A model generated the notes under the pieces. The model had not been told where the DNA came from, did not search any database, and saw only the letters and a list, made by a program, of their open reading frames with translations. Positions 1 to 64,000 of a stretch of DNA of 64,000 bases are shown in pieces. Both the position numbers and the translations under genes were made by a program. Position 1 is the first letter of the stretch. Each line of letters begins with the position of its first letter. The DNA is from Microcoleus sp. (GTDB lineage Bacteria; Cyanobacteriota; Cyanobacteriia; Cyanobacteriales; Microcoleaceae). The stretch covers positions 256,001 through 320,000 of the forward strand of contig JAYFMW010000028.1 in NCBI GenBank assembly GCA_042408215.1, read 5' to 3'.

Positions 1-281
1 TCGGCCCCCTTTACTTCCAAAAATTAGGCAGCCAGCCAAATGTTGCCAGCAAAATTACTGAGTCTGCTAGAGAGCAAGCCAGCTAATTCTCGGTAGTTGT
101 CCCGCCGGTCGGTTTTTTCGGTGATTTACCTCCAGGGCGAGGGCAAAATTTTACCCAGGGATAAAAAAAATCGGCCCAAATTTTCGGGTTTTGGGATTGA
201 CTTCTTGATATTTGTATGATACCATTAGATAATGGAAATATTGACATTTTTAGGCACAAGTAGTCATACTCCCATTATCTA

Positions 282-310
282 ATTATACAGTCAAGAGCCA
301 AAAAAAGCAA
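282..310 (-). promoter_or_regulatory. Putative sigma70 promoter pointing out of the left edge of the window
   Basis: Minus strand reads TTGCTT-17 bp-TATAAT, with A/T tracts upstream. The target gene lies outside the window. Confidence 0.45.
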
Positions 311-787
311 GGGCTAACCCTCAAAAAAAACCCAAATTTTTTTTTCTCCCTTTAACAATTTTTAACCCAATTGTCTAATTTTCGCCTTAAAGACAGCGCT
401 CGACCTGGAACTCAAAGGAAGCAGACTATTGAATGTGCGTGACTCCAAAGCAAGCTCGACTAATTTGGCATCCCATCGAGGCCCAGTCGGCTCTCAAATT
501 TCCCAGAGAAGGACAGTCGGAGCCGGTGAAAGCGCCCGCACATTCTGCTAAAGTTTAGGCTACGAGCAGACAAAAAATCAACCCCAGGCAAGATTTATGA
601 CCAACAGTTTTCTGATAGACTCTCTTAGAGCTTATAATTAGTACAAGAATATTTACATAGATCAAAAAGTTCTTAATGAACCTGAGAATCCTTAATGAAG
701 CTTAAAATTAGTAAATTGTTCGTTAAAGTTACCTGGAACCCCCAGAAGGCTGTAGGCTGCCCCATTTGGTTAGCGGTGAGATAAATA

Positions 788-1528
788 ATGATGCCTCGGA
801 TACTTGTTATTGATGATGACGCGGCGATCGCCGAACTCGTAGCCATCAACCTAGAAATGGCTGGGTACGAAGTAACCCATGCAGAAGACGGCATCAAAGG
901 TCAGGCACTAGCCATACAAATGCTCCCCGACCTGATCGTCCTAGACCTGATGCTGCCTAGAGTAGACGGATTCACAGTGTGTCAGCGCTTGCGGCGAGAC
1001 GATCGCACAGCAGACATTCCCGTCTTGATGTTGACAGCCTTAAGTCAAACTCAAGACAAAGTAGAAGGCTTCAACTCCGGCGCCGACGACTACCTGACCA
1101 AACCCTTTGAACTAGAAGAGATGCTGGCGCGAGTGCGAGCCCTACTGAGGCGCACAGACCGCATCCCCCAAGCCGCCAAACACTCAGAAATCCTGAATTA
1201 TGGCCCGCTGACCCTTGTCCCCGAAAGGTTTGAAGCCGTTTGGTACGTTAAGACAGTCAAACTGACCCACCTAGAGTTCGAGTTGCTCCACTGCTTGCTC
1301 CAGCGTCACGGTCAAACAGTCTCTCCCAGCGAAATTCTCAAAGAAGTCTGGGGCTACGACCCTGACGACGACATCGAAACAATTCGCGTACACATCAGAC
1401 ACCTGAGAACCAAGATGGAACCCGATCCCCGCCATCCTCGGTACATCAAAACCGTATACGGGGCCGGTTATTGTCTGGAGTTACCCAGCAACGAGCAAGT
1501 AGCCGAGGAAAGCAAATCATCTGCTTGA
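788..1528 (+). CDS. rpaA: OmpR-family response regulator RpaA (circadian output regulator)
   Basis: Receiver domain (ILVIDDD, DLMLP, KPF) plus winged helix. The segments [30 protein letters not shown] and [20 protein letters not shown] are characteristic of RpaA. The start may be 791. Confidence 0.93.
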
Positions 1529-1568
1529 ACTAGGACGCCAGATGCAACAAGCAGTTACGAATCTAGCT

Positions 1569-1603
1569 AAAAAAGCCTGGGAACACTTGCTCTCAGGCTT
1601 TTG
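1569..1603 (+). terminator. Intrinsic terminator after rpaA (possibly bidirectional)
   Basis: AAAAAAGCCTGGG...CTCAGGCTTTT hairpin flanked by A and T tracts. Confidence 0.6.
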
Positions 1604-1657
1604 ATTTGAAATATCCACGCCTGATTCAACTCCGAAAATTGTCGATCATCTATATCA

Positions 1658-1853
1658 TTGACACTCCCCGGTCTAAAGACGCGGGGATGCTTAAGGATAA
1701 TTTTTGGGGGATGAATCCACCCAAATCTTGATGCTTAAAGGGTTTGTCAATAACCCACTACCCACTCGCCCATTGCTGAGTCTATGGCTACTTGTGGTAG
1801 GCATTTGCTTCCCAGACCTGCTTCTGTGTATCCATCCCACATTTTTATGGTAA
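1658..1853 (-). mobile_element. Non-autonomous IS200/IS605 mini-element 1 (no ORF)
   Basis: Minus strand starts TTACCATAAAAATG and ends in a right-end hairpin GCATCCCCGCGTCTTTAGACCGGGGAGTGTCAA. Confidence 0.6.
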
Positions 1854-1875
1854 CAGAATGTGGTTTGTGTCTTGC

Positions 1876-2265
1876 TTGACACTCCTCGACCTGAAGGTAC
1901 GAGGATTCTTGGCTCACCGAGACCACTTAAACTAGATTACTTGCAGTCTCTAGCAAGCGAGGTGGGACTCTCCCCAAGCGTTAATTCGGGTATGCCCTAC
2001 CCTATTTGCTTTTGGGCAAGTCCTGTTTCAGTTTGAAGCAAATTCGCTTCAAATGCCGATCGCCCGTGCTCCTCTGAATCTTTTACCTACTGCGAGGTGG
2101 GGTCTAGAAAAATGCAGTAGAACCGCTTAGATTCAATTTTCAAGGTTCAGCGCTTTGTCTTTCGACAGCTAGGTTTTTAGAGTGGTTGATTACCTTTCTA
2201 CTACTACAAGCATACAGCAAAGCCGATGCTCAAATCACGGGGTTTTAGACCCATTTTTATGATAA
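1876..2265 (-). mobile_element. Non-autonomous IS200/IS605 mini-element 2, retaining a tnpB 3' tail / omegaRNA-like region
   Basis: Minus strand starts TTATCATAAAAATGGGTCTAAAACCCCG. It contains GTAGGGCATACCCGAATTAACGCTTGGGGAGAG (VGHTRINAWGE, like TnpB C-termini) and ends GAATCCTCGTACCTTCAGGTCGAGGAGTGTCAA. Confidence 0.7.
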
Positions 2266-2336
2266 GCCCCTCAAGCTTTTGACATCCTCCCGCCACTCAC
2301 CTGAGTACAGGTAGAGTGGGGGATTCCTAAACATCG

Positions 2337-3509
2337 CTATTTAGGTTTCTGCTTCAAAGCACCTGGCTTCGGAGATTTATGCTCTTCGGCTCTTACGGTT
2401 GCTCCACAGACTGACACGGCAAGCCCTGCCGCCAAAATATTCTTACTGGCATTGATATCACGGTCATGGTTAATCCCACACCTAGGACATTCCCACTCTC
2501 TAATATTCAATGGCAGTTTATCGATAATATGCCCACAGTTTCCGCATCTTTTAGAGCTTGGGAACCAGCGGTCAATTTTAATCAGTTCTCGCCCATACCA
2601 CTGGCATTTATAGGCAAGTTTTCGCATCAATTCGCCCCAACTAGCATCGCTAATCGACAGAGCAAGTTTATGGTTTTTGACCATATTTTTGATAGCCAAG
2701 TCTTCAACTACGATCGTTTGGTTTTCACGAACCAGTTGAGTTGTCAGCTTCTGCAAAAAATCTTTCCTAGCATCGGTTATTTGCGCGTGGACTTGAGCCA
2801 CTTGCACCCGTGCCTTGTGTCGATTATTACTCCCTTTTTGCTTGCGAGAAAGTGCTTTCTGCACCCGTCTCAACTTCTTGCGGAGTTGTTTAAAATGTTT
2901 GGGGTTAGCAATCTTATCCCCGTTACTGGTAGCTATCAGGCTAGTTATCCCTACGTCCAATCCGATAGATTTATCGGATTTTGGCAGTTGGGCAATATTA
3001 GTATCTACCAGCAAGGATACAAACCAACGACCACTAGCATCAAGTTTGACGGTAATAGTAGACGGTGTACATCCTTCAGGAATTGGTCTACTCCATTGAA
3101 TCGGCAAGGCTTCGGTACATTTAGCCAGAAATACTTGTCCGTCTTTCCACCGGAAAGCAGACTTAGTAAATTCCGCACTACCGCCATGATGCTTCTTTTT
3201 AAAGTTGGGGTATTTAGCGCGTCCAGCCCAAAAGTTACTGAACGCTTTTTGAAGGTGTCTCAGTCCTTGTTGGAGCGGTACACAACTAACTTCGTTCAGA
3301 AACTTAAGATTTTCCTCTTGTTTCCAACTTGTTAGCATGGAGGAACTTTCGTTATACCCGATTCGCTCTTGTCTTTCGTACCAAGCCTCGGTTCGAGCCG
3401 CTAAAGCTTTGTTGTACACTAGCCGAACACAGCCAATCGTCCGCCGCAAGAGACTTTCTTGCTTGGATGTGGGGAATACTCGGTAGCGATAGGCTTTTTC
3501 CATATTCAC
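2337..3509 (-). CDS. tnpB: RNA-guided endonuclease TnpB (IS200/IS605 family)
   Basis: N-terminal HTH (AYRYRVFPT), RuvC-I GLDVG, RuvC-II VVEDL, Zn finger CGNC..CPRC, RuvC-III DRDINA. The catalytic D-E-D is intact. Likely start is ATG 3503. Confidence 0.95.
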   Translation of the reverse strand: MNMEKAYRYRVFPTSKQESLLRRTIGCVRLVYNKALAARTEAWYERQERIGYNESSSMLTSWKQEENLKFLNEVSCVPLQQGLRHLQKAFSNFWAGRAKYPNFKKKHHGGSAEFTKSAFRWKDGQVFLAKCTEALPIQWSRPIPEGCTPSTITVKLDASGRWFVSLLVDTNIAQLPKSDKSIGLDVGITSLIATSNGDKIANPKHFKQLRKKLRRVQKALSRKQKGSNNRHKARVQVAQVHAQITDARKDFLQKLTTQLVRENQTIVVEDLAIKNMVKNHKLALSISDASWGELMRKLAYKCQWYGRELIKIDRWFPSSKRCGNCGHIIDKLPLNIREWECPRCGINHDRDINASKNILAAGLAVSVCGATVRAEEHKSPKPGALKQKPK

Positions 3510-3552
3510 ATTCTAACATATTATTTGTGAGGTTCATAAAAAAAGTTCGGTA

Positions 3553-3761
3553 AGTGGGAAACTCAGAGGCTTTAGCCCTGAGAGGGAAACGACGCGGGTG
3601 GTTTTAACCACCGTGAATCTTCAATATGTGCTATAATTGAGGAAAGTAAGCACAACCTGGATTTCCAGCGAGTGTCTAAAGGCTTTAAGGCTCACGCCGT
3701 TGCGCTCCATAGTTCGCCTAATCCTCAAGAATCTCAGTGTCTTTAGACCTGAGAGTGTCAA
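3553..3761 (+). mobile_element. Non-autonomous IS200/IS605 mini-element nested in the tnpB leader, in the opposite orientation
   Basis: Left hairpins AACTCAGAGGCTTTAGCCCTGAGAG and CGCGGGTGGTTTTAACCACCGTG. The matching right-end hairpin is GAATCTCAGTGTCTTTAGACCTGAGAGTGTCAA. Confidence 0.65.
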
Positions 3762-4083
3762 AGTGCAAGCCAAAGATTTGTTCGCGAACTCATCCACCCC
3801 TACGCGGTTGAGAGCTTCGCTTGTCAATTTACTTGGGGTGGAATCGTCCGCTCATCCCCATTCCTCCCACCGCCAAGCTGAGTACAGCTATGGCGGGGGT
3901 CTCCTGGGGGTTTAGATGACTCAATTGACATCTTTCTCAACAGGTAACTCGCCGTGACAACCCAGGCAAAAAAATCCTTCCCAGCCGAAGCAGCATCTTT
4001 TCCCTGCTGCGCCGGCAACGCCCGCTTAATGAATCTTTCCGGCCGCCATTTAAGCAGTGCCTGTGAGTGCCAGCCCTTCTGAC

Positions 4084-4935
4084 TCAAGCAACCTCAGAAT
4101 CACTACGTTGATGTTCCATGCGAAATACATTAGCGTACAAACTAGCCACAATCTGTTTGCCTTCCTGAGTTAACTGTAAGTAGCCGAGAGATTCGCTGAT
4201 GTGCGGATAAATACCGCTCCAGTAAAACTTCGAGTAGCTTTGCAGCAAGTCGCCCGGATGTCGGCAGCCCAAAACTTTAGTAGCACCGCTTTCTTCCAAC
4301 TCGTAAAACAGCGCGCCAATTTTCTGTAAATATTGCGGGTTGCTAAGCTGACCTATCAAGTCAGCACCGCGAACTAAACTAGAATAATTAACTGCATCTT
4401 CATGAGTGTTGCTATCTAGCACCGAGAAACGAGTCTGTTCTATATTTTCCTTAATTATTTCAGCATTAATTAGCTTGTGGTTCCCAAAGCGCTCATCAAT
4501 GAAAAGTTTAGCTCTGTCCACTCGGTAAGGAGCTAGGCTGGCTGCTGTTGCACCCGGAGAAAGTGCAATTTTCATGCCATCTTTTCCCGTAGCATACAAT
4601 CTTTCTGCTTGTTGGTCTTGTCGGCAAACTCCTTTGACATATCCGATATCTTGGCACAGCAAAGATATGATGAAGTGCAGCCAATTTTCGCAGGATACTC
4701 CGCCCTTGCGAATGTGTTTTCCCCGCAAGATTTCTTGACCGACTAAGGTAATACAAATCGCGTGTTCTACATTGTGATACAGAGCGTCGCTGCTGGCGAT
4801 ATTTTCTAACGCCATTGCCCCTACCCAGGCAATAATGTCGGCATAATCTGATTTGTATCCTCCGTAAGTGCGACTGTACCCATTCTCAAGTTGTTGAATG
4901 AAAGCCTCGATCAGCAGTTCAGTAGAATTAAACAT
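4084..4935 (-). CDS. Npun_R2479-like HD-domain metalloprotein (HD motif appears degenerate)
   Basis: YHNVEH, LLC(Q)DIGYVKG and ADLIGQL motifs typical of this cyanobacterial HD family. Confidence 0.8.
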   Translation of the reverse strand: MFNSTELLIEAFIQQLENGYSRTYGGYKSDYADIIAWVGAMALENIASSDALYHNVEHAICITLVGQEILRGKHIRKGGVSCENWLHFIISLLCQDIGYVKGVCRQDQQAERLYATGKDGMKIALSPGATAASLAPYRVDRAKLFIDERFGNHKLINAEIIKENIEQTRFSVLDSNTHEDAVNYSSLVRGADLIGQLSNPQYLQKIGALFYELEESGATKVLGCRHPGDLLQSYSKFYWSGIYPHISESLGYLQLTQEGKQIVASLYANVFRMEHQRSDSEVA

Positions 4936-5706
4936 ACCCCGTCCTTTTACCTTGAAAACACCTTTAAATAATTGGGATTTTTTTTTACATCCCTCTAATT
5001 ATATTAAGGGGATTTTCACTCAAAACTCAAAAAATCCTAGCAAGTCAGTCCATGACGGACAGCCTTCCCAGGCGCACTGCATACATTGGTCTGCTGACAA
5101 TTTTTAGCTCCTCCTGTGAATCGATCAACTTTTGACAATAAATTGCCTATGGAATCTGGTGGAACTGAGATCGATCTTACCGGATTTCCAAATATTCAAG
5201 TATACTTCGGAAAATGTATATTCAGGAATCCAAGCTGCGGTTCTCATCTGCGGTCAACTCAATCTATATTTCTGATGATCTGGCAATTTTAGATCGTCAG
5301 ATGTGATCTCGATCGACCCAATACTGTGATGCAACCCCCCGCTACCGTTGACGCGCCTCTCCCCAAAATTGTGAGGCGATCGACAGTTGGAGGTGGCGAG
5401 CGCTGGCTATCACTGCTGTGGCTGCTGTGGCACCGACAGCGGTTAAATTATGCAATCAGCGCCAAAACTCGTTGTTGATGACCGCGAAAACTTTCAGGAA
5501 CAAGCCAGGGGAAAAAGTTCGATCGCCCCCCCTCATTCCTAATTCCTTGCCAAAGAAGGTCGAGTCATGTACAATATAGAGTCTGGTATCCTCACTTTTC
5601 CATAATTTTTGCCAAAATCCCGTCCCCGTAGAGGGGAAGGGACTTTCAGCGCGGATGCCGCCAGCTCACTCTATTATTCAGCAAAAAGCTAGAAATGCCG
5701 TAACTC

Positions 5707-6087
5707 ATGCCCACTATTCAGCAACTCATTCGTTCAGCACGGGAACAAACGCAGAAAAAAACCAAATCGCCAGCTCTCAAGAGTTGCCCCCAGCGCCGCG
5801 GAGTTTGCACCAGAGTGTACACAACCACCCCGAAAAAACCTAACTCGGCGCTGCGGAAAGTGGCGCGGGTGCGGCTGACCTCTGGATTTGAAGTGACAGC
5901 CTACATCCCAGGCATCGGTCACAACTTGCAAGAACACTCGGTAGTAATGATCCGTGGTGGCCGGGTAAAAGATTTGCCGGGAGTTAGATACCACATCATT
6001 CGCGGTACATTAGACACGGCCGGGGTGAAAGACCGCAAGCAAGGCCGTTCTAAATACGGGGCTAAGCGTCCCAAAGCGAAGAAATAA
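5707..6087 (+). CDS. rpsL: 30S ribosomal protein S12
   Basis: MPTIQQLIR...[10 protein letters not shown]...[11 protein letters not shown]. Confidence 0.99.
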
Positions 6088-6226
6088 AACGGAACTCGCA
6101 CTTGCTTTCGGGGTTTGGGAGCAAAAATAATTGGCGATCGCCCGTTGATAGCCAGTTAATAGTCGATCGATAGCTAACAAAAACCCCAAACTCAATCATT
6201 CAAAATCAAAAATCCCAAATAGAACT

Positions 6227-6697
6227 ATGTCTCGCCGCACAGTTATTCAAAAACGTCCAGTCCCCCCAGATCCCACCTACAACAGCCGGTTGGTGAGCAT
6301 GATGGTGAGACGGATCATGCAGCACGGCAAAAAATCCGTGGCATCCAGCATCGTCTACGACGCCCTCAAAACCATCCAAGAACGGACAGGAGCCGAACCG
6401 TTAGACTTGTTTGAAAAAGCAGTCAAAAACGCTACACCCCTAGTCGAAGTCAAAGCCCGCCGAGTGGGTGGCGCTACCTACCAAGTGCCAATGGAAGTGC
6501 GTTCCGATCGCGGAACTACCCTCGCCCTCCGCTGGCTGATCAGATTTGCCAGAGCCAGAACCGGTCGCTCAATGGCCGCCAAGCTGGCCAACGAACTGAT
6601 GGATGCAGCCAATGAAACAGGCAGTGCCATTCGCAAGCGCGAAGAAACCCACCGTATGGCCGAAGCCAACAAGGCCTTCGCCCACTACCGATACTAA
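6227..6697 (+). CDS. rpsG: 30S ribosomal protein S7
   Basis: [11 protein letters not shown]...[13 protein letters not shown]. Confidence 0.99.
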
Positions 6698-7031
6698 TCG
6701 CCAAATCGGGTAGGTCAAATTGGACGACTCTGTGGTATGAGAGCATTGGGCGAGAGATTGAACAGTGTAAGTTTTGAGTATTGAGATTGCTTCCCCCGGC
6801 GCTGGGCTGCGAGCAATGAAGCAAACTCAACACTCGAAAACTCAAAATTCAAAACTCTCTTAATCCTCCATGTCACATCCTTAATATTTTTGTAAACAAA
6901 TCTTGCAAAAAATATTAAAATGTAACAATAAGCTCCATATACTTATGTTGTCAGTCCGTCGCGACTACAAAATAGGGTTTCTGTGTAGTATAATTGTATT
7001 ATAACAGCAGAGAAAACTCAAGGAGGTAGCT

Positions 7032-9104
7032 GTGGCACGTACCGTCCCGCTAGAAAAAACCCGCAACATCGGCATCGCAGCCCACATAGATGCGGGCAAA
7101 ACAACGACAACTGAAAGAATTCTGTTCTATTCAGGCATGGTTCACAAAATGGGTGAAGTGCATGAAGGAACAGCAGTCACCGATTGGATGGAGCAAGAGC
7201 GGGAGCGGGGAATTACGATTACTGCCGCCGCTATCACCACCAGTTGGAAAGATTACAAAATCAACATCATCGACACTCCCGGACACGTAGACTTCACGAT
7301 CGAAGTCGAACGCTCCATGCGAGTGCTAGATGGAGTGATCGCAGTATTCTGCTCGGTAGGCGGAGTTCAGCCACAATCGGAAACTGTTTGGCGACAAGCC
7401 GATCGGTACAAAGTACCTCGGATTGTGTTCGTCAACAAAATGGATCGGATGGGTGCAAACTTCTACAAAGTCTACGGTCAAATTCGCGATCGAATGAGAG
7501 CGAACGCCGTACCCATCCAAATTCCGATCGGCAGCGAAGAAAACTTCCGGGGAATTGTAGACATAGTGCAAATGAAAGCCTATATCTACAACAACGACAC
7601 CGGCACCGAGATCCTTGAAGTAGAAATCCCCGATGAAGTCAAAGAGCTAGCCGCCGAATACCGCACCAAGCTGATCGAGTCCGTAGCAGAAACCAGCGAC
7701 GCCCTCACCGAGAAATACCTTGAAGGCCAAGAGTTGACGGAAGACGAAATTCGCACCGCCCTACGCCACGGTACGGTCGAAGGCACGATCGTCCCCATGC
7801 TGTGCGGTTCGGCCTTCAAAAACAAAGGCGTTCAGTTGTTGTTGGATGCAGTCATCGACTATCTGCCTTCGCCCTTGGAGGTTCCTGCAATTCAAGGACT
7901 CCTGCCCAACGGCGACACAGCAGATCGACACGCAGACGACAGCGCCCCCCTGTCAGCCTTGGCCTTCAAAATCATGGCAGACCCCTACGGTCGCCTGACC
8001 TTTGTTCGGGTCTACTCCGGTATCCTCAAAAAAGGTACTTACGTCCTCAACTCCACCAAAGACAAAAAAGAGCGGGTTTCTCGCCTAATTGTGCTCAAAG
8101 CGGACGATCGGATAGAAGTAGACGAACTCCGGGCCGGAGACTTGGGAGCAGTTTTGGGTCTGAAAGACACCTTCACAGGGGACACCCTCTGCGACGAAAC
8201 AGCACCAGTGATTCTGGAATCCCTGTTTATTCCAGAGCCAGTCATCTCGGTGGCGGTGGAACCCAAAACCAAACAAGACATGGAGAAGCTCTCCAAAGCC
8301 CTCCAGTCCCTCTCGGAAGAAGACCCGACTTTTCGAGTCAACGTTGACCCGGAAACCAACCAGACAATCATCGCCGGCATGGGCGAACTTCACCTAGAAA
8401 TCCTCGTAGACAGAATGCTGCGGGAATTCAAAGTAGAAGCCAACGTCGGTCAGCCACAAGTAGCCTACCGCGAAACAATTCGCAAAGCCGTCCGCGCCGA
8501 AGGTAAATTTATCCGCCAAAGCGGCGGTAAAGGTCAGTACGGTCACGTCGTGATCGAACTCGAACCAACAGAAGTAGGAACAGGCTTTGAATTTGTCTCC
8601 AAAATTGTCGGCGGCACAGTACCCAAAGAGTACATCAGCCCGGCAGGACAAGGGATGAAAGAAGCCTGCGAATCAGGTATTCTAGCAGGATATCCCGTGA
8701 TTGACCTTAGAGCTACTATGGTAGACGGGTCTTTCCACGATGTAGACTCCTCAGAAATGGCATTTAAGATCGCCGGCTCAATGGCGATCAAAGAAGCCGT
8801 GATGAAGGCAACGCCTGTGCTGCTAGAGCCTATGATGAAAGTAGAGGTGGAAGTTCCCGAAGATTATATCGGGAACGTCATCGGCGACCTCAACTCTCGT
8901 CGGGGTCATATTGAGGGTCAAGAGACGGATCAGGGAATTGCCAAAGTTTCTGTAAAAGTTCCACTCGCAGAAATGTTTGGTTACGCTACCGACATCCGCT
9001 CGAAAACCCAAGGTAGAGGCATCTTCACAATGGAATTCAGCCATTACGAAGAAGTGCCGCGAAATGTGGCTGAAGCCATCATCGCTAAGAACAAAGGGAA
9101 CTAA
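7032..9104 (+). CDS. fusA: Elongation factor G
   Basis: [14 protein letters not shown] and NKMD motifs; AGGAGG Shine-Dalgarno before the GTG start; expected position in the str operon. Confidence 0.99.
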
Positions 9105-9205
9105 TGATTTTAGATTTTAGATTTTGGATTTTGGATTGAATCCAAAATCGAGAATCTAAAATCTCAAGTCTAAAATCGCTAAAAAAAACAAGGAACAGAT
9201 CGAGA

Positions 9206-10435
9206 ATGGCACGCGCAAAATTTGAACGGAATAAACCCCACGTAAACATCGGCACCATCGGTCACGTTGACCACGGCAAAACAACTTTGACCGCCGCGAT
9301 TACGATGACTCTTTCTGCACTAGGTCAGGCCAAGGGTAAGAAGTATGATGAAATCGATGCTGCGCCTGAAGAAAAAGCGCGGGGTATTACGATTAATACG
9401 GCTCACGTTGAGTACGAAACCACAGCTCGGCACTATGCCCACGTTGATTGCCCCGGACACGCTGACTATGTGAAAAACATGATCACCGGTGCGGCTCAAA
9501 TGGACGGTGGCATCTTAGTTGTGTCAGCGGCAGACGGCCCCATGCCTCAAACTCGCGAACACATCCTGCTAGCCAAGCAAGTTGGCGTTCCTAGCTTGGT
9601 TGTTTTCTTGAACAAGGAAGACATGGTAGATGACGCAGAACTTTTGGAATTGGTGGAACTGGAAGTTCGGGAACTCCTGAGCTCTTACGATTTTCCTGGC
9701 GATGATATCCCCATCGTGACTGGTTCGGGATTGAAAGCTCTCGAAGCGATGGCTGCCAATCCCAAGGCTGTAAAGGGCGAGGATCCCTGGATTGACAAAA
9801 TTTACGCACTGATGGAAGCCGTGGATAGTTATATCCCCACTCCAGAACGTGAAATTGACAAACCCTTCTTGATGGCAGTAGAAGACGTATTCTCGATTAC
9901 TGGTCGGGGTACTGTTGCTACTGGCCGGATTGAACGTGGGAAAGTCAAGGTCGGCGAAAGCGTCGAATTGGTTGGTCTGAAGGACACTCGCAGCACTACG
10001 GTGACTGGTGTGGAAATGTTCACAAAATCTCTGGAGGAAGGCTTGGCCGGCGACAACGTGGGCTTACTGCTGCGGGGGATTTTAAAGGCGGATATTGAAC
10101 GGGGGATGGTGATTGCCAAGCCGAAGAGCATTTTGCCTCACACTCAGTTTGAATCTGAAGTGTACATCCTGAAGAAAGAAGAAGGCGGCCGGCACACACC
10201 CTTTTTCTCTGGCTATCGCCCTCAATTCTACGTCCGTACCACCGACGTGACCGGCACGATCGCAGCGTTCACGGCTGACGACGGTACTGAAGTTGAAATG
10301 GTGATGCCCGGTGACCGGATTAAAATGACTGTTGAGCTGATTCACCCGATCGCGATCGAACAAGGAATGCGCTTCGCCATCCGCGAAGGCGGACGCACCG
10401 TCGGCGCAGGCGTTGTTTCCAAAATCCTCAAGTAG
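9206..10435 (+). CDS. tuf: Elongation factor Tu
   Basis: [23 protein letters not shown]. Confidence 0.99.
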
Positions 10436-10455
10436 GACTACGCTCACAGCCTAGA

Positions 10456-10495
10456 TAGCAGAAAAGTCGCCAAATGTCAATAGGCTTTTCTGCTA
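10456..10495 (+). terminator. Stem-loop after tuf
   Basis: TAGCAGAAAAGTC...GGCTTTTCTGCTA inverted repeat. Confidence 0.5.
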
Positions 10496-10498
10496 TTT

Positions 10499-10680
10499 AG
10501 TCATCAGTCATCAGTCATCAGTCAGCAGTCATCAGTCATCAGTCAGCAGTCATCAGTCATCAGTCAGCGGTTAGTAGTTAACGATTAAATAGTGAATAAC
10601 TAATGACTAATAACTAATGACTAATAACTAATGACTAATAACTAATGACTAATAACTAATGACTAATAACTAATGACTAA
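10499..10680. repeat. STRR heptamer arrays between tuf and rpsJ
   Basis: (AGTCATC/AGTCAGC)n followed by (TAATGAC/TAATAAC)n. Confidence 0.9.
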
Positions 10681-10715
10681 AAATAAACTGAACCTAGAAA
10701 ATTAAAGAAACAAAA

Positions 10716-11033
10716 ATGGCAGCTATCCCACAACAAAAAATTCGCATTCGCCTCAAAGCTTTCGATCGCCGCATTCTAGACGCATCTTGTGAAAAGATTG
10801 TAGATACAGCAAATCGGACAGCCGCTACTGCGATCGGCCCGATTCCTTTGCCCACAAAACGGCGGATTTACTGTTTGCTGCGATCGCCCCACGTAGACAA
10901 AGATTCTCGCGAACACTTTGAAACCCGCACGCACCGCCGCATCATCGACATTCACCAGCCTTCTGCTAAAACAATTGACGCTTTGATGAAACTGGATTTG
11001 CCCGCCGGCGTAGATATCGAAGTTAAGTTGTAG
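10716..11033 (+). CDS. rpsJ: 30S ribosomal protein S10
   Basis: [10 protein letters not shown]...[14 protein letters not shown]...[13 protein letters not shown]. Confidence 0.99.
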
Positions 11034-11058
11034 ATTGACTCATCGAAAACTCGGAAAG

Positions 11059-11094
11059 AAGGAACAATGGAAAAATACATTGTTCCTTTTTTTT
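11059..11094 (+). terminator. Intrinsic terminator of the str/S10 transcript
   Basis: AAGGAACAATG-loop-CATTGTTCCTT followed by a T run. Confidence 0.75.
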
Positions 11095-11101
11095 CATTCC
11101 C

Positions 11102-11200
11102 GGACGCAAGGATACTCAGAAACCGGGTTGTTTACGAAAATTCTGAGTTGTAGCCAACAGATTAGGTAAAAAACCCGGTTTCTTTGGTATGAGTGCGTCC
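11102..11200. repeat. Small inverted-repeat element (MITE-like)
   Basis: GGACGCA/TGCGTCC ends with an inner AGAAACCGGGTT/AACCCGGTTTCT stem. Confidence 0.55.
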
Positions 11201-11312
11201 ACGACTGTTTTTGATGAAAATTTGGGCGATCGAGTAGCAAAAACAAATGGGGGCAAAAGCAGATAAACCCCACTTGTGGAAGCCAGATATAGCCCAGTTT
11301 GTTTAAGCCCTA

Positions 11313-12887
11313 CTAGACATTGACAAAATAGTTGGCGCTGAGGTTGAGGTTGGTGGAACCTTGAACGATCGCAATCAGTTCGGGGCGACTTTCATTCAGG
11401 AAGATGGCTGTACCCGCAGCTAAACCTGCTGGTGAGGCTCCTAGACTATATCTTGACTTGGAGCCAGACAGTTGGATCGAGTCCTCCAAGGCATTGAAGT
11501 CCGTAATTAAAGCATAATCGTTGATGCCGGAGGTGCTGATGTTATCATCGTTGTAGAAGACTCCCTGAGTAGCGCCTAGCACAAAGCGATCGCGCCCAGC
11601 ACCACCAGTCAAGCGATCGATTTCGCCAGCACCTCTTCCTGCTGCTGCATCTGCGCCTGTCAGCACGTCGTCACCTTCATCACCAAAGACGCGATCGCTG
11701 CCAATACCACCAAAGACTGAATCATTACCGCGTCCACCGTAAAGGGTATCGTTGCTGCTATCCCCAAAGAGAGCATCGTTACCGTCGCCACCCGTAATGT
11801 AGTCATTTCCTGCACCACCACGAATGTTGTCATTAGCTGTGCCACCTGCCAGGTTATCGTTGTTGAGAGTACCCGACAGGTTGAGGGCAACAAAACCTTT
11901 ATTATTTTTGGTGCTGGCATCATTCTCCCCAGTATATCCCGCGTTGACCACGGTATTCAGATTGAGGAGAGAGCCATTTTGCTGGCTGAAACTGCTGCCT
12001 TGCAGCAATTCTGTAAAGAGGTTAGTACCATAAGTATGGTCGCCACCTAAAAAGTTTTTAGGAATGATTGAGTTTCCAGGCTGCCACCAATCTTTCTTAT
12101 TGGCGTAAATATCTTGAGTACCTAAGCGATCGTTGTAACCCAAAACTATACTGGTATGGATTGCCACAACCCGATTAGCGTCAGTGGGATCGAGGCGATC
12201 GGCTGCACCCTTACCCTCAAATGCCGGGCCTGCCGGATCGAGTCCCACAATTTGGTTAATCGCTTTTCCGCTAGATTGACTATAGGCTCTGCCTGCAAAT
12301 CCAGCAACGTGCGCCCCCAAGCTGTGTCCTATTAAGGTCGTGAAGTTAGGATCGACACCGCTATTTTTCAAGTAAGCAGATAGCTGATTGCCAACATCGC
12401 GTGTTTTGTCGGCAGAAGGGAAATACAAGACATTACCAGCATCCTTTTCCCAGTCAACCACGACGATATTCGCGTTAGACTCTCGCTGGCGTATAGTTTG
12501 AGCTTGGTCGGCCAGCCAATCCCCTGGCTTGTAACCGTTGCCTGCATTTCCGCCGCTATTTCGCCAGCCGTGAATAAGTACATAAGTAGTTGGTGCTTCA
12601 GGATTGATCCGTGCGGAACGGTCGATCGAACCATTACCCCAAATATTAAAACTGACTCCAGAAGCGCCACTGGCATTAGAAGACATTGACCCAAAAGTGT
12701 TCATTGTAGTGTTCATCGTCATGCTTCCAATACTCATATTGGAAGACTGATTGAGGAATAAACTGCCGTTCATCCCCGGCAGATTCAAAGAAGGATTGAG
12801 GGATAGATTATTATTCATGTTTCCCAATATGGGAAACATAGTGTTTGATGAGGAAGTAATGTTAGAGTTAGAAATGGAAATTGCCAT
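11313..12887 (-). CDS. Secreted lipase (pancreatic-lipase/PF00151-like alpha/beta hydrolase) with RTX Ca-binding repeats
   Basis: LIHGW oxyanion motif, GHSLGAH nucleophile elbow, GLDPAGP acid, IHT and a distal His, followed by GGxGxD repeats. The start is placed at ATG 12887, after an AAGGA Shine-Dalgarno, rather than at 13088. Confidence 0.85.
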   Translation of the reverse strand: MAISISNSNITSSSNTMFPILGNMNNNLSLNPSLNLPGMNGSLFLNQSSNMSIGSMTMNTTMNTFGSMSSNASGASGVSFNIWGNGSIDRSARINPEAPTTYVLIHGWRNSGGNAGNGYKPGDWLADQAQTIRQRESNANIVVVDWEKDAGNVLYFPSADKTRDVGNQLSAYLKNSGVDPNFTTLIGHSLGAHVAGFAGRAYSQSSGKAINQIVGLDPAGPAFEGKGAADRLDPTDANRVVAIHTSIVLGYNDRLGTQDIYANKKDWWQPGNSIIPKNFLGGDHTYGTNLFTELLQGSSFSQQNGSLLNLNTVVNAGYTGENDASTKNNKGFVALNLSGTLNNDNLAGGTANDNIRGGAGNDYITGGDGNDALFGDSSNDTLYGGRGNDSVFGGIGSDRVFGDEGDDVLTGADAAAGRGAGEIDRLTGGAGRDRFVLGATQGVFYNDDNISTSGINDYALITDFNALEDSIQLSGSKSRYSLGASPAGLAAGTAIFLNESRPELIAIVQGSTNLNLSANYFVNV

Positions 12888-13026
12888 TGGTTTTTCCTTA
12901 TTATGTGAAAATTTTCGATGAATTAAGTTAATTGACTTTGCTGACTTTTGATCTGTCAGATTTTTTTCCATTGAAGGTGCGCTAGCAAATGACATAACGC
13001 ACCCATAAGCTATACAAGGTGATTCA

Positions 13027-13284
13027 TCAGTGCTGCTTTCGAGAAGCCAGCCAAGCCACACCGAATACTGCCAGTGGAATAGCAGCAACAGCGAGAACAG
13101 GTGCTACGGCCACAGCAGTAACAGTTGTACCAGCGCTAGCAATCGTTACTGCACCAATACCACCTGTAGTGGTTGCTAGTGTTCCGGCTCCTGCTGTTGC
13201 AGCACCAAGTATGCCTGCTTTTGTCGCAAGTGCTGTACCGCCAAGAGTCGCTAATCCTGCGATCGCAGATCCATTACTGTTCAT
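13027..13284 (-). CDS. Small Gly/Ala/Thr-rich hydrophobic (glycine-zipper-like) membrane peptide
   Basis: 85 aa with a GGGAG Shine-Dalgarno-like motif upstream, GxxxG spacing, a long hydrophobic C-terminal helix and a basic tail. Confidence 0.65.
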   Translation of the reverse strand: MNSNGSAIAGLATLGGTALATKAGILGAATAGAGTLATTTGGIGAVTIASAGTTVTAVAVAPVLAVAAIPLAVFGVAWLASRKQH

Positions 13285-13422
13285 AACGCTCAGTCTCCCG
13301 TAAAAATTTACTTGCTTTCCATTACAACATTGGCGTTAACCCATGTGTGGGATAGAATTAGGACAATTTCAGTTACTATAAAAATTCTGAAATTATCCTT
13401 GACAGTTAAACTTTTAAGTAAT

Positions 13423-16400
13423 ATGCAAACTCTCAAAGCTTCTCTGAAGGGATTGGAAAAGATTACAGAAGCCGTGGAGAAATACCAAAAGGCAACAGGT
13501 TGGCCTTTAGATGATCCGCGATGGGCTGAAGAAGCCAGTCAATTCCTACCCGAACAAAGAACCACCAAAGGCACATTAGTGCCAGGAACCGTTTCAACTG
13601 GGCCTTGGAAGAACTTCAGGACTAGCAAAAAGCCCATTAAAGCTTATTATTTCAAAGCTTTTTGCCAGATGCTAAAGTTGGACTGGGAAGAAGTTGTCGA
13701 TAATAATCCATCTCAGTCAACCACTCTGGCTGTATCTTCAACCCAAGACTGGGGAGATGCCCGCATTGTCTCCTATTGCTACGGGCGCACTCAGAAACTA
13801 CGTACATTAGAAAAATGGATAGAGGACAAATGTCAATTAATTTTGCTGCTGGGTGAAGGAGGTATAGGTAAAACTACTCTCTCGATCGAATTAGCCAAAA
13901 AAATTCAAAATAATTTTGACTATATAATCTGGCGAAGTCTTGAAGCATCTCCATCAGTAGAAAAAATCATAACTGATGCAATCCAATTATTTTCTAATCA
14001 ACAAGACACTACACTACCAGAGACTTTAGAGGATAAAATAACCAGACTGATTCATTATTTAGAATCTTCACGCTGTTTGATTGTACTGGATAATGCAGAG
14101 TCAATTCTTCAAACTGGTAATCATATCGGTCAATATCGGGAAGGCTATCAAGGCTATGGTGATTTGCTCAAACGAATAGCTCAATCATCTCATCGAAGCT
14201 GTTTGCTAATCACCAGTCGAGAGAAACCAGAAGCAACTGACTTAATGGCGAGAAAAAATCCCAGAATACAATCATTAGAGTTAGATGGTTTAAAGGTAGA
14301 AGATGGTCGAAAACTTTTTACAACCTTTGGAGATTTTTTTGGCTCTGAAGATGATTGGAATTTAGTTATTGAACACTATACAGGTAATCCTTTTGCATTG
14401 GAAGTTGCGGCAAAAGAAATACAAGATTCCTTAAGCGGAAATTTATCTATTTTAGTTCAAAATTATTTTCAAGCTGGTTTATTAATTTTTAATGAAATTA
14501 ACGATTTATTAGAGCGTCAGTTTGACCGTCTCTCTCTCTCAGAACAAATGATTATGTACTGGCTCGCGATTAATTATGAGCCAGTGTTAGATAAAGAACT
14601 ACAAGAAGATATTTTTTCAAGGGAATTTCAAGGAAAAATACTTCAATCTCTAGCATCTTTGAAACGGCGATCGCTCATCAAAAATACCCCATTGGGATAT
14701 ACACAGCTACCCGTATTGAGAGAATACATTATCAATCGACTAATAGATGAACTTTGCCAAGAAATTAAGACTGAGCAAATAGAACGTTTGAACAGCTACT
14801 CTCTCTGCAAAGCAACATCCAAAGACTATATTAGAGAAACTCAAGTTCGCCAAATTATCACACCAATGCTGTCAAGATTGCTTCATGAACTTGGCGGGAA
14901 AAGAAATGTCGAAAATAAACTTAAACAAATTCTCTCAAATTGCCAACAACAATCGCCTCAAGCGCCTGGATATTTAGGAGGTAATATTCTCAACATCTTG
15001 TGCGAGCTAGAAACCGATTTGACAAACTATGATTTTTCTAATTTAACTATTTCCCAAGCCTATCTGCATGGAGTTAATTTACATCAGGTTAATTTTGCCA
15101 ACTCTGACTTATCTAAATCGGTTTTTTCTGAACCATTAGGCAGCATTCTATCAGTAGCCTTTAGTTCTGATGGTAAATTTTGGGCAACAGGTGATGCAGA
15201 TAAAAATATTTATATTTGGCGAGTAGCAGACGGTCAACTCCTCACTACTTGTGTAGGTCATACTAATTGGGTAAGGTCTGTTGTCTTTCATCCCCAAAAA
15301 CAAATTTTAGCTAGTGCGAGTGACGATCGCACCATTAAGTTATGGAATATTAATACAGGTCAATGTCTTGCCACATTACAGGGACACACCGATCGAGTTT
15401 GGTCAGTAGCCTTCAGTCATGACGGTAAGATATTGGCTAGTGCTAGTGATAATGCCGATCGCACCGTAAGATTGTGGGATGTGGATGATGTTGACTCTCC
15501 TCAATTTCTGCGAATTCTACCACATAGTTGCTGGGTAGTCAAAGTTGCTTTCAACGCTCAAGGGACAGTTTTAGCCAGTGGGAGTGCAGATCGAACTGTA
15601 AAATTATGGGATGTTCAGACAGGTGAATGTCACACCACCTGGCAAAAGGTTGAGTATAAGGTTCGCTCAATAGACTTTAGTCCTGATGGTAAAAGTCTAG
15701 CAATTGGTACAGATGATGAACTTGTCTGGTTGTTGGATATTGATAATGGTGAATGCCTCAACACTTTTCGTGGACATGATGGAAGAGTGTGGTCAGTTGC
15801 TTTTAGTCCTGACGGTCAAACTCTGGCTAGTGGCGACCATCTAACTGTCAAGTTATGGAATATTGAAAATGGTGAATTATTACTTACTTTACCAGAAATC
15901 GATCGCCGAGTGCGAGCTATAGCTTTTAGTCCTGATGGTGAAACTCTCATTAGTGGTAGTGACGATCAAAGTATCAGATCGTGGGATGTCCGCAAAGGTG
16001 AATCTTTGAAAACTATATATGGCTATACTCAACGAGTGTGGTCAGTCGCTTTTTCACCTGATGGGAAAACTTTGGTTAGTGGGAGTGACGATCGCACAAT
16101 TAAGCTGTGGGATATTGAGACAGGTAAGGGCAAAATTTTGGGTATAGCTAAAAAGCGCGTACAGTCAGTTGCTTTCCATCCTCAAGGAACAAAAATAGCC
16201 AGTGGTGGTAATGATGGTAGGGTTCAATTATGGGATATTGGTACTCGTGAATGTTTAATTTTACCAGAGAAACACAGAGATTGGATTTGGTTAGTTGCTT
16301 TCTACGATGAAGGAACAAAACTGATTAGTGTTGGGGACGATCGCGCTATCAAATTATGGGACTTTAAGACAGGTCAATGCTTGAAAAATTTAAAGGATTA

Positions 16401-16995
16401 TCCAGATTGGATTTGGTCAATTGCGATGAGTCCTGATGCTGAAAATTTAGTGATTGGCAGTGATGCTAAAACGTTACATTTATGGAATATTGAAACACAA
16501 CAGCTAACAAATTTAGGAGAACATAACAATCGGGTGCGTTCAGTTGCTTGGAGTCCTAATGGTAAAACTATAGCTAGTGGCAGTGATGACCTCACCATCA
16601 AACTATGGGACGTTAGCACAGGTAAATGCCTGCATAGTTTACAAGAACATACCGATCTAATTAGATCGGTTGCTTTTAGTCCTAATAGCCAAATTGTAGC
16701 CAGTGGCAGTGATGACCTCACCATCAAATTATGGGATGTACAAAGTGGTCATTGCATCCAAACTTTAACAGGACATATAAATACAGTTCGCTCTGTTGCT
16801 TTTAGTGCTGATGGATTAATGCTGGCAAGTGGCAGTGAAGATGAGACAATTAAACTGTGGAATATTCAAACAGGTGTCTGTATTAAAACACTAAAAGCTG
16901 AACGACTTTATGAAGGAATGAATATTACAAGTGTGAAAGGGATTACTAACGATCGGAAAGACACGCTGAAAGTATTAGGCGCAGTAGGAAATTAG
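13423..16995 (+). CDS. STAND NTPase: N-terminal HTH-like domain, NB-ARC and about 14 WD40 repeats
   Basis: Walker A GEGGIGKT, Walker B LIVLDN, LLITSRE, GNPFAL, a pentapeptide-like linker and many GH..SVAFSPDG..LWD repeats. The ATG at 13423 is in frame with the ORF-track start at 13312. Confidence 0.9.
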   Translation: MQTLKASLKGLEKITEAVEKYQKATGWPLDDPRWAEEASQFLPEQRTTKGTLVPGTVSTGPWKNFRTSKKPIKAYYFKAFCQMLKLDWEEVVDNNPSQSTTLAVSSTQDWGDARIVSYCYGRTQKLRTLEKWIEDKCQLILLLGEGGIGKTTLSIELAKKIQNNFDYIIWRSLEASPSVEKIITDAIQLFSNQQDTTLPETLEDKITRLIHYLESSRCLIVLDNAESILQTGNHIGQYREGYQGYGDLLKRIAQSSHRSCLLITSREKPEATDLMARKNPRIQSLELDGLKVEDGRKLFTTFGDFFGSEDDWNLVIEHYTGNPFALEVAAKEIQDSLSGNLSILVQNYFQAGLLIFNEINDLLERQFDRLSLSEQMIMYWLAINYEPVLDKELQEDIFSREFQGKILQSLASLKRRSLIKNTPLGYTQLPVLREYIINRLIDELCQEIKTEQIERLNSYSLCKATSKDYIRETQVRQIITPMLSRLLHELGGKRNVENKLKQILSNCQQQSPQAPGYLGGNILNILCELETDLTNYDFSNLTISQAYLHGVNLHQVNFANSDLSKSVFSEPLGSILSVAFSSDGKFWATGDADKNIYIWRVADGQLLTTCVGHTNWVRSVVFHPQKQILASASDDRTIKLWNINTGQCLATLQGHTDRVWSVAFSHDGKILASASDNADRTVRLWDVDDVDSPQFLRILPHSCWVVKVAFNAQGTVLASGSADRTVKLWDVQTGECHTTWQKVEYKVRSIDFSPDGKSLAIGTDDELVWLLDIDNGECLNTFRGHDGRVWSVAFSPDGQTLASGDHLTVKLWNIENGELLLTLPEIDRRVRAIAFSPDGETLISGSDDQSIRSWDVRKGESLKTIYGYTQRVWSVAFSPDGKTLVSGSDDRTIKLWDIETGKGKILGIAKKRVQSVAFHPQGTKIASGGNDGRVQLWDIGTRECLILPEKHRDWIWLVAFYDEGTKLISVGDDRAIKLWDFKTGQCLKNLKDYPDWIWSIAMSPDAENLVIGSDAKTLHLWNIETQQLTNLGEHNNRVRSVAWSPNGKTIASGSDDLTIKLWDVSTGKCLHSLQEHTDLIRSVAFSPNSQIVASGSDDLTIKLWDVQSGHCIQTLTGHINTVRSVAFSADGLMLASGSEDETIKLWNIQTGVCIKTLKAERLYEGMNITSVKGITNDRKDTLKVLGAVGN

Positions 16996-17536
16996 CGATA
17001 TGTTGAGGTTAATAGGCAAACCTACTCTATTTTAATCCTTAAACCTACGTTGCTCCGGCGGTCAACCCAAATTGTGCAGAATCCTGATGTAGAAGCACGT
17101 CTCGCAACTTCTAAAGTCACCCCCAAACGCTTGACATCCTTTCTGGTCACAGCCGGATCTGGTCACAGCCGGAGACAAGTAACGTTCAGCGCAATTATGG
17201 TGGCACTTCCGGCTGGCCGAGGAAATACCACCATTGAGCGACTTTGTTCTGGAGAAATCGCCCGAACTTATTCCAGGCTTCTACTAATGATCGCTCACTT
17301 CTATTTAACGAGCGATCGGAACTTTTGGCACGCTATATATAGCGTGCTTGCGTAAGTCCTATAGATCCCCTTATGGAGGAAGCCGATCGCCGGTGACGGA
17401 TGTTTTCAAGCTGACAGCACTAGGTATACTTGCATTTAACCGAATTTTCGTTCGATCGCCCCTCACCCCGCCCAGAATTACTCAAATCAGTTAAAGTAAG
17501 AAAAATCAGCGCAAGTACCCTCACATTCGAGCGACA

Positions 17537-18178
17537 ATGGCATCCTCTTCCTCTGTAGCAGTTCGCGAACTCCCCCTATTTCCGTTGCCGGAAGTGGTTC
17601 TATTTCCCGGTAGACCGCTCCCGCTGCAAATCTTCGAGTTTCGCTATCGAATCATGATGAATACGATTCTGGAGAGCGATCGCCGTTTTGGTGTACTCAT
17701 GTGGGACCCCGACCAAAATAAAGTCTCCGCCGTCGGCTGCTGCGCCGAAGTAATTCACTGTCAGCGACTCCCCGACGATCGCATGAAAATTATGACTATC
17801 GGACAGCAACGGTTCCGGGTGCTCGACGCAGTGAGGGAAAAACCCTATTTAGTCGGTTTAGTAGAATGGATTGAAGACGAACCGCCGCAAAAAGACCTCA
17901 GATCTTTAAGCCGAGATGTCGAACAACTGCTTCGAGATGTAGTTCGCCTCTCTAGCAAATTGATGGATCAGGCGATCGACTTACCAGAAGATATTCCCAG
18001 TTTGCCTACAGAGTTGTCCTATTGGGTAGCCAGCTACCTTTACGGCGCGGCGACAGAACAGCAAATACTTTTAGAATTGCAAGATACTGCTGCTAGATTG
18101 GAACGCGAAACAGAAATTTTGACTTCGACTCGCAATCACTTGGCAGCTCGGACTGTACTTAAAGATACACTCCAGTAG
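17537..18178 (+). CDS. LON peptidase substrate-binding (Lon-N) domain protein
   Basis: ELPLFPLPEVVLFPGRPLPLQIFEFRY motif. Confidence 0.9.
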   Translation: MASSSSVAVRELPLFPLPEVVLFPGRPLPLQIFEFRYRIMMNTILESDRRFGVLMWDPDQNKVSAVGCCAEVIHCQRLPDDRMKIMTIGQQRFRVLDAVREKPYLVGLVEWIEDEPPQKDLRSLSRDVEQLLRDVVRLSSKLMDQAIDLPEDIPSLPTELSYWVASYLYGAATEQQILLELQDTAARLERETEILTSTRNHLAARTVLKDTLQ

Positions 18179-18194
18179 TCATCCTCTCGTTACT

Positions 18195-18291
18195 AAGCTG
18201 AGGCGCATCTAAATTTTACAGTCAAGTTTAATCAAATTTTTGTGGGGTGTCCCGCCCGCCCGAAAAATACAATTTAGATGCCCGACAGCTT
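18195..18291. repeat. Small MITE-like inverted-repeat element
   Basis: Imperfect terminal IRs AAGCTGAGGCGCATCTAAATT / AATTTAGATGCCCGACAGCTT. Confidence 0.55.
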
Positions 18292-18352
18292 GTGATTCAG
18301 GAGTAAGTTTATGTTAGAAAATCTCGAGGGACCGAAACCATAGGCAGTGCAG

Positions 18353-18505
18353 TTAGAGGCGGTCAACTGCCGCCTCTTTCAAATTGGCACAAGCGAGACA
18401 AATATGACTTAGGAAAGCTGCTTGCAAAGAAGCCTCTTTTAAGTTGGTTTCATGAAAATTTCTTGCCCCGGCTGCCGATCGCTTCAGAAGTTCATCAGCA
18501 TTCAT
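18353..18505 (-). pseudogene. Truncated pentapeptide-repeat gene fragment
   Basis: MNADELLKRSAAGARNF..NLKEASL.. matches the N-terminus of the 48018 paralog (MNADELLRRYAAGERVF) but stops after 50 aa. Confidence 0.65.
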
Positions 18506-18534
18506 CTTCCTAGGCTCATGAGTTTTACTGAAAA

Positions 18535-19467
18535 TTACACTACTGACAGTACACTGTAGCAACCAAAGATTTTTAAAGTTTCAGTGTGGATTTTTAACTC
18601 TTCTAGTGCCTCACGAACTAATGCTTGGCAAGCGTCGGTTTCAATGTCCATAAAGAAAAGATATTCTCCGAGCGATCGCTTAGTCGGTCTAGATTCAATG
18701 CGACTTAAATTAATACCCCGACTGGCAAATACTTGCAAAGGTTTTACCAGCGCTCCCGGCATATTGGCGGGCACGCTAAAAGCTAGCGACGTGTGAGTAC
18801 AATTAGATGGCTCAGCATCGAGGCTCAAGCTGGCGGCCGATTTAGATGAGCGATCGGATTCTCCGGCATTTCCAAGTTCTTCAACACCCCTGCCAAGTAT
18901 CCAAAATCGAGTGTAATTGTCGGGATAATCATTAATCGGGTGAGCTAACACTGGCAAATTGTAAAGTTGAGCTGCTCTGGGCGCAGAAATCACCGCTATA
19001 CTTCTATCATCCAGGTACTGCAATGCTTCGGTAGTTGAATTTGCCGGAATCAACTGAGCCGATGGGATAAACTTCCCCAACCACAACTGACACTGAGCAA
19101 GGGCTTGCGGGTGAGAGTAAACTTTTTGAATCTCGTTAAAACCTTGAGCTTTTGATACTAGGGCGTGGGAAATCGGTAACACTAAGGCGTGTTGAATGCG
19201 GAGCCGATCGAGTCGCCACAACGTATCTAGCGTCACCGTCACGCTACCTTCGATCGAATTTTCCACCGGCACAACTGCATAGTCAACCTGTCCGCAGGCA
19301 GATGCCTCTAGCGCCTGGGAAATGGTTGAATAAGGACAGAGGGTGCATTCGGAGTTAGTTTCTTCGCTCAACCACTTGAGATAAGCCAGAGCGGCTGTTT
19401 CTGCATTAGTACCAACAGGGCCCAGATGTGCGATCCTCTTCGAGGGCTTCGCTAACGAAATTTTCAT
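18535..19467 (-). CDS. pheA: Prephenate dehydratase
   Basis: LGPVGT, PVENSIEG, SHPQALAQC, NYTRF and the ACT-domain ESRP motif. Confidence 0.95.
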   Translation of the reverse strand: MKISLAKPSKRIAHLGPVGTNAETAALAYLKWLSEETNSECTLCPYSTISQALEASACGQVDYAVVPVENSIEGSVTVTLDTLWRLDRLRIQHALVLPISHALVSKAQGFNEIQKVYSHPQALAQCQLWLGKFIPSAQLIPANSTTEALQYLDDRSIAVISAPRAAQLYNLPVLAHPINDYPDNYTRFWILGRGVEELGNAGESDRSSKSAASLSLDAEPSNCTHTSLAFSVPANMPGALVKPLQVFASRGINLSRIESRPTKRSLGEYLFFMDIETDACQALVREALEELKIHTETLKIFGCYSVLSVV

Positions 19468-19663
19468 AATTTGACAATTTTACGTTACAACTCTTTGCTT
19501 AACTCCGATCGACGGGCAAGTATCATGGGGAAATTACTGATTTCTCGAAAGCTTTTCTCCGTTATTTCTCGGATGACATTGCTCGCCGCCTGACCTATGT
19601 CACCCAATCAGGGCGAAACTTTATTAAGATATTCTGACGAATCCTATATTTTGACATCCTCTC

Positions 19664-20248
19664 ATGTATATCCGGTTTAATGCTTCCCAATCCGTTGAGA
19701 TAGCCGTACCAGAGGAACGGGTTCCCATTCAACATTATCTGCGTCAGCCCCGGCGACTTGTGAACGCCCTAGTCGATCGAAGTCGCACTGAGCAGCTAAG
19801 TGATGAATGTTTTCGGCTAAAAATGCGGCCGTTAGAATTTATGATGCTGAGCATTCAACCCACAGTAGACATGAGGGTGTGGGCGCAGTCGGACGGCACA
19901 ATCAATTTGGAGTCTGTCGCCTGCGAAATTCGGGGCGTGGATTACATTAACGATCGCTTTGCTCTCAATCTCAAAGGGCAGTTGTCACCGCATCAAAGCG
20001 GGGGGACAACTTATCTCAAGGGAAAAGCGGATTTGGAAGTGGGAGTAGAGATGCCGCCACTTTTTTGGCTGACACCCAAACCGATTTTAGAAGCAACGGG
20101 CAACGGTTTGCTCAAGAGTGTACTGCTGACTATCAAACAGCGATTGATGTACCAGTTACTCTTAGATTACCGTCAGTGGGCCGGCAACGAAACAGAGGTA
20201 TTTGTGAGCGATCGCCCCCCAATATTATCTGTAGAAGGGCAAGTCTGA
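19664..20248 (+). CDS. DUF1997 domain protein
   Basis: IQHYLRQPRRLV...LEATGNGLLKSVLLTIKQRL; divergent from pheA, as is usual in cyanobacteria. Confidence 0.85.
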   Translation: MYIRFNASQSVEIAVPEERVPIQHYLRQPRRLVNALVDRSRTEQLSDECFRLKMRPLEFMMLSIQPTVDMRVWAQSDGTINLESVACEIRGVDYINDRFALNLKGQLSPHQSGGTTYLKGKADLEVGVEMPPLFWLTPKPILEATGNGLLKSVLLTIKQRLMYQLLLDYRQWAGNETEVFVSDRPPILSVEGQV

Positions 20249-20307
20249 TAGTTGAGTTGCGAGTTAGGAGTTATATCCATTCCGGTTGCACTCAGCAATG
20301 ATTGTTA

Positions 20308-20584
20308 ACAGTTGACGGTTGACGGTTGACGGTTGACGGTTGACGGTTGACGGTTGACGGTTGACGGTTGACGGTTGACGGTTGACAGTTGACGGTTGAC
20401 AGTTGACGGTTGACAGTTGACGGTTGACAGTTGACGGTTGACGGTTGACGGTTGACGGTTGACGGTTGACAGTTGACGGTTGACGGTTGACGGTTGACAG
20501 TTGACGGTTGACAGTTGACGGTTGACGGTTGACAGTTGACGGTTGACGGTTGACGGTTGACAGTTGACGGTTGACGGTTGACAG
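20308..20584. repeat. STRR heptamer tandem array (GTTGACG/GTTGACA), about 39 units
   Basis: Directly visible in the sequence. Confidence 0.95.
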
Positions 20585-20875
20585 TGAGTCGAATATTTTA
20601 TCAAAGAAGTGAAAATTGCTCTGATCTAGCAGAAGCCCCGGCGGACATGATATTAATGATTGCTTCCACCCTTAATAGTTAAGCATCTTGACTCCTGACT
20701 CCTGACTCCTGACTCCTGCTATATTTGGTTGCCACTTGACTCGACTTTACGCCCGACGATGAAGCGCGGATTTGAGCTTATGAGTTTTTAACTAAGCAAT
20801 AAAACTCATAACTTTTGACAAGAGGTGTTTCTGGAAGCTTGCCTGTTTGAGCTTGCTCATAGGAATAGCAGCCAC

Positions 20876-21349
20876 TCAATCAAAATCGGTTTGAGTTAAC
20901 GCCCCTACTTCATCGTCATGGATGATGGCCAGATTCACAGGTAAAGCAGTTCGCCTTTCTTTTGGAGGTTCGTACATTTTGGCGGGGGGCGATGGTTTCA
21001 GTGGCATCTTTACTTGGCCCGGTTCGAGATTCGTCACGCCCACCCGAATCCGAATTTTGGGGCCGGAATTGCCCAAACGAATCGTCATCCCATCGGCCAC
21101 TGACACCTGAGCGATCGGGCGATCGTCTACATAAGTGCCATTAGCACCAAAATTAATAATTTCCCAGCCTGAAGGATGATTCCACAGCTCCACATGGTGG
21201 CGGGAAACGACAGCGCTGTAAATAATCACATCATTGTCGTTCGATCGACCGATCCGAACCACCGATTCGGATTCAAAACACCAACTTTGAACAGGCACGG
21301 ACTGGATAGGATGCAGGAGGGTTAAGGTAATCACTGATGTTATCAACAT
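20876..21349 (-). CDS. FHA domain protein
   Basis: RIGRSNDND, VSRHH and NGTY FHA motifs. Confidence 0.9.
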   Translation of the reverse strand: MLITSVITLTLLHPIQSVPVQSWCFESESVVRIGRSNDNDVIIYSAVVSRHHVELWNHPSGWEIINFGANGTYVDDRPIAQVSVADGMTIRLGNSGPKIRIRVGVTNLEPGQVKMPLKPSPPAKMYEPPKERRTALPVNLAIIHDDEVGALTQTDFD

Positions 21350-21605
21350 ATAGCAATAAATCTAACTCGATACCTGAGAGTAACCCCTAGTCGGAGTAAA
21401 TCGAAATAAATCACAATATTCCACTAAAGTTCACTTTTTCGACTCCTCTGTAGTCGCTTCCTTCAGCTTGTGGGACGAGCCACGGCCAAATAGAGCGTAG
21501 TGAAGTAGGAATCTTGAGGCAGTTTACCCAAGCCTCGTACAATCTTTCGTGGTAGTCGCGCTGACACCGTTCTAGTTTGATTGTACAGCCAAAGCATTAC
21601 TGCGT

Positions 21606-22339
21606 CTAGCTTTTCAGATTAAGCGTAGCCTCCCGGAGGTTACGCTTGATTGCTTTTAACGCCAGATGACGATCGGGATTCAAGCCACTACGCAGCTCTG
21701 TACCCATCAACAGTTGCGACTAATGCAGCACCATTTTGATAGCCATCAAATTCAAGTGGAGTTGAGGGGAATTTGCATCCTCTCCAAACTCGATCGCCCC
21801 ACGGGGTAAGGCGACTTGTATTCATGGGGCTAACGCGAGTTGTTAAGATTGCATAATCTCGATCGGCAATTCGTTTCACTTGTTCATAGATTTTGCCTTT
21901 CAACCAGTAATACCAATTTAATAGGTCGTTGCACATATCCCGATCCCCCTAAATCCCCCGCACCCTTGGGAGTAGGGTGTGAGTAGGGGTTGACTTTGAA
22001 TTCTTGCTCCCCCTTTTTAAGGGGGCTGGGGGGATCGGGATATGTGCAGCCTCATAAAAAATTGGTATAAGCACGTTTCTGATTTGAGCGTCTTGAATAC
22101 TTCTCGCGTTTGGGTCGCAAACTTCCAAGGTATTCAAAACTAATTACATCAGACCGCCAATGATTTGCCAACTCAACAAGTTCACGAGATACAGCCCTAG
22201 AATATTCAATCTCTCTAGCAGATAGAGAGTCCCATGCTGTTTTAGCGAATCCACGGGAAATAATCCCTGTGGAGCCCATTTTGATTGCAATCTTTCCTAA
22301 ATCCCGCTTCCTAGGAGCTACATGACGCGAATCGGGAAG
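21606..22339 (-). pseudogene. tnpB: 3' remnant of an IS607-associated TnpB-like gene
   Basis: Fragments ..ELVELANHWRSDVISFEYL..NQKRA|YWLKGKIYEQVK..RVSPMNTSR.. rejoin when the MITE is removed. There is a further frameshift near 21690 (SGLNPDRHLALK). Confidence 0.6.
21911..22066. mobile_element. MITE with TACCAATTT terminal IRs and a 3-bp TAA target duplication
   Basis: TAA at 21908-21910 and 22067-22069; long internal IR GCACATATCCCGATCCCCC. Confidence 0.85.
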
Positions 22340-23196
22340 GAATTACGAATTAGGAATTACGAATTACTCCAAAAAGCAACTCGTAATTCGTAACTCCTAA
22401 CTCCTAATTTCTAATCGATCATTTCTCATTTATAATTCCTCCAAAAAAACAACTCGGAATTCGGAATTTATAATTCCTAATTTTTCCAAAAAACAACTCG
22501 GAATTCGGAATTTATAATTCCTCCAAAAAAACCACTCGGAATTCGGAATTTATAACTCCTAATTTTTCCAAAAAACAACTCGGAATTCGGAATTCGTAAT
22601 TTATAATTCCTCCAAAAAAACCACTCGGAATTCGGAATTTCTAACTCCTAATTTTTCCAAAAAACAACTCGGAATTCGGAATTTCTCCAAAAAACCACTC
22701 GGAATTCGGAATTCGTAATTCTTAATTCGTAATTTCTCCAAAAAACCACTCGGAATTCGGAATTCGTAATTTTCTCCAAAAAACAACTCGGAATTCGGAA
22801 TTCGTAATTTTTCCCAAAAACCACTCGGAATTCGGAATTTCTAATTCCTAACTCCTAATTTCTCCCAAAAACCACTCGGAATTCGGAATTCGTAATTTCT
22901 CCCAAAAACCACTCGGAATTCGGAATTTCTAATTCCTAACTCCTCCAAAAAACCACTCGGAATTCGGAATTCGGAATTCGTAATTTCTCCAAAAAACCAC
23001 TCGGAATTCGGAATTTCTAATTTCTCCAAAAAACCACTCGGAATTCGGAATTTCTAATTCCTAATTCCTCCAAAAAACCACTCGTAATTCGGAATTCGTA
23101 ATTTCTAATTCGGAATTTCTAATTGCTCCAAAAAACAACTCGTAATTCGTAATTCCTAATTCGTAATTCGTAATTCGTAATTTCTCCAAAAAACAA
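22340..23196. repeat. Composite STRR-derived tandem array (about 18 CCAAAAAACCACTCGGAATTCGGAATT units)
   Basis: Directly visible; the units are degenerate and vary in length. Confidence 0.9.
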
Positions 23197-23237
23197 GACG
23201 TTTTAGGATCTTTCGACCAATGATGTTTCCTGGATTA

Positions 23238-23909
23238 CTACAATGATACTCCTATGCACTCCGATTCGTCAATAGTATTTTCCGGTTTGTCTTCAGCATT
23301 CACCTTTTCTTTAAGAATGGGGTCTTTATATCTACGAAGAAAATACAGGCGACTACTAAAGCAGTGCATGATTGTCATAAAATCTTGCATTAATTCCGCA
23401 GGAGGTGACAATTCTGTTTTCCCTAGAACCGTTATTTTGCAACCATTCTGGGTGCAATACCATTCGACAAAATCAAAACCAAATCGACACAAGCGATCTT
23501 TGTGAGCGATAACGATTTCAGAAACTTCGCCGCGTCCCACTCGTTCCATCAGGTTTAGAAACTTTTTCCTCTTGAAGTTCATACCAGAACCAATCTCTTG
23601 GATAGATTCACCCAGCCTGACCTTCTGAAGCGCGGCGACTTGAGTTTCTAGGTCAACCTTTTGTGAGTGGGTTGAAACCCTAGAGTAGATTACGATATGT
23701 TCATTCACCACTGTAGAACCCAGTCCAGTTAGGCTGGATTCTAAGTAGCGCCTGTGTCCACCCTTGGAGCGAATGAACTCAACTTTCCCGGCGTCAGCCC
23801 AATCCGCCAAAGTCTTAGGATGATAGCCGTATTTTTTTTGCACTTGAAATGGAGAAAGATAAGTCATTGGATTTAAGTTACTGTAGAGACTTGCTCCAAT
23901 ATACTCCAA
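23238..23909 (-). CDS. tnpA: IS607-family transposase (MerR-like HTH + serine recombinase)
   Basis: TLADWADAGK..RSKGGHRRY HTH, catalytic YSRVS, DRLCRFG, FSSRLY. The start may be 23867. Confidence 0.9.
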   Translation of the reverse strand: MEYIGASLYSNLNPMTYLSPFQVQKKYGYHPKTLADWADAGKVEFIRSKGGHRRYLESSLTGLGSTVVNEHIVIYSRVSTHSQKVDLETQVAALQKVRLGESIQEIGSGMNFKRKKFLNLMERVGRGEVSEIVIAHKDRLCRFGFDFVEWYCTQNGCKITVLGKTELSPPAELMQDFMTIMHCFSSRLYFLRRYKDPILKEKVNAEDKPENTIDESECIGVSL

Positions 23910-24073
23910 TATTTCCGTTTCTAGTAATTAGACAAGAAGTCAAGTTTCTCAAACGCCTGTATAACTGGGGGGTGAATCCTCAGACGGCGGGGGTGTCAAC
24001 CGTTGTTGTGTAAATTTTAAGTTTTTTCCTGTATCTGTCTACAGAGATTCTCTCAAGCAAAACCTACGTATTG

Positions 24074-24330
24074 TAAAACTTCATTAAGATTGTAAGCATC
24101 AATAGACAATGGTAGTATCATATAGTCAGAAGGGTCGATTGATTAACGCCGATGTTAACGGGTCTTACAATATTTTGAGAAAAGCAATCCCAAATGCCTT
24201 GTGCAATGGGATAGAGAGCTGCGTAGTTCAGCTTTAGAAGGGTCAATCCGCTCGAAGTAAAAAAGAAAGGGGAGGGACTTCATGCCTCCCACGGCACTGT
24301 AATAAATGACTATACTTTTACAAGCTATTA
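24074..24330 (+). mobile_element. Internally deleted tnpB mini-element related to the element at 45930-47270
   Basis: It shares the left end TAAAACTTCATT and the CTATTA end. Positions 24133-24237 encode GRLINADVNGSYNILRKAIPNA, matching the C-terminus of the 45946 TnpB. Confidence 0.7.
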
Positions 24331-24359
24331 CGCCAACTGTTGACACCCAAGACAGCGAG

Positions 24360-24851
24360 TTAATAGTCTTCGGAAGAATAATATAGCCTGTTGTCTGTCT
24401 CCGTTAACTCCTCCTCTTCCCTAGAAGTGCCAGTTTCTTTTTGGTCTGGAACCGGAATCGTGCTAATCTGAGCGGCCCCTGGGGGAGCATGAATTGCCTG
24501 AGCATCAGGAGGCTTGACCCTAATTTTGGCTAACTGGGCTGAGGACTGATTCGGGTCAACGTTGATTTGAATGATCGGGCCCGAATGAGCCAAGTGAACG
24601 ATCAGACCGTCCACAACCGGAACCTTAGCGATCGGTTTACCATCGAGGTAAGTGCCATTCACACCTAAATTGATCAGTTCCCAAGTTAGGCCGGTGCGCC
24701 GCAATTCCATGTGACGGCGAGAAACCACCGCGCTGAAAAGAACCACCTGGTTTTCGGTCGATCGCCCGATCCGGATGACCTGTTCGTCTTCAAAGCTCCA
24801 ACTGCGAACAGGTATAGACTGGAGTGGATGTAGCAAGGTCAGCTTAATCAC
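24360..24851 (-). CDS. FHA domain protein (paralog of 20876-21349)
   Basis: LTLLHPLQSIPV..RIGRSTEN..VSRRH..NGTY. Confidence 0.9.
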   Translation of the reverse strand: MIKLTLLHPLQSIPVRSWSFEDEQVIRIGRSTENQVVLFSAVVSRRHMELRRTGLTWELINLGVNGTYLDGKPIAKVPVVDGLIVHLAHSGPIIQINVDPNQSSAQLAKIRVKPPDAQAIHAPPGAAQISTIPVPDQKETGTSREEEELTETDNRLYYSSEDY

Positions 24852-24933
24852 ATTGGCTGCATTGAGTTGTGGTAGAGCACATCAAGATGCGATTTTAGAT
24901 TTTCGACTTTCGATCGCCCAATCCAAACTCGAT

Positions 24934-25740
24934 CTAAGAGAGTTGAAATAGAAAAGTAACCAGGTCTCCTTTGCCGAGAGAGATGCGGTCTCCCCCTCGC
25001 AACCGGTGTCGATTTCCCTTTGGCAGTGGAGTATTGTTGACGTAAGTGCCGTTGGAACTGCCAACATCTTCTAGGTAACAAGCATCTCCCTCCACTCGGA
25101 GATTGGCGTGTACCCGAGAAACTATCTCTGAATTAGCCAATCCAGAAACGTCAATATCCGGTGGCACTAAGTCATTCGGCTTGCCTATGTGAATCACAGA
25201 CAGATTGTGAGGTAATTCGATCGGCGTATTTGTCTGAACGTGTATCAGCCGCGCCGACTGCTGTTGCAGTTGAGTTTTTGCCACACCCACAGCAGGTTGG
25301 CTAGCCACTGGGGGAGAGGTATTGACTGCTGTTGCCACCGCTTCTGTGGTAACAGGAACTGGTGGCGACAGTGGCGGCTGTGGAAGTGGCGGTTCGGGAA
25401 GAGTAGGAATGCTAAGGGGAGTTTTTGCCAAATTCGGCTCGAAATTTGCAGTAACTAGAGGTTCCGGTGCCACCAGGGGCTGAGGTGGGATTAAATCAGG
25501 CTGGGGTGGTGAGACCACTGTCGGCCCGACAGACGATGTGGCTACGGGCGTTGTTTCAACTTCTGGAACAGAGGAACCCGGACGCAAGTTAAAACCACAC
25601 TGACCGCAAAAGGCCGCATCTGTCTGAACCGCTGCACCGCAGTTCGAGCAACTGGCGGTAATGGGTAAAGGCGTGTAACAAGCCTCACACTGGTTGGCCC
25701 CATCGGGGTTCTGGTGATTGCAATTGGGACAGACAATCAT
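24934..25740 (-). CDS. fraH: Double zinc ribbon / Pro-rich / FHA protein, FraH-like
   Basis: CPNC..CEAC..CSNC..CGQC, Pro-rich linker and C-terminal FHA; lies immediately downstream of pgl/devB, as in Anabaena. Confidence 0.75.
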   Translation of the reverse strand: MIVCPNCNHQNPDGANQCEACYTPLPITASCSNCGAAVQTDAAFCGQCGFNLRPGSSVPEVETTPVATSSVGPTVVSPPQPDLIPPQPLVAPEPLVTANFEPNLAKTPLSIPTLPEPPLPQPPLSPPVPVTTEAVATAVNTSPPVASQPAVGVAKTQLQQQSARLIHVQTNTPIELPHNLSVIHIGKPNDLVPPDIDVSGLANSEIVSRVHANLRVEGDACYLEDVGSSNGTYVNNTPLPKGNRHRLRGGDRISLGKGDLVTFLFQLS

Positions 25741-25968
25741 CGATTTCTCCTTGCTATCGGCCAGATTTTAGAATCAGCCTCATAAAAATATTTGAGTATA
25801 CGGTCAAATTTTAACTTTAACCGCCACAATTCTGATCTTGCTTCGCGCTTTGCTAGCAAGTTGCCGAACTGCGGTGACGGGAGCGATGACGGGCAAGATT
25901 TAGTTAGTGATACTACTGACTATGTTGGCAAACTCCCACCGCTATCACCCCAGGCTACCGAGGCTGTT

Positions 25969-26733
25969 TTACTGCGATGCGCCTGCGGCCGCATCTAGTA
26001 ACCACCAAAGTTCGCCCTCTGGTTGAATTAGTCTGGATGGATAGGTCATTGCGTCGGCTGCGGGGGCAAAAATTTGAGCGAGTGCTGGTTGTTTGCTGGC
26101 CCCTGCAACGATGAAGATGACGCACCGGGCTTTGTTAATTAAGGGGACTGTAAAGGTGATGCGGGGTTGACCGTCTTTGTTGCCGACTGTTACCAGGGAG
26201 TCGCGCACTTGCAAGGCTTCTGTGTGCGGAAAGAGAGAGGCTGTGTGGGCGTCGTCCCCTATTCCCAATAAAATGATGTCGAAAGCAGGAAACTCGCCCT
26301 CTGATACTTGGAAAAACTGCTGCAATTCGGTTTGGTGTGCCCTGGCGTCGGCGGCTGGGTCGGCAGCGCTTGTGGGCATGGGGTGGATGTTGCTGGGGGG
26401 GATGTTTACTTGGTCAAGCCATGCGAGGCGCGCCATTTTTTGATTGCTGTCTGGGTGGTATGAGGGAACGTAGCGTTCGTCGCCCCAAAAAACGTGAATT
26501 TTGTCCCAAGGCAGGTCTTGGGCTGCGATCGCCCTGTAAAGTGGCTCTGGTGTGCTTCCGCCGGCTAAGGCGATCGTACATTGCCCCCGTGCTGCGATGG
26601 CTGTTTGGATTTGCGATCGCACAATTGACAGTGAGCGCTGTATGAGTTCTTCCTTACTTGCTAATACTTCTACTAATTTTTTCATCGAATTTGCTCTCAA
26701 CTTTTCTGGGATGTTTTTCTCAGCAATTGCCAA
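25969..26733 (-). CDS. pgl: 6-phosphogluconolactonase
   Basis: LAGGSTP, WGDERYV, LGIGDDAHTASLFP. The start may be the downstream ATG (MKKLVEV). Confidence 0.95.
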   Translation of the reverse strand: MAIAEKNIPEKLRANSMKKLVEVLASKEELIQRSLSIVRSQIQTAIAARGQCTIALAGGSTPEPLYRAIAAQDLPWDKIHVFWGDERYVPSYHPDSNQKMARLAWLDQVNIPPSNIHPMPTSAADPAADARAHQTELQQFFQVSEGEFPAFDIILLGIGDDAHTASLFPHTEALQVRDSLVTVGNKDGQPRITFTVPLINKARCVIFIVAGASKQPALAQIFAPAADAMTYPSRLIQPEGELWWLLDAAAGASQ

Positions 26734-27049
26734 CTTGAGTTTGACTGGGATGCTTTAAGGTCGATCGCCCGCGTCGCCGGAAAGGCTCAACACTTCGTTC
26801 AGTCGGATTTTATCATCCTGATGCCCGCTTGATTTGAGGAAAGCAACAGATATTTCTACCAGTGCTCGATCGAAGTTGAGATCTTGTAGATATCTGTGAG
26901 ATATGTGTTAGATATTTAATCAAAAGCTTGTGGCGAGTCGCAGTCGCATCCATCCGAGCGCTGTATGCGTAGGCCGCGAAAACAACCAAGATGATATAGT
27001 AGATTAGGAAAACTTGTTTTAAGTCCGCGCTCGCAATGACAGCAAAACT

Positions 27050-28412
27050 ATGTCAAGTTTTAACCGATTACCTACATCTATCCGCTATCTGATAGCGCGG
27101 TTGCGCTACTGGATGCAGCCTACGGTTTGGGCTACCGCTAGCAGTTTTGTGTGCGGGAGGCGTGTTTATTTGGGAGGTATCCGTAAATCCAGAAAGGTTG
27201 AACATAGATGACGAAGAGGTAGCAGCCTCAAATAGTCCAACTTCAACGGATCTTCTGTCTGCTGAAGATAGCGCAATTGCTGCTGAAATCGACACCATAC
27301 CGGTGCTAGTCAATCAGTTCAATCGCTCTAATTCAGAGTTCGGTGTGTTAAATTCATCAGTAGTTGAAGGCAAAGGTTTATTCGACGAAAATCGCGATCG
27401 AGGCTCGGAAATTCGATCGGCATCCACCGCGCCCAAGCAGGCGACAAGCAGAACACTTTTGACAGGGCCAAGTTTAGCAAATCCTGCGATCGGGACAACC
27501 AACAATAACCCGCCAAATACAAGCTGGCCAAGTTCAAACCCGACAGCAGCTTTGAGCCCCTCTGGCGACGGTGGCCAGATTTCGTCGGGGAGCAAAACCA
27601 TCGCCCCTGAGTCTGGAGGTACAGCCACAACAACCTTATCGGCTACTCTGGGTGTGAGTAATTCAGGTAAACAAAACGAAAATCCTCTGCCTTTGAGTCC
27701 GCTACAAGCAGCCATGAAAAAATACATCGCTGCTAGCACTTCGGCAACGGGGACTTCGACTCAGAAAACTGCAAGGGAGGGTCAATTGCTCGATCGACCG
27801 ACCACCACCTCGCCGGTGACAAATCAGGTCAATTTAGTCCCAACGATCGCTACAGCTCAAAATGGGGCAAATCCTGTGAATATTCCGACTACACTTCCCC
27901 CCATGACCGCACCGACAAATACTACGATTAACGACTCTCAACCAATCTTAAACCAGGGAGCAACAGTGCCTGAATCATTTCCAGGGTTAAATTTGAGAGT
28001 ACCAAACATCCCCGCAATTACTGCACAGCCTGCAACTTCGGCTTTGCCCAAAAATCCTTACCAAACTAACTTATTCGGCGACGCACCCATCGCTCAACCA
28101 GCTCCAATTCAACTGGCCACACCTTCGCCTATACCGGTAGTTCCCAATGTGGGGAAATCATCGTTTCCGAGTGCTATTGGGGGAAGCAAAATCCAGGACT
28201 CTCAATTCTCTCCCAACTCAGCGAATTCTCAATTTCAACCAGTTGAACCGAATCAGCTCAACTTACCTTCCCAGCCTAGTTTTGGAGTTGTTCCCCAAAA
28301 CACTAATCAGGGTGTGCAGTCAACTCAACCGCAGTCTTTTGCGACACCCCGTTCAATGACTCCGGGACGCTATATTGGTGGTGGCGAAATCAATACTTTT
28401 GCTAATCCTTAA
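27050..28412 (+). CDS. Membrane-anchored Pro/Thr/Asn-rich hypothetical protein (apparent frameshift near 27130)
   Basis: The 421-aa ORF ends in GRYIGGGEINTFANP. The upstream ATG 27050 frame joins it if one G at 27129-27131 is removed, giving a complete N-terminal TM segment. Confidence 0.6.
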
Positions 28413-28523
28413 ACAGCCTCTAGTATCGTCTATGCTGGTGGTGAACTTACTTAATTTCCCCTTTTTTCCCCTCGACATTCTTCAAATGTCGGGGGTTTTA
28501 TATTTTCAATCTCGCTGAAAAAA

Positions 28524-28594
28524 TGGAAACATCAGAAACATTGTGGAAACATAGAAAAATTTACTTGACGCGCCAGTGCGGGGGGTGTCAGAAT
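28524..28594 (+). promoter_or_regulatory. Candidate promoter and operator of the pPIWI-RE operon
   Basis: Three GAAACAT direct repeats (28524-28552), then TTGACG-18 bp-CAGAAT. Confidence 0.45.
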
Positions 28595-28625
28595 GGGTCA
28601 AACCTCACAAAGGGAGGAGAACCCC

Positions 28626-29945
28626 GTGAAAGTCACAAAACACCGAGACAAAATCCTTGAGGTACTGCGAGAGTGGTTTCGCATCCACAAACAGGGGCCA
28701 ACGCTGGAAGAGTTGTGTACACAACTGGCAATGCAGCCCCGTCAGAAAGCAACGGTGCAACGCTGGTTGCAGACAATGCGAGGCATCGACGTGGAATGGG
28801 AAGACAATGCTGCCCGCAGTCTCCGGCTGCTTGCCCGTGAAGTTGAAGAACCCGAACTAAAGATATCCGTAACGGAAACCTTGCGGTATCTGGCGACGGG
28901 ACTGGCAGAGTGGGAACAACGAGAACCCAGCAAGCGATCGCACATCCCAAAAGCCCTCCGCATGGGGATGTCCCGAATGTACTTAACATCTTTATTGCAA
29001 AAAGACGAACAAGTCCCCTCGAACCTCCCAGAATTTTTTGACTGGGCAACAAATCCTGTTGTTGAGTGGAAACCTGCAACAGAAATTAAACACCTTTCAA
29101 CCGATGTCACCCTCATCGAAGATGGGTCAGTTTCCCACTTTGCCGAACAGTGGCAGGTTACAGGTGGCGATGTAGAAAGACAGGTACAAGAGAAAGTCCT
29201 GCAAGATGTCCTCGAATACTGTCGGGGACACCAACTCGCAGATACTTATCGAACCTATCGGAAACTAATTATCGATCGCCCCGTCCTCCCCTACCCCGAA
29301 TACCGCCGCCTCCTGTCTTCATCCCAACTCAGACCCCTGCGCGAATTCTTGTCACAAACCTATGTCGATTTAGTCGATTTAGCAGAAGAAAACACCTATC
29401 ATCTTTGTCCTCGTTGCAAGTATTTAACGCGCCGTCGCCGAGATGGAATCCATAGCTGCCGAAACAAAAATTGCGAACAGCTAAGTGCCAAACTTCATCT
29501 CCCACCGCTGCCGCCCATTCCCAAACACGAGGCAGAAACTTGGAAAGCCGTTACCCCGGGCGTATATCGGTACGGGACAATCCCAGGAATTTGGGAAATT
29601 CAATTAGCAGAAAGTCTCACAAAATTGGGAATCCGCGTCACCCTGTGGCCGGAGATAGATGAATTTGACTTGCTGGTGGAATTTAGCAAGAAAATTCGCT
29701 GGGCGATCGATGTCAAAGATTGGGAATATTTGCATGAGGAACGCTTGCACAAAGTGGAGTACCGGCCTGATGCAACAGAAACCTTTATTGTGTTCCCTGA
29801 CGAGCGAGAAGACAAACTGCGGATTAAAGTGGTACGCCAACAACTCGAACCAGAATTAGGTGGCGTGCGCTTAATGCTGATTAGCGAAATCATCTCCCAG
29901 GCTGAAAAAATTATGGAGGATAGAAACCGTGCGCGATCTTGCTAA
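28626..29945 (+). CDS. pPIWI-RE system restriction-endonuclease-fold nuclease with an N-terminal LexA-like wHTH and a Zn ribbon
   Basis: C-terminal LWPEIDEFDL..WAIDVKDW (PD-(D/E)xK), CPRC..C....C, and an N-terminus resembling the LexA DBD. The GTG start at 28626 follows GGGAGGAG. Confidence 0.8.
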   Translation: MKVTKHRDKILEVLREWFRIHKQGPTLEELCTQLAMQPRQKATVQRWLQTMRGIDVEWEDNAARSLRLLAREVEEPELKISVTETLRYLATGLAEWEQREPSKRSHIPKALRMGMSRMYLTSLLQKDEQVPSNLPEFFDWATNPVVEWKPATEIKHLSTDVTLIEDGSVSHFAEQWQVTGGDVERQVQEKVLQDVLEYCRGHQLADTYRTYRKLIIDRPVLPYPEYRRLLSSSQLRPLREFLSQTYVDLVDLAEENTYHLCPRCKYLTRRRRDGIHSCRNKNCEQLSAKLHLPPLPPIPKHEAETWKAVTPGVYRYGTIPGIWEIQLAESLTKLGIRVTLWPEIDEFDLLVEFSKKIRWAIDVKDWEYLHEERLHKVEYRPDATETFIVFPDEREDKLRIKVVRQQLEPELGGVRLMLISEIISQAEKIMEDRNRARSC

Positions 29946-32900
29946 ATGGAGTAAACAATTGCGGGAATCACTCCGCAATTCTGAGGACTTAAAAGCTTAT
30001 GCGGCTTCTAGCCTTTCCGACACTGATGCCAAGGTAAAGCATCGAGAAATTGTCCGTCTTGCCCAACTGATTGCCGAAGTGGAATTAGGGCTAACACTGC
30101 TGAGGGAAATAGCTCCTGAAGAACCTGCTGCCTCAGTCTCAGCTTTACTTTCGGGATATCGGTTTCCGGTTGAAGCACTCTTAAATGATGCTAACTGGCT
30201 GCTGGTAAAAAAAGCCCGTTTTTATCTCCTGCGGCGCAAAGGGAATCAATGGGAGCGATCGCTCTGCGAATATATCAGCATTCCTGAAATTTTGAGAATA
30301 TTCAGCTTAACAGACATCAGCGAAGTACCTGAATTAATTCCCTCAAGTACATACCCCCGCCGCTTGCAGCTATACCAGCAAACCCTATCAGCAACCCCGC
30401 AGCACAAAAAACGAAAAACCCAACTGGCAACTCCTGGGTATTGGTATGCCAAAATTGCCCACAAAGGTAACTCTCCCGCTGAGGTTCCTGTCAATATTCC
30501 CCAAGCTGTTGCTAATCTTGCACCCGCGCCGCAGGTATCTTTTCACCGCACGCGCACTCAGAACAATCCCTCTCATACCGTCACCCTAGAAGAGTTGCTG
30601 ATTTCAGCCCAGGAAATGGATTGTAAGCTGGCTGAATCGGGCTACGACCCAGAAAACTATCACAGTCGCCTTCAAGGAATTGCCTTGCGGTTATACGACG
30701 CATCAACCGATGATTTTTCCCCCGGTAGCGAACTGAAACTAGAGCAACTTGTCCACATAGTCGGTTTATTAAACGTTGGTAAATCCACACTGTTAGAAGT
30801 TCTGATTTACCATTTGGCCTCACAGGGATATCGCTGTGGCTTAATTGTTAATGATGTTGTTGCACAAGTGCGCCTCGCATCCTTGTTTTGGCACGGAATG
30901 GGGATTTCAGCGGCTCCCGTACTGGGAACCAATCGCTCTGAACAATTGGAAAAAATTTACGAACCCATCCTCGCAACAATGGGCGAGGAAATTGCACAAG
31001 GAGCCATTCATCCCGCGTGGCGCTGGTTTAGTTTTGTTTGTCCCTTATTAGCGTTAGTACAGTCAGAAGATAAGTGGGAATTTGGCGCGGAACCCTGTCA
31101 CAATCTTTACCAAAAAGTGACCGCCAACCAAAAAGAAAAAGCAATAGACAGTGAAGACTTAGAGGATTGGGAAGAAAGCGATACAGAAGATAAATATACC
31201 TGTCCTTTTTATTATAAGTGTCCGCGCCACCAACTAGAACGAGACATCGCTCAATCTTTGGTGTGGGTGCTAACAACCGCCAGCTTTATTCATACCCGCG
31301 TTCCCCGTCAGGTATTGGACGAAAATCTTACTTTTGCTGAAGCTGTTTACCGCGAATGCGACTTTCTGTTTGTTGACGAAGCTGACCGGGTACAGGTGCA
31401 ATTTGACGAAGCTTTTGCACCGGATGAAGTGTTAGTCGATGCTTCGGGAAACTCATTATTAAATAAACTCGGAATTAAATTTGCCACTGCTATTTACAAT
31501 TCCGATCGCCGCAGCATGGCTGCTGAATTAGTTGCAGCAGCAAAAAAAGCGCACGACAACGCTCAAAGTGCTGCTGACATCATCCTTCCCAAGCTGCACA
31601 ACCAATCCGAACTCGTTGAATGGTTGGGTTCAACTCCCTTCACGGGCCGTTCTGTATTTGCCCGCATTATCCGCGACATCCTAGAACCTCCACCGGAGAC
31701 AGAAAATAGCGAACCCAAAACTAAACTTACCCGCAAAGAACGCAGTCAGCAGCGGCGGAACCGGATTGAGGCCGGTTTGCCACCTTTCGAGGAACGCCAG
31801 CGCCGCAAACAGGTTATGCAGACAATAGAGAATTTTTTGCAAGCACCTCTCAACCGCCGTCAAGGAGGAGAACTTTCAGATATTGCCCATACCTTGTTGA
31901 GTGCAGAAAGCGAGACTTTGGCATTAGCTGAAGTAGCTAATTGGCTAAAGAGGTGGCTTGAATCTTTGGGAATTTCTATGGCCGATCAAACTAAGTTTGG
32001 TGAAGTCTCGCGCCACTTGTACTTTGCAGTTCTCGTGGCTGTGCTGACTAATCGGTTAGCTTTTTTGGTTGACCATTTGACCGCCTTAATGGGAACGCGC
32101 GTTATTGATTTGCACGACACCAGTCTTTCCCTAGTGTATCGCCCGCCTCGCGACTATCTGCCGGTGCTGCCATCTGCACCTGTGGGGAATATTTTGGGCT
32201 TCAAATATACGCCGGATCGCAGCAGCAGAGGTGGCAAATTGGAGTATTTTCGCTACGTTGGAGTTGGTCGCGATTTACTCCTGAATTTCCCCACTATTTT
32301 TGCTGTTGACGGTTGGGACGGCCCTCATACTGTGCTGATTTCAGGCACTAGCTACGCTCCGGGTGCTCCCGCTTATCACATTCGGAAAAGACCTACAGTA
32401 TTGTTAGAACCTGCCTCTAATAATCACAAAGCTGGCGATGCTGGAATTGGCGAAAGTGAGTTTTTCTTCACACCGCAGCAGAACGCTGTTGGAAATTACA
32501 TCGCTCTATCGGGACTGCCTCCTGCGGCACGGAAAAAAGCAGTAAAGGAGATGGTTGAGGCTGTCTGTAACAGACCAGGACAAGCTAAGAGCTTTCTCGA
32601 TCGCCTATTTGAGACTTTAACAGATAAAGGACAGCAAGACCAGCAGCGTTGGGGCGATCGCAAACGCCTTTTACTGATCGTTAACAGCTACGACGAAGCT
32701 GCACAGGTTGAGTCAGTTTTGAAACCAATTTACCGCGTTGAAAATATTGACGGAATTAAAGTTCTCCGCCGCGACAATGCTCCTGCTGACTTAAGCGGGA
32801 TTCGCCGGGGTAAAATTCGGGATTTAAACAAACTTCCCACTGAGATTGTAATTGCACCTTTAATGGCTCTAGAACGCGGTCACAATATCCTCAACGATCA

Positions 32901-33465
32901 CCGGATAGCAGCATTTGGATCGGCAGTATTTTTGAGCCGACCGATGCCAGTCCCCGATGACTGGCAAACCACTGTCCAGCAACTCAATAATTGGGCGCTG
33001 GAAAATTGCTTGAATTTCACTTTGTACGAGCCAATTCAGCGGCGAGGCGACACTCTAACCCTGGCAAATGTTCACAGTGAATTTTACAGGTATGCAATAG
33101 ACAAGATGCTCGATTTGAACTGTCGGGCGATGTCTTTCAAACAGTTGACTGATGATGAACGCTCTGTACTTTGTTGGACTCAGTTAGTGAGTATCTGGCA
33201 AATCATCGGGCGTTTGGTGCGGGGCGGCGTTCCTTGCATTGTTCATTTCCTAGATCTCAAATTCGCGCCGAAATCAGCCGAAGGGGAAGCCGACAGCGTT
33301 GTTACCTCACTTTTGGCGGGAATTATCAAAGAACTTCAAGACTCGGTTGAGGGCGAAGGAAAACGACCCTGTGACAGCACCCTCGCGCGATCGCTCTACG
33401 GAGCTTTCTTAAACTCACTCAAAAAAACAAAGAAAGAAACAAAGGAATTACGCTATGACATTTAA
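29929..33465 (+). CDS. pPIWI-RE system DinG-like SF2 helicase
   Basis: Walker A GLLNVGKST, Cys cluster CPL..PC..CPFYYKC, Walker B VDEAD, SGTS, ERGHNIL and motif VI QIIGRLVRG. It overlaps both neighbouring genes. Confidence 0.85.
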   Translation: MRDLAKWSKQLRESLRNSEDLKAYAASSLSDTDAKVKHREIVRLAQLIAEVELGLTLLREIAPEEPAASVSALLSGYRFPVEALLNDANWLLVKKARFYLLRRKGNQWERSLCEYISIPEILRIFSLTDISEVPELIPSSTYPRRLQLYQQTLSATPQHKKRKTQLATPGYWYAKIAHKGNSPAEVPVNIPQAVANLAPAPQVSFHRTRTQNNPSHTVTLEELLISAQEMDCKLAESGYDPENYHSRLQGIALRLYDASTDDFSPGSELKLEQLVHIVGLLNVGKSTLLEVLIYHLASQGYRCGLIVNDVVAQVRLASLFWHGMGISAAPVLGTNRSEQLEKIYEPILATMGEEIAQGAIHPAWRWFSFVCPLLALVQSEDKWEFGAEPCHNLYQKVTANQKEKAIDSEDLEDWEESDTEDKYTCPFYYKCPRHQLERDIAQSLVWVLTTASFIHTRVPRQVLDENLTFAEAVYRECDFLFVDEADRVQVQFDEAFAPDEVLVDASGNSLLNKLGIKFATAIYNSDRRSMAAELVAAAKKAHDNAQSAADIILPKLHNQSELVEWLGSTPFTGRSVFARIIRDILEPPPETENSEPKTKLTRKERSQQRRNRIEAGLPPFEERQRRKQVMQTIENFLQAPLNRRQGGELSDIAHTLLSAESETLALAEVANWLKRWLESLGISMADQTKFGEVSRHLYFAVLVAVLTNRLAFLVDHLTALMGTRVIDLHDTSLSLVYRPPRDYLPVLPSAPVGNILGFKYTPDRSSRGGKLEYFRYVGVGRDLLLNFPTIFAVDGWDGPHTVLISGTSYAPGAPAYHIRKRPTVLLEPASNNHKAGDAGIGESEFFFTPQQNAVGNYIALSGLPPAARKKAVKEMVEAVCNRPGQAKSFLDRLFETLTDKGQQDQQRWGDRKRLLLIVNSYDEAAQVESVLKPIYRVENIDGIKVLRRDNAPADLSGIRRGKIRDLNKLPTEIVIAPLMALERGHNILNDHRIAAFGSAVFLSRPMPVPDDWQTTVQQLNNWALENCLNFTLYEPIQRRGDTLTLANVHSEFYRYAIDKMLDLNCRAMSFKQLTDDERSVLCWTQLVSIWQIIGRLVRGGVPCIVHFLDLKFAPKSAEGEADSVVTSLLAGIIKELQDSVEGEGKRPCDSTLARSLYGAFLNSLKKTKKETKELRYDI

Positions 33466-36250
33466 TACCATTCTCCCTGGAGCCTGGGAATTGACTGAGG
33501 ACTTGGAATACAATCTCTTTTCCTTAATTGTTCCTACTGCATGGCAGCAAGTTGCTAAATCTCTGGCACAAAAGCGCGTCAGACTGCGTGGCAAAGGTTA
33601 TCCGTCTGTGCCCGTGTACTCGCTCGATCGCATCATAGCGGCCAGCTTCCCGAACATTATCCAGACGGTGCGTTATGGCTGGCAGCATCCGGGTGTAACT
33701 TGGCTGTTTGCAACAGAAAAGGCTGACCTTTCTGATTTGTCAGAATTCATCAAAGATTGGCTTCGAGAAGAATTTAGCGAGGCTTTGGGAGAGTCGGAAG
33801 TCGAGTCTAGTCTCGAAAATCTAGATAATCAAGCTTGGCATTGGGAAGACCCTAAAAGTTATTCTCTGCTGCGCCAGCCCGAAAATTCCTACGATGATAT
33901 CCGCTTCCAAGCAATTCCCGATTACCTAGCTGTTGAATTTCTCAAAAATCCTCAAGTCTGCTTTGGTGAAAACAATCTGTATGAACTAACCTTCTACCGA
34001 GTTGTCAGCCTCAATCAGGGTGCTGAACTGATGTCGTGGCCTCCCCATCCGGTGTCGCTGATTCAGAAAAACGAAGAAGTCGGTGCAGCAAATATTTCAT
34101 TTGTCATCCGTTTTAAGCTGCAAACAGTTCCTTGGCGCCGGGAACCGATTATTTACCACCAACTTTCTATTCGGCGGTGGATTGTGGAACCTCTAAAGCG
34201 TCTGCCGTACCGAGGAGCCACTGCCTTTATTGGCGATAATCACCGGTGGTTAGATGGTGTGCGACAACCCTTCTGTTTTATGCCTTTGGCTGTGAAAAAA
34301 CGTTCTGGTGGAGAACTACTGTGGCCTAAAGCGATCGGTGGATTACTTCTCAGCAATGACTCCCGACTTCCCGACCCAAAAGAGTTAGTTAAACAGCCAA
34401 AATATAATTGGTCTGCGTTTGGTCAAGAACCGGAGGGAATACAAATAGCCATTGCTTACGACACTCGGCATCCGGGCGATGTACCTTGTTTTCCCGGTGT
34501 CAGTCCGCTGGATTTAGCAAGTATCGATCGGGCAATTCAAAATAAGATCGAGCAATCTAATTTCCCTATTAAACGAGTGGGTGAAGCTACAAGGATAAAA
34601 TCCACGAACAAGAAAGGGAGAAAGAACAAAGGGCTAAAAAATTTTTGGGAACTAACCGGAGCGCCGAAAACACCGATGCTGCGAGCCGAAATTGCTGCAC
34701 CTGCTGTATTTCGTTCCGCCGAAAATCCTTTGCATACAATACTTATCCTCTGGGAAACCAAACAATGTCGAGATGCACTCATTTCAGAAATCTGTAAGTT
34801 ACTTTCTTTATCACCAAAAGGGGAGGCTCAGATTTATGAAACTTCTAAGGGAGCCAAAGGGGAAGAGATACTTTATGAAAGTCCTCACGGTTCTGTGCGA
34901 ATCAAAACTCAGCACGTCGAAGACTTGACGCAAAGACTCGATTTGGATAGTTCATCAGTCAAAGCTAACAGTCGCCAAAAACAGCGAGTTCATCTCATCG
35001 AAGAGCGCGTTAAACTGATTGTTTCATCCCTGCCAAAAGCGGAAGAAATCAGCGGTGCTTTAATTGAAATCAAGCCTAAAAAACAATTTTTCCCGCCGGA
35101 GTCAGATCCTAAGTTAGCATTAAGAATTGGGGCAATGAAGGCTGGCTATGTCAATCAACACATTCACGCAGTGACAGCTCAAAATAAAAAGGGTGAAGAA
35201 TATAACATTAAAAATTCTCCCAATCGAGTACAAAAAGCTGTATCGGATTTATGGCGACAATTCGGGATTCTGCCTGCTCCGATAATTGACCCAGAAAAGG
35301 ATGGCATCGATCCGAATTTGTGGCTGACTTGCTTCCAAGTTTTGCGCCGAACTCGCAAAACAACGGCTAGCAATACCCCTGCTAATGTTGCATTAATGGT
35401 GCGAGTTAATCCAGTCGCAGGAATCGTACAAGTTACCATTCCTTCTTTATTCCCGAAATGGGTATCGTATCCAGTCGGACTTGAATACCTGATCGGTGAA
35501 AAATGGGACTCGGATTCCTATGTTGATGAAATCACGGGTGATAGCGACGAACAACAGCAGTCTAGCGACAAAAAACGCGAACAGCAGTTTCTTAATAAAT
35601 TTGTAGCTGACTGTTTGAGAGATTGCCTAAATACCCCCATAGAAAAGGATAAACTACCCCGCCTACTATTTCTAGCAGAAGCGCAAAATGCCCGAAAAAT
35701 CCTGACGTGGCTGCAAAACCCCAAACTACCGGCCAACACTTTACCAGATGAACTGCAACGGCAATTGACAGAATCAGAACGAAATCGTCTGTGGGTTGTG
35801 CGGTTGCGAGTTGTAGTTAGCGGTGAAGTTCCTGTTTGTATTATCAAGGGTTTTCCTGGTAGCAGAACCAGCGGTTTATTCTTTTGGGATGGTGTGTGCG
35901 ATCGCCCAGAAAATGCGCTTTATCTAAGCATGAGGAAGAACTTAACTACTGAACAGGACTTATTACGTCGGTTAGAGTCTCGGCTCGATAATGGCAGCAG
36001 ACAAGCTGGAAACCCCAAACCTTTAGAGATAGCCGTTGTTAATTCCCCAGGAATTGAGGGCAGCAAATTAGCTTGTTTCGTCCACAATCTTAGAGACCGC
36101 TGGCCGTATTTTGCGGATGAAGTTTCTCTGCCGTTCCCCTTTCCCTTTGCCACTTTAGCCAAAGAGTATGCGGTGAGTGCCAAAGATATTGTGGAATTAG
36201 AGGACTCAGAGGAATCTGAGGAGTCAGAAGAATTAGAAGACTCAGACTAA
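33455..36250 (+). CDS. pPIWI-RE protein (divergent PIWI/MID module; DUF3962/DUF3893-like)
   Basis: AELMSWPP and SIRRW N-terminal motifs; DPKLALRIG..Q (MID-like); AQNAR, VRLR, LEI and LPFP..LAKEY (PIWI RNase H-like); third gene of the nuclease-helicase-PIWI triad. Confidence 0.82.
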   Translation: MTFNTILPGAWELTEDLEYNLFSLIVPTAWQQVAKSLAQKRVRLRGKGYPSVPVYSLDRIIAASFPNIIQTVRYGWQHPGVTWLFATEKADLSDLSEFIKDWLREEFSEALGESEVESSLENLDNQAWHWEDPKSYSLLRQPENSYDDIRFQAIPDYLAVEFLKNPQVCFGENNLYELTFYRVVSLNQGAELMSWPPHPVSLIQKNEEVGAANISFVIRFKLQTVPWRREPIIYHQLSIRRWIVEPLKRLPYRGATAFIGDNHRWLDGVRQPFCFMPLAVKKRSGGELLWPKAIGGLLLSNDSRLPDPKELVKQPKYNWSAFGQEPEGIQIAIAYDTRHPGDVPCFPGVSPLDLASIDRAIQNKIEQSNFPIKRVGEATRIKSTNKKGRKNKGLKNFWELTGAPKTPMLRAEIAAPAVFRSAENPLHTILILWETKQCRDALISEICKLLSLSPKGEAQIYETSKGAKGEEILYESPHGSVRIKTQHVEDLTQRLDLDSSSVKANSRQKQRVHLIEERVKLIVSSLPKAEEISGALIEIKPKKQFFPPESDPKLALRIGAMKAGYVNQHIHAVTAQNKKGEEYNIKNSPNRVQKAVSDLWRQFGILPAPIIDPEKDGIDPNLWLTCFQVLRRTRKTTASNTPANVALMVRVNPVAGIVQVTIPSLFPKWVSYPVGLEYLIGEKWDSDSYVDEITGDSDEQQQSSDKKREQQFLNKFVADCLRDCLNTPIEKDKLPRLLFLAEAQNARKILTWLQNPKLPANTLPDELQRQLTESERNRLWVVRLRVVVSGEVPVCIIKGFPGSRTSGLFFWDGVCDRPENALYLSMRKNLTTEQDLLRRLESRLDNGSRQAGNPKPLEIAVVNSPGIEGSKLACFVHNLRDRWPYFADEVSLPFPFPFATLAKEYAVSAKDIVELEDSEESEESEELEDSD

Positions 36251-36264
36251 TATCTGTTAATTTA

Positions 36265-37431
36265 CTAGCGAGAAGCGGCCCGCGTTAATAACAATCCCCC
36301 GATGCCAAAGCCAAAAACTATCGGCAGCCAAGCCGAAATCATCGGACTCAAAACAGCTTTGACGCCCATAGAACTGGTGATAAAACCAAATACATAGTAA
36401 GTGAAAATCACAACTACGCTAATGCCGAAACTCGTGCCTCTACCGGAGCGGCGTGGTTTAGTTCCCAAAGCTGCTCCTACTAAACCAAATACCATGCACA
36501 CGAAAGGAAAAGCATATTTTTCTTGAATTCGCACCTTGAGTTTGCGAATTTGTTGCTCGTCGCCGCTGTTTTTAATTATTTCCAAACGTTCTAAAGCTTG
36601 TGCAATATTCATTTCCTTGAAATCCCGTACTCTCGCTGCTAAATCTAAGGGTGTACGGGGGAGTTGCAACTGTTGGTGTTCAAATCTAACTATGTTGCGG
36701 TAAGAGCCGTCAGGAGCGACTATGTAAGCAGTTCCGTTGAAAAAATCCCAGGTATTTTCTGAGGGATTCCAGGTAGCTGATTCTGAGGAAACGATTTGAT
36801 TGAGGCCTGGGGTGGAGCGATCGATAATTGTTAAACCTTTCATACGCTGGCCATCAAACTGTTCTGCATAAAACCAGCGTGCTAGGATTTCCTCGCCGCC
36901 TTTTTCAGGTTTGCTAAATTCTGTATAGATGATATTTCTCTCTTGAAATTGCGGTTTTTCTCGCTTCAGGGCTCTGTCTAAAGTCAGAGTAGCCCGGTAA
37001 CTGGCGGCGGGTACAACTAACTCTTGCAAAGCGAAGGTGCAGCCGGTAACAACCAAACTCAGAATGACTGCGGGTAGTATTAGCCGATAAATGCTAACCC
37101 CGCAACTGCGGAGGGCTATGAGTTCGCTGTCGCTGGACATTCGGCTGTAAGCCATGAGGGTTGCTAGCAGCATTGACATGGGGAAAGCTAATACTACAAA
37201 GTAGGGAATTTGTAGCAGAAAAATTTCTAGGGCGGCGCCGTAGGGGAGGCCTGATTCTGTGACTCTGCGTATTAATTCAAATAAGGCTCCAACTGTGACG
37301 GCGACGGATGTAAATAGTCCAACGCCAAATAGAAATGGGCCGATTAGTTCTTTGGTAATGTACCAATCCATTACGGAAATTCTCGGCAGCCAGTTGATGG
37401 GATTGAAAGATTTGGACATTGCTATTTTCAT
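36265..37431 (-). CDS. LptF/LptG (YjgP/YjgQ) family LPS export permease
   Basis: Multi-TM protein with SSDSELIALRSCGVS; downstream of lptB. Confidence 0.9.
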   Translation of the reverse strand: MKIAMSKSFNPINWLPRISVMDWYITKELIGPFLFGVGLFTSVAVTVGALFELIRRVTESGLPYGAALEIFLLQIPYFVVLAFPMSMLLATLMAYSRMSSDSELIALRSCGVSIYRLILPAVILSLVVTGCTFALQELVVPAASYRATLTLDRALKREKPQFQERNIIYTEFSKPEKGGEEILARWFYAEQFDGQRMKGLTIIDRSTPGLNQIVSSESATWNPSENTWDFFNGTAYIVAPDGSYRNIVRFEHQQLQLPRTPLDLAARVRDFKEMNIAQALERLEIIKNSGDEQQIRKLKVRIQEKYAFPFVCMVFGLVGAALGTKPRRSGRGTSFGISVVVIFTYYVFGFITSSMGVKAVLSPMISAWLPIVFGFGIGGLLLTRAASR

Positions 37432-37497
37432 ACTTGCGCGCGATCGCAGATTGCTCCTTAAGCTAAAATCTAAATTTTATCATCTCAAATTGACTAA

Positions 37498-38244
37498 CTA
37501 GCGCACGAAGCTGTCGCCTAAGTAATACTGGCGTACTAAAGGGTTGCTGTAGAGTTCTTCTTCAGCCCCTGATGCTAAAATTTGGCCGTCTCGCATGATG
37601 TAGGCTCGATCGGTAATTTCGAGGGTTTCTCGGACGTTGTGATCGGTGATTAAGATACCAATTTTCCGATCGCGCAGTTTAGCAATAATTGTTTGAATTT
37701 CGTCTACGGCGATCGGATCTACCCCTGCAAATGGTTCATCTAAAAATAGGAACATCGGCCCGTCTCGCCCAGCAGCTAAAGCTCTCGCTAATTCTGTGCG
37801 TCGCCTTTCCCCTCCTGAAATTTGAATTCCCAAACTCGATGCAATTTTTTCTAAGCGAAATTCTTGCAGCAAGAAATCGACTCGATCGCGCCATTCCCAA
37901 CGGGGCACTTGAGTTTGTTCTAACACTACCAAAATGTTGTCGCGCACAGTCATGTTGCGGAAAATGCTGGCTTCTTGAGCGAGATAGCCTATTCCCAAAT
38001 GTGCTCGCTCGTGCATCGGCAATCGAGTGATGTCTAAATCGTTGAGCCAAACAGTGCCTTGATTGGGTTTTTCTAATCCCGTGGCGATGTAAAATGTTGT
38101 GGTTTTGCCTGCACCATTCGGGCCGAGCAATCCTACGATTTCTCCTTGTGCTACCGAAAGGTTGACGCGACTAACTACATTGCGCTTTCCGTAGGATTTG
38201 TGAATATTTTCGAGTACAATTTTCACCGTCGAGGCAACCTCCAC
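37498..38244 (-). CDS. lptB: LPS export ABC transporter ATP-binding protein
   Basis: GPNGAGKT, SGGERRR, LDEPFAGVDP, ITDHNVRE, YYLG. Confidence 0.95.
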   Translation of the reverse strand: MEVASTVKIVLENIHKSYGKRNVVSRVNLSVAQGEIVGLLGPNGAGKTTTFYIATGLEKPNQGTVWLNDLDITRLPMHERAHLGIGYLAQEASIFRNMTVRDNILVVLEQTQVPRWEWRDRVDFLLQEFRLEKIASSLGIQISGGERRRTELARALAAGRDGPMFLFLDEPFAGVDPIAVDEIQTIIAKLRDRKIGILITDHNVRETLEITDRAYIMRDGQILASGAEEELYSNPLVRQYYLGDSFVR

Positions 38245-38295
38245 AAGTTAAACTTCAGACTTCAGGTTTTAAGGAATGTCGTTTATAGTCGAGTC

Positions 38296-38797
38296 CCGAT
38301 CCCCCTAAATCCCCCTTAATAAGGGGGACTTTGACTGCTCCTAAATCCCCCCCTTCTTAAGGCAGGGCTGTTTCATTCTCAAACAAATCATCGTTTTGTA
38401 GGGGTAGTGCGACCCCTACTCCCCGTGCCTACCCTCCTCATCCACGATTTTGTAGGTGTTTCAGGCATCAGGGCAACCACGGGGGGATTGCCCCTACAAG
38501 AGAATGAAACAGCCCTGCTTCTTAAGGGGGACTTTGACTGCTCTTGTCCCCCCTTAATAAGGGGGACTTTGACTGCTCCTAAATCCCCCTTAATAAGGGG
38601 GACTTTGACTGCTCTTGTCCCCCCTTAATAAGGGGGACTTTGACTGCTCCTAAATCCCCCTTAATCAGGGGGACTTTGACTGCTCCTAAATCCCCCTTAA
38701 TAAGGGGGACTTTGACTGCTCCTAAATCCCCCTTAATCAGGGGGACTTTGACTGCTCCTAAATCCCCCCCTTCTTAAGGGGGGTTAGGGGGGATCTC
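38296..38797. repeat. Tandem ~36-bp hairpin repeats (CTAAATCCCCCTTAATAAGGGGGACTTTGACTGCTC)
   Basis: Near-identical units with no unique spacers, interrupted by a MITE. Confidence 0.9.
38363..38517. mobile_element. 155-bp MITE with 18-bp TIRs and a 10-bp target duplication
   Basis: TIR CAGGGCTGTTTCATTCTC / GAGAATGAAACAGCCCTG; CTTCTTAAGG duplicated at 38353-38362 and 38518-38527. Confidence 0.9.
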
Positions 38798-38878
38798 CGG
38801 GTCAAGAAAACACGCCCTAGGGGGGATCGAGAGGAATGTTGTATGTTTTGGTGACGCGAAATTTCGCTGCTGCGGCTG

Positions 38879-39349
38879 TTACCGGGGGGCTGCGGGAGGA
38901 CGTTGGGAGCCGACAGAGTTTTGGGCTGCTGCATCTTGCTCTGGGGCAACCAGATAGACGGATTCTACCTGCCCTGGCTTGTCTGGTAGGGCAATAAACC
39001 GCCCTTCGTCGATTAGGTATGTGATGGTTTCGCCGCGCAGGCTGTTGCCCTGCTGCAATACGTAAACGTCTCCGCTGAGAATGATCCGACGTTCGCGGCT
39101 GAAGTATTGAGCTTGAGCTGCGGTGGCCTGTATTTGGCGGGCTGGATAGTTGATTTGGACGTTGCCGCGGGCTGTCACGATGCCGGTTTTGGAGTCGGCT
39201 TCTTGAATGTCCGATCGCACGCTGAGAGTACGGGGCGGGGTGGCTTGCGGATAGGTGGGAGAGGCGATCGCGCCTGCCAGAGTCAGGGGCAACAGCAGCG
39301 ATAATCCTTTGAATATTCCCGAATTAAGTAGTTTAGCGGAGGGCATCAT
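38879..39349 (-). CDS. lptA: LptA/OstA family protein
   Basis: Signal peptide, SDIQEADSKTGIVTARGNV beta-jellyroll motifs; upstream of lptB. Confidence 0.8.
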   Translation of the reverse strand: MMPSAKLLNSGIFKGLSLLLPLTLAGAIASPTYPQATPPRTLSVRSDIQEADSKTGIVTARGNVQINYPARQIQATAAQAQYFSRERRIILSGDVYVLQQGNSLRGETITYLIDEGRFIALPDKPGQVESVYLVAPEQDAAAQNSVGSQRPPAAPR

Positions 39350-39676
39350 AACTTACAAGCCTCAAAATTTGTGAAATTGCTGAACGGCAGAACCTCCAGC
39401 TTTGCCACTGACAGATCAGCTATCCTTGCATTTAACTTGCCTGTTGAGACTGAGTGAAGGACACCGGACACGGCAACCGGGACATTTTTCTCGATGGAGA
39501 TTAGATGCACAACAGCTTATCAGTTAGGTATTTTATTTTAACGACCGGAAAGACTTTCGCAGTTGTCGATCGATTAATCCGAGAGTCTCAACCAATTATC
39601 CTAGCATCCGATTTGAGATTTTGGATTTGAGATTTTGGATTTGAGATTGAAGAGTTGTGTGAGAACCCCGACTTCT

Positions 39677-40078
39677 TTAAGCCTGCGGGGAGCTGGGTAT
39701 TGTTAATAACGGTACAAATTCAGCGACTCTTTCCGGCCCAGCTTGTTGCAAAGCACTCAAGAGTTTAGCACTTTCTCCCAGCAACTCTTCAACAGCAATT
39801 CCTGCATAAGTTGGCTGATAATAACTGAGCCGATTTATGCCTTCTCCCAATAAGATTACAGCCCCGCGCCAGTTAAGATTACCTAAGTGATAAAGTGCGA
39901 CAGCAATTTGCAATATTCCCTGATAAAACTTTTTTTCTGGCTCGTCGGCTTCCATCCACAAAGCCTCTAGTGTGTCGTGACAAGCATAGAATTCTTGGTG
40001 ATTAAACTGTTCGATACCTTCCCAAAACTCGCTCGGCATTTCTTCTTGCATTCTGATTTGAGATGAGAGATTTTGCAT
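39677..40078 (-). CDS. DUF309 domain protein
   Basis: FNHQEFYACHDTLEALW..YQGILQIAVALYH. Confidence 0.88.
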   Translation of the reverse strand: MQNLSSQIRMQEEMPSEFWEGIEQFNHQEFYACHDTLEALWMEADEPEKKFYQGILQIAVALYHLGNLNWRGAVILLGEGINRLSYYQPTYAGIAVEELLGESAKLLSALQQAGPERVAEFVPLLTIPSSPQA

Positions 40079-40152
40079 GGGGGATAGGGGAGTTTTTTAG
40101 AGTAGGCGGATCTGATGAAAATTCAGATAAAAACACCCGCCTACTTAACTGA

Positions 40153-40527
40153 CTACATAGTCTCTCTGACAGCTTGAATCTGATCCATTCCAATTTCCTG
40201 AGTAGTTCCAGCAAAATCATTATCTGGCGTCAGAAATAACATACAGTGACACTCTTTACGCTCACGCATGGGAATGCAGGGACAGTTCCAGTAGGCAGCT
40301 TTTACTTCGGCTTCCTTGTCTTCGTAGTGGCGACAAGGACATAAGGGAGCGCCTAGTTCGTCTTTGTGCTTTGCTAGTCCTTCAATTACTACGGCGGTGA
40401 CAGAAGGCTCCGAACAAAAGTAAGTATCGGTGCGCCGGGCGTAGGTTTCGGAGAAATTCTTCATCGCCTCCAAAGTTTTTTCGTTGGAGAGTTTGGATTT
40501 TTCTGTTGTGTTTTCTGTTGTGTTCAT
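40153..40527 (-). CDS. ftrC: Ferredoxin-thioredoxin reductase catalytic chain
   Basis: LCPCRHY, WNCPC and ECHCMLF cluster/disulfide motifs. Confidence 0.95.
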   Translation of the reverse strand: MNTTENTTEKSKLSNEKTLEAMKNFSETYARRTDTYFCSEPSVTAVVIEGLAKHKDELGAPLCPCRHYEDKEAEVKAAYWNCPCIPMRERKECHCMLFLTPDNDFAGTTQEIGMDQIQAVRETM

Positions 40528-40649
40528 AATTTAGGATCGGATTTGAGGATGTCACAAGCTTTTTATGATTGTACCGCAGAATGTGATTTTAAACACTTGA
40601 TATTTTGTAATCTAAAATTGACTTGACTTCCCTGGCTGACGCGGAGTTA

Positions 40650-40743
40650 TACCAATTTTTTATGAGGCTGCATAGAAGCTGATCCCCCCTCACCCCCTTT
40701 CCTAAGGGGAGTAGGGGGGTGGGACAAGATTCTTCTCAAAGTC
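40650..40743. repeat. Partial copy of the TACCAATTT MITE
   Basis: TTA|TACCAATTTTTTATGAGGCTGCA...GATCCCCCC matches one arm of the 21911-22066 element. Confidence 0.6.
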
Positions 40744-40816
40744 AGCTAGCGCTAACTATCTGTACGCACTGCTGGGTTATGGTAAAGAATTTTAACTTGT
40801 GGGCGATCGCACTCGA

Positions 40817-42256
40817 TCATTTTTTAGTAAATAGATAAATCTCATCCCGCTGATATTTGAGTTGAAATTGGGGATTGTTGGTGAGTTGAGTTACTAAGTT
40901 TTGCACAAAAGCTCGATCGCTCATCCAGCCTGGATAGCGCCAATTCAGCAACACATAGTCAAATTCCGTCAGATTTGCAGGCGGCGTATGAGCCTGAGTT
41001 AATTTTACCACAGGACGGTGAGCTAAATGTGGAGCAATATTAGCTGTCGTTAAAACATTGCCTTTGGTTTTAACGAGAGAAATCGCCTCTTTCGTAGCTG
41101 GAAGAGTGTCGAGTGCCTCTAAATAAATAGTCCAAAAATAGCCGTATTTCGCCAAGCATAAAAAAGCTATTAATGCCCAAATTACGAGATTACGATCCCA
41201 GGAAAAACTAGAAATTCGTATTTTCTCAAATATTTTAGGTATTTTGAATTCTGGCTGATTTGAGTCAGACAAATTTGCAATTACTGCTACCAACAAAAAC
41301 GGGAATATTGGAATAGAATATTGATGAATCAAATCTCGTTGAGCGGGAATATCCGAAAGAATATTCATGGCTAACATCGGCACTGCACTAATCAAAGGTG
41401 TCAGATGCCGTGGAGACATCCACCAAATTACAGGAAATAGCAATAAGGCTAAATATTCAAAAGTCTCTAAAGAAAACACACGCCCCAAAACTAGATTTGG
41501 TTTCAAGATTAAATTAACAGCAATTTCTAAAACCGACTTGCCCAAATATTGATATCGCCCGATTCCCGCGTGTTCTCTTCCCTGATTAAAATATGGTATA
41601 ATTGCCTGAGTAGCTATCAAAAACCAAGCCACACCGAAAAATAGAGCTAGGAGTCCGCAATTGCGATTTTTGTCAAAAAGCAACAGCCACAAACCCATCG
41701 CAGCTACAGTTAAAGATAACACGGCTTTGCAGCTTAGAATCAATACAATTGCAGCACAAAACCACAAGATTTTATCAAGTCTAGCTGCTACAATGGCTGC
41801 GAGAAATGCGGGTACAGCAATCACTTCTGGATGGAAGTCAAAAAGATTGACATTAAAGACTGCGGGATAAAGCAGATAGAGTGCTGCAACTGCCATTGAT
41901 TTTCGTTCATTTAAACCCGCTTGCCGTGCTAAACTCCAACTAGGCCAAGCACCTAATGCTAGGGAAATTGCTTGTACGAATAACAGCCAGTGAACATCTG
42001 GATATATTTTGTAAAGTAAAGCCAGGGGATAAAAAATAAATGCCGCGTGATCGCCTAAAATGTTAACGGCCATTAAAGAAGAAAATGGCGTTTGATTTTG
42101 AGAGATTAAATAAACTGCTTGGTCAAAAATGGCTAAGTCGTATGCTGTGGAATGAAACAAAGCGTGTCGCGCGCTACTGGAAGCAAATAAGACTATCGTG
42201 GTGGCGACAATCATTAAAAATACTGGATGGGGTTTTAGGGATTTTAAGGTTAGCAT
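40817..42256 (-). CDS. DUF2079 membrane protein (GT-C-like)
   Basis: DLAIFDQ..LGDH..FDFHPE motifs; multi-TM. Confidence 0.85.
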   Translation of the reverse strand: MLTLKSLKPHPVFLMIVATTIVLFASSSARHALFHSTAYDLAIFDQAVYLISQNQTPFSSLMAVNILGDHAAFIFYPLALLYKIYPDVHWLLFVQAISLALGAWPSWSLARQAGLNERKSMAVAALYLLYPAVFNVNLFDFHPEVIAVPAFLAAIVAARLDKILWFCAAIVLILSCKAVLSLTVAAMGLWLLLFDKNRNCGLLALFFGVAWFLIATQAIIPYFNQGREHAGIGRYQYLGKSVLEIAVNLILKPNLVLGRVFSLETFEYLALLLFPVIWWMSPRHLTPLISAVPMLAMNILSDIPAQRDLIHQYSIPIFPFLLVAVIANLSDSNQPEFKIPKIFEKIRISSFSWDRNLVIWALIAFLCLAKYGYFWTIYLEALDTLPATKEAISLVKTKGNVLTTANIAPHLAHRPVVKLTQAHTPPANLTEFDYVLLNWRYPGWMSDRAFVQNLVTQLTNNPQFQLKYQRDEIYLFTKK

Positions 42257-42265
42257 TTTATTGGT

Positions 42266-43918
42266 TTAATCAGCGATGCGTTTGAATAGCAGAACTTGGT
42301 TTTTTTGATAAGTCAATTGAAATTTGGGCGTATTTTGAAGTTGATTTGCTAAGTTATTGCCAATTTTTTCGGTATCAGGCCAGGGATGGCGCTGGTTTAA
42401 TAAGATGTATTGAAATTCAGCTAAATCTGTTTGGGGTGAAATTTGCGAAAGCAATTTTACTATTGGGCGGTGGGCCAAGTGAGGGGCAAGTCTATTGTCT
42501 GTTAAGATACTGCTTTGGGGTTGAATTTGTGCGATCGCTTCCCGTGTAGCTTGCCAAGTATCTAGTCTATTTAGATAGAGAAAAAAGTCTTTGGATTCGC
42601 CGAGAAATAGGAAAATTATTAATGACCAAATTATCATGGTTTTTGGCAATTGCATTCCCAGCCAGAGTTGAGGAAGTTGGGAAAGTTTTAAGGGGAAATT
42701 GGCAAGTTTGGGATGGTTAAATTTTCCCCAAAGTACAGATCTGAAAAACAGTTGATGATTTGGTTGATCTTCTTCCTTTTTTCCTATTTCTGCTTCCCTC
42801 TTCCTGACATCCGTTACATCCGTTACAGAATCCGTTGCCGAACTTCCCTCTTCCTTCGAGATAACTGCTAACAAGAGAAAGGGAATTATCGGCACTGAAT
42901 ATTGATAGGCTAAACTGCGTTGAAAAGGCAAGTCTGAGAGGATATTGATGGCGAGAGTAGGGATGGCTGGAATTAGCGGCATCAAGTATCGCAGTCCTAT
43001 TTTGCGGGAGAAGGGCAACAGCCCCCAAATTACTGGTAAACTGAGTATAAATATATATTTAATAGTATCAAATGAAAGGACTTTTCCTAAGACTAACTGT
43101 GGTTTTAAGATGAGATTGATGGCAATTTCTAGTACAGATTTGCCTAAATAGCTGTAGCGCCCGACTCCTGCGACTTCGCTGCCGCTAAAGAAGGGGATAA
43201 TTTTTTGGGAAGCAATCACAAACCAGGCTGCACCGAGGAAAAGTGCGATCGCCCCGCACCGTTGCTTTTTCTCGCATAAAAATAGCCACAAACCCATAGC
43301 AGCAACGGTTAGGGACAAAACTGCTTTGCAACTTAAGACTAACAAAACGGCGCTACAAAACCACAGAACTTTGTTTAAACGGGCTGCTAAGATTGCGGCC
43401 AAAAGTGCGGGTAATGCGATTACTTCTGGGTGGAAGTCAAATAGATTGATATTAAATACTACCGGATATAGTAAGTAAATAAATGCGATCGCACGAGATT
43501 GTTCTGGATTCAAACTAGCCAAGCGTGCTAAACTCCAGGTAGGCCAAGCCCCCAGGGATAAAGCAACTGCTTGTACGAAAAACAACCAATGCACATCGGG
43601 GTAAATTTTGTACAACAAAGCCAGCGGATAATAGATTACCGCTGCGTGGTCGCCTAAAATATGAATCTGCATCAAGGAAGAAAAAGGCGTTTGGTTTTGG
43701 CTGATTAAGTAAATCGCTTGGTCAAAAATGCCCAAATCGAAAGCAGTGGATTGAAACAAAGCGTGTCGCAAACTGCTACACAAAAATAAAATTGTCGCAG
43801 CAGTGGCGATCGCCCACAGCAAACTCGACGGTGGCTGCGATCGACCTTCCTCTACATTTTCCGCGAGAGACACGCTAATGTCCTCACCAGAATCAACAAA
43901 ATTGGACGAATTCTGCAT
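42266..43918 (-). CDS. DUF2079 membrane protein (tandem paralog, with an in-frame repeat insertion)
   Basis: Same motifs as the neighbouring paralog; ATG 43918 is in frame with the ORF-track start. Confidence 0.85.
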   Translation of the reverse strand: MQNSSNFVDSGEDISVSLAENVEEGRSQPPSSLLWAIATAATILFLCSSLRHALFQSTAFDLGIFDQAIYLISQNQTPFSSLMQIHILGDHAAVIYYPLALLYKIYPDVHWLFFVQAVALSLGAWPTWSLARLASLNPEQSRAIAFIYLLYPVVFNINLFDFHPEVIALPALLAAILAARLNKVLWFCSAVLLVLSCKAVLSLTVAAMGLWLFLCEKKQRCGAIALFLGAAWFVIASQKIIPFFSGSEVAGVGRYSYLGKSVLEIAINLILKPQLVLGKVLSFDTIKYIFILSLPVIWGLLPFSRKIGLRYLMPLIPAIPTLAINILSDLPFQRSLAYQYSVPIIPFLLLAVISKEEGSSATDSVTDVTDVRKREAEIGKKEEDQPNHQLFFRSVLWGKFNHPKLANFPLKLSQLPQLWLGMQLPKTMIIWSLIIFLFLGESKDFFLYLNRLDTWQATREAIAQIQPQSSILTDNRLAPHLAHRPIVKLLSQISPQTDLAEFQYILLNQRHPWPDTEKIGNNLANQLQNTPKFQLTYQKNQVLLFKRIAD

Positions 43919-43953
43919 AAAATTTAGAATAATCCACAAAACCTTAAAAAATT

Positions 43954-45144
43954 GTGAAAGCGATAACTCTGCTCGGCTCCACCGGCTCCATCGGGACTCA
44001 AACCCTAGATATTGTAGCTCAATACCCGGAACAATTTCGGATTGTCGGCTTAACCGCCGGACGAAATGTTACATTGCTAGCGCAACAAATCAGAAAATTT
44101 CGGCCCGAAATTGTCGCAATTGGGGACGAAGATAAATTACAGGAATTACAAGAGGCGATCGCCGATATCGACCCTCAACCTATGATACTTGTAGGCGAGA
44201 CAGGCGTTGTCGAAGTTGCCAGATACGGCGACGCTGAAGCCGTCGTCACCGGCATAGTCGGCTGTGCCGGTTTGCTGCCAACAATTGCGGCCATCCAAGC
44301 AGGAAAAGATATCGCCTTAGCCAATAAAGAAACATTAATCGCAGGAGGCCCCGTTGTCAACCCCCTGATCGAAAAACACGGAGTTAAAATATTACCCGCA
44401 GACTCCGAACATTCAGCAATTTTTCAGTGTCTCCAAGGGGTTATTCCTGGCGGCTTGCGGCGAATTATTCTGACTGCTTCGGGAGGTTCTTTTCGAGATT
44501 TGCCAATTGAAAAGTTAGCCGAAGTAACTGTAGCCGATGCTTTGAAACATCCGAATTGGTCGATGGGGCAGAAAATCACAATTGATTCTGCGACTTTGAT
44601 GAATAAAGGATTAGAAGTAATTGAGGCTCACTATTTGTTCGGAATGGATTATGATGATATTGATATTGTCATCCATCCCCAGAGCATAATTCATTCATTA
44701 ATTGAGTTGCAAGATACGTCAGTTTTAGCGCAATTGGGATGGCCTGATATGCGGTTGCCGCTGCTTTACGCCTTGTCTTGGCCGGAGCGAATTCATACAG
44801 ATTGGAAACCCCTAAATTTGGTAAAAGCCGGAAATTTGACTTTCCGAGAACCAGACCATGAAAAGTATCCTTGTATGCAGTTAGCCTATGCGGCTGGACG
44901 GGCTGGCGGTTCGATGCCTGCGGTGTTGAATGCGGCGAACGAACAGGCGGTAGCACTATTTTTGGAGGAGAAGATTCAGTTTTTGGATATTCCGAAAGTG
45001 ATTGAGATAGCCTGCGAAAAACATCAACAAGATAACTGTCAAAGTCCTGGTTTAGATGATATTTTGGCTGCGGACAAGTGGGCGCGGCAGGAAGTTTTGG
45101 CGGCGAGTGAGGTTTTGGGCGATCGCATTCTTTCTGTTCGCTAA
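43954..45144 (+). CDS. dxr: 1-deoxy-D-xylulose 5-phosphate reductoisomerase
   Basis: [31 protein letters not shown]. Confidence 0.98.
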
Positions 45145-45929
45145 TTGTATCAGCAGAATTGCACGGGCTCTCCGGCCCGTGCCACAAAAACTTAACGTTA
45201 TATCAAATCCGTTTGTATCGGAATTATTCATCCCTCTCTTCTCTTCCTCTGTGCCCTCTGCGGTCTCTGCGGTTAAATCATTCCCATGCAACCGTAAACG
45301 ATATTATACTTGTGGAACTATAGCCAACGGTGTAAATCGATGCCTCAATCCCTTGATAAAATAGAGCAATGAGCCTCAATCCTACAAGCAGCCGAATACC
45401 ATGCAAACTCAAGTTCGACCTACAGTATTTGAACTGAACCAACTAATTGTTCCTCCCAGCAATAAAGTGCAGTTACAAAAGGTTAGCTGGGAAATCTACG
45501 AAGCTATTTTAGACGAACTAGGAGAAGGTTATGCAGTTCGACTTGCTTATTACAAAGGAACATTAGAAATCAGGACGCCACTCCCAAAACATGAAAAAGC
45601 TAAATCGTTGATTGGATACTTGGTCAACGTGCTACGGTCAGAACTTAATATTGATTGTGAAGTTTTAGGTTCCACTACCTTCAAACGCCAAGATATGCAG
45701 GTCGGCGTAGAACCTGACGACTGTTTCTACATCCAAAATCAAGCTGCTGTCAGAGGCAAAGATAGGCTAGATTTAACTGTAGACCCGCCGCCAGATTTGG
45801 CGATCGAGATTGATAATTCTTCACAAACCAGTTTCAACTGCTATGAAGCTTTAGGAGTTCCCGAACTCTGGAGATATGACGGGGAAGTGCTGACAATTTA
45901 TCTGCTCCAAGAGGGCCAATATATTGAGT

Positions 45930-47270
45930 TTAATAGTTACAGGTTTTATGGGCAAATATTACACTTGCATTTCCCAACCATTTTGTAAGGTGTGACCCTT
46001 ACCGGACTTACTAATACGCCCTGTATTCCCTCAGCAAAAGCGTTGGGAAATGCTTTTTTGATAATATTAGCACTGCCATTCACATCCGCATTGATAAGTC
46101 TGCCATCACCAGCACGAAACAAACCTCGCTTAATTCGTTTACCTTTGTACTCTGAATGCTTGACACAAGGTTCATTATCTAAAAAAGAACACTTTGAAGT
46201 GTAACTTTCTTCAATAACCTTCACAACGATTCCTGCTAACTGCGCTTTATAAGTTAGCATTTCAATAAACCTTGCATGAGGTATTGCTACGAAGTTCTGA
46301 TTATTCCGCTTGCCGAGATTTATTCCCTGTTTCCAGTTATCGTTTTTACCAATCACCAGTGTCCCGATGCGGTTAGCTGCCAGATGATTGATGATGAATC
46401 GACTTGCATTATGCAGGTAATTATCTACTTTTACATTACGCTTGTGAGTTAATTGTTCAATTTTGATTGATGTCTTTTTCTCCCCTTTCAAGTATGACTG
46501 CAACAGTGCCTTCTTTTTGTGATAGTAGGCATTGATTGATTTGAGCGGTTTGCCATTTATTATCAGCGGCAAAAACCATTTTTGATTGGATGTAATTGTC
46601 GCTAAATTATTCAGACCAATATCAATCCCCGCTATCCCTTCAACACCTGATGATGATTGAGTTACAGACTTGGGTTCATAAACTACCTCCATCGAGTAAT
46701 GGTAAGTTTTTGGAACGATTCTGACTTGATTTACGACCCTAACTTTAGTGGTCAGAAATATGTCGGTCAAAGAAAGATTAATGATTCCTTTATTGAGCCA
46801 TTCTTTACTGATGGCTTGAGCGGTGTAAGTCAGGACATTTCTGCCTAATGTTTTGTGTTTGTATCTGGGTATTTTGGGTCTGGTTTTGAATTTATCTGGA
46901 TGGAGGTTATATTCCTTGGTAGCTGCAAAAAATGATTGCCAGCTTTCATGTAATCTCAATAATACTTGCTGAGATACTTTGGCTGGTAATCCTAGATAGT
47001 CAGTCGTTCCCTGACATAGTTTCTGTATTTTGTAATAATCGAGGTATTCTCCCGAACTGATGAATTTTTGTCGGATCAGGTAGTTAGCGTAGTTGAAAAG
47101 ATTCTTAGAAAGAAAGCACAAATTATCTAGCTGCTTGTATAGCCAGTGGTTTCGATCGATCATGTGCTTTTCAACTAGCTGCATTGTTTTGCCGTCATTT
47201 TTTACTATACTATACTATAGTATAGTATAGTATACATTGCTATTAATGGCTATAAAGTCAATGAAGTTTT
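45930..47270 (-). mobile_element. tnpB-only insertion element, no target duplication
   Basis: Boundaries are defined by restoring the Uma2 reading frame. On the minus strand the element is inserted 3' of TTAT. Confidence 0.8.
45946..47184 (-). CDS. tnpB: RNA-guided endonuclease TnpB with rearranged RuvC-II
   Basis: RuvC-I GIDIG, LVIGKN at the canonical E position, IEESYTSKCS, RuvC-III NADVNG. Confidence 0.92.
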   Translation of the reverse strand: MQLVEKHMIDRNHWLYKQLDNLCFLSKNLFNYANYLIRQKFISSGEYLDYYKIQKLCQGTTDYLGLPAKVSQQVLLRLHESWQSFFAATKEYNLHPDKFKTRPKIPRYKHKTLGRNVLTYTAQAISKEWLNKGIINLSLTDIFLTTKVRVVNQVRIVPKTYHYSMEVVYEPKSVTQSSSGVEGIAGIDIGLNNLATITSNQKWFLPLIINGKPLKSINAYYHKKKALLQSYLKGEKKTSIKIEQLTHKRNVKVDNYLHNASRFIINHLAANRIGTLVIGKNDNWKQGINLGKRNNQNFVAIPHARFIEMLTYKAQLAGIVVKVIEESYTSKCSFLDNEPCVKHSEYKGKRIKRGLFRAGDGRLINADVNGSANIIKKAFPNAFAEGIQGVLVSPVRVTPYKMVGKCKCNICP

Positions 47271-47450
47271 ATAATACCAGCCAAAACTTCCCAGACTTTC
47301 CGATTATCGATCTAATTACTCAATAGGTCGATCGCAGCAAAACCGAAGGCAGAAGCCCGACTATCAGAGCCTTTCGAGCTTGGATTCGAGAGCAATTACA
47401 AGCGAAATAAAGGCAAAACAATCTATGTTGGGCTTTCTGCCTTGTACTGG

Positions 47451-47963
47451 CTAACTCGCAACTTTTGCAGCAAAATCAGCCGCACTCATCTGTTCGTACA
47501 TTTCAAAAGGTTGATGAATCCAGGGATGATCCGCCAAATAATCCACATAATAATCTGGCTTCGCAACGGAACCAGCCTTGTACCAAAGCACAGCAGTCCG
47601 AATTTCCTGAATATCCGCGCTGTAGCGACTCTTCAGCCATAGGATACTTTGCTGTAAACTCACTCCCGAATCCACCAAGTCGTCAACCAGCAGAACTCGA
47701 TGCCCCAAATCATCGCCCACCATTGTCAAATCGCGGGCAAATTTAATCGAACTTCGGACTTTCCCCTCGGCCCCACTATAGGAAGAGGCAGCTAAAATTG
47801 CCAGCCGTTTGTCGAAAATCCGCGACAGAATATCGCCCACGCGCAGCCCTCCCCTGGCGATACACACAATGCGATCGAATTCCCACTTAGATTCATCAAT
47901 TTTTACCGCCAAATCCTCAATTTTCCGATGGTACTCTGGCCAAGAAATGTAAAGGTCACTCAT
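47451..47963 (-). CDS. Type I phosphoribosyltransferase (purine PRT-like)
   Basis: IARGG and the PRPP-binding loop LLVDDLVDSGVS; start at ATG 47963. Confidence 0.88.
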   Translation of the reverse strand: MSDLYISWPEYHRKIEDLAVKIDESKWEFDRIVCIARGGLRVGDILSRIFDKRLAILAASSYSGAEGKVRSSIKFARDLTMVGDDLGHRVLLVDDLVDSGVSLQQSILWLKSRYSADIQEIRTAVLWYKAGSVAKPDYYVDYLADHPWIHQPFEMYEQMSAADFAAKVAS

Positions 47964-48017
47964 GCCTAATATGATTGAAATGTTACAGATATTATTAAAG
48001 ATTTTGGGGAAAATGAC

Positions 48018-48767
48018 ATGAATGCGGACGAACTTCTCAGACGATATGCAGCCGGAGAACGGGTTTTTCACAAAGTAGACCTCAGCGGGGCAAATATCTC
48101 TAGAACAAATTTGCGTGATATTGACCTGACTGGAGCTATGTTAAAGAGTGCAAATTCGATCGGCATAACTCTCTACAGAGCAATTCTATATCAGGCAGAT
48201 CTCACCGCAGCCAACCTCTCTCAGGCCAACCTGATGTCGGCTAATTTGGGCGATTCTCAGGCGATAGGAGCTAACTTGAGCGGAGCCATCTTGCGGAGTG
48301 CCATACTTAGCGGAGCCGACTTAACAGGGGCTAGTCTCAGGGGTGCAGACATGAGAGAGGCCAACCTTCAGCGGGCAATTCTCTCTGGAGTTTATGCAGC
48401 TAACGCCAACTTGCAAGGAGCCAACTTGATACAAGTGAAACTTTGCCGAATCAACCTGAGCAAAGCAAATTTAACCGATGCCGACTTAACACAAGCCGAC
48501 CTCAGTAATGCTAACCTAGCCCAAGCAAATCTGAGTTGGACAAATTTAACCGAAGCAAATCTCCAAAAAGTGGATTTGAAAGGAGCTAATCTGAGCGGAG
48601 CTAACTTGAGTTGTGCCAATCTCCGGGGAGCTGATTTGAGCGGAGTTTTTCTGAAGGGAGCAAATCTGCGGGGGGCTGACCTGCATCAAGCTTCTTGGCG
48701 CGGGACAAATTGGAGCGAGGCGAATCTGAGAGAAGCAATCATGCCTGACGGAAAAATTTATGAATAA
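48018..48767 (+). CDS. Pentapeptide repeat protein
   Basis: Continuous A(N/D)Lxx repeats. Confidence 0.92.
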   Translation: MNADELLRRYAAGERVFHKVDLSGANISRTNLRDIDLTGAMLKSANSIGITLYRAILYQADLTAANLSQANLMSANLGDSQAIGANLSGAILRSAILSGADLTGASLRGADMREANLQRAILSGVYAANANLQGANLIQVKLCRINLSKANLTDADLTQADLSNANLAQANLSWTNLTEANLQKVDLKGANLSGANLSCANLRGADLSGVFLKGANLRGADLHQASWRGTNWSEANLREAIMPDGKIYE

Positions 48768-48836
48768 AATCACGATCGATCTTGCGATCGCATTTATCGA
48801 CAGGCCGGTAAAATCACGATCATTATTTGCTACTTT

Positions 48837-49031
48837 TTGATTGCCTCGATCGTTTTTTTGGTGTGGTTAAAACGTTTTTTAAACGATACTGCGACATCTA
48901 AAAAAGACGTGATATCTTGGATCGCCTTAGTGATAGGCCCTCTGATGTGGCCTGTAGTTTTGCCCCTGTCCCTTTTACAAATGACGAGCAAAAAGTCTGT
49001 CGCACCAGCTAAATGCGCTCTAGAAGACTAA
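48837..49031 (+). CDS. Small two-TM hypothetical protein (5' end uncertain or disrupted)
   Basis: Hydrophobic ORF with SWIALVIGPLMWPVVLPLS; the upstream ATG 48760 is out of frame. Confidence 0.5.
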   Translation: MIASIVFLVWLKRFLNDTATSKKDVISWIALVIGPLMWPVVLPLSLLQMTSKKSVAPAKCALED

Positions 49032-49484
49032 GAAATTGTTGAGTTAACAGACTAGAAAACACTCCTAACAGGAACAAGGATTTATCCGTGTTCCTGCACG
49101 ATAAAATCTCAAATCTCAAATCTCAAATCGGCTGAATTACTCATCTGTTGTAGGGTGAAAGCTTGAATAAAAATTACGAACCCGAGAACGGTTCTTTTTT
49201 TTTACCCCGCTCAAACTTGGCCTTGAGAGGTAGATTGCGAGCGGGCAAAAGTTGCCGAACTCTTACCCTAGTGATATAGACAATTAACGGCAGAGAATGC
49301 AATATAAAAGGGGTAACAACAATAACTAGGGCAAATCTCAAGCAGGACTTGTTTTATGTCATCAGGTATCAGGAGTCGGGGGAGGGTTCAGATTTTTAAG
49401 AGGTGCTGCATTGTGGGGAACTCACGAAAAAAAGTGTCGTCACTGTAGGGGAATGTTCTATTTGCACAAAAATCAGGAGTGAAA

Positions 49485-49646
49485 ATGAAGGAAATATCTG
49501 AGAAGCCAATTTATCGAATTCTTAATCTGGTGTCGATGCTAGCGCTGAGCTACTACGCAGTTACTTCGATCAATTACATTTTTGAGAGCGATGCTCACAT
49601 CTACAGCTATGACATCCAGAGCAATTCCAACCAACAGCGCAACTAG
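49485..49646 (+). CDS. Putative 53-aa small protein with one hydrophobic segment
   Basis: AGGAG Shine-Dalgarno 5 nt before the ATG; MKEISEKPIYRILNLVSMLALSYYAVTSINYIF...; below the ORF-track size cut-off. Confidence 0.45.
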   Translation: MKEISEKPIYRILNLVSMLALSYYAVTSINYIFESDAHIYSYDIQSNSNQQRN

Positions 49647-50670
49647 AAGCACAAATTGGGTAAATAGTACAGTTGGTCTAGGTCTGTCGAACAAAATTCT
49701 GGGGAAATTGCTAATTACTAATTGATCGCTCGAACTTAGCAATTAGCAAAAAAACATTGCTTGCCATCAAATACGATCGGTTTAGTTTAAAAATTAGACT
49801 TGAAAAAATATACTGTATCAAAAGATCCTAATTATTGAGGTTGTGTGCTAATTAAGAATTAAAGATCAGTTAAAAACCCTGTTAGAGAAATCGGCGATCG
49901 TCCAATTGCTACTACACATAGGAAGTCCGCGATGAGGCGGACTGAAGAGAAGAGGGGTATTAAACCATAACTGGGTATAAAATCGCACCTATAGTAGCCT
50001 TTGGGGCGGAAACCAGCGGGGGTCAGCGGTGTTGCAAAGAGCGGTAAAGATCGTGCAGCGTGACGATCGCCAATTGGGCTCGTGACACACATTTTGTAGG
50101 AAAAGTCGGGGGTACGCAGCAGGGTTAACTGCGGGGGGGAAAAAAAATTGAATTCTTGGGAACTATTGGCTAAACTCAAAAGTCTGATGAACCAGAGTCT
50201 ACTAAACCAATGGTAACTCTGTTACTAAACTGCCCAATTGCGGGCGATCGTACAAGTTGCGATCGCAAGGCGATCGGACAAATTGCCAAGGACGGGGGTG
50301 CAATTTCTACTTGAGAGTGTACTCCCATTAAAAATGGTGTCTGTGTATTTCCCGGCTATTGTTTAAAAAATTACTAGCTGCATCCAAGCTCGACATGGTA
50401 CACTCAAAAACGTTTAATTGGAATAGTTTCGCGAGGAGGAGGAGTTGTGGAGTCGAGAGTCCAGAGCCGGAAACAACCGATATTTGCTGCTCAAGGAACA
50501 CAGGATTCAACTCGCCACTCGAGGCTCCCTGCTGACAATTTAAATTACATGACAGCCTATAACGGCCGGGTAAATTAGGGTCTCAACCGATGTCCGGTTT
50601 CATTTATTGAATCCCTTTGGAGGGAAAAGTGTATTGTATAAAAATGATTCATCTTTTAGGAGGAGTGTAA

Positions 50671-51540
50671 ATGACACAGGTAACTAATCCAACAACGCCA
50701 GCAAGTTCAGTCCCATTTGGCAGTGGACTGAATATTAAAGGTATCGCAGGCGACAACAGGTTGACTGGCGGCACAGGAGCCGATGTCATCCAGACTTTTG
50801 CGGGCAACGATGTCATCGCCGCTGGTGATGGCAACGACCTGATATTGACGGGTGGTGGCAATGACAATGTCGATGGCGGTGCTGGCAATGATATTGTAGC
50901 TGCCGGTACTGGCAACGATGTGCTCGCTGGCGGCGGCGGCGAGGACTTATTCTTTGGCGGTAAAGGAACTGACCGAGTAGACGGCGGTGATGGCAATGAC
51001 ATACTTTCTGGAGATCAGGGGAACGACACCGTCAGTGGCGGTGCTGGCAACGACACCATCTTCGGCGGTACTGGCAACGATATCATCAGTGGCGTTGACG
51101 GCAACGACACCCTCTTCGGTGGTCAAGGAAATGATACTGTTGACGGCGGTGCTGGCAATGACTTGATCTCTGGCGACAGAGGAAGTGATGTCCTGACTGG
51201 TAATGCTGGCAGCGATACGTTCTACTTCGCTTCTGCTGGCTCAGATAATAGTGGCAAAGAACCTTACGGTGTAGACACGATCACTGACTTTACGCCTACC
51301 GAAGATAAGATTCGCTTGAAGTCAGGCGGTGCTTTTGCTGGTTTGGGCAGCAGTTTCGATTCCACCGAGTTTATTGTCGATGCTGCTTTCACCGGCAGCC
51401 CAACAGCCAACACGACGAACAAGTTGGTATACAACCCGACAAGCGGTTTGCTGTACTTCAACTCAGGCAGCGGAGTGCTGACTGTGGCTCAGTTGCAGCC
51501 TAATCTGACTATTACCTCGAACAACTTCGAGTTGTTCTAG
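50671..51540 (+). CDS. RTX/hemolysin-type calcium-binding protein
   Basis: Many GGxGND nonapeptides and a C-terminal DTITDF..DKI T1SS-type tail; AGGAGG Shine-Dalgarno. Confidence 0.9.
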   Translation: MTQVTNPTTPASSVPFGSGLNIKGIAGDNRLTGGTGADVIQTFAGNDVIAAGDGNDLILTGGGNDNVDGGAGNDIVAAGTGNDVLAGGGGEDLFFGGKGTDRVDGGDGNDILSGDQGNDTVSGGAGNDTIFGGTGNDIISGVDGNDTLFGGQGNDTVDGGAGNDLISGDRGSDVLTGNAGSDTFYFASAGSDNSGKEPYGVDTITDFTPTEDKIRLKSGGAFAGLGSSFDSTEFIVDAAFTGSPTANTTNKLVYNPTSGLLYFNSGSGVLTVAQLQPNLTITSNNFELF

Positions 51541-51639
51541 AACAACTGGCGGTTGTGGGGCGGCACTGGTTCGGATTCGGGGCTGTTTCAAACTTCTGAA
51601 AGTTTTAGAGGATTTCAACCTCACTCTGTCGCGACGGGG

Positions 51640-53452
51640 TGGGGTTGACTTTGATCGGAATCTTGTCCCCCCCTTCTTAAGGGGGGCTAGGGGGGATCTA
51701 GATTTAATGGTCAAACAGCAGTCTCTGGCTGGGTTTGACGTTAAGTTGACACGAAGAAGGGCTCTTGGAGTGTCCCTACAGTTAGGACACTCCAAGAGCT
51801 CATTAGTGTCAACTTAAGACTGAAACCCCTGAGAAATCTCGTTTTTACGCTAAGTCTAGATCCCCCTAAATCCCCCTTAAGAAGGGGAGTAGGGGTTGAC
51901 TTTGAGAAGATTCCTGTCCCACACCCCCTACTCCCCTACTCCCTTTAAGAAGGGGAGTAGGGGTTGACTTTGATCGGAATCTTGTCCCCCCCTTCTTAAG
52001 GGGGGCTAGGGGGGATCTAGATTTAATGGTCAAACAGCAGTCTCTGGCTGGGTTTGACGTTAAGTTGACACGAAGAAGGGCTCTTGGAGTGTCCCTACAG
52101 TTAGGACACTCCAAGAGCTCATTAGTGTCAACTTAAGACTGAAACCCCTGAGAAATCTCGTTTTTACGCTAAGTCTAGATCCCCCTAAATCCCCCTTAAG
52201 AAGGGGGACTTTGATCGGAATCTTGTCCCCCCCTTCTTAAGGGGGGCTAGGGGGGATCTAGATTTAATGGTCAAACAGCAGTCTCTGGCTGGGTTTGACT
52301 TTAAGTTGACACGAAGAAGGGCTCTTGGAGTGTCCCTACAGTTAGGACACTCCAAGAGCTCATTGGTGTCAACTTAAGACTGAAACCCCTGAGAAATCTC
52401 GTTTTTACGCTAAGTCTAGATCCCCCTAAATCCCCCTTAAGAAGGGGGACTTTGATCGGAATCTTGTCCCCCCCTTCTTAAGGGGGGCTAGGGGGGATCT
52501 AGATTTAATGGTCAAACAGCAGTCTCTGGCTGGGTTTGACGTTAAGTTGACACGAAGAAGGGCTCTTGGAGTGTCCCTACAGTTAGGACACTCCAAGAGC
52601 TCATTAGTGTCAACTTAAGACTGAAACCCCTGAGAAATCTCGTTTTTACGCTAAGTCTAGATCCCCCTAAATCCCCCTTAAGAAGGGGGACTTTGATCGG
52701 AATCTTGTCCCCCCCTTCTTAAGGGGGAGTAGGGGGCAAGAATGCGGGGGGATCTAGATTTAATGGTCAAACAGCAGTCTCTGGCTGGGTTTGACGTTAA
52801 GTTGACACGAAGAAGGGCTCTTGGAGTGTCCCTACAGTTAGGACACTCCAAGAGCTCATTGGTGTCAACTTAAGCCTGAAAGCCTTTGTATCTGTCGTTC
52901 ATAGCCGAGTCTAGATCCCCCTAAATCCCCCTTAAGAAGGGGGACTTTGAGAAGATTCCTGTCCCACACCCCCTACTCCCCTACTCCCTTTAAGAAGGGG
53001 AGTAGGGGTTGACTTTGATCGGAATCTTGTCCCCCCCTTCTTAAGGGGGGCTAGGGGGGATCTAGATTTAATGGTCAAACAGCAGTCTCTGGCTGGGTTT
53101 GACGTTAAGTTGACACGAAGAAGGGCTCTTGGAGTGTCCCTACAGTTAGGACACTCCAAGAGCTCATTGGTGTCAACTTAAGACTGAAACCCCTGAGAAA
53201 TCTCGTTTTTACGCTAAGTCTAGATCCCCCTAAATCCCCCTTAAGAAGGGGGACTTTGAGAAGATTCCTGTCCCACACCCCCTACTCCCCTACTCCCTTT
53301 AAGAAGGGGAGTAGGGGTTGACTTTGATCGGAATCTTGTCCCCCCCTTCTTAAGGGGGGCTAGGGGGGATCTAGATTTAATGGTCAAACAGCAGTCTCTG
53401 GCTGGGTTTGACTTTAAGTTGACACGAAGAAGGGCTCTTGGAGTGCCCCTAC
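51640..53452. repeat. Tandem array of MITE + palindrome units (about 240-320 bp; 6 complete and 1 partial)
   Basis: TTAAGTTGACAC at 51741, 52060, 52301, 52542, 52797, 53105 and 53414. The first six are each followed by the same palindrome and GTGTCAACTTAAG. Confidence 0.92.
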
Positions 53453-53723
53453 AATTAATTGGGCGATGGCTGGGAGCCTCTGCGAGTGCTACGATTATTT
53501 TGGGGTAGGGAAACGGCATTGCCGTGTCCTCTCCGTTGTGGTCGTTCCATTGCGATCGTCAGGAGTGCAACCGGAATTGATATAATTTAAGGAAATTTTA
53601 TAAGGGTTATTGATGAAATTAATCGATCGCCCGATCGCGCACAAGAAAATATCAAAAAGCTTTAAAATTAAAATTTCGAGAGTTCCCTCGTAGCGGTGAA
53701 GAAACTGCAACTGCTGGCTAGTA

Positions 53724-56606
53724 ATGAGCATTGAAGAATATATTCGGCAAGCCCAGGTTTATTTGAACCGGGGAAAGTTAACAGAGGCGATCGATTTTTG
53801 CAAAAGGGCGATCGAACTTCAGCCGTTTTCGCCCTCGGCTTACACGACTTTGGGCGAAATCCTAGAAGCTCAAGGCGATCCGACGGCGGCGAGAGATGCT
53901 TTTGTGCAAGCTTTGGAAATTTCGCCGCGGTTTTTTCTGGCTCACGCTTATTTGGGTCAATTATATAGCGAGTATTGGTGGCTGGATGAGGCGGTTTTTC
54001 ACTACCGGAAAGCTCTGGATTTGAAACCAGACTGGGCGGAATTGCATTATAACTTGGGAAATGTTGTTCATAAACAGGGAAATTTGTTGGGGGCGATCGA
54101 GTGTTATCGAAAGGCGATCGCTCTTAAGCCCGATTATGTACTTGCTTTCTACAATCTGGCTGTGGTTTTAGATGAAAATAATCAGCTCGAAGCTGCAATT
54201 GATAACTACCGACAGGTAATTGCTCTCAAGCCTGATTATGTGGAAGCTTACAGTAATTTGGGCTGCACTTTGGTAAAGGACGATCGCATCCCAGAGGCGA
54301 TCGAAATTTACCAGGCTGGGCTCGCGATTAAATCTGATTGGGCGACGCTTTATAATAATTTGGCTCAGGTGTTGCTTGATAAAAGTCCCGAAAAGGCGAT
54401 CGCGGCTTACCAAAGAGCGATCGAGTTAGAGCCGGATTTGGTTTTGGCTCATTACAATCTGGGGAAAGCATGGCAAATACAGGGAGAACATTCTGCCGCT
54501 GTTGTTTGTTTCGATCGCGTGGTTGAGCTCCATCCTGACTATATTTCGGGCTATACAGACGCAGGCTTTTCTCTGATGGCTTTGGGTAAAATTGCGGAAG
54601 CACTGCCCTATTTTGCCAAAGCAATTGCTGTCAAGCCCGATTTTGTTGAGGCTTACTGCGATTTGGGAGAAACGCAGCCATTTGCTCAAGATGATGATGA
54701 GTTTTCAAAGGCGATCGCAGCTTGTGGTAGATTTTTGCAAGCACTAACTGGAAGGAAGAAGGAAGAGGGAAGTTCGGCAACGGATTCTGTAACGGATTTA
54801 ACGGATGTCAGGAAGTTCGGCAACGGATTCTGTAACGGATTTAACGGATTTAAACGGATTCCCAATTCCCAAGTCCCGATGTCCGATGCCCGATGCCCAA
54901 TGCCCAATGCCCAATTACCAATTGCTGAAATTTGCGATAACTTAGCAGCAATTTACCTGCATTTGGGGAATGCTTTAACAGAGTATGGCGGCCACGAATC
55001 GGCGACAGCTTATTATCAAAAAGCTTTGCAAATTCAGCCTAAAAATACAGAGCTTTACTGGCGATTGGGCAATTCTTTGGTAGAGCAAAAGCGGTTAAAT
55101 GCGGCAATCTTAGTATACCACATGGCTTTGGCAATTCTACCTGCTCTACCGCAAGTTTATTTTGACTTAGCAAAAGTGCTGGAAAAACAGGGCAGTTTGG
55201 AACGGGCGATCGATTATTATCAAAAGGTTTTAGAGTTGCAATTCCACGGGTATACACAACCGCAACTGTCGAAAAAAGCTAATTGTATTCTACTAGAATC
55301 AAGTAAGTTTGAAGTACCTAAAGGCATTTATTTATCCACTTGGGATTGGATTGTTGCTGCTAAGTTAAAAAGTGATAATTATTTAGAAATCGTTTGGAAA
55401 TATGAGACGGAAACCCAACCAGAAAATATTCCCAATGCCCAATGCCCAATGCCCAATGCCCAATTCCCAATGCCCAATTCCCAATTGGCAAATTCCGATT
55501 GTGGTGGTTTAACTTGTGGGCTGTGTTTGCAGCGGATTTCTAAGTGGTTCGATCCGGTGCATTTGGGTTGGGGAGTTTGCCGTTTGTCCAATTCTAAGCC
55601 ACTACCCGTGGAGTCGCAGAAGACTTTTGCTGCTACAATTCCCAATGGGCGAGTTTGGATTGTGCCGCAACAAAATTATTGGCTGATTTGTAAGGCGATC
55701 GCTGTTATTACTCCCGATAACTATTTGTTGGCTGATGTGTCTAGAGATTATCCGGGGTTTTTACCGGTCTGTGAAAAGCATGATATCAGAAAACATAGCG
55801 TTTTTGACTTAGAATCATTTCCTCCTTTAAAGCAGATTGAAGGTAGGGTGGCGGTGCTTTCTGGTTTGTCGGGAAATGTCTATTTTCACTGGATGGTTGA
55901 TGTTTTGCCGAGAATTGAATTGCTGCGGCGAAGTGGTAGGGATTTGGCGGAGATTGACTGGTTTTTGGTGAATAGTTGCCAGCATCAATTTCAGCGGGAA
56001 AGTCTGAGGATTTTGGGGATTCCAGAGGAGAAAGTCTTGGAGAGCGATCGCTATCCTCACCTTCAAGCAACAGAGTTAATTGTACCGTCTTTTGCTGGAT
56101 ATTTGGGCTGGCCTTCTGGATGGGCGATCGATTTTTTGAGGCGGGAGTTTCTTCAGGGAATTATACCTAGTTATAGCTATCCAAAACGGATTTATATCAG
56201 TCGCAGCAAAGCTAGATATCGGCGAGTTTTGAATGAGGCAGATGTGGTTGAGGTATTGGAGGGATTTGGCTTTGTTTCTATTTTACCTGAATCCATGTCT
56301 TTGGAGGAGCAAATTGCCTATTTTTATCATGCTGAGGTAATAGTTACTGCCCACGGTAGCGGGTTGACAAATACGATTTTCTGTCAGGCTGGAACTAAAA
56401 TAATTGAGTTAATGTCACCTCATTATATTAGCCATTATTATTGGGGAAGTAGTCAATATTTGCAGTTGGAACATTACTTTTTAACTGGCGAGGCTTTTGA
56501 ATGCTATCCTATTAGACAGTTGATGTATCAGAATTCGCTGACAGAGGATATTTTGGTGAACTTGAGTTCGCTAAAACGGATGGTTGAAGTGGTTGGTTTG
56601 AGTTAG
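53724..56606 (+). CDS. TPR-repeat protein with a C-terminal glycosyltransferase family 61 (DUF563) domain
   Basis: Many TPRs; [29 protein letters not shown]. Confidence 0.87.
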
Positions 56607-56630
56607 TTAGCGTCTGGAGTAGTTGGAATT

Positions 56631-59600
56631 ATGCCCTCGATTGAGAAGATGGAAAAAGCAGCGGTTGATTTGAGTCAGCAAGCAGAAATTTATTTAGCTG
56701 AAGGTAGGTTAAATGAGGCTGTGGCTGCTTGTGAGTCAGCGCTGAAAATTGAGCCGAATTGGGCGGCACCTTGTCAGACGCTGGGAAAAGTGATGCAGCT
56801 TCGAGGTGAAATCGAGCCAGCTAAGCAGTGGTATGAAGCGGCGATCGATCGCAATCCAAATTTACCGGAAGTTTACGCGAATCTCGGCAGTTTGTATTCT
56901 CATTCTAAACAGTGGGAAAAGGCGATCGCGGCTTGTGAAAAGGCAATTTCGCTCGCACCGAAATTTGCTGCTGCTTATCGCCAGTTGGCGAGAGTTTGGA
57001 TGCAGTTGGAGAAGCCAGAAGCAGCCACAGAGTGTTGGTATCAAGCTTTTCAGATCGAGCCGAATTGGGCAACGGCTGACGAGCACGTCACTCTGGGAAA
57101 TAGTCTTGTTGAAGAAGGCAAGTTCGATCGGGCGATCGAGTGTTATTCGCGGGCGATCGAGTTCAACCCGAATTTGGCAATAGCTTATCATAATTTGGGG
57201 GAAATGCTGCTCGGTGAAAAACGGTGGCAAGAGGCGATCGCAAATTATGAAAAAGCTATTGAAATCAATCCCAATTTTTTTGAATCTTACCACAGTTTGG
57301 GTAAAACTTGGGCGGATAGAGGAGAATTAGATAAGGCGATCGCCTGTCAACGCAAAAGCCTCGAAATCAATCCAAATTATGCTCGTGCTTACCTGAGTTT
57401 GGGCAATGTTTTGGTGCAAAAGGGCGAGTTTGATGCAGCAATTAACTGTTACCATCAGGCTCTTGAAAATAACGGCAATTCCGCTTGGGCGCATAATTAT
57501 TTAGGGGAAGCTTTTGCTCAACAATCTCGGTGGCAAGAATCTGTGATTTGCTACCGCAAGGCGATCGAATTAAATCCAAATCTTCCTTGGTTTTACCTCA
57601 ATTTGGGAATTGCCTTAACTTGCGAAAAATCCTGGGATCAAGCGGTTGCCGCTTACCTGCGTGCGATTCAGCTTGAGCCGAATTTGACGGGAATTAATCA
57701 GAGGTTGGGATATGTTTTGCGTCAGCGCAGCGCATCGGGTTTAGATAGCACAATTATTAGTTATTGTCAAGATATTGAGATGCTTGCTAGCGGCAAAATT
57801 TACCACAAATTGCTGGGAATTGAGTTAGATGGAGCGGACTTTTATATAAATTTAGGAAATAGTTTAGCGAAACAGAAGCAGTTGGAAGGTGCGATCGTCT
57901 TTTATAGCATGGCGCTGCAAATTGAGCCAAATGCTGCGGAAGTTGTCGCCAAACTCAATGAAGTTTCGACGAAACAACAGGAGTTATACGCACAAATTGC
58001 CTGTTACCGTCGCCAAATTGCGATCGCCCCGAATGATTCTCAAGCGTACAACGATTTAGGAAATATTTTACCGCAATTAGGCGAATTAGACGAAGCAATT
58101 GCCTGTCACCAAAAAGCGAGCGAATTGAGAAGTTGGGTTGAATGTGCGGCGAAAGATTATCAATTTACGCAAGATTGGTTTACCCACAATATCCCTATTT
58201 GGAAACGGCATTTGCAGCAGTTTGCAGGAATGCCAGAATTTCAAGTTGTGGAAATCGGCAGTTTTCAAGGAATGTCGGCTTGCTGGCTGTTGGATAATAT
58301 TTTAACTCACCCCACAGCAAAAATTACTTGTATTGATTTGTATTTCCAAGAACATTTTAAGGGCAATATTGCGAAAACTGGGGTAGGGGATAAAGTAATT
58401 GAATTAGAAGGCTATTCTCAAGACTTATTAGTTAATTTGAATTCCGAATATTACGATATTGCTTACGTTGACGGCTGTCACAAACCCACCAGTGCTCTGC
58501 AAGATGCGATTTTGTCTTGGAGGTTGGTGAAAGTTGGCGGATTGATGATTTTTGACGATTATGAATTTACGTTTCCCGACAGCCCGGAGCAAGATACTAA
58601 AATCGGCATCAATGTCTTCTTGGAGATGTTTGCAAGTCAGTTAGAAGTTGTTCATAAAGGCTATCAACTGATTGCGAAAAAAATCGGCAATCAAAACTTG
58701 GGAGAAGAGCAAGCTCTACTTTCTCAAGGTTGGGAAAAGTTGGGGGATATTGCGGCAAATACGGGTTATTCGGATGAGGCGATCGCCCGCTATCAAACAG
58801 CCATTAAAATTAAGTCTGGCAATTACTTAACTTACCATAAGTTGGGTAAAAGTTTCCAAGAAAAAGAACTGTTTGATGAAGCTGCGGCCGCTTACAAACA
58901 GGCGATCGAACTTAACCCTAATTTTAGTTGGTCTTACCACTTTTTGGGGGAAACTTGGCAAGCAATCAACGAAAATAGTGAAGCTGCGATTGCTTACCGC
59001 AAAGCGATTGCATTAAATCCCGATTTTTGTTGGAGTTATAGCAATTTAGGCGATGTGTTGATGGAGCTTGTTGAGTTGGAGGAAGCTGTTGTTGCTTACC
59101 GCAGATTAATTGAGCTGAATCCAGATTTTTGTTGGTCTTATGATAGGCTGGGTAAGGCTTTGATTGCAGTGAAAAACTGGGAAGAAGCGGCGGCTGCTTA
59201 CCGCAAAGCTATTGAATTAAATCCCGATGATTGTTGGCTGTACAATAGTTTGGGAGAAGTGCTGGAATCCCAAGAAAATTGGGCGGAAGCAGCAGTTGCT
59301 TTTGGCTGTGCTGTTGAGCTAGAGCCAGAGCATAGTTGGCTGTACAAAAAGTTGGGTGATGCTCTGCGAAAACAAGGAGAATTGTCAAGGGCGATCGCAA
59401 TTTATGAAAAAGGCATAAATCTGGAGCCAAAATCCTGTTGGTGTTACGAAGGATTGGGTTTGAGTTTAATGGCAAAACAGCAGTGGGAACCGGCAATAAC
59501 TAATTTAATTCAAGCACTGCAAATTAAACCCGATTTGTTTGGAATTTACTATCATATAGCTTATGCTCTGGAACAAAAAGGAGAAGTGGATGAAGCCGAT

Positions 59601-60722
59601 GTCATAAAATTTGGCCATGAAATGTTGCCGTTAAGTGTGATCAAAAAATACTGTAAATTTACAGAGGATTTGGCAATTACAGCAGAGTCAGATCCGACCA
59701 TTACTTGCATTGAAATCTATCCTGCAAGTCAAATCAATTTATCTGATTCCAAAACAATTGATACCAACAGCAGATGTTGGGAAGATGAAATTTTTTACAT
59801 AAAAAAAGCTTTTGTTGCCGTATTACCAAACGGACGAGCTTGGGCTGATATTGCTACTATCGTCGCCATTACTTCAAACAATAAGCTTGTTACCGATATT
59901 TCAATGGGTTGTCCTGAGTTGGTAATCACTTCCGACAAATTGCATCCCGCCGAACACATTGAGGGAAATGTAGCTTTTTTATCCGCTCGCTGGGGTGGAG
60001 CAGCTTATTTTCACTGGATGTTTGATGTAATTACGCGGTTCGAGCTTTTGCAGCGGAGCGGATTGATAGAAACTATAGATAAGTTTGTTGTCAATGCCTG
60101 CGATTCGAGTTACGAAAAAGAAACTTTAAATACTTTAGGAATTCCTCAAGATAAAATTTTAGAAAGTCGCTACCAGCCACACATCACAGCGGATAAATTA
60201 ATAGTTCCGTCAATTTGCAATGGTGCTGCGGGAACCTCAAAATGGAAGTGCGAATATTTGAAACGAATGTTTTTAAATGAAAAGCAGTCGCTAAAAACAG
60301 ATTATTCAGAACGAATTTATATCAGCAGAGAAAAAGCATCCTATCGGCGAATTGTCAACGAGAAAGATGTCATCGGCTGTTTAGAAAAGTTTGGGTTTCG
60401 TACAGTCAAACTGGAAACGATGTCGGTAGCTGAACAAGCATTATGTCTGGCTGCGGCTAAAGTAGTTGTGGCACCTCACGGAGCGGGATTGACTAATCTA
60501 GTGTTTTGTAATCCGGGAACTAAAGTAATTGAGATTTTTGCTCCGATTTATGTTCCAATTTGCTTTTGGACGATCAGTAATTTGTGTGATTTGGAACATT
60601 ACTATTTGATTGCTGAATTGTTTGATGACAAAACTCAGAAATATCCGGGACATAAAGATATGCGGGTAGATGTGAAATCGCTGGAGAAGTTAATGAATCT
60701 TGCAGGAGTTTTGCATGAATAA
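56631..60722 (+). CDS. TPR + SAM methyltransferase + TPR + GT61 multidomain protein
   Basis: EIGSFQGMS, YVDGCH and GGLMIFDDY (Methyltransf_24-like); YFHWMFD, YISR and PHGAGLTN (GT61). Confidence 0.87.
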   Translation: MPSIEKMEKAAVDLSQQAEIYLAEGRLNEAVAACESALKIEPNWAAPCQTLGKVMQLRGEIEPAKQWYEAAIDRNPNLPEVYANLGSLYSHSKQWEKAIAACEKAISLAPKFAAAYRQLARVWMQLEKPEAATECWYQAFQIEPNWATADEHVTLGNSLVEEGKFDRAIECYSRAIEFNPNLAIAYHNLGEMLLGEKRWQEAIANYEKAIEINPNFFESYHSLGKTWADRGELDKAIACQRKSLEINPNYARAYLSLGNVLVQKGEFDAAINCYHQALENNGNSAWAHNYLGEAFAQQSRWQESVICYRKAIELNPNLPWFYLNLGIALTCEKSWDQAVAAYLRAIQLEPNLTGINQRLGYVLRQRSASGLDSTIISYCQDIEMLASGKIYHKLLGIELDGADFYINLGNSLAKQKQLEGAIVFYSMALQIEPNAAEVVAKLNEVSTKQQELYAQIACYRRQIAIAPNDSQAYNDLGNILPQLGELDEAIACHQKASELRSWVECAAKDYQFTQDWFTHNIPIWKRHLQQFAGMPEFQVVEIGSFQGMSACWLLDNILTHPTAKITCIDLYFQEHFKGNIAKTGVGDKVIELEGYSQDLLVNLNSEYYDIAYVDGCHKPTSALQDAILSWRLVKVGGLMIFDDYEFTFPDSPEQDTKIGINVFLEMFASQLEVVHKGYQLIAKKIGNQNLGEEQALLSQGWEKLGDIAANTGYSDEAIARYQTAIKIKSGNYLTYHKLGKSFQEKELFDEAAAAYKQAIELNPNFSWSYHFLGETWQAINENSEAAIAYRKAIALNPDFCWSYSNLGDVLMELVELEEAVVAYRRLIELNPDFCWSYDRLGKALIAVKNWEEAAAAYRKAIELNPDDCWLYNSLGEVLESQENWAEAAVAFGCAVELEPEHSWLYKKLGDALRKQGELSRAIAIYEKGINLEPKSCWCYEGLGLSLMAKQQWEPAITNLIQALQIKPDLFGIYYHIAYALEQKGEVDEADVIKFGHEMLPLSVIKKYCKFTEDLAITAESDPTITCIEIYPASQINLSDSKTIDTNSRCWEDEIFYIKKAFVAVLPNGRAWADIATIVAITSNNKLVTDISMGCPELVITSDKLHPAEHIEGNVAFLSARWGGAAYFHWMFDVITRFELLQRSGLIETIDKFVVNACDSSYEKETLNTLGIPQDKILESRYQPHITADKLIVPSICNGAAGTSKWKCEYLKRMFLNEKQSLKTDYSERIYISREKASYRRIVNEKDVIGCLEKFGFRTVKLETMSVAEQALCLAAAKVVVAPHGAGLTNLVFCNPGTKVIEIFAPIYVPICFWTISNLCDLEHYYLIAELFDDKTQKYPGHKDMRVDVKSLEKLMNLAGVLHE

Positions 60723-62511
60723 TGAGTACCATAATTTGGGTAATTCCCTGCAAGAAAGTGGTCAATTTGATGAGGCTGTGATTGCGTACCAAAATGCGAT
60801 CGCCCAAAATCCCAATTTTTCTTGGTCTTATCACGGTTTGGGCGATGTTTTGCAGAAACTCGAACGGTGGGATGAGGCTGTCGCCACCTACAGAAAAGCT
60901 GTTGAGTTAAATCCTGATTTTTCTTGGTCTTATCATAATTTGGGCGATGTTTTGCTCAAGCTAGAACAATGGGAGGAAGCTGCTGTTGCTTACCGCTGCG
61001 AGATTGAACTCAACCCAGATTTTGCCTGGTCTTTCTGTAATTTAGGCGATGCTTTAACTAAACTAAAACAGTGGAATGAAGCGATTAATGCCTATTTAAA
61101 AGCTATTCTAATTGACCGAGATTTGCCGGGAATATATGAGAAATTTGGTTATGTTCTCCGACAAACAGAGTCTGATTTGAATTCTGTGTTTCAACAATGT
61201 CAATTGCAAATTACACCGGAAAATCGGGAGTTTTGTTTGGGTTTAGGGAGGAGTTTAGCACAGGGCGATCGCCTGGAAAGTGCAATTATTTTTTGTAAAA
61301 TACTCTTGACAAATGAGCCAAATTGTGATATAAAATCGGCGCAATTAGGGGAGTTTTTGCAGGAACAAGAAAAGTGCGTTAGCGCTTTAGCCTCATCTCG
61401 CGAGTGTGTCGCCCAAAAACCAGATGATTGCTGGTCTTATTACAATTTAGGTGCTGTTCTGAGCAATCAAAAAAAGTGGGATGAAGCGGCGACTTCGTTC
61501 TTGAAAGCAATAGAAATAAATCCCGATTTCTACTGGTGGTTTTATTACAATTTGTGGGAAGTTTTGGTTAAGCAAAATAAGCTGGAGGAAGTCGCGACTT
61601 TGTATCGCAAAGTTGTGGAAGCTCAACCGGATGCTTTTTGGCCTTATTTGAATTTGGGGGAAGCTTTGACTAGACAAGGCAAAATTGAGGAGGCGATTTG
61701 CTGTTATCAAACTGTTAGTTATCAGCAAACTTGGGGAGCTATTATAAGTAAGAACACAGGCCAGATGCCTGTTCTACAAAATACAGTAAAAGTTCCCAAT
61801 TTTATCATCATTGGTTCCCAGCGCTGCGGCACAACTTCTCTGTACACTTATTTAGCTCAACACCCGCAAATTTTGACTCCGATTAAAAAGGAAATGGATT
61901 TTTTCTCGTGGCATTTTGACAGAGGGATTGATTGGTATTTGGCTCATTTTCCACCCATACCAGCCGGGGAGCAATTTTTGACCGGTGAAGCAAGTCCGAG
62001 CTATTTTGACTCTCTGGAAGCACCGGAACGGCTCTACAGCGCGTTTCCAGAGGCTAAGCTAGTTGTACTTTTGCGAAATCCGGTCGATCGGGCTATTTCT
62101 CAATTCTACCGCTTGACTGACTTAAATTGGGAAGGGCGATCGTTCGATCGGGCAATTAGCGATGAGATTGAAAGATTGAATCAAAATCCAGCATATATTA
62201 TTGGCGAGGAACCGGGCAATTATTTAGCTCGCGGTAGGTATGTAGAATTTATGAAAAACTGGCTGGCTTTTTTCCCGAAACAACAGTTGTTAATTTTGAA
62301 AAGCGAAGATTTTTATGCAGGTGCGGCGGCGACTGTCAAACAAGTTTTAGAGTTTTTAGATTTGCCGGAATATCAATTACCTGAGTATCCAAATGCTAAT
62401 CCCGGTTCTTATCAGCCTATCAGCGATTCGGTGCGTTGCTGGTTGAGCGATTATTTTAGACATTACAATCAGCAACTAGAGGAGTATTTAGGCATAAAAT
62501 TTAATTGGTAA
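60715..62511 (+). CDS. TPR + sulfotransferase protein
   Basis: PAPS-binding IIGSQRCGTTSL, EASPSY and LRNPVDRAIS; the ATG lies 5 nt before the upstream stop (8-nt gene overlap). Confidence 0.88.
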   Translation: MNNEYHNLGNSLQESGQFDEAVIAYQNAIAQNPNFSWSYHGLGDVLQKLERWDEAVATYRKAVELNPDFSWSYHNLGDVLLKLEQWEEAAVAYRCEIELNPDFAWSFCNLGDALTKLKQWNEAINAYLKAILIDRDLPGIYEKFGYVLRQTESDLNSVFQQCQLQITPENREFCLGLGRSLAQGDRLESAIIFCKILLTNEPNCDIKSAQLGEFLQEQEKCVSALASSRECVAQKPDDCWSYYNLGAVLSNQKKWDEAATSFLKAIEINPDFYWWFYYNLWEVLVKQNKLEEVATLYRKVVEAQPDAFWPYLNLGEALTRQGKIEEAICCYQTVSYQQTWGAIISKNTGQMPVLQNTVKVPNFIIIGSQRCGTTSLYTYLAQHPQILTPIKKEMDFFSWHFDRGIDWYLAHFPPIPAGEQFLTGEASPSYFDSLEAPERLYSAFPEAKLVVLLRNPVDRAISQFYRLTDLNWEGRSFDRAISDEIERLNQNPAYIIGEEPGNYLARGRYVEFMKNWLAFFPKQQLLILKSEDFYAGAAATVKQVLEFLDLPEYQLPEYPNANPGSYQPISDSVRCWLSDYFRHYNQQLEEYLGIKFNW

Positions 62512-62553
62512 TTGGGCGAAGCGAAGCTCCGGCATGGGGCATGGGGCATGGGG

Positions 62554-62755
62554 CATTGCTGTCAACTTAAGCCTAAAACCCCAGAGAAATCTCGCTTTTA
62601 GCTAAGTCTCGATCCCCCTAAATCCCTTAATAAGGGAGTAGGTTGACTTTGAGAAATACTCTTGTCCCCCCCTTATTAAGGGGGGGACGGGGGGATCGAT
62701 GCCTAATCGTCAAACAGCAGACCGGTACTACGTTTGACCTTAAGTTGACACTAAT
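62554..62755. mobile_element. Solo MITE of the family forming the 51.6-53.4 kb array
   Basis: TIRs CATTGCTGTCAACTTAAG / CTTAAGTTGACACTAATG, flanked by GGCATGGG(G/T). Confidence 0.75.
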
Positions 62756-62796
62756 GGGCATGGGTAAGTAGAACAACCTCAAAAAACCCGATCCCC

Positions 62797-62826
62797 TTGA
62801 CAACTCATACTCATTATGAGTACGAT
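62797..62826 (+). promoter_or_regulatory. Promoter with an overlapping 7-1-7 palindrome (candidate PerR/Fur-family operator)
   Basis: TTGACA-18 bp-TACGAT, with TACTCAT-T-ATGAGTA at 62808-62822. Confidence 0.55.
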
Positions 62827-62868
62827 TCAAGCAGTGAATTTAACCCAAGTACCAAAGGATTCAAAATC

Positions 62869-63603
62869 ATGCTGCCGAACAAAGAAGGTCAAAGAGTACC
62901 CAATGTCACCTTTCGCACCCGCCAAAATAACGAGTGGGTTGATGTCACTACCCTTGATTTGTTTGCAGGTAAAACCGTAGTAGTGTTCTCGCTACCTGGA
63001 GCTTTTACTCCCACTTGTTCGTCAACTCACCTCCCCGGTTACAACGAATTAGCGCAAGTTTTCAAAGCAAATGGTGTAGATGAAATCGTTTGTATTTCCG
63101 TCAATGATACTTTTGTGATGAACGAATGGGCCAAAGACCAAGAAGCCGAAAATGTGACATTAATTCCCGACGGTAACGGCGAATTTTCTGAAGGTATGGG
63201 AATGCTTGTAGACAAAACTGATTTAGGTTTTGGCAAGCGTTCTTGGCGCTATTCTATGTTAGTTAAAAATGGCTTAGTTGAAAAAATGTTTATTGAGCCG
63301 GAGGAACCGGGAGATCCTTTCAAGGTGTCTGATGCTGAGACGATGCTCCACTACATTAACTCGGCAGCGGTCAAGCCCAAAGTTGTTTCTTTGTTCACTA
63401 AAGTCGGCTGTCCTTTCTGCGCCCGCGCTAAGGCTTTGCTGAAAGAAAAGGGTTTGGATTATGAAGAAATAGTTTTGGGCCAAGATGTCACAACTCGATC
63501 GCTCCGGGCCGTAACTGGAGCAACTACTGTGCCGCAAGTCTTTATCGACGGCAAATTGATTGGCGGCTCCGAGGCCCTAGAATCTTATTTTGCAGCTAGT
63601 TAG
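62869..63603 (+). CDS. Peroxiredoxin (Prx5/type II)-glutaredoxin hybrid
   Basis: PGAFTPTCS peroxidatic motif, SVND and RSWRY, then Grx CPFC and TVPQVF; start ATG 62869. Confidence 0.93.
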
Positions 63604-63615
63604 GGAAAAATACCT

Positions 63616-63647
63616 AACTCCCCTTCCCTAGGAAGGGAAGGGGGAGG
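63616..63647 (+). terminator. GC-rich stem-loop after the peroxiredoxin gene
   Basis: CTCCCCTTCCCT...AGGGAAGGGGGAG inverted repeat. Confidence 0.45.
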
Positions 63648-63774
63648 AAGAAGTCTTGCCCCTTTCTGGGGAGGTTTGGGATCAAAAGTTCGATCGCCAA
63701 ACAGCAGCAGGAAGATCGATCGGGCGATCGATCCATTCTCGTGCAACAATTAATTTTGAAGTAAGATAAAAAAA

Positions 63775-64000
63775 TCAGACATGGGAGTGACCGATCGTGG
63801 ATTTAAGTCTCGTAGCGTCAAATATCTTAAATCCACCTGTATTAGCTTTTTTTATGGGACTCCTGGCAGTTTTTCTAAAATCTGATTTAGAGATTCCAGC
63901 ACCAATCCCCAAACTGTTTTCGCTGTACCTACTGTTTGCGATCGGATTTAAAGGCGGCGTCGAACTGGCAAAAAGCGGCTTCAACCAGCAAGTCGCATTG
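63775..64000 (-). CDS. Possible 3' end of a gene entering from the right edge
   Basis: The frame is open from the window end to TGA 63775; no recognisable motif. Confidence 0.3.
   Translation of the reverse strand, partial: NATCWLKPLFASSTPPLNPIANSRYSENSLGIGAGISKSDFRKTARSPIKKANTGGFKIFDATRLKSTIGHSHV

Follow-up and report, generated by a model that had tools for sequence, protein, structure and literature searches.

The closest described relatives of the locus analysed here are the pPIWI-RE operons (Burroughs, Iyer, Aravind 2013, PMC3702460; PADLOC Ppr models, pAgo type III). As given in the available text of the 2013 paper, they share with our locus the gene order with overlapping termini, the domains Y, Zn ribbon, REase, Z, DinG, X, MID and RNase H, the conserved R and E, and the non-slicing form, which for our locus is a prediction. 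The same text lists four HTH fusions, the LexA-type N-terminal fusion being one of them, and leaves open two candidate roles for the fused domain, i.e., regulation of the operon or sequence specificity for the nuclease. PsPIWI-RE of Pseudomonas stutzeri belongs to the same family and has the same gene triad; according to the accessible part of its report (PMC10991935), the only family member knocked out revealed a ciprofloxacin phenotype rather than one in defence. A non-slicing Argonaute (here by prediction), a DinG/XPD-like helicase and a PD-(D/E)xK nuclease are found both here and in DdmDE, for which the consulted text (10.1101/2024.05.10.593530) describes two genes, a nuclease fused to the helicase C-terminus and a helicase without an Fe-S cluster. 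In the literature searched, with subscription papers largely outside it, we found no test of the whole triad, though it has been predicted since 2013.

Organisation of the locus

Within the window, i.e., the whole 64,000-nt stretch of Microcoleus sp. DNA that was analysed, three stop-free ORFs of one orientation (+ strand) span positions 28626-36250 and represent a canonical pPIWI-RE triad of the family defined in 2013. A preliminary description of this DNA had assigned three long co-oriented ORFs without frameshifts to that family and placed them between a hypothetical gene and the lpt cluster. Coordinates and open frames bear this out: the nuclease and helicase genes overlap by 17 nt and the helicase and PIWI genes by 11 nt, and the operon is flanked by a 421-aa ORF without Pfam match on one side and by lptF/G, lptB and lptA on the minus strand. 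The family assignment is upheld by profile searches, in which all six pPIWI-RE Pfam domains scored above cut-off across the triad and the PADLOC models PprRE and PprDinG were matched, and by structural matches to Argonautes. The neighbours of the operon are housekeeping genes and not a defence island. No methylase is encoded among the three cassette genes or their neighbours.

In comparison with DdmDE, the nuclease is here a separate product of the first gene with an HTH of its own, and four cysteines are retained in the helicase. The triad is not a DdmDE member, yet by analogy it may work like DdmDE. A sequence search of solved structures with the three proteins and a PIWI profile returned nothing significant. 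The locus is an intact further copy of a catalogued three-gene system predicted to destroy foreign DNA; one such copy adds little by itself, and the added value lies in the candidate operator presented below.

Predicted properties and concerted action of the three proteins

The nuclease gene (28626..29945, + strand) encodes 439 aa counted from a GTG. From Pfam, PADLOC and a structure model, the product comprises a LexA-like winged helix-turn-helix (aa 1 to ~68), domain Y, a Zn ribbon and a PD-(D/E)xK domain (PF18156, 7e-17; PF18154, 8e-25; PADLOC PprRE). The preliminary description had named the nuclease and its Zn ribbon, and both hold, as C261/C264/C278/C283 and E324...D348...D362-x-K364 are invariant in 35/35 homologues. 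Residues 1-54 of the predicted model correspond to HTH folds, and residues 320-430 to PD-(D/E)xK nucleases; the match to DdmD (Z 7.8, rmsd 5.7, 190 aligned) falls within the range seen for common folds.

The helicase (29929..33465, + strand; 1178 aa) is of the DinG/XPD-like SF2 type with domain Z, as judged from Pfam, PADLOC and motifs (PF18155, 2e-21; PADLOC PprDinG, 9e-148). The motifs recorded for it earlier are confirmed: Walker A (G279/G284/K285), Walker B (D483/E484) and the cysteines C371/C390/C425/C431 are invariant in 51/51 homologues, and motif VI is present in 48/51. The four conserved cysteines are predicted to hold an Fe-S cluster.

The third gene (33455..36250, + strand) encodes the 931-aa protein described earlier as pPIWI-RE, for which Pfam returned the X, MID and RNase H domains (PF13111, PF18157, PF13032). 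A check of the MID/PIWI fold gave the same answer: the top 24 structural matches of its predicted model, obtained with one structure aligner, are all Argonaute/PIWI proteins, indicative of a full-length Argonaute fold. The best of these were CpAgo (Z 13.0, rmsd 7.7, 563 aligned), Drosophila Piwi (Z 13.0) and HrAgo1 (Z 12.9), and DdmE scored Z 9.5. The MID residues D551, K553, R557, Q568, R591 and R601 are kept and near-invariant in 150 aligned proteins (the protein studied here plus representatives), suggesting that the protein probably binds short guides.

Slicing PIWI-RE proteins have an Asp ending the first RNase H strand, and according to the available text PsPIWI-RE slices via D525 and D610 (PMC10991935). 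At this G-x-D position, which we mapped by motif and the predicted strand E622-632 rather than by comparison with the active protein of P. stutzeri, our PIWI protein has a Gln (Q628), while W occupies it in 132/148 proteins and D in none; no Asp was found at 627-629 in any of the 150 aligned rows. The second slicer position is acidic (E742). Since Gln occupies the inferred position of the first slicer Asp, the protein is predicted with high confidence not to slice. R783 (146/150) and E858 (145/150) are spaced much like R639/E718 of PsPIWI-RE in the accessible part of PMC10991935, and from this spacing we infer that they are the conserved R and E of PMC3702460.

Taken as a whole, we give somewhat better than even chances to an intact mobile pPIWI-RE cassette that acts in the following way. 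The Argonaute-fold protein would bind short guides and recognise foreign DNA without cutting it, the guided PIWI protein would load the helicase onto this DNA, and the separate nuclease would then cut; the nuclease would also bind the four direct repeats that adjoin its promoter and so regulate the operon. Targeted degradation of plasmid or phage DNA in the manner of DdmDE is, by analogy, slightly favoured as the outcome. That the triad is functional is plausible, with the frames open and the catalytic motifs of nuclease and helicase intact.

The section 6 text of PMC3702460 proposes restriction without guides, in which PIWI would sense the RNA-DNA hybrids that invaders form during transcription or replication, the helicase would unwind them and the nuclease would cut. 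PsPIWI-RE is, in the part of its report at hand, active only on RNA/DNA hybrids, and a search of 26500-38500 gave no Rfam family and no guide-source locus, both in agreement with such a mode. However, the near-invariant residues of the 5′-end MID pocket are consistent with short loaded guides, and the same part reports that PsPIWI-RE binds 21-nt guides at 20-150 nM (PMC10991935), so we consider guide-free restriction unlikely. Alternatively, target recognition could set the nuclease free to act as an unspecific toxin, by which the infected cell would die or be arrested, and tight self-regulation would serve to keep this toxicity in check. Non-slicing long-B and short pAgos behave so in the available text of PMC11333966, the nuclease model shows likeness to the nuclease domains of Card1/Can2/Cdn1, and several loci have broken frames. 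A directional helicase partner nevertheless suits processive degradation of a target better than collateral cutting, as judged from the consulted part of the DdmDE report (10.1101/2024.05.10.593530), and abortive infection appears rather improbable.

Promoter, four-repeat array and regulation by the nuclease

Upstream of the operon, an intrinsic-terminator-like hairpin followed by a T run (28469..28495, + strand; -16.8 kcal/mol, z -4.8, 0/200 shuffles as good) likely shields it from the upstream gene; it is present in same-site copies and absent from copies at other sites. The sole promoter-like site within 28400-28700 is a predicted sigma-70-type promoter (28565..28594, + strand) with TTGACG, an 18-nt spacer and the extended -10 TG-n-CAGAAT, of which the columns TTGAC, -11 A and -7 T are kept in 22-25 of 26 non-redundant loci. 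A putative ribosome-binding site (28611..28618, + strand) lies ahead of the GTG start, before which stands AGGGAGGA, and most homologues start at GTG. We rejected a longer nuclease reading from the ATG at 28593, which falls within the predicted -10 region, and a TGAC...GTCA palindromic operator across the promoter, the right arm of which varies as the extended -10 would. In four of the 22 metatranscriptome runs listed, which come from three studies, contigs of 90-99% likeness span the greater part of the operon; their 5′ ends lie at 28543, 28587, 28612 and 28670. Because a contig reveals neither strand nor start nor level, and DNA was possibly present, they are not counted here as evidence of expression.

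Ahead of the promoter we found a candidate operator (28524..28561, + strand; ~-75 to -41 from the predicted start site) of four GAAACAT direct repeats beginning at 28526, 28535, 28546 and 28554, i.e., with a spacing of 9, 11 and 8, the fourth repeat being degenerate. The preliminary description had overlooked both this array and the N-terminal helix-turn-helix. The array is present in 40/40 clade loci with upstream DNA (37 with scores >=43.6 and three longer variants with 17.6-26.3) and in 0/43 loci of nucleases without the LexA-like domain (best score 2.2). Before counting we left out L063 (contig begins within the gene), L103 and L125 (partial), L040 (other HTH type) and the duplicates L019 and L046; L096 and L106 were handled separately. 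As the motif was derived from 26 of the 40 clade loci, the test on plasmid copies alone was held out, and it gave the array in 4/4, 101-102 bp ahead of the start. By a quick tree the 40 array loci form one clade, so that array and domain may descend from a single origin; this kinship may be broken by only three close relatives without array and domain (L082, L083, L085). The host genome (7.36 Mb) has a single array site (score 58.1, next best 22.9), and a search of 401 genomes gave five matches, four at pPIWI-RE operons and one within an unrelated coding frame.

LexA_DNA_bind (PF01726) matches 8/15 aligned nuclease N-termini (best 2.6e-6); the nuclease studied here scores below cut-off (E 0.13, with Fur at 0.013), and weak PDB matches to LexA and TetR were obtained. 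No host LexA was found with PF01726. Unlike the LexA repressor of the SOS response, the nuclease has no C-terminal self-cleaving peptidase domain: no peptidase family was matched in it, and behind the HTH lie domain Y and the nuclease. Nucleases of the MerR-like class have instead TTACA-N8-TGTAA-type palindromes in the promoter spacer in 12/13 loci and a variant of them in the remaining one, whereas GAAACWT is absent; in two distant LexA-like nucleases other repeats adjoin the starts. The text of PMC3702460 available to us describes no operator, and the literature searched held no report on this one, GAAACAT direct repeat matches being unrelated. The tie of the array to the LexA-like domain is thus a new observation, the LexA-type fusion itself having been noted in 2013.

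As the array goes together with the LexA-like domain and occurs only once in the genome, and the MerR-like class has a different palindrome, we favour autoregulation: it is likely that the nuclease regulates the operon through predicted binding to the four direct repeats. The available texts on C proteins of type II restriction-modification and on C-REase fusions (PMC2175313, PMC3850674) likewise describe a DNA-binding domain fused to a nuclease and paired operators reaching as far as the -35 of the system's own promoter, comparable to the placement here. These systems differ from ours, which has a LexA-like domain, direct-repeat boxes, no methylase and a regulation that is predicted. As to its sign, the repeats suggest activation from the conserved distal copies together with repression from the weak proximal one, towards which we lean at a little under even chances; pure repression is rated only slightly lower. 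We tentatively suggest that a peptidase-less LexA-like domain on tandem repeats upstream of a weak promoter makes the nuclease its own activator and repressor, which would delay expression after transfer and cap it later, and that pPIWI-RE nucleases captured DNA-binding domains repeatedly, a separate operator accompanying each. A precedent for both roles in one protein comes from the controller-nuclease fusions described in the accessible text of PMC3850674. If this is true, the predicted operators would be switches to turn an Argonaute system on in its native host.

The array could also be read by a host transcription factor or serve as a recombination arm site or element end, the HTH instead aiming the nuclease at its targets, the other role offered in the consulted text of PMC3702460. 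Homology with copies at other genomic sites indeed starts at 28519-28521, just 5′ of the array, and one prophage (L129) has a similar triple repeat adjoining an integrase-like frame. Yet a host regulon is hard to reconcile with a single site per genome, and the spacing to the -35 is fixed. No mirror array was found <=300 bp past the PIWI stop in 19/19 loci, and integrases numbered none among 50 flanking ORFs and one among 4 plasmid loci; an element end or integrase-arm site is not supported. Avoidance of GAAACAT as a restriction site is mild at most (885 occurrences in the host genome vs. 1030 expected), and the cassette has no methylase. Altogether, we regard these uses of the array as improbable. 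A viral mimic of the operator was without support, as a virus search gave nine low-scoring matches, eight within or next to coding frames that belong to unrelated viruses and one beside a prophage integrase-like frame. The candidate operator bears on the question of the 2013 paper, whether the fused HTH regulates the operon or aims the nuclease, and names 38 bp whose mutation would be predicted to change expression, a concrete and cheap test.

Spread and age of the cassette

The preliminary description had taken the system for a long-resident one, which our comparison contradicts. The insertion site is empty in 47/60 genomes of the genus, one of which shares 97-99% identity in the flanks, and silent-site divergence from same-site copies is 0.09-0.20 in the operon vs. 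0.26-0.46 in the genes on both sides, i.e., 2-3 times lower. Copies of pPIWI-RE occur also on plasmids. The cassette moves horizontally, and its spread is patchy and recent. These results argue against a role in genome maintenance, in which the triad would clear stalled forks or R-loops under replication stress. The accessible part of PMC10991935 does report ~15-fold lower ciprofloxacin survival and filaments for the P. stutzeri knockout; that protein, however, is a slicer, whereas the PIWI protein here is predicted not to slice, and we deem maintenance very improbable.

The internal HIP1 sites (GCGATCGC) from which long residence had been argued are present but not enriched (5 sites vs. 5.3 expected, with a genome median of 5 per 7625 bp), and their density indicates only a past history within HIP1-bearing cyanobacteria. 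Together with its promoter the cassette forms a self-contained unit of 7.7 kb that passes from one cyanobacterial species to another, a property of possible relevance when plasmids are to be transferred into filamentous cyanobacteria.

Intact operon and properties of its products

Re-inspection of the sequence bore out the three open reading frames of the preliminary description, their lengths and their overlaps of 17 and 11 nt. They encode a nuclease (28626-29945), a helicase (29929-33465) and a PIWI protein (33455-36250), all on the forward strand. GTG at 28626 is the better choice for the nuclease start, since it is preceded by an RBS and most homologues begin there. The assignment to the pPIWI-RE family likewise held, with all six pPIWI-RE-island Pfam domains above cut-off and a PADLOC call of PprRE, PprDinG and PprPIWI. 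The triad is a real, intact system that is already catalogued. Its GC content equals that of the surroundings, and its nearest named relatives come from Microcoleaceae and other filamentous cyanobacteria.

The structure model of the PIWI protein (pLDDT 77.5, pTM 0.77) was compared with 48,161 chains; the top 24 matches were all Ago/Piwi proteins, mostly aligned over their full length (best Z 13.0). As the model aligns to Argonautes, the MID/PIWI fold expected of the third protein was found. A profile alignment covering 150 proteins showed residues D551, K553, R557, Q568, R591 and R601 of the MID region and the family residues R783 and E858 to be near-invariant; all of them are present here. 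The position of the slicer Asp, which we take from the Argonaute G-x-D pattern, is occupied by Trp in 132/148 proteins, by Asp in 0/148 and by Gln in this one; slicing members lie outside this sample because it comprises the best 150 of 1293 hits. We infer from these residues that the PIWI protein is a non-cutting binder, as the defining paper describes part of the family (PMC3702460). The X and MID regions are joined by a hypervariable, lysine-rich, low-confidence loop (window 34400-34900, about aa 360-420), which shows mosaic variants across homologues and an identity of 0.82-0.87 to a strain otherwise 95-99% identical.

All 51 helicases compared keep Walker A, Walker B and four cysteines unchanged, and the Zn ribbon and E-D-DxK residues are retained in 35/35 nucleases. 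The model of the nuclease C-terminal domain matched PD-(D/E)xK enzymes, DdmD among them. DdmDE is outlined as clearing plasmids through a non-slicing Argonaute, whose short guide finds the target, and a DinG-like helicase-nuclease then loaded onto the displaced strand (10.1101/2024.05.10.593530). The triad is predicted to combine the same three functions, and a DdmDE-like mechanism is, purely by analogy, the best available model for it: a non-slicing Argonaute would recognize the target with a guide, the helicase would be loaded and the nuclease would cut.

A predicted operator in front of the nuclease gene

What this analysis adds to the catalogued system is a predicted operator at 28524..28561 (+), of which our literature searches gave no report in print, a result on which supplementary files to the papers of 2013 and 2022 could bear. 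Homology between the window and copies at other genomic sites begins at 28519-28521, about 105 bp upstream of the start codon. Leader alignment revealed four GAAACAT direct repeats (spacing 9, 11 and 8, the fourth degenerate) ending just before the TTGAC of the predicted promoter (28565..28594). In the extended -10 the first position was T in 0/26 non-redundant loci, a count from ungapped columns that is blurred by spacer variants. The array occurs once in the host genome, in 40/40 loci of this clade having upstream DNA, in 4/4 plasmid copies held out of motif building and in 0/43 nuclease loci without the N-terminal domain, a count limited by kinship, as the array loci form one clade with just three members lacking both domain and array. 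A pattern scan of 401 genomes returned the four operons of this clade and one chance match. Longer variants, with one extra or re-spaced repeat, were seen in loci L065, L078 and L084; the nuclease frames of the latter two are split. At L072, a divergent gene for a Cro-type HTH with an IrrE-like metallopeptidase (1240-2385) lies upstream of the array-bearing operon, possibly a second layer of control.

At its N-terminus the nuclease bears a helix-turn-helix that has LexA-like domains among its homologues. Such fusions are noted in the defining paper of 2013, where autoregulation and target specificity are the two roles proposed (PMC3702460). A PF01726 DNA-binding-domain search found no LexA in the whole host genome (rated 99.98% complete). 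Relatives of the MerR-like class (L141-L153), surveyed by their nuclease genes, carry a conserved candidate operator, a TTACA-N8-TGTAA-type palindrome within the promoter spacer, 20-60 bp before the start codon, in 12/13 loci; the 13th has a variant form. Each of two distant LexA-like nucleases is preceded, close to the start, by an inverted-repeat cluster different again (L096, about 4975-5025; L106, about 520-550, with GGAAAC in its unit, as in the array here). Different N-terminal domains pair with different sites, as autoregulation predicts, and these classes provide more independent support for it than the within-clade count. To this MerR-like class belongs a second, divergent triad of the host (L140, contig C29:125314-133609), whose nuclease N-terminus is MerR-like by inspection, with no Pfam match; a frameshift near C29:132790, real or an assembly error, interrupts the PIWI gene of this triad.

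The array lies entirely upstream of the -35, with strong repeats distal and the weak repeat proximal, and the -10 is non-consensus. This layout resembles that of C-protein circuits, and the array might by analogy act as an activation-then-repression switch. In these circuits activation comes from the left operator and repression from the one on the right, at the -35 (PMC2175313); C-REase fusions are likewise presented as both activator and repressor (PMC3850674). Against C-protein-like activation we count that in the other nuclease classes the operators lie over the promoter core or the start, and that LexA-family proteins are known as repressors. LexA binding to direct repeats is known from alphaproteobacteria.

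Movement of the cassette and neighbouring loci

Among 60 genus genomes, 47 have both flanking genes adjoining without the operon, one with flanks 97-99% identical to the window, and 3 have it at this site; the remaining 10 either are uninformative or partial or have the operon at a different place. Divergence at four-fold sites, measured against six same-site copies that are more distant, is 0.09-0.20 within the operon and 0.26-0.46 for the genes on either side. This lower divergence, together with an abrupt change in identity at the 5′ edge, indicates that the cassette has passed from one lineage to another at this site, with homologous replacement as the probable route. It is also found on four plasmids, one conjugative, and copies at other sites have neighbours unrelated to one another. 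HIP1 density in the operon is average. The earlier description of the system as long-resident is contradicted by the empty sites and the lower divergence inside the operon.

Elsewhere, window 27800-28412 has a 100% identical second copy at a contig start (C23:1-613), a duplication or assembly artefact. A resolvase-domain ORF with a MerR-like N-terminal stretch (23238-23909) is presumably an IS607-family transposase. No defence-system match of note came from the three large TPR proteins at 53724-62511, whose further domains are glycosyltransferase 61, methyltransferase or sulfotransferase. All that is left of the PIWI gene beside lptF/G in genome G045 is its final 294 bp, with a broken frame (L020:11954-12250), the remnant of a copy since lost from this site. 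Genomes G047 and G050 carry other inserts, about 2.1 and 1.7 kb, at this intergenic site (L031, L032).
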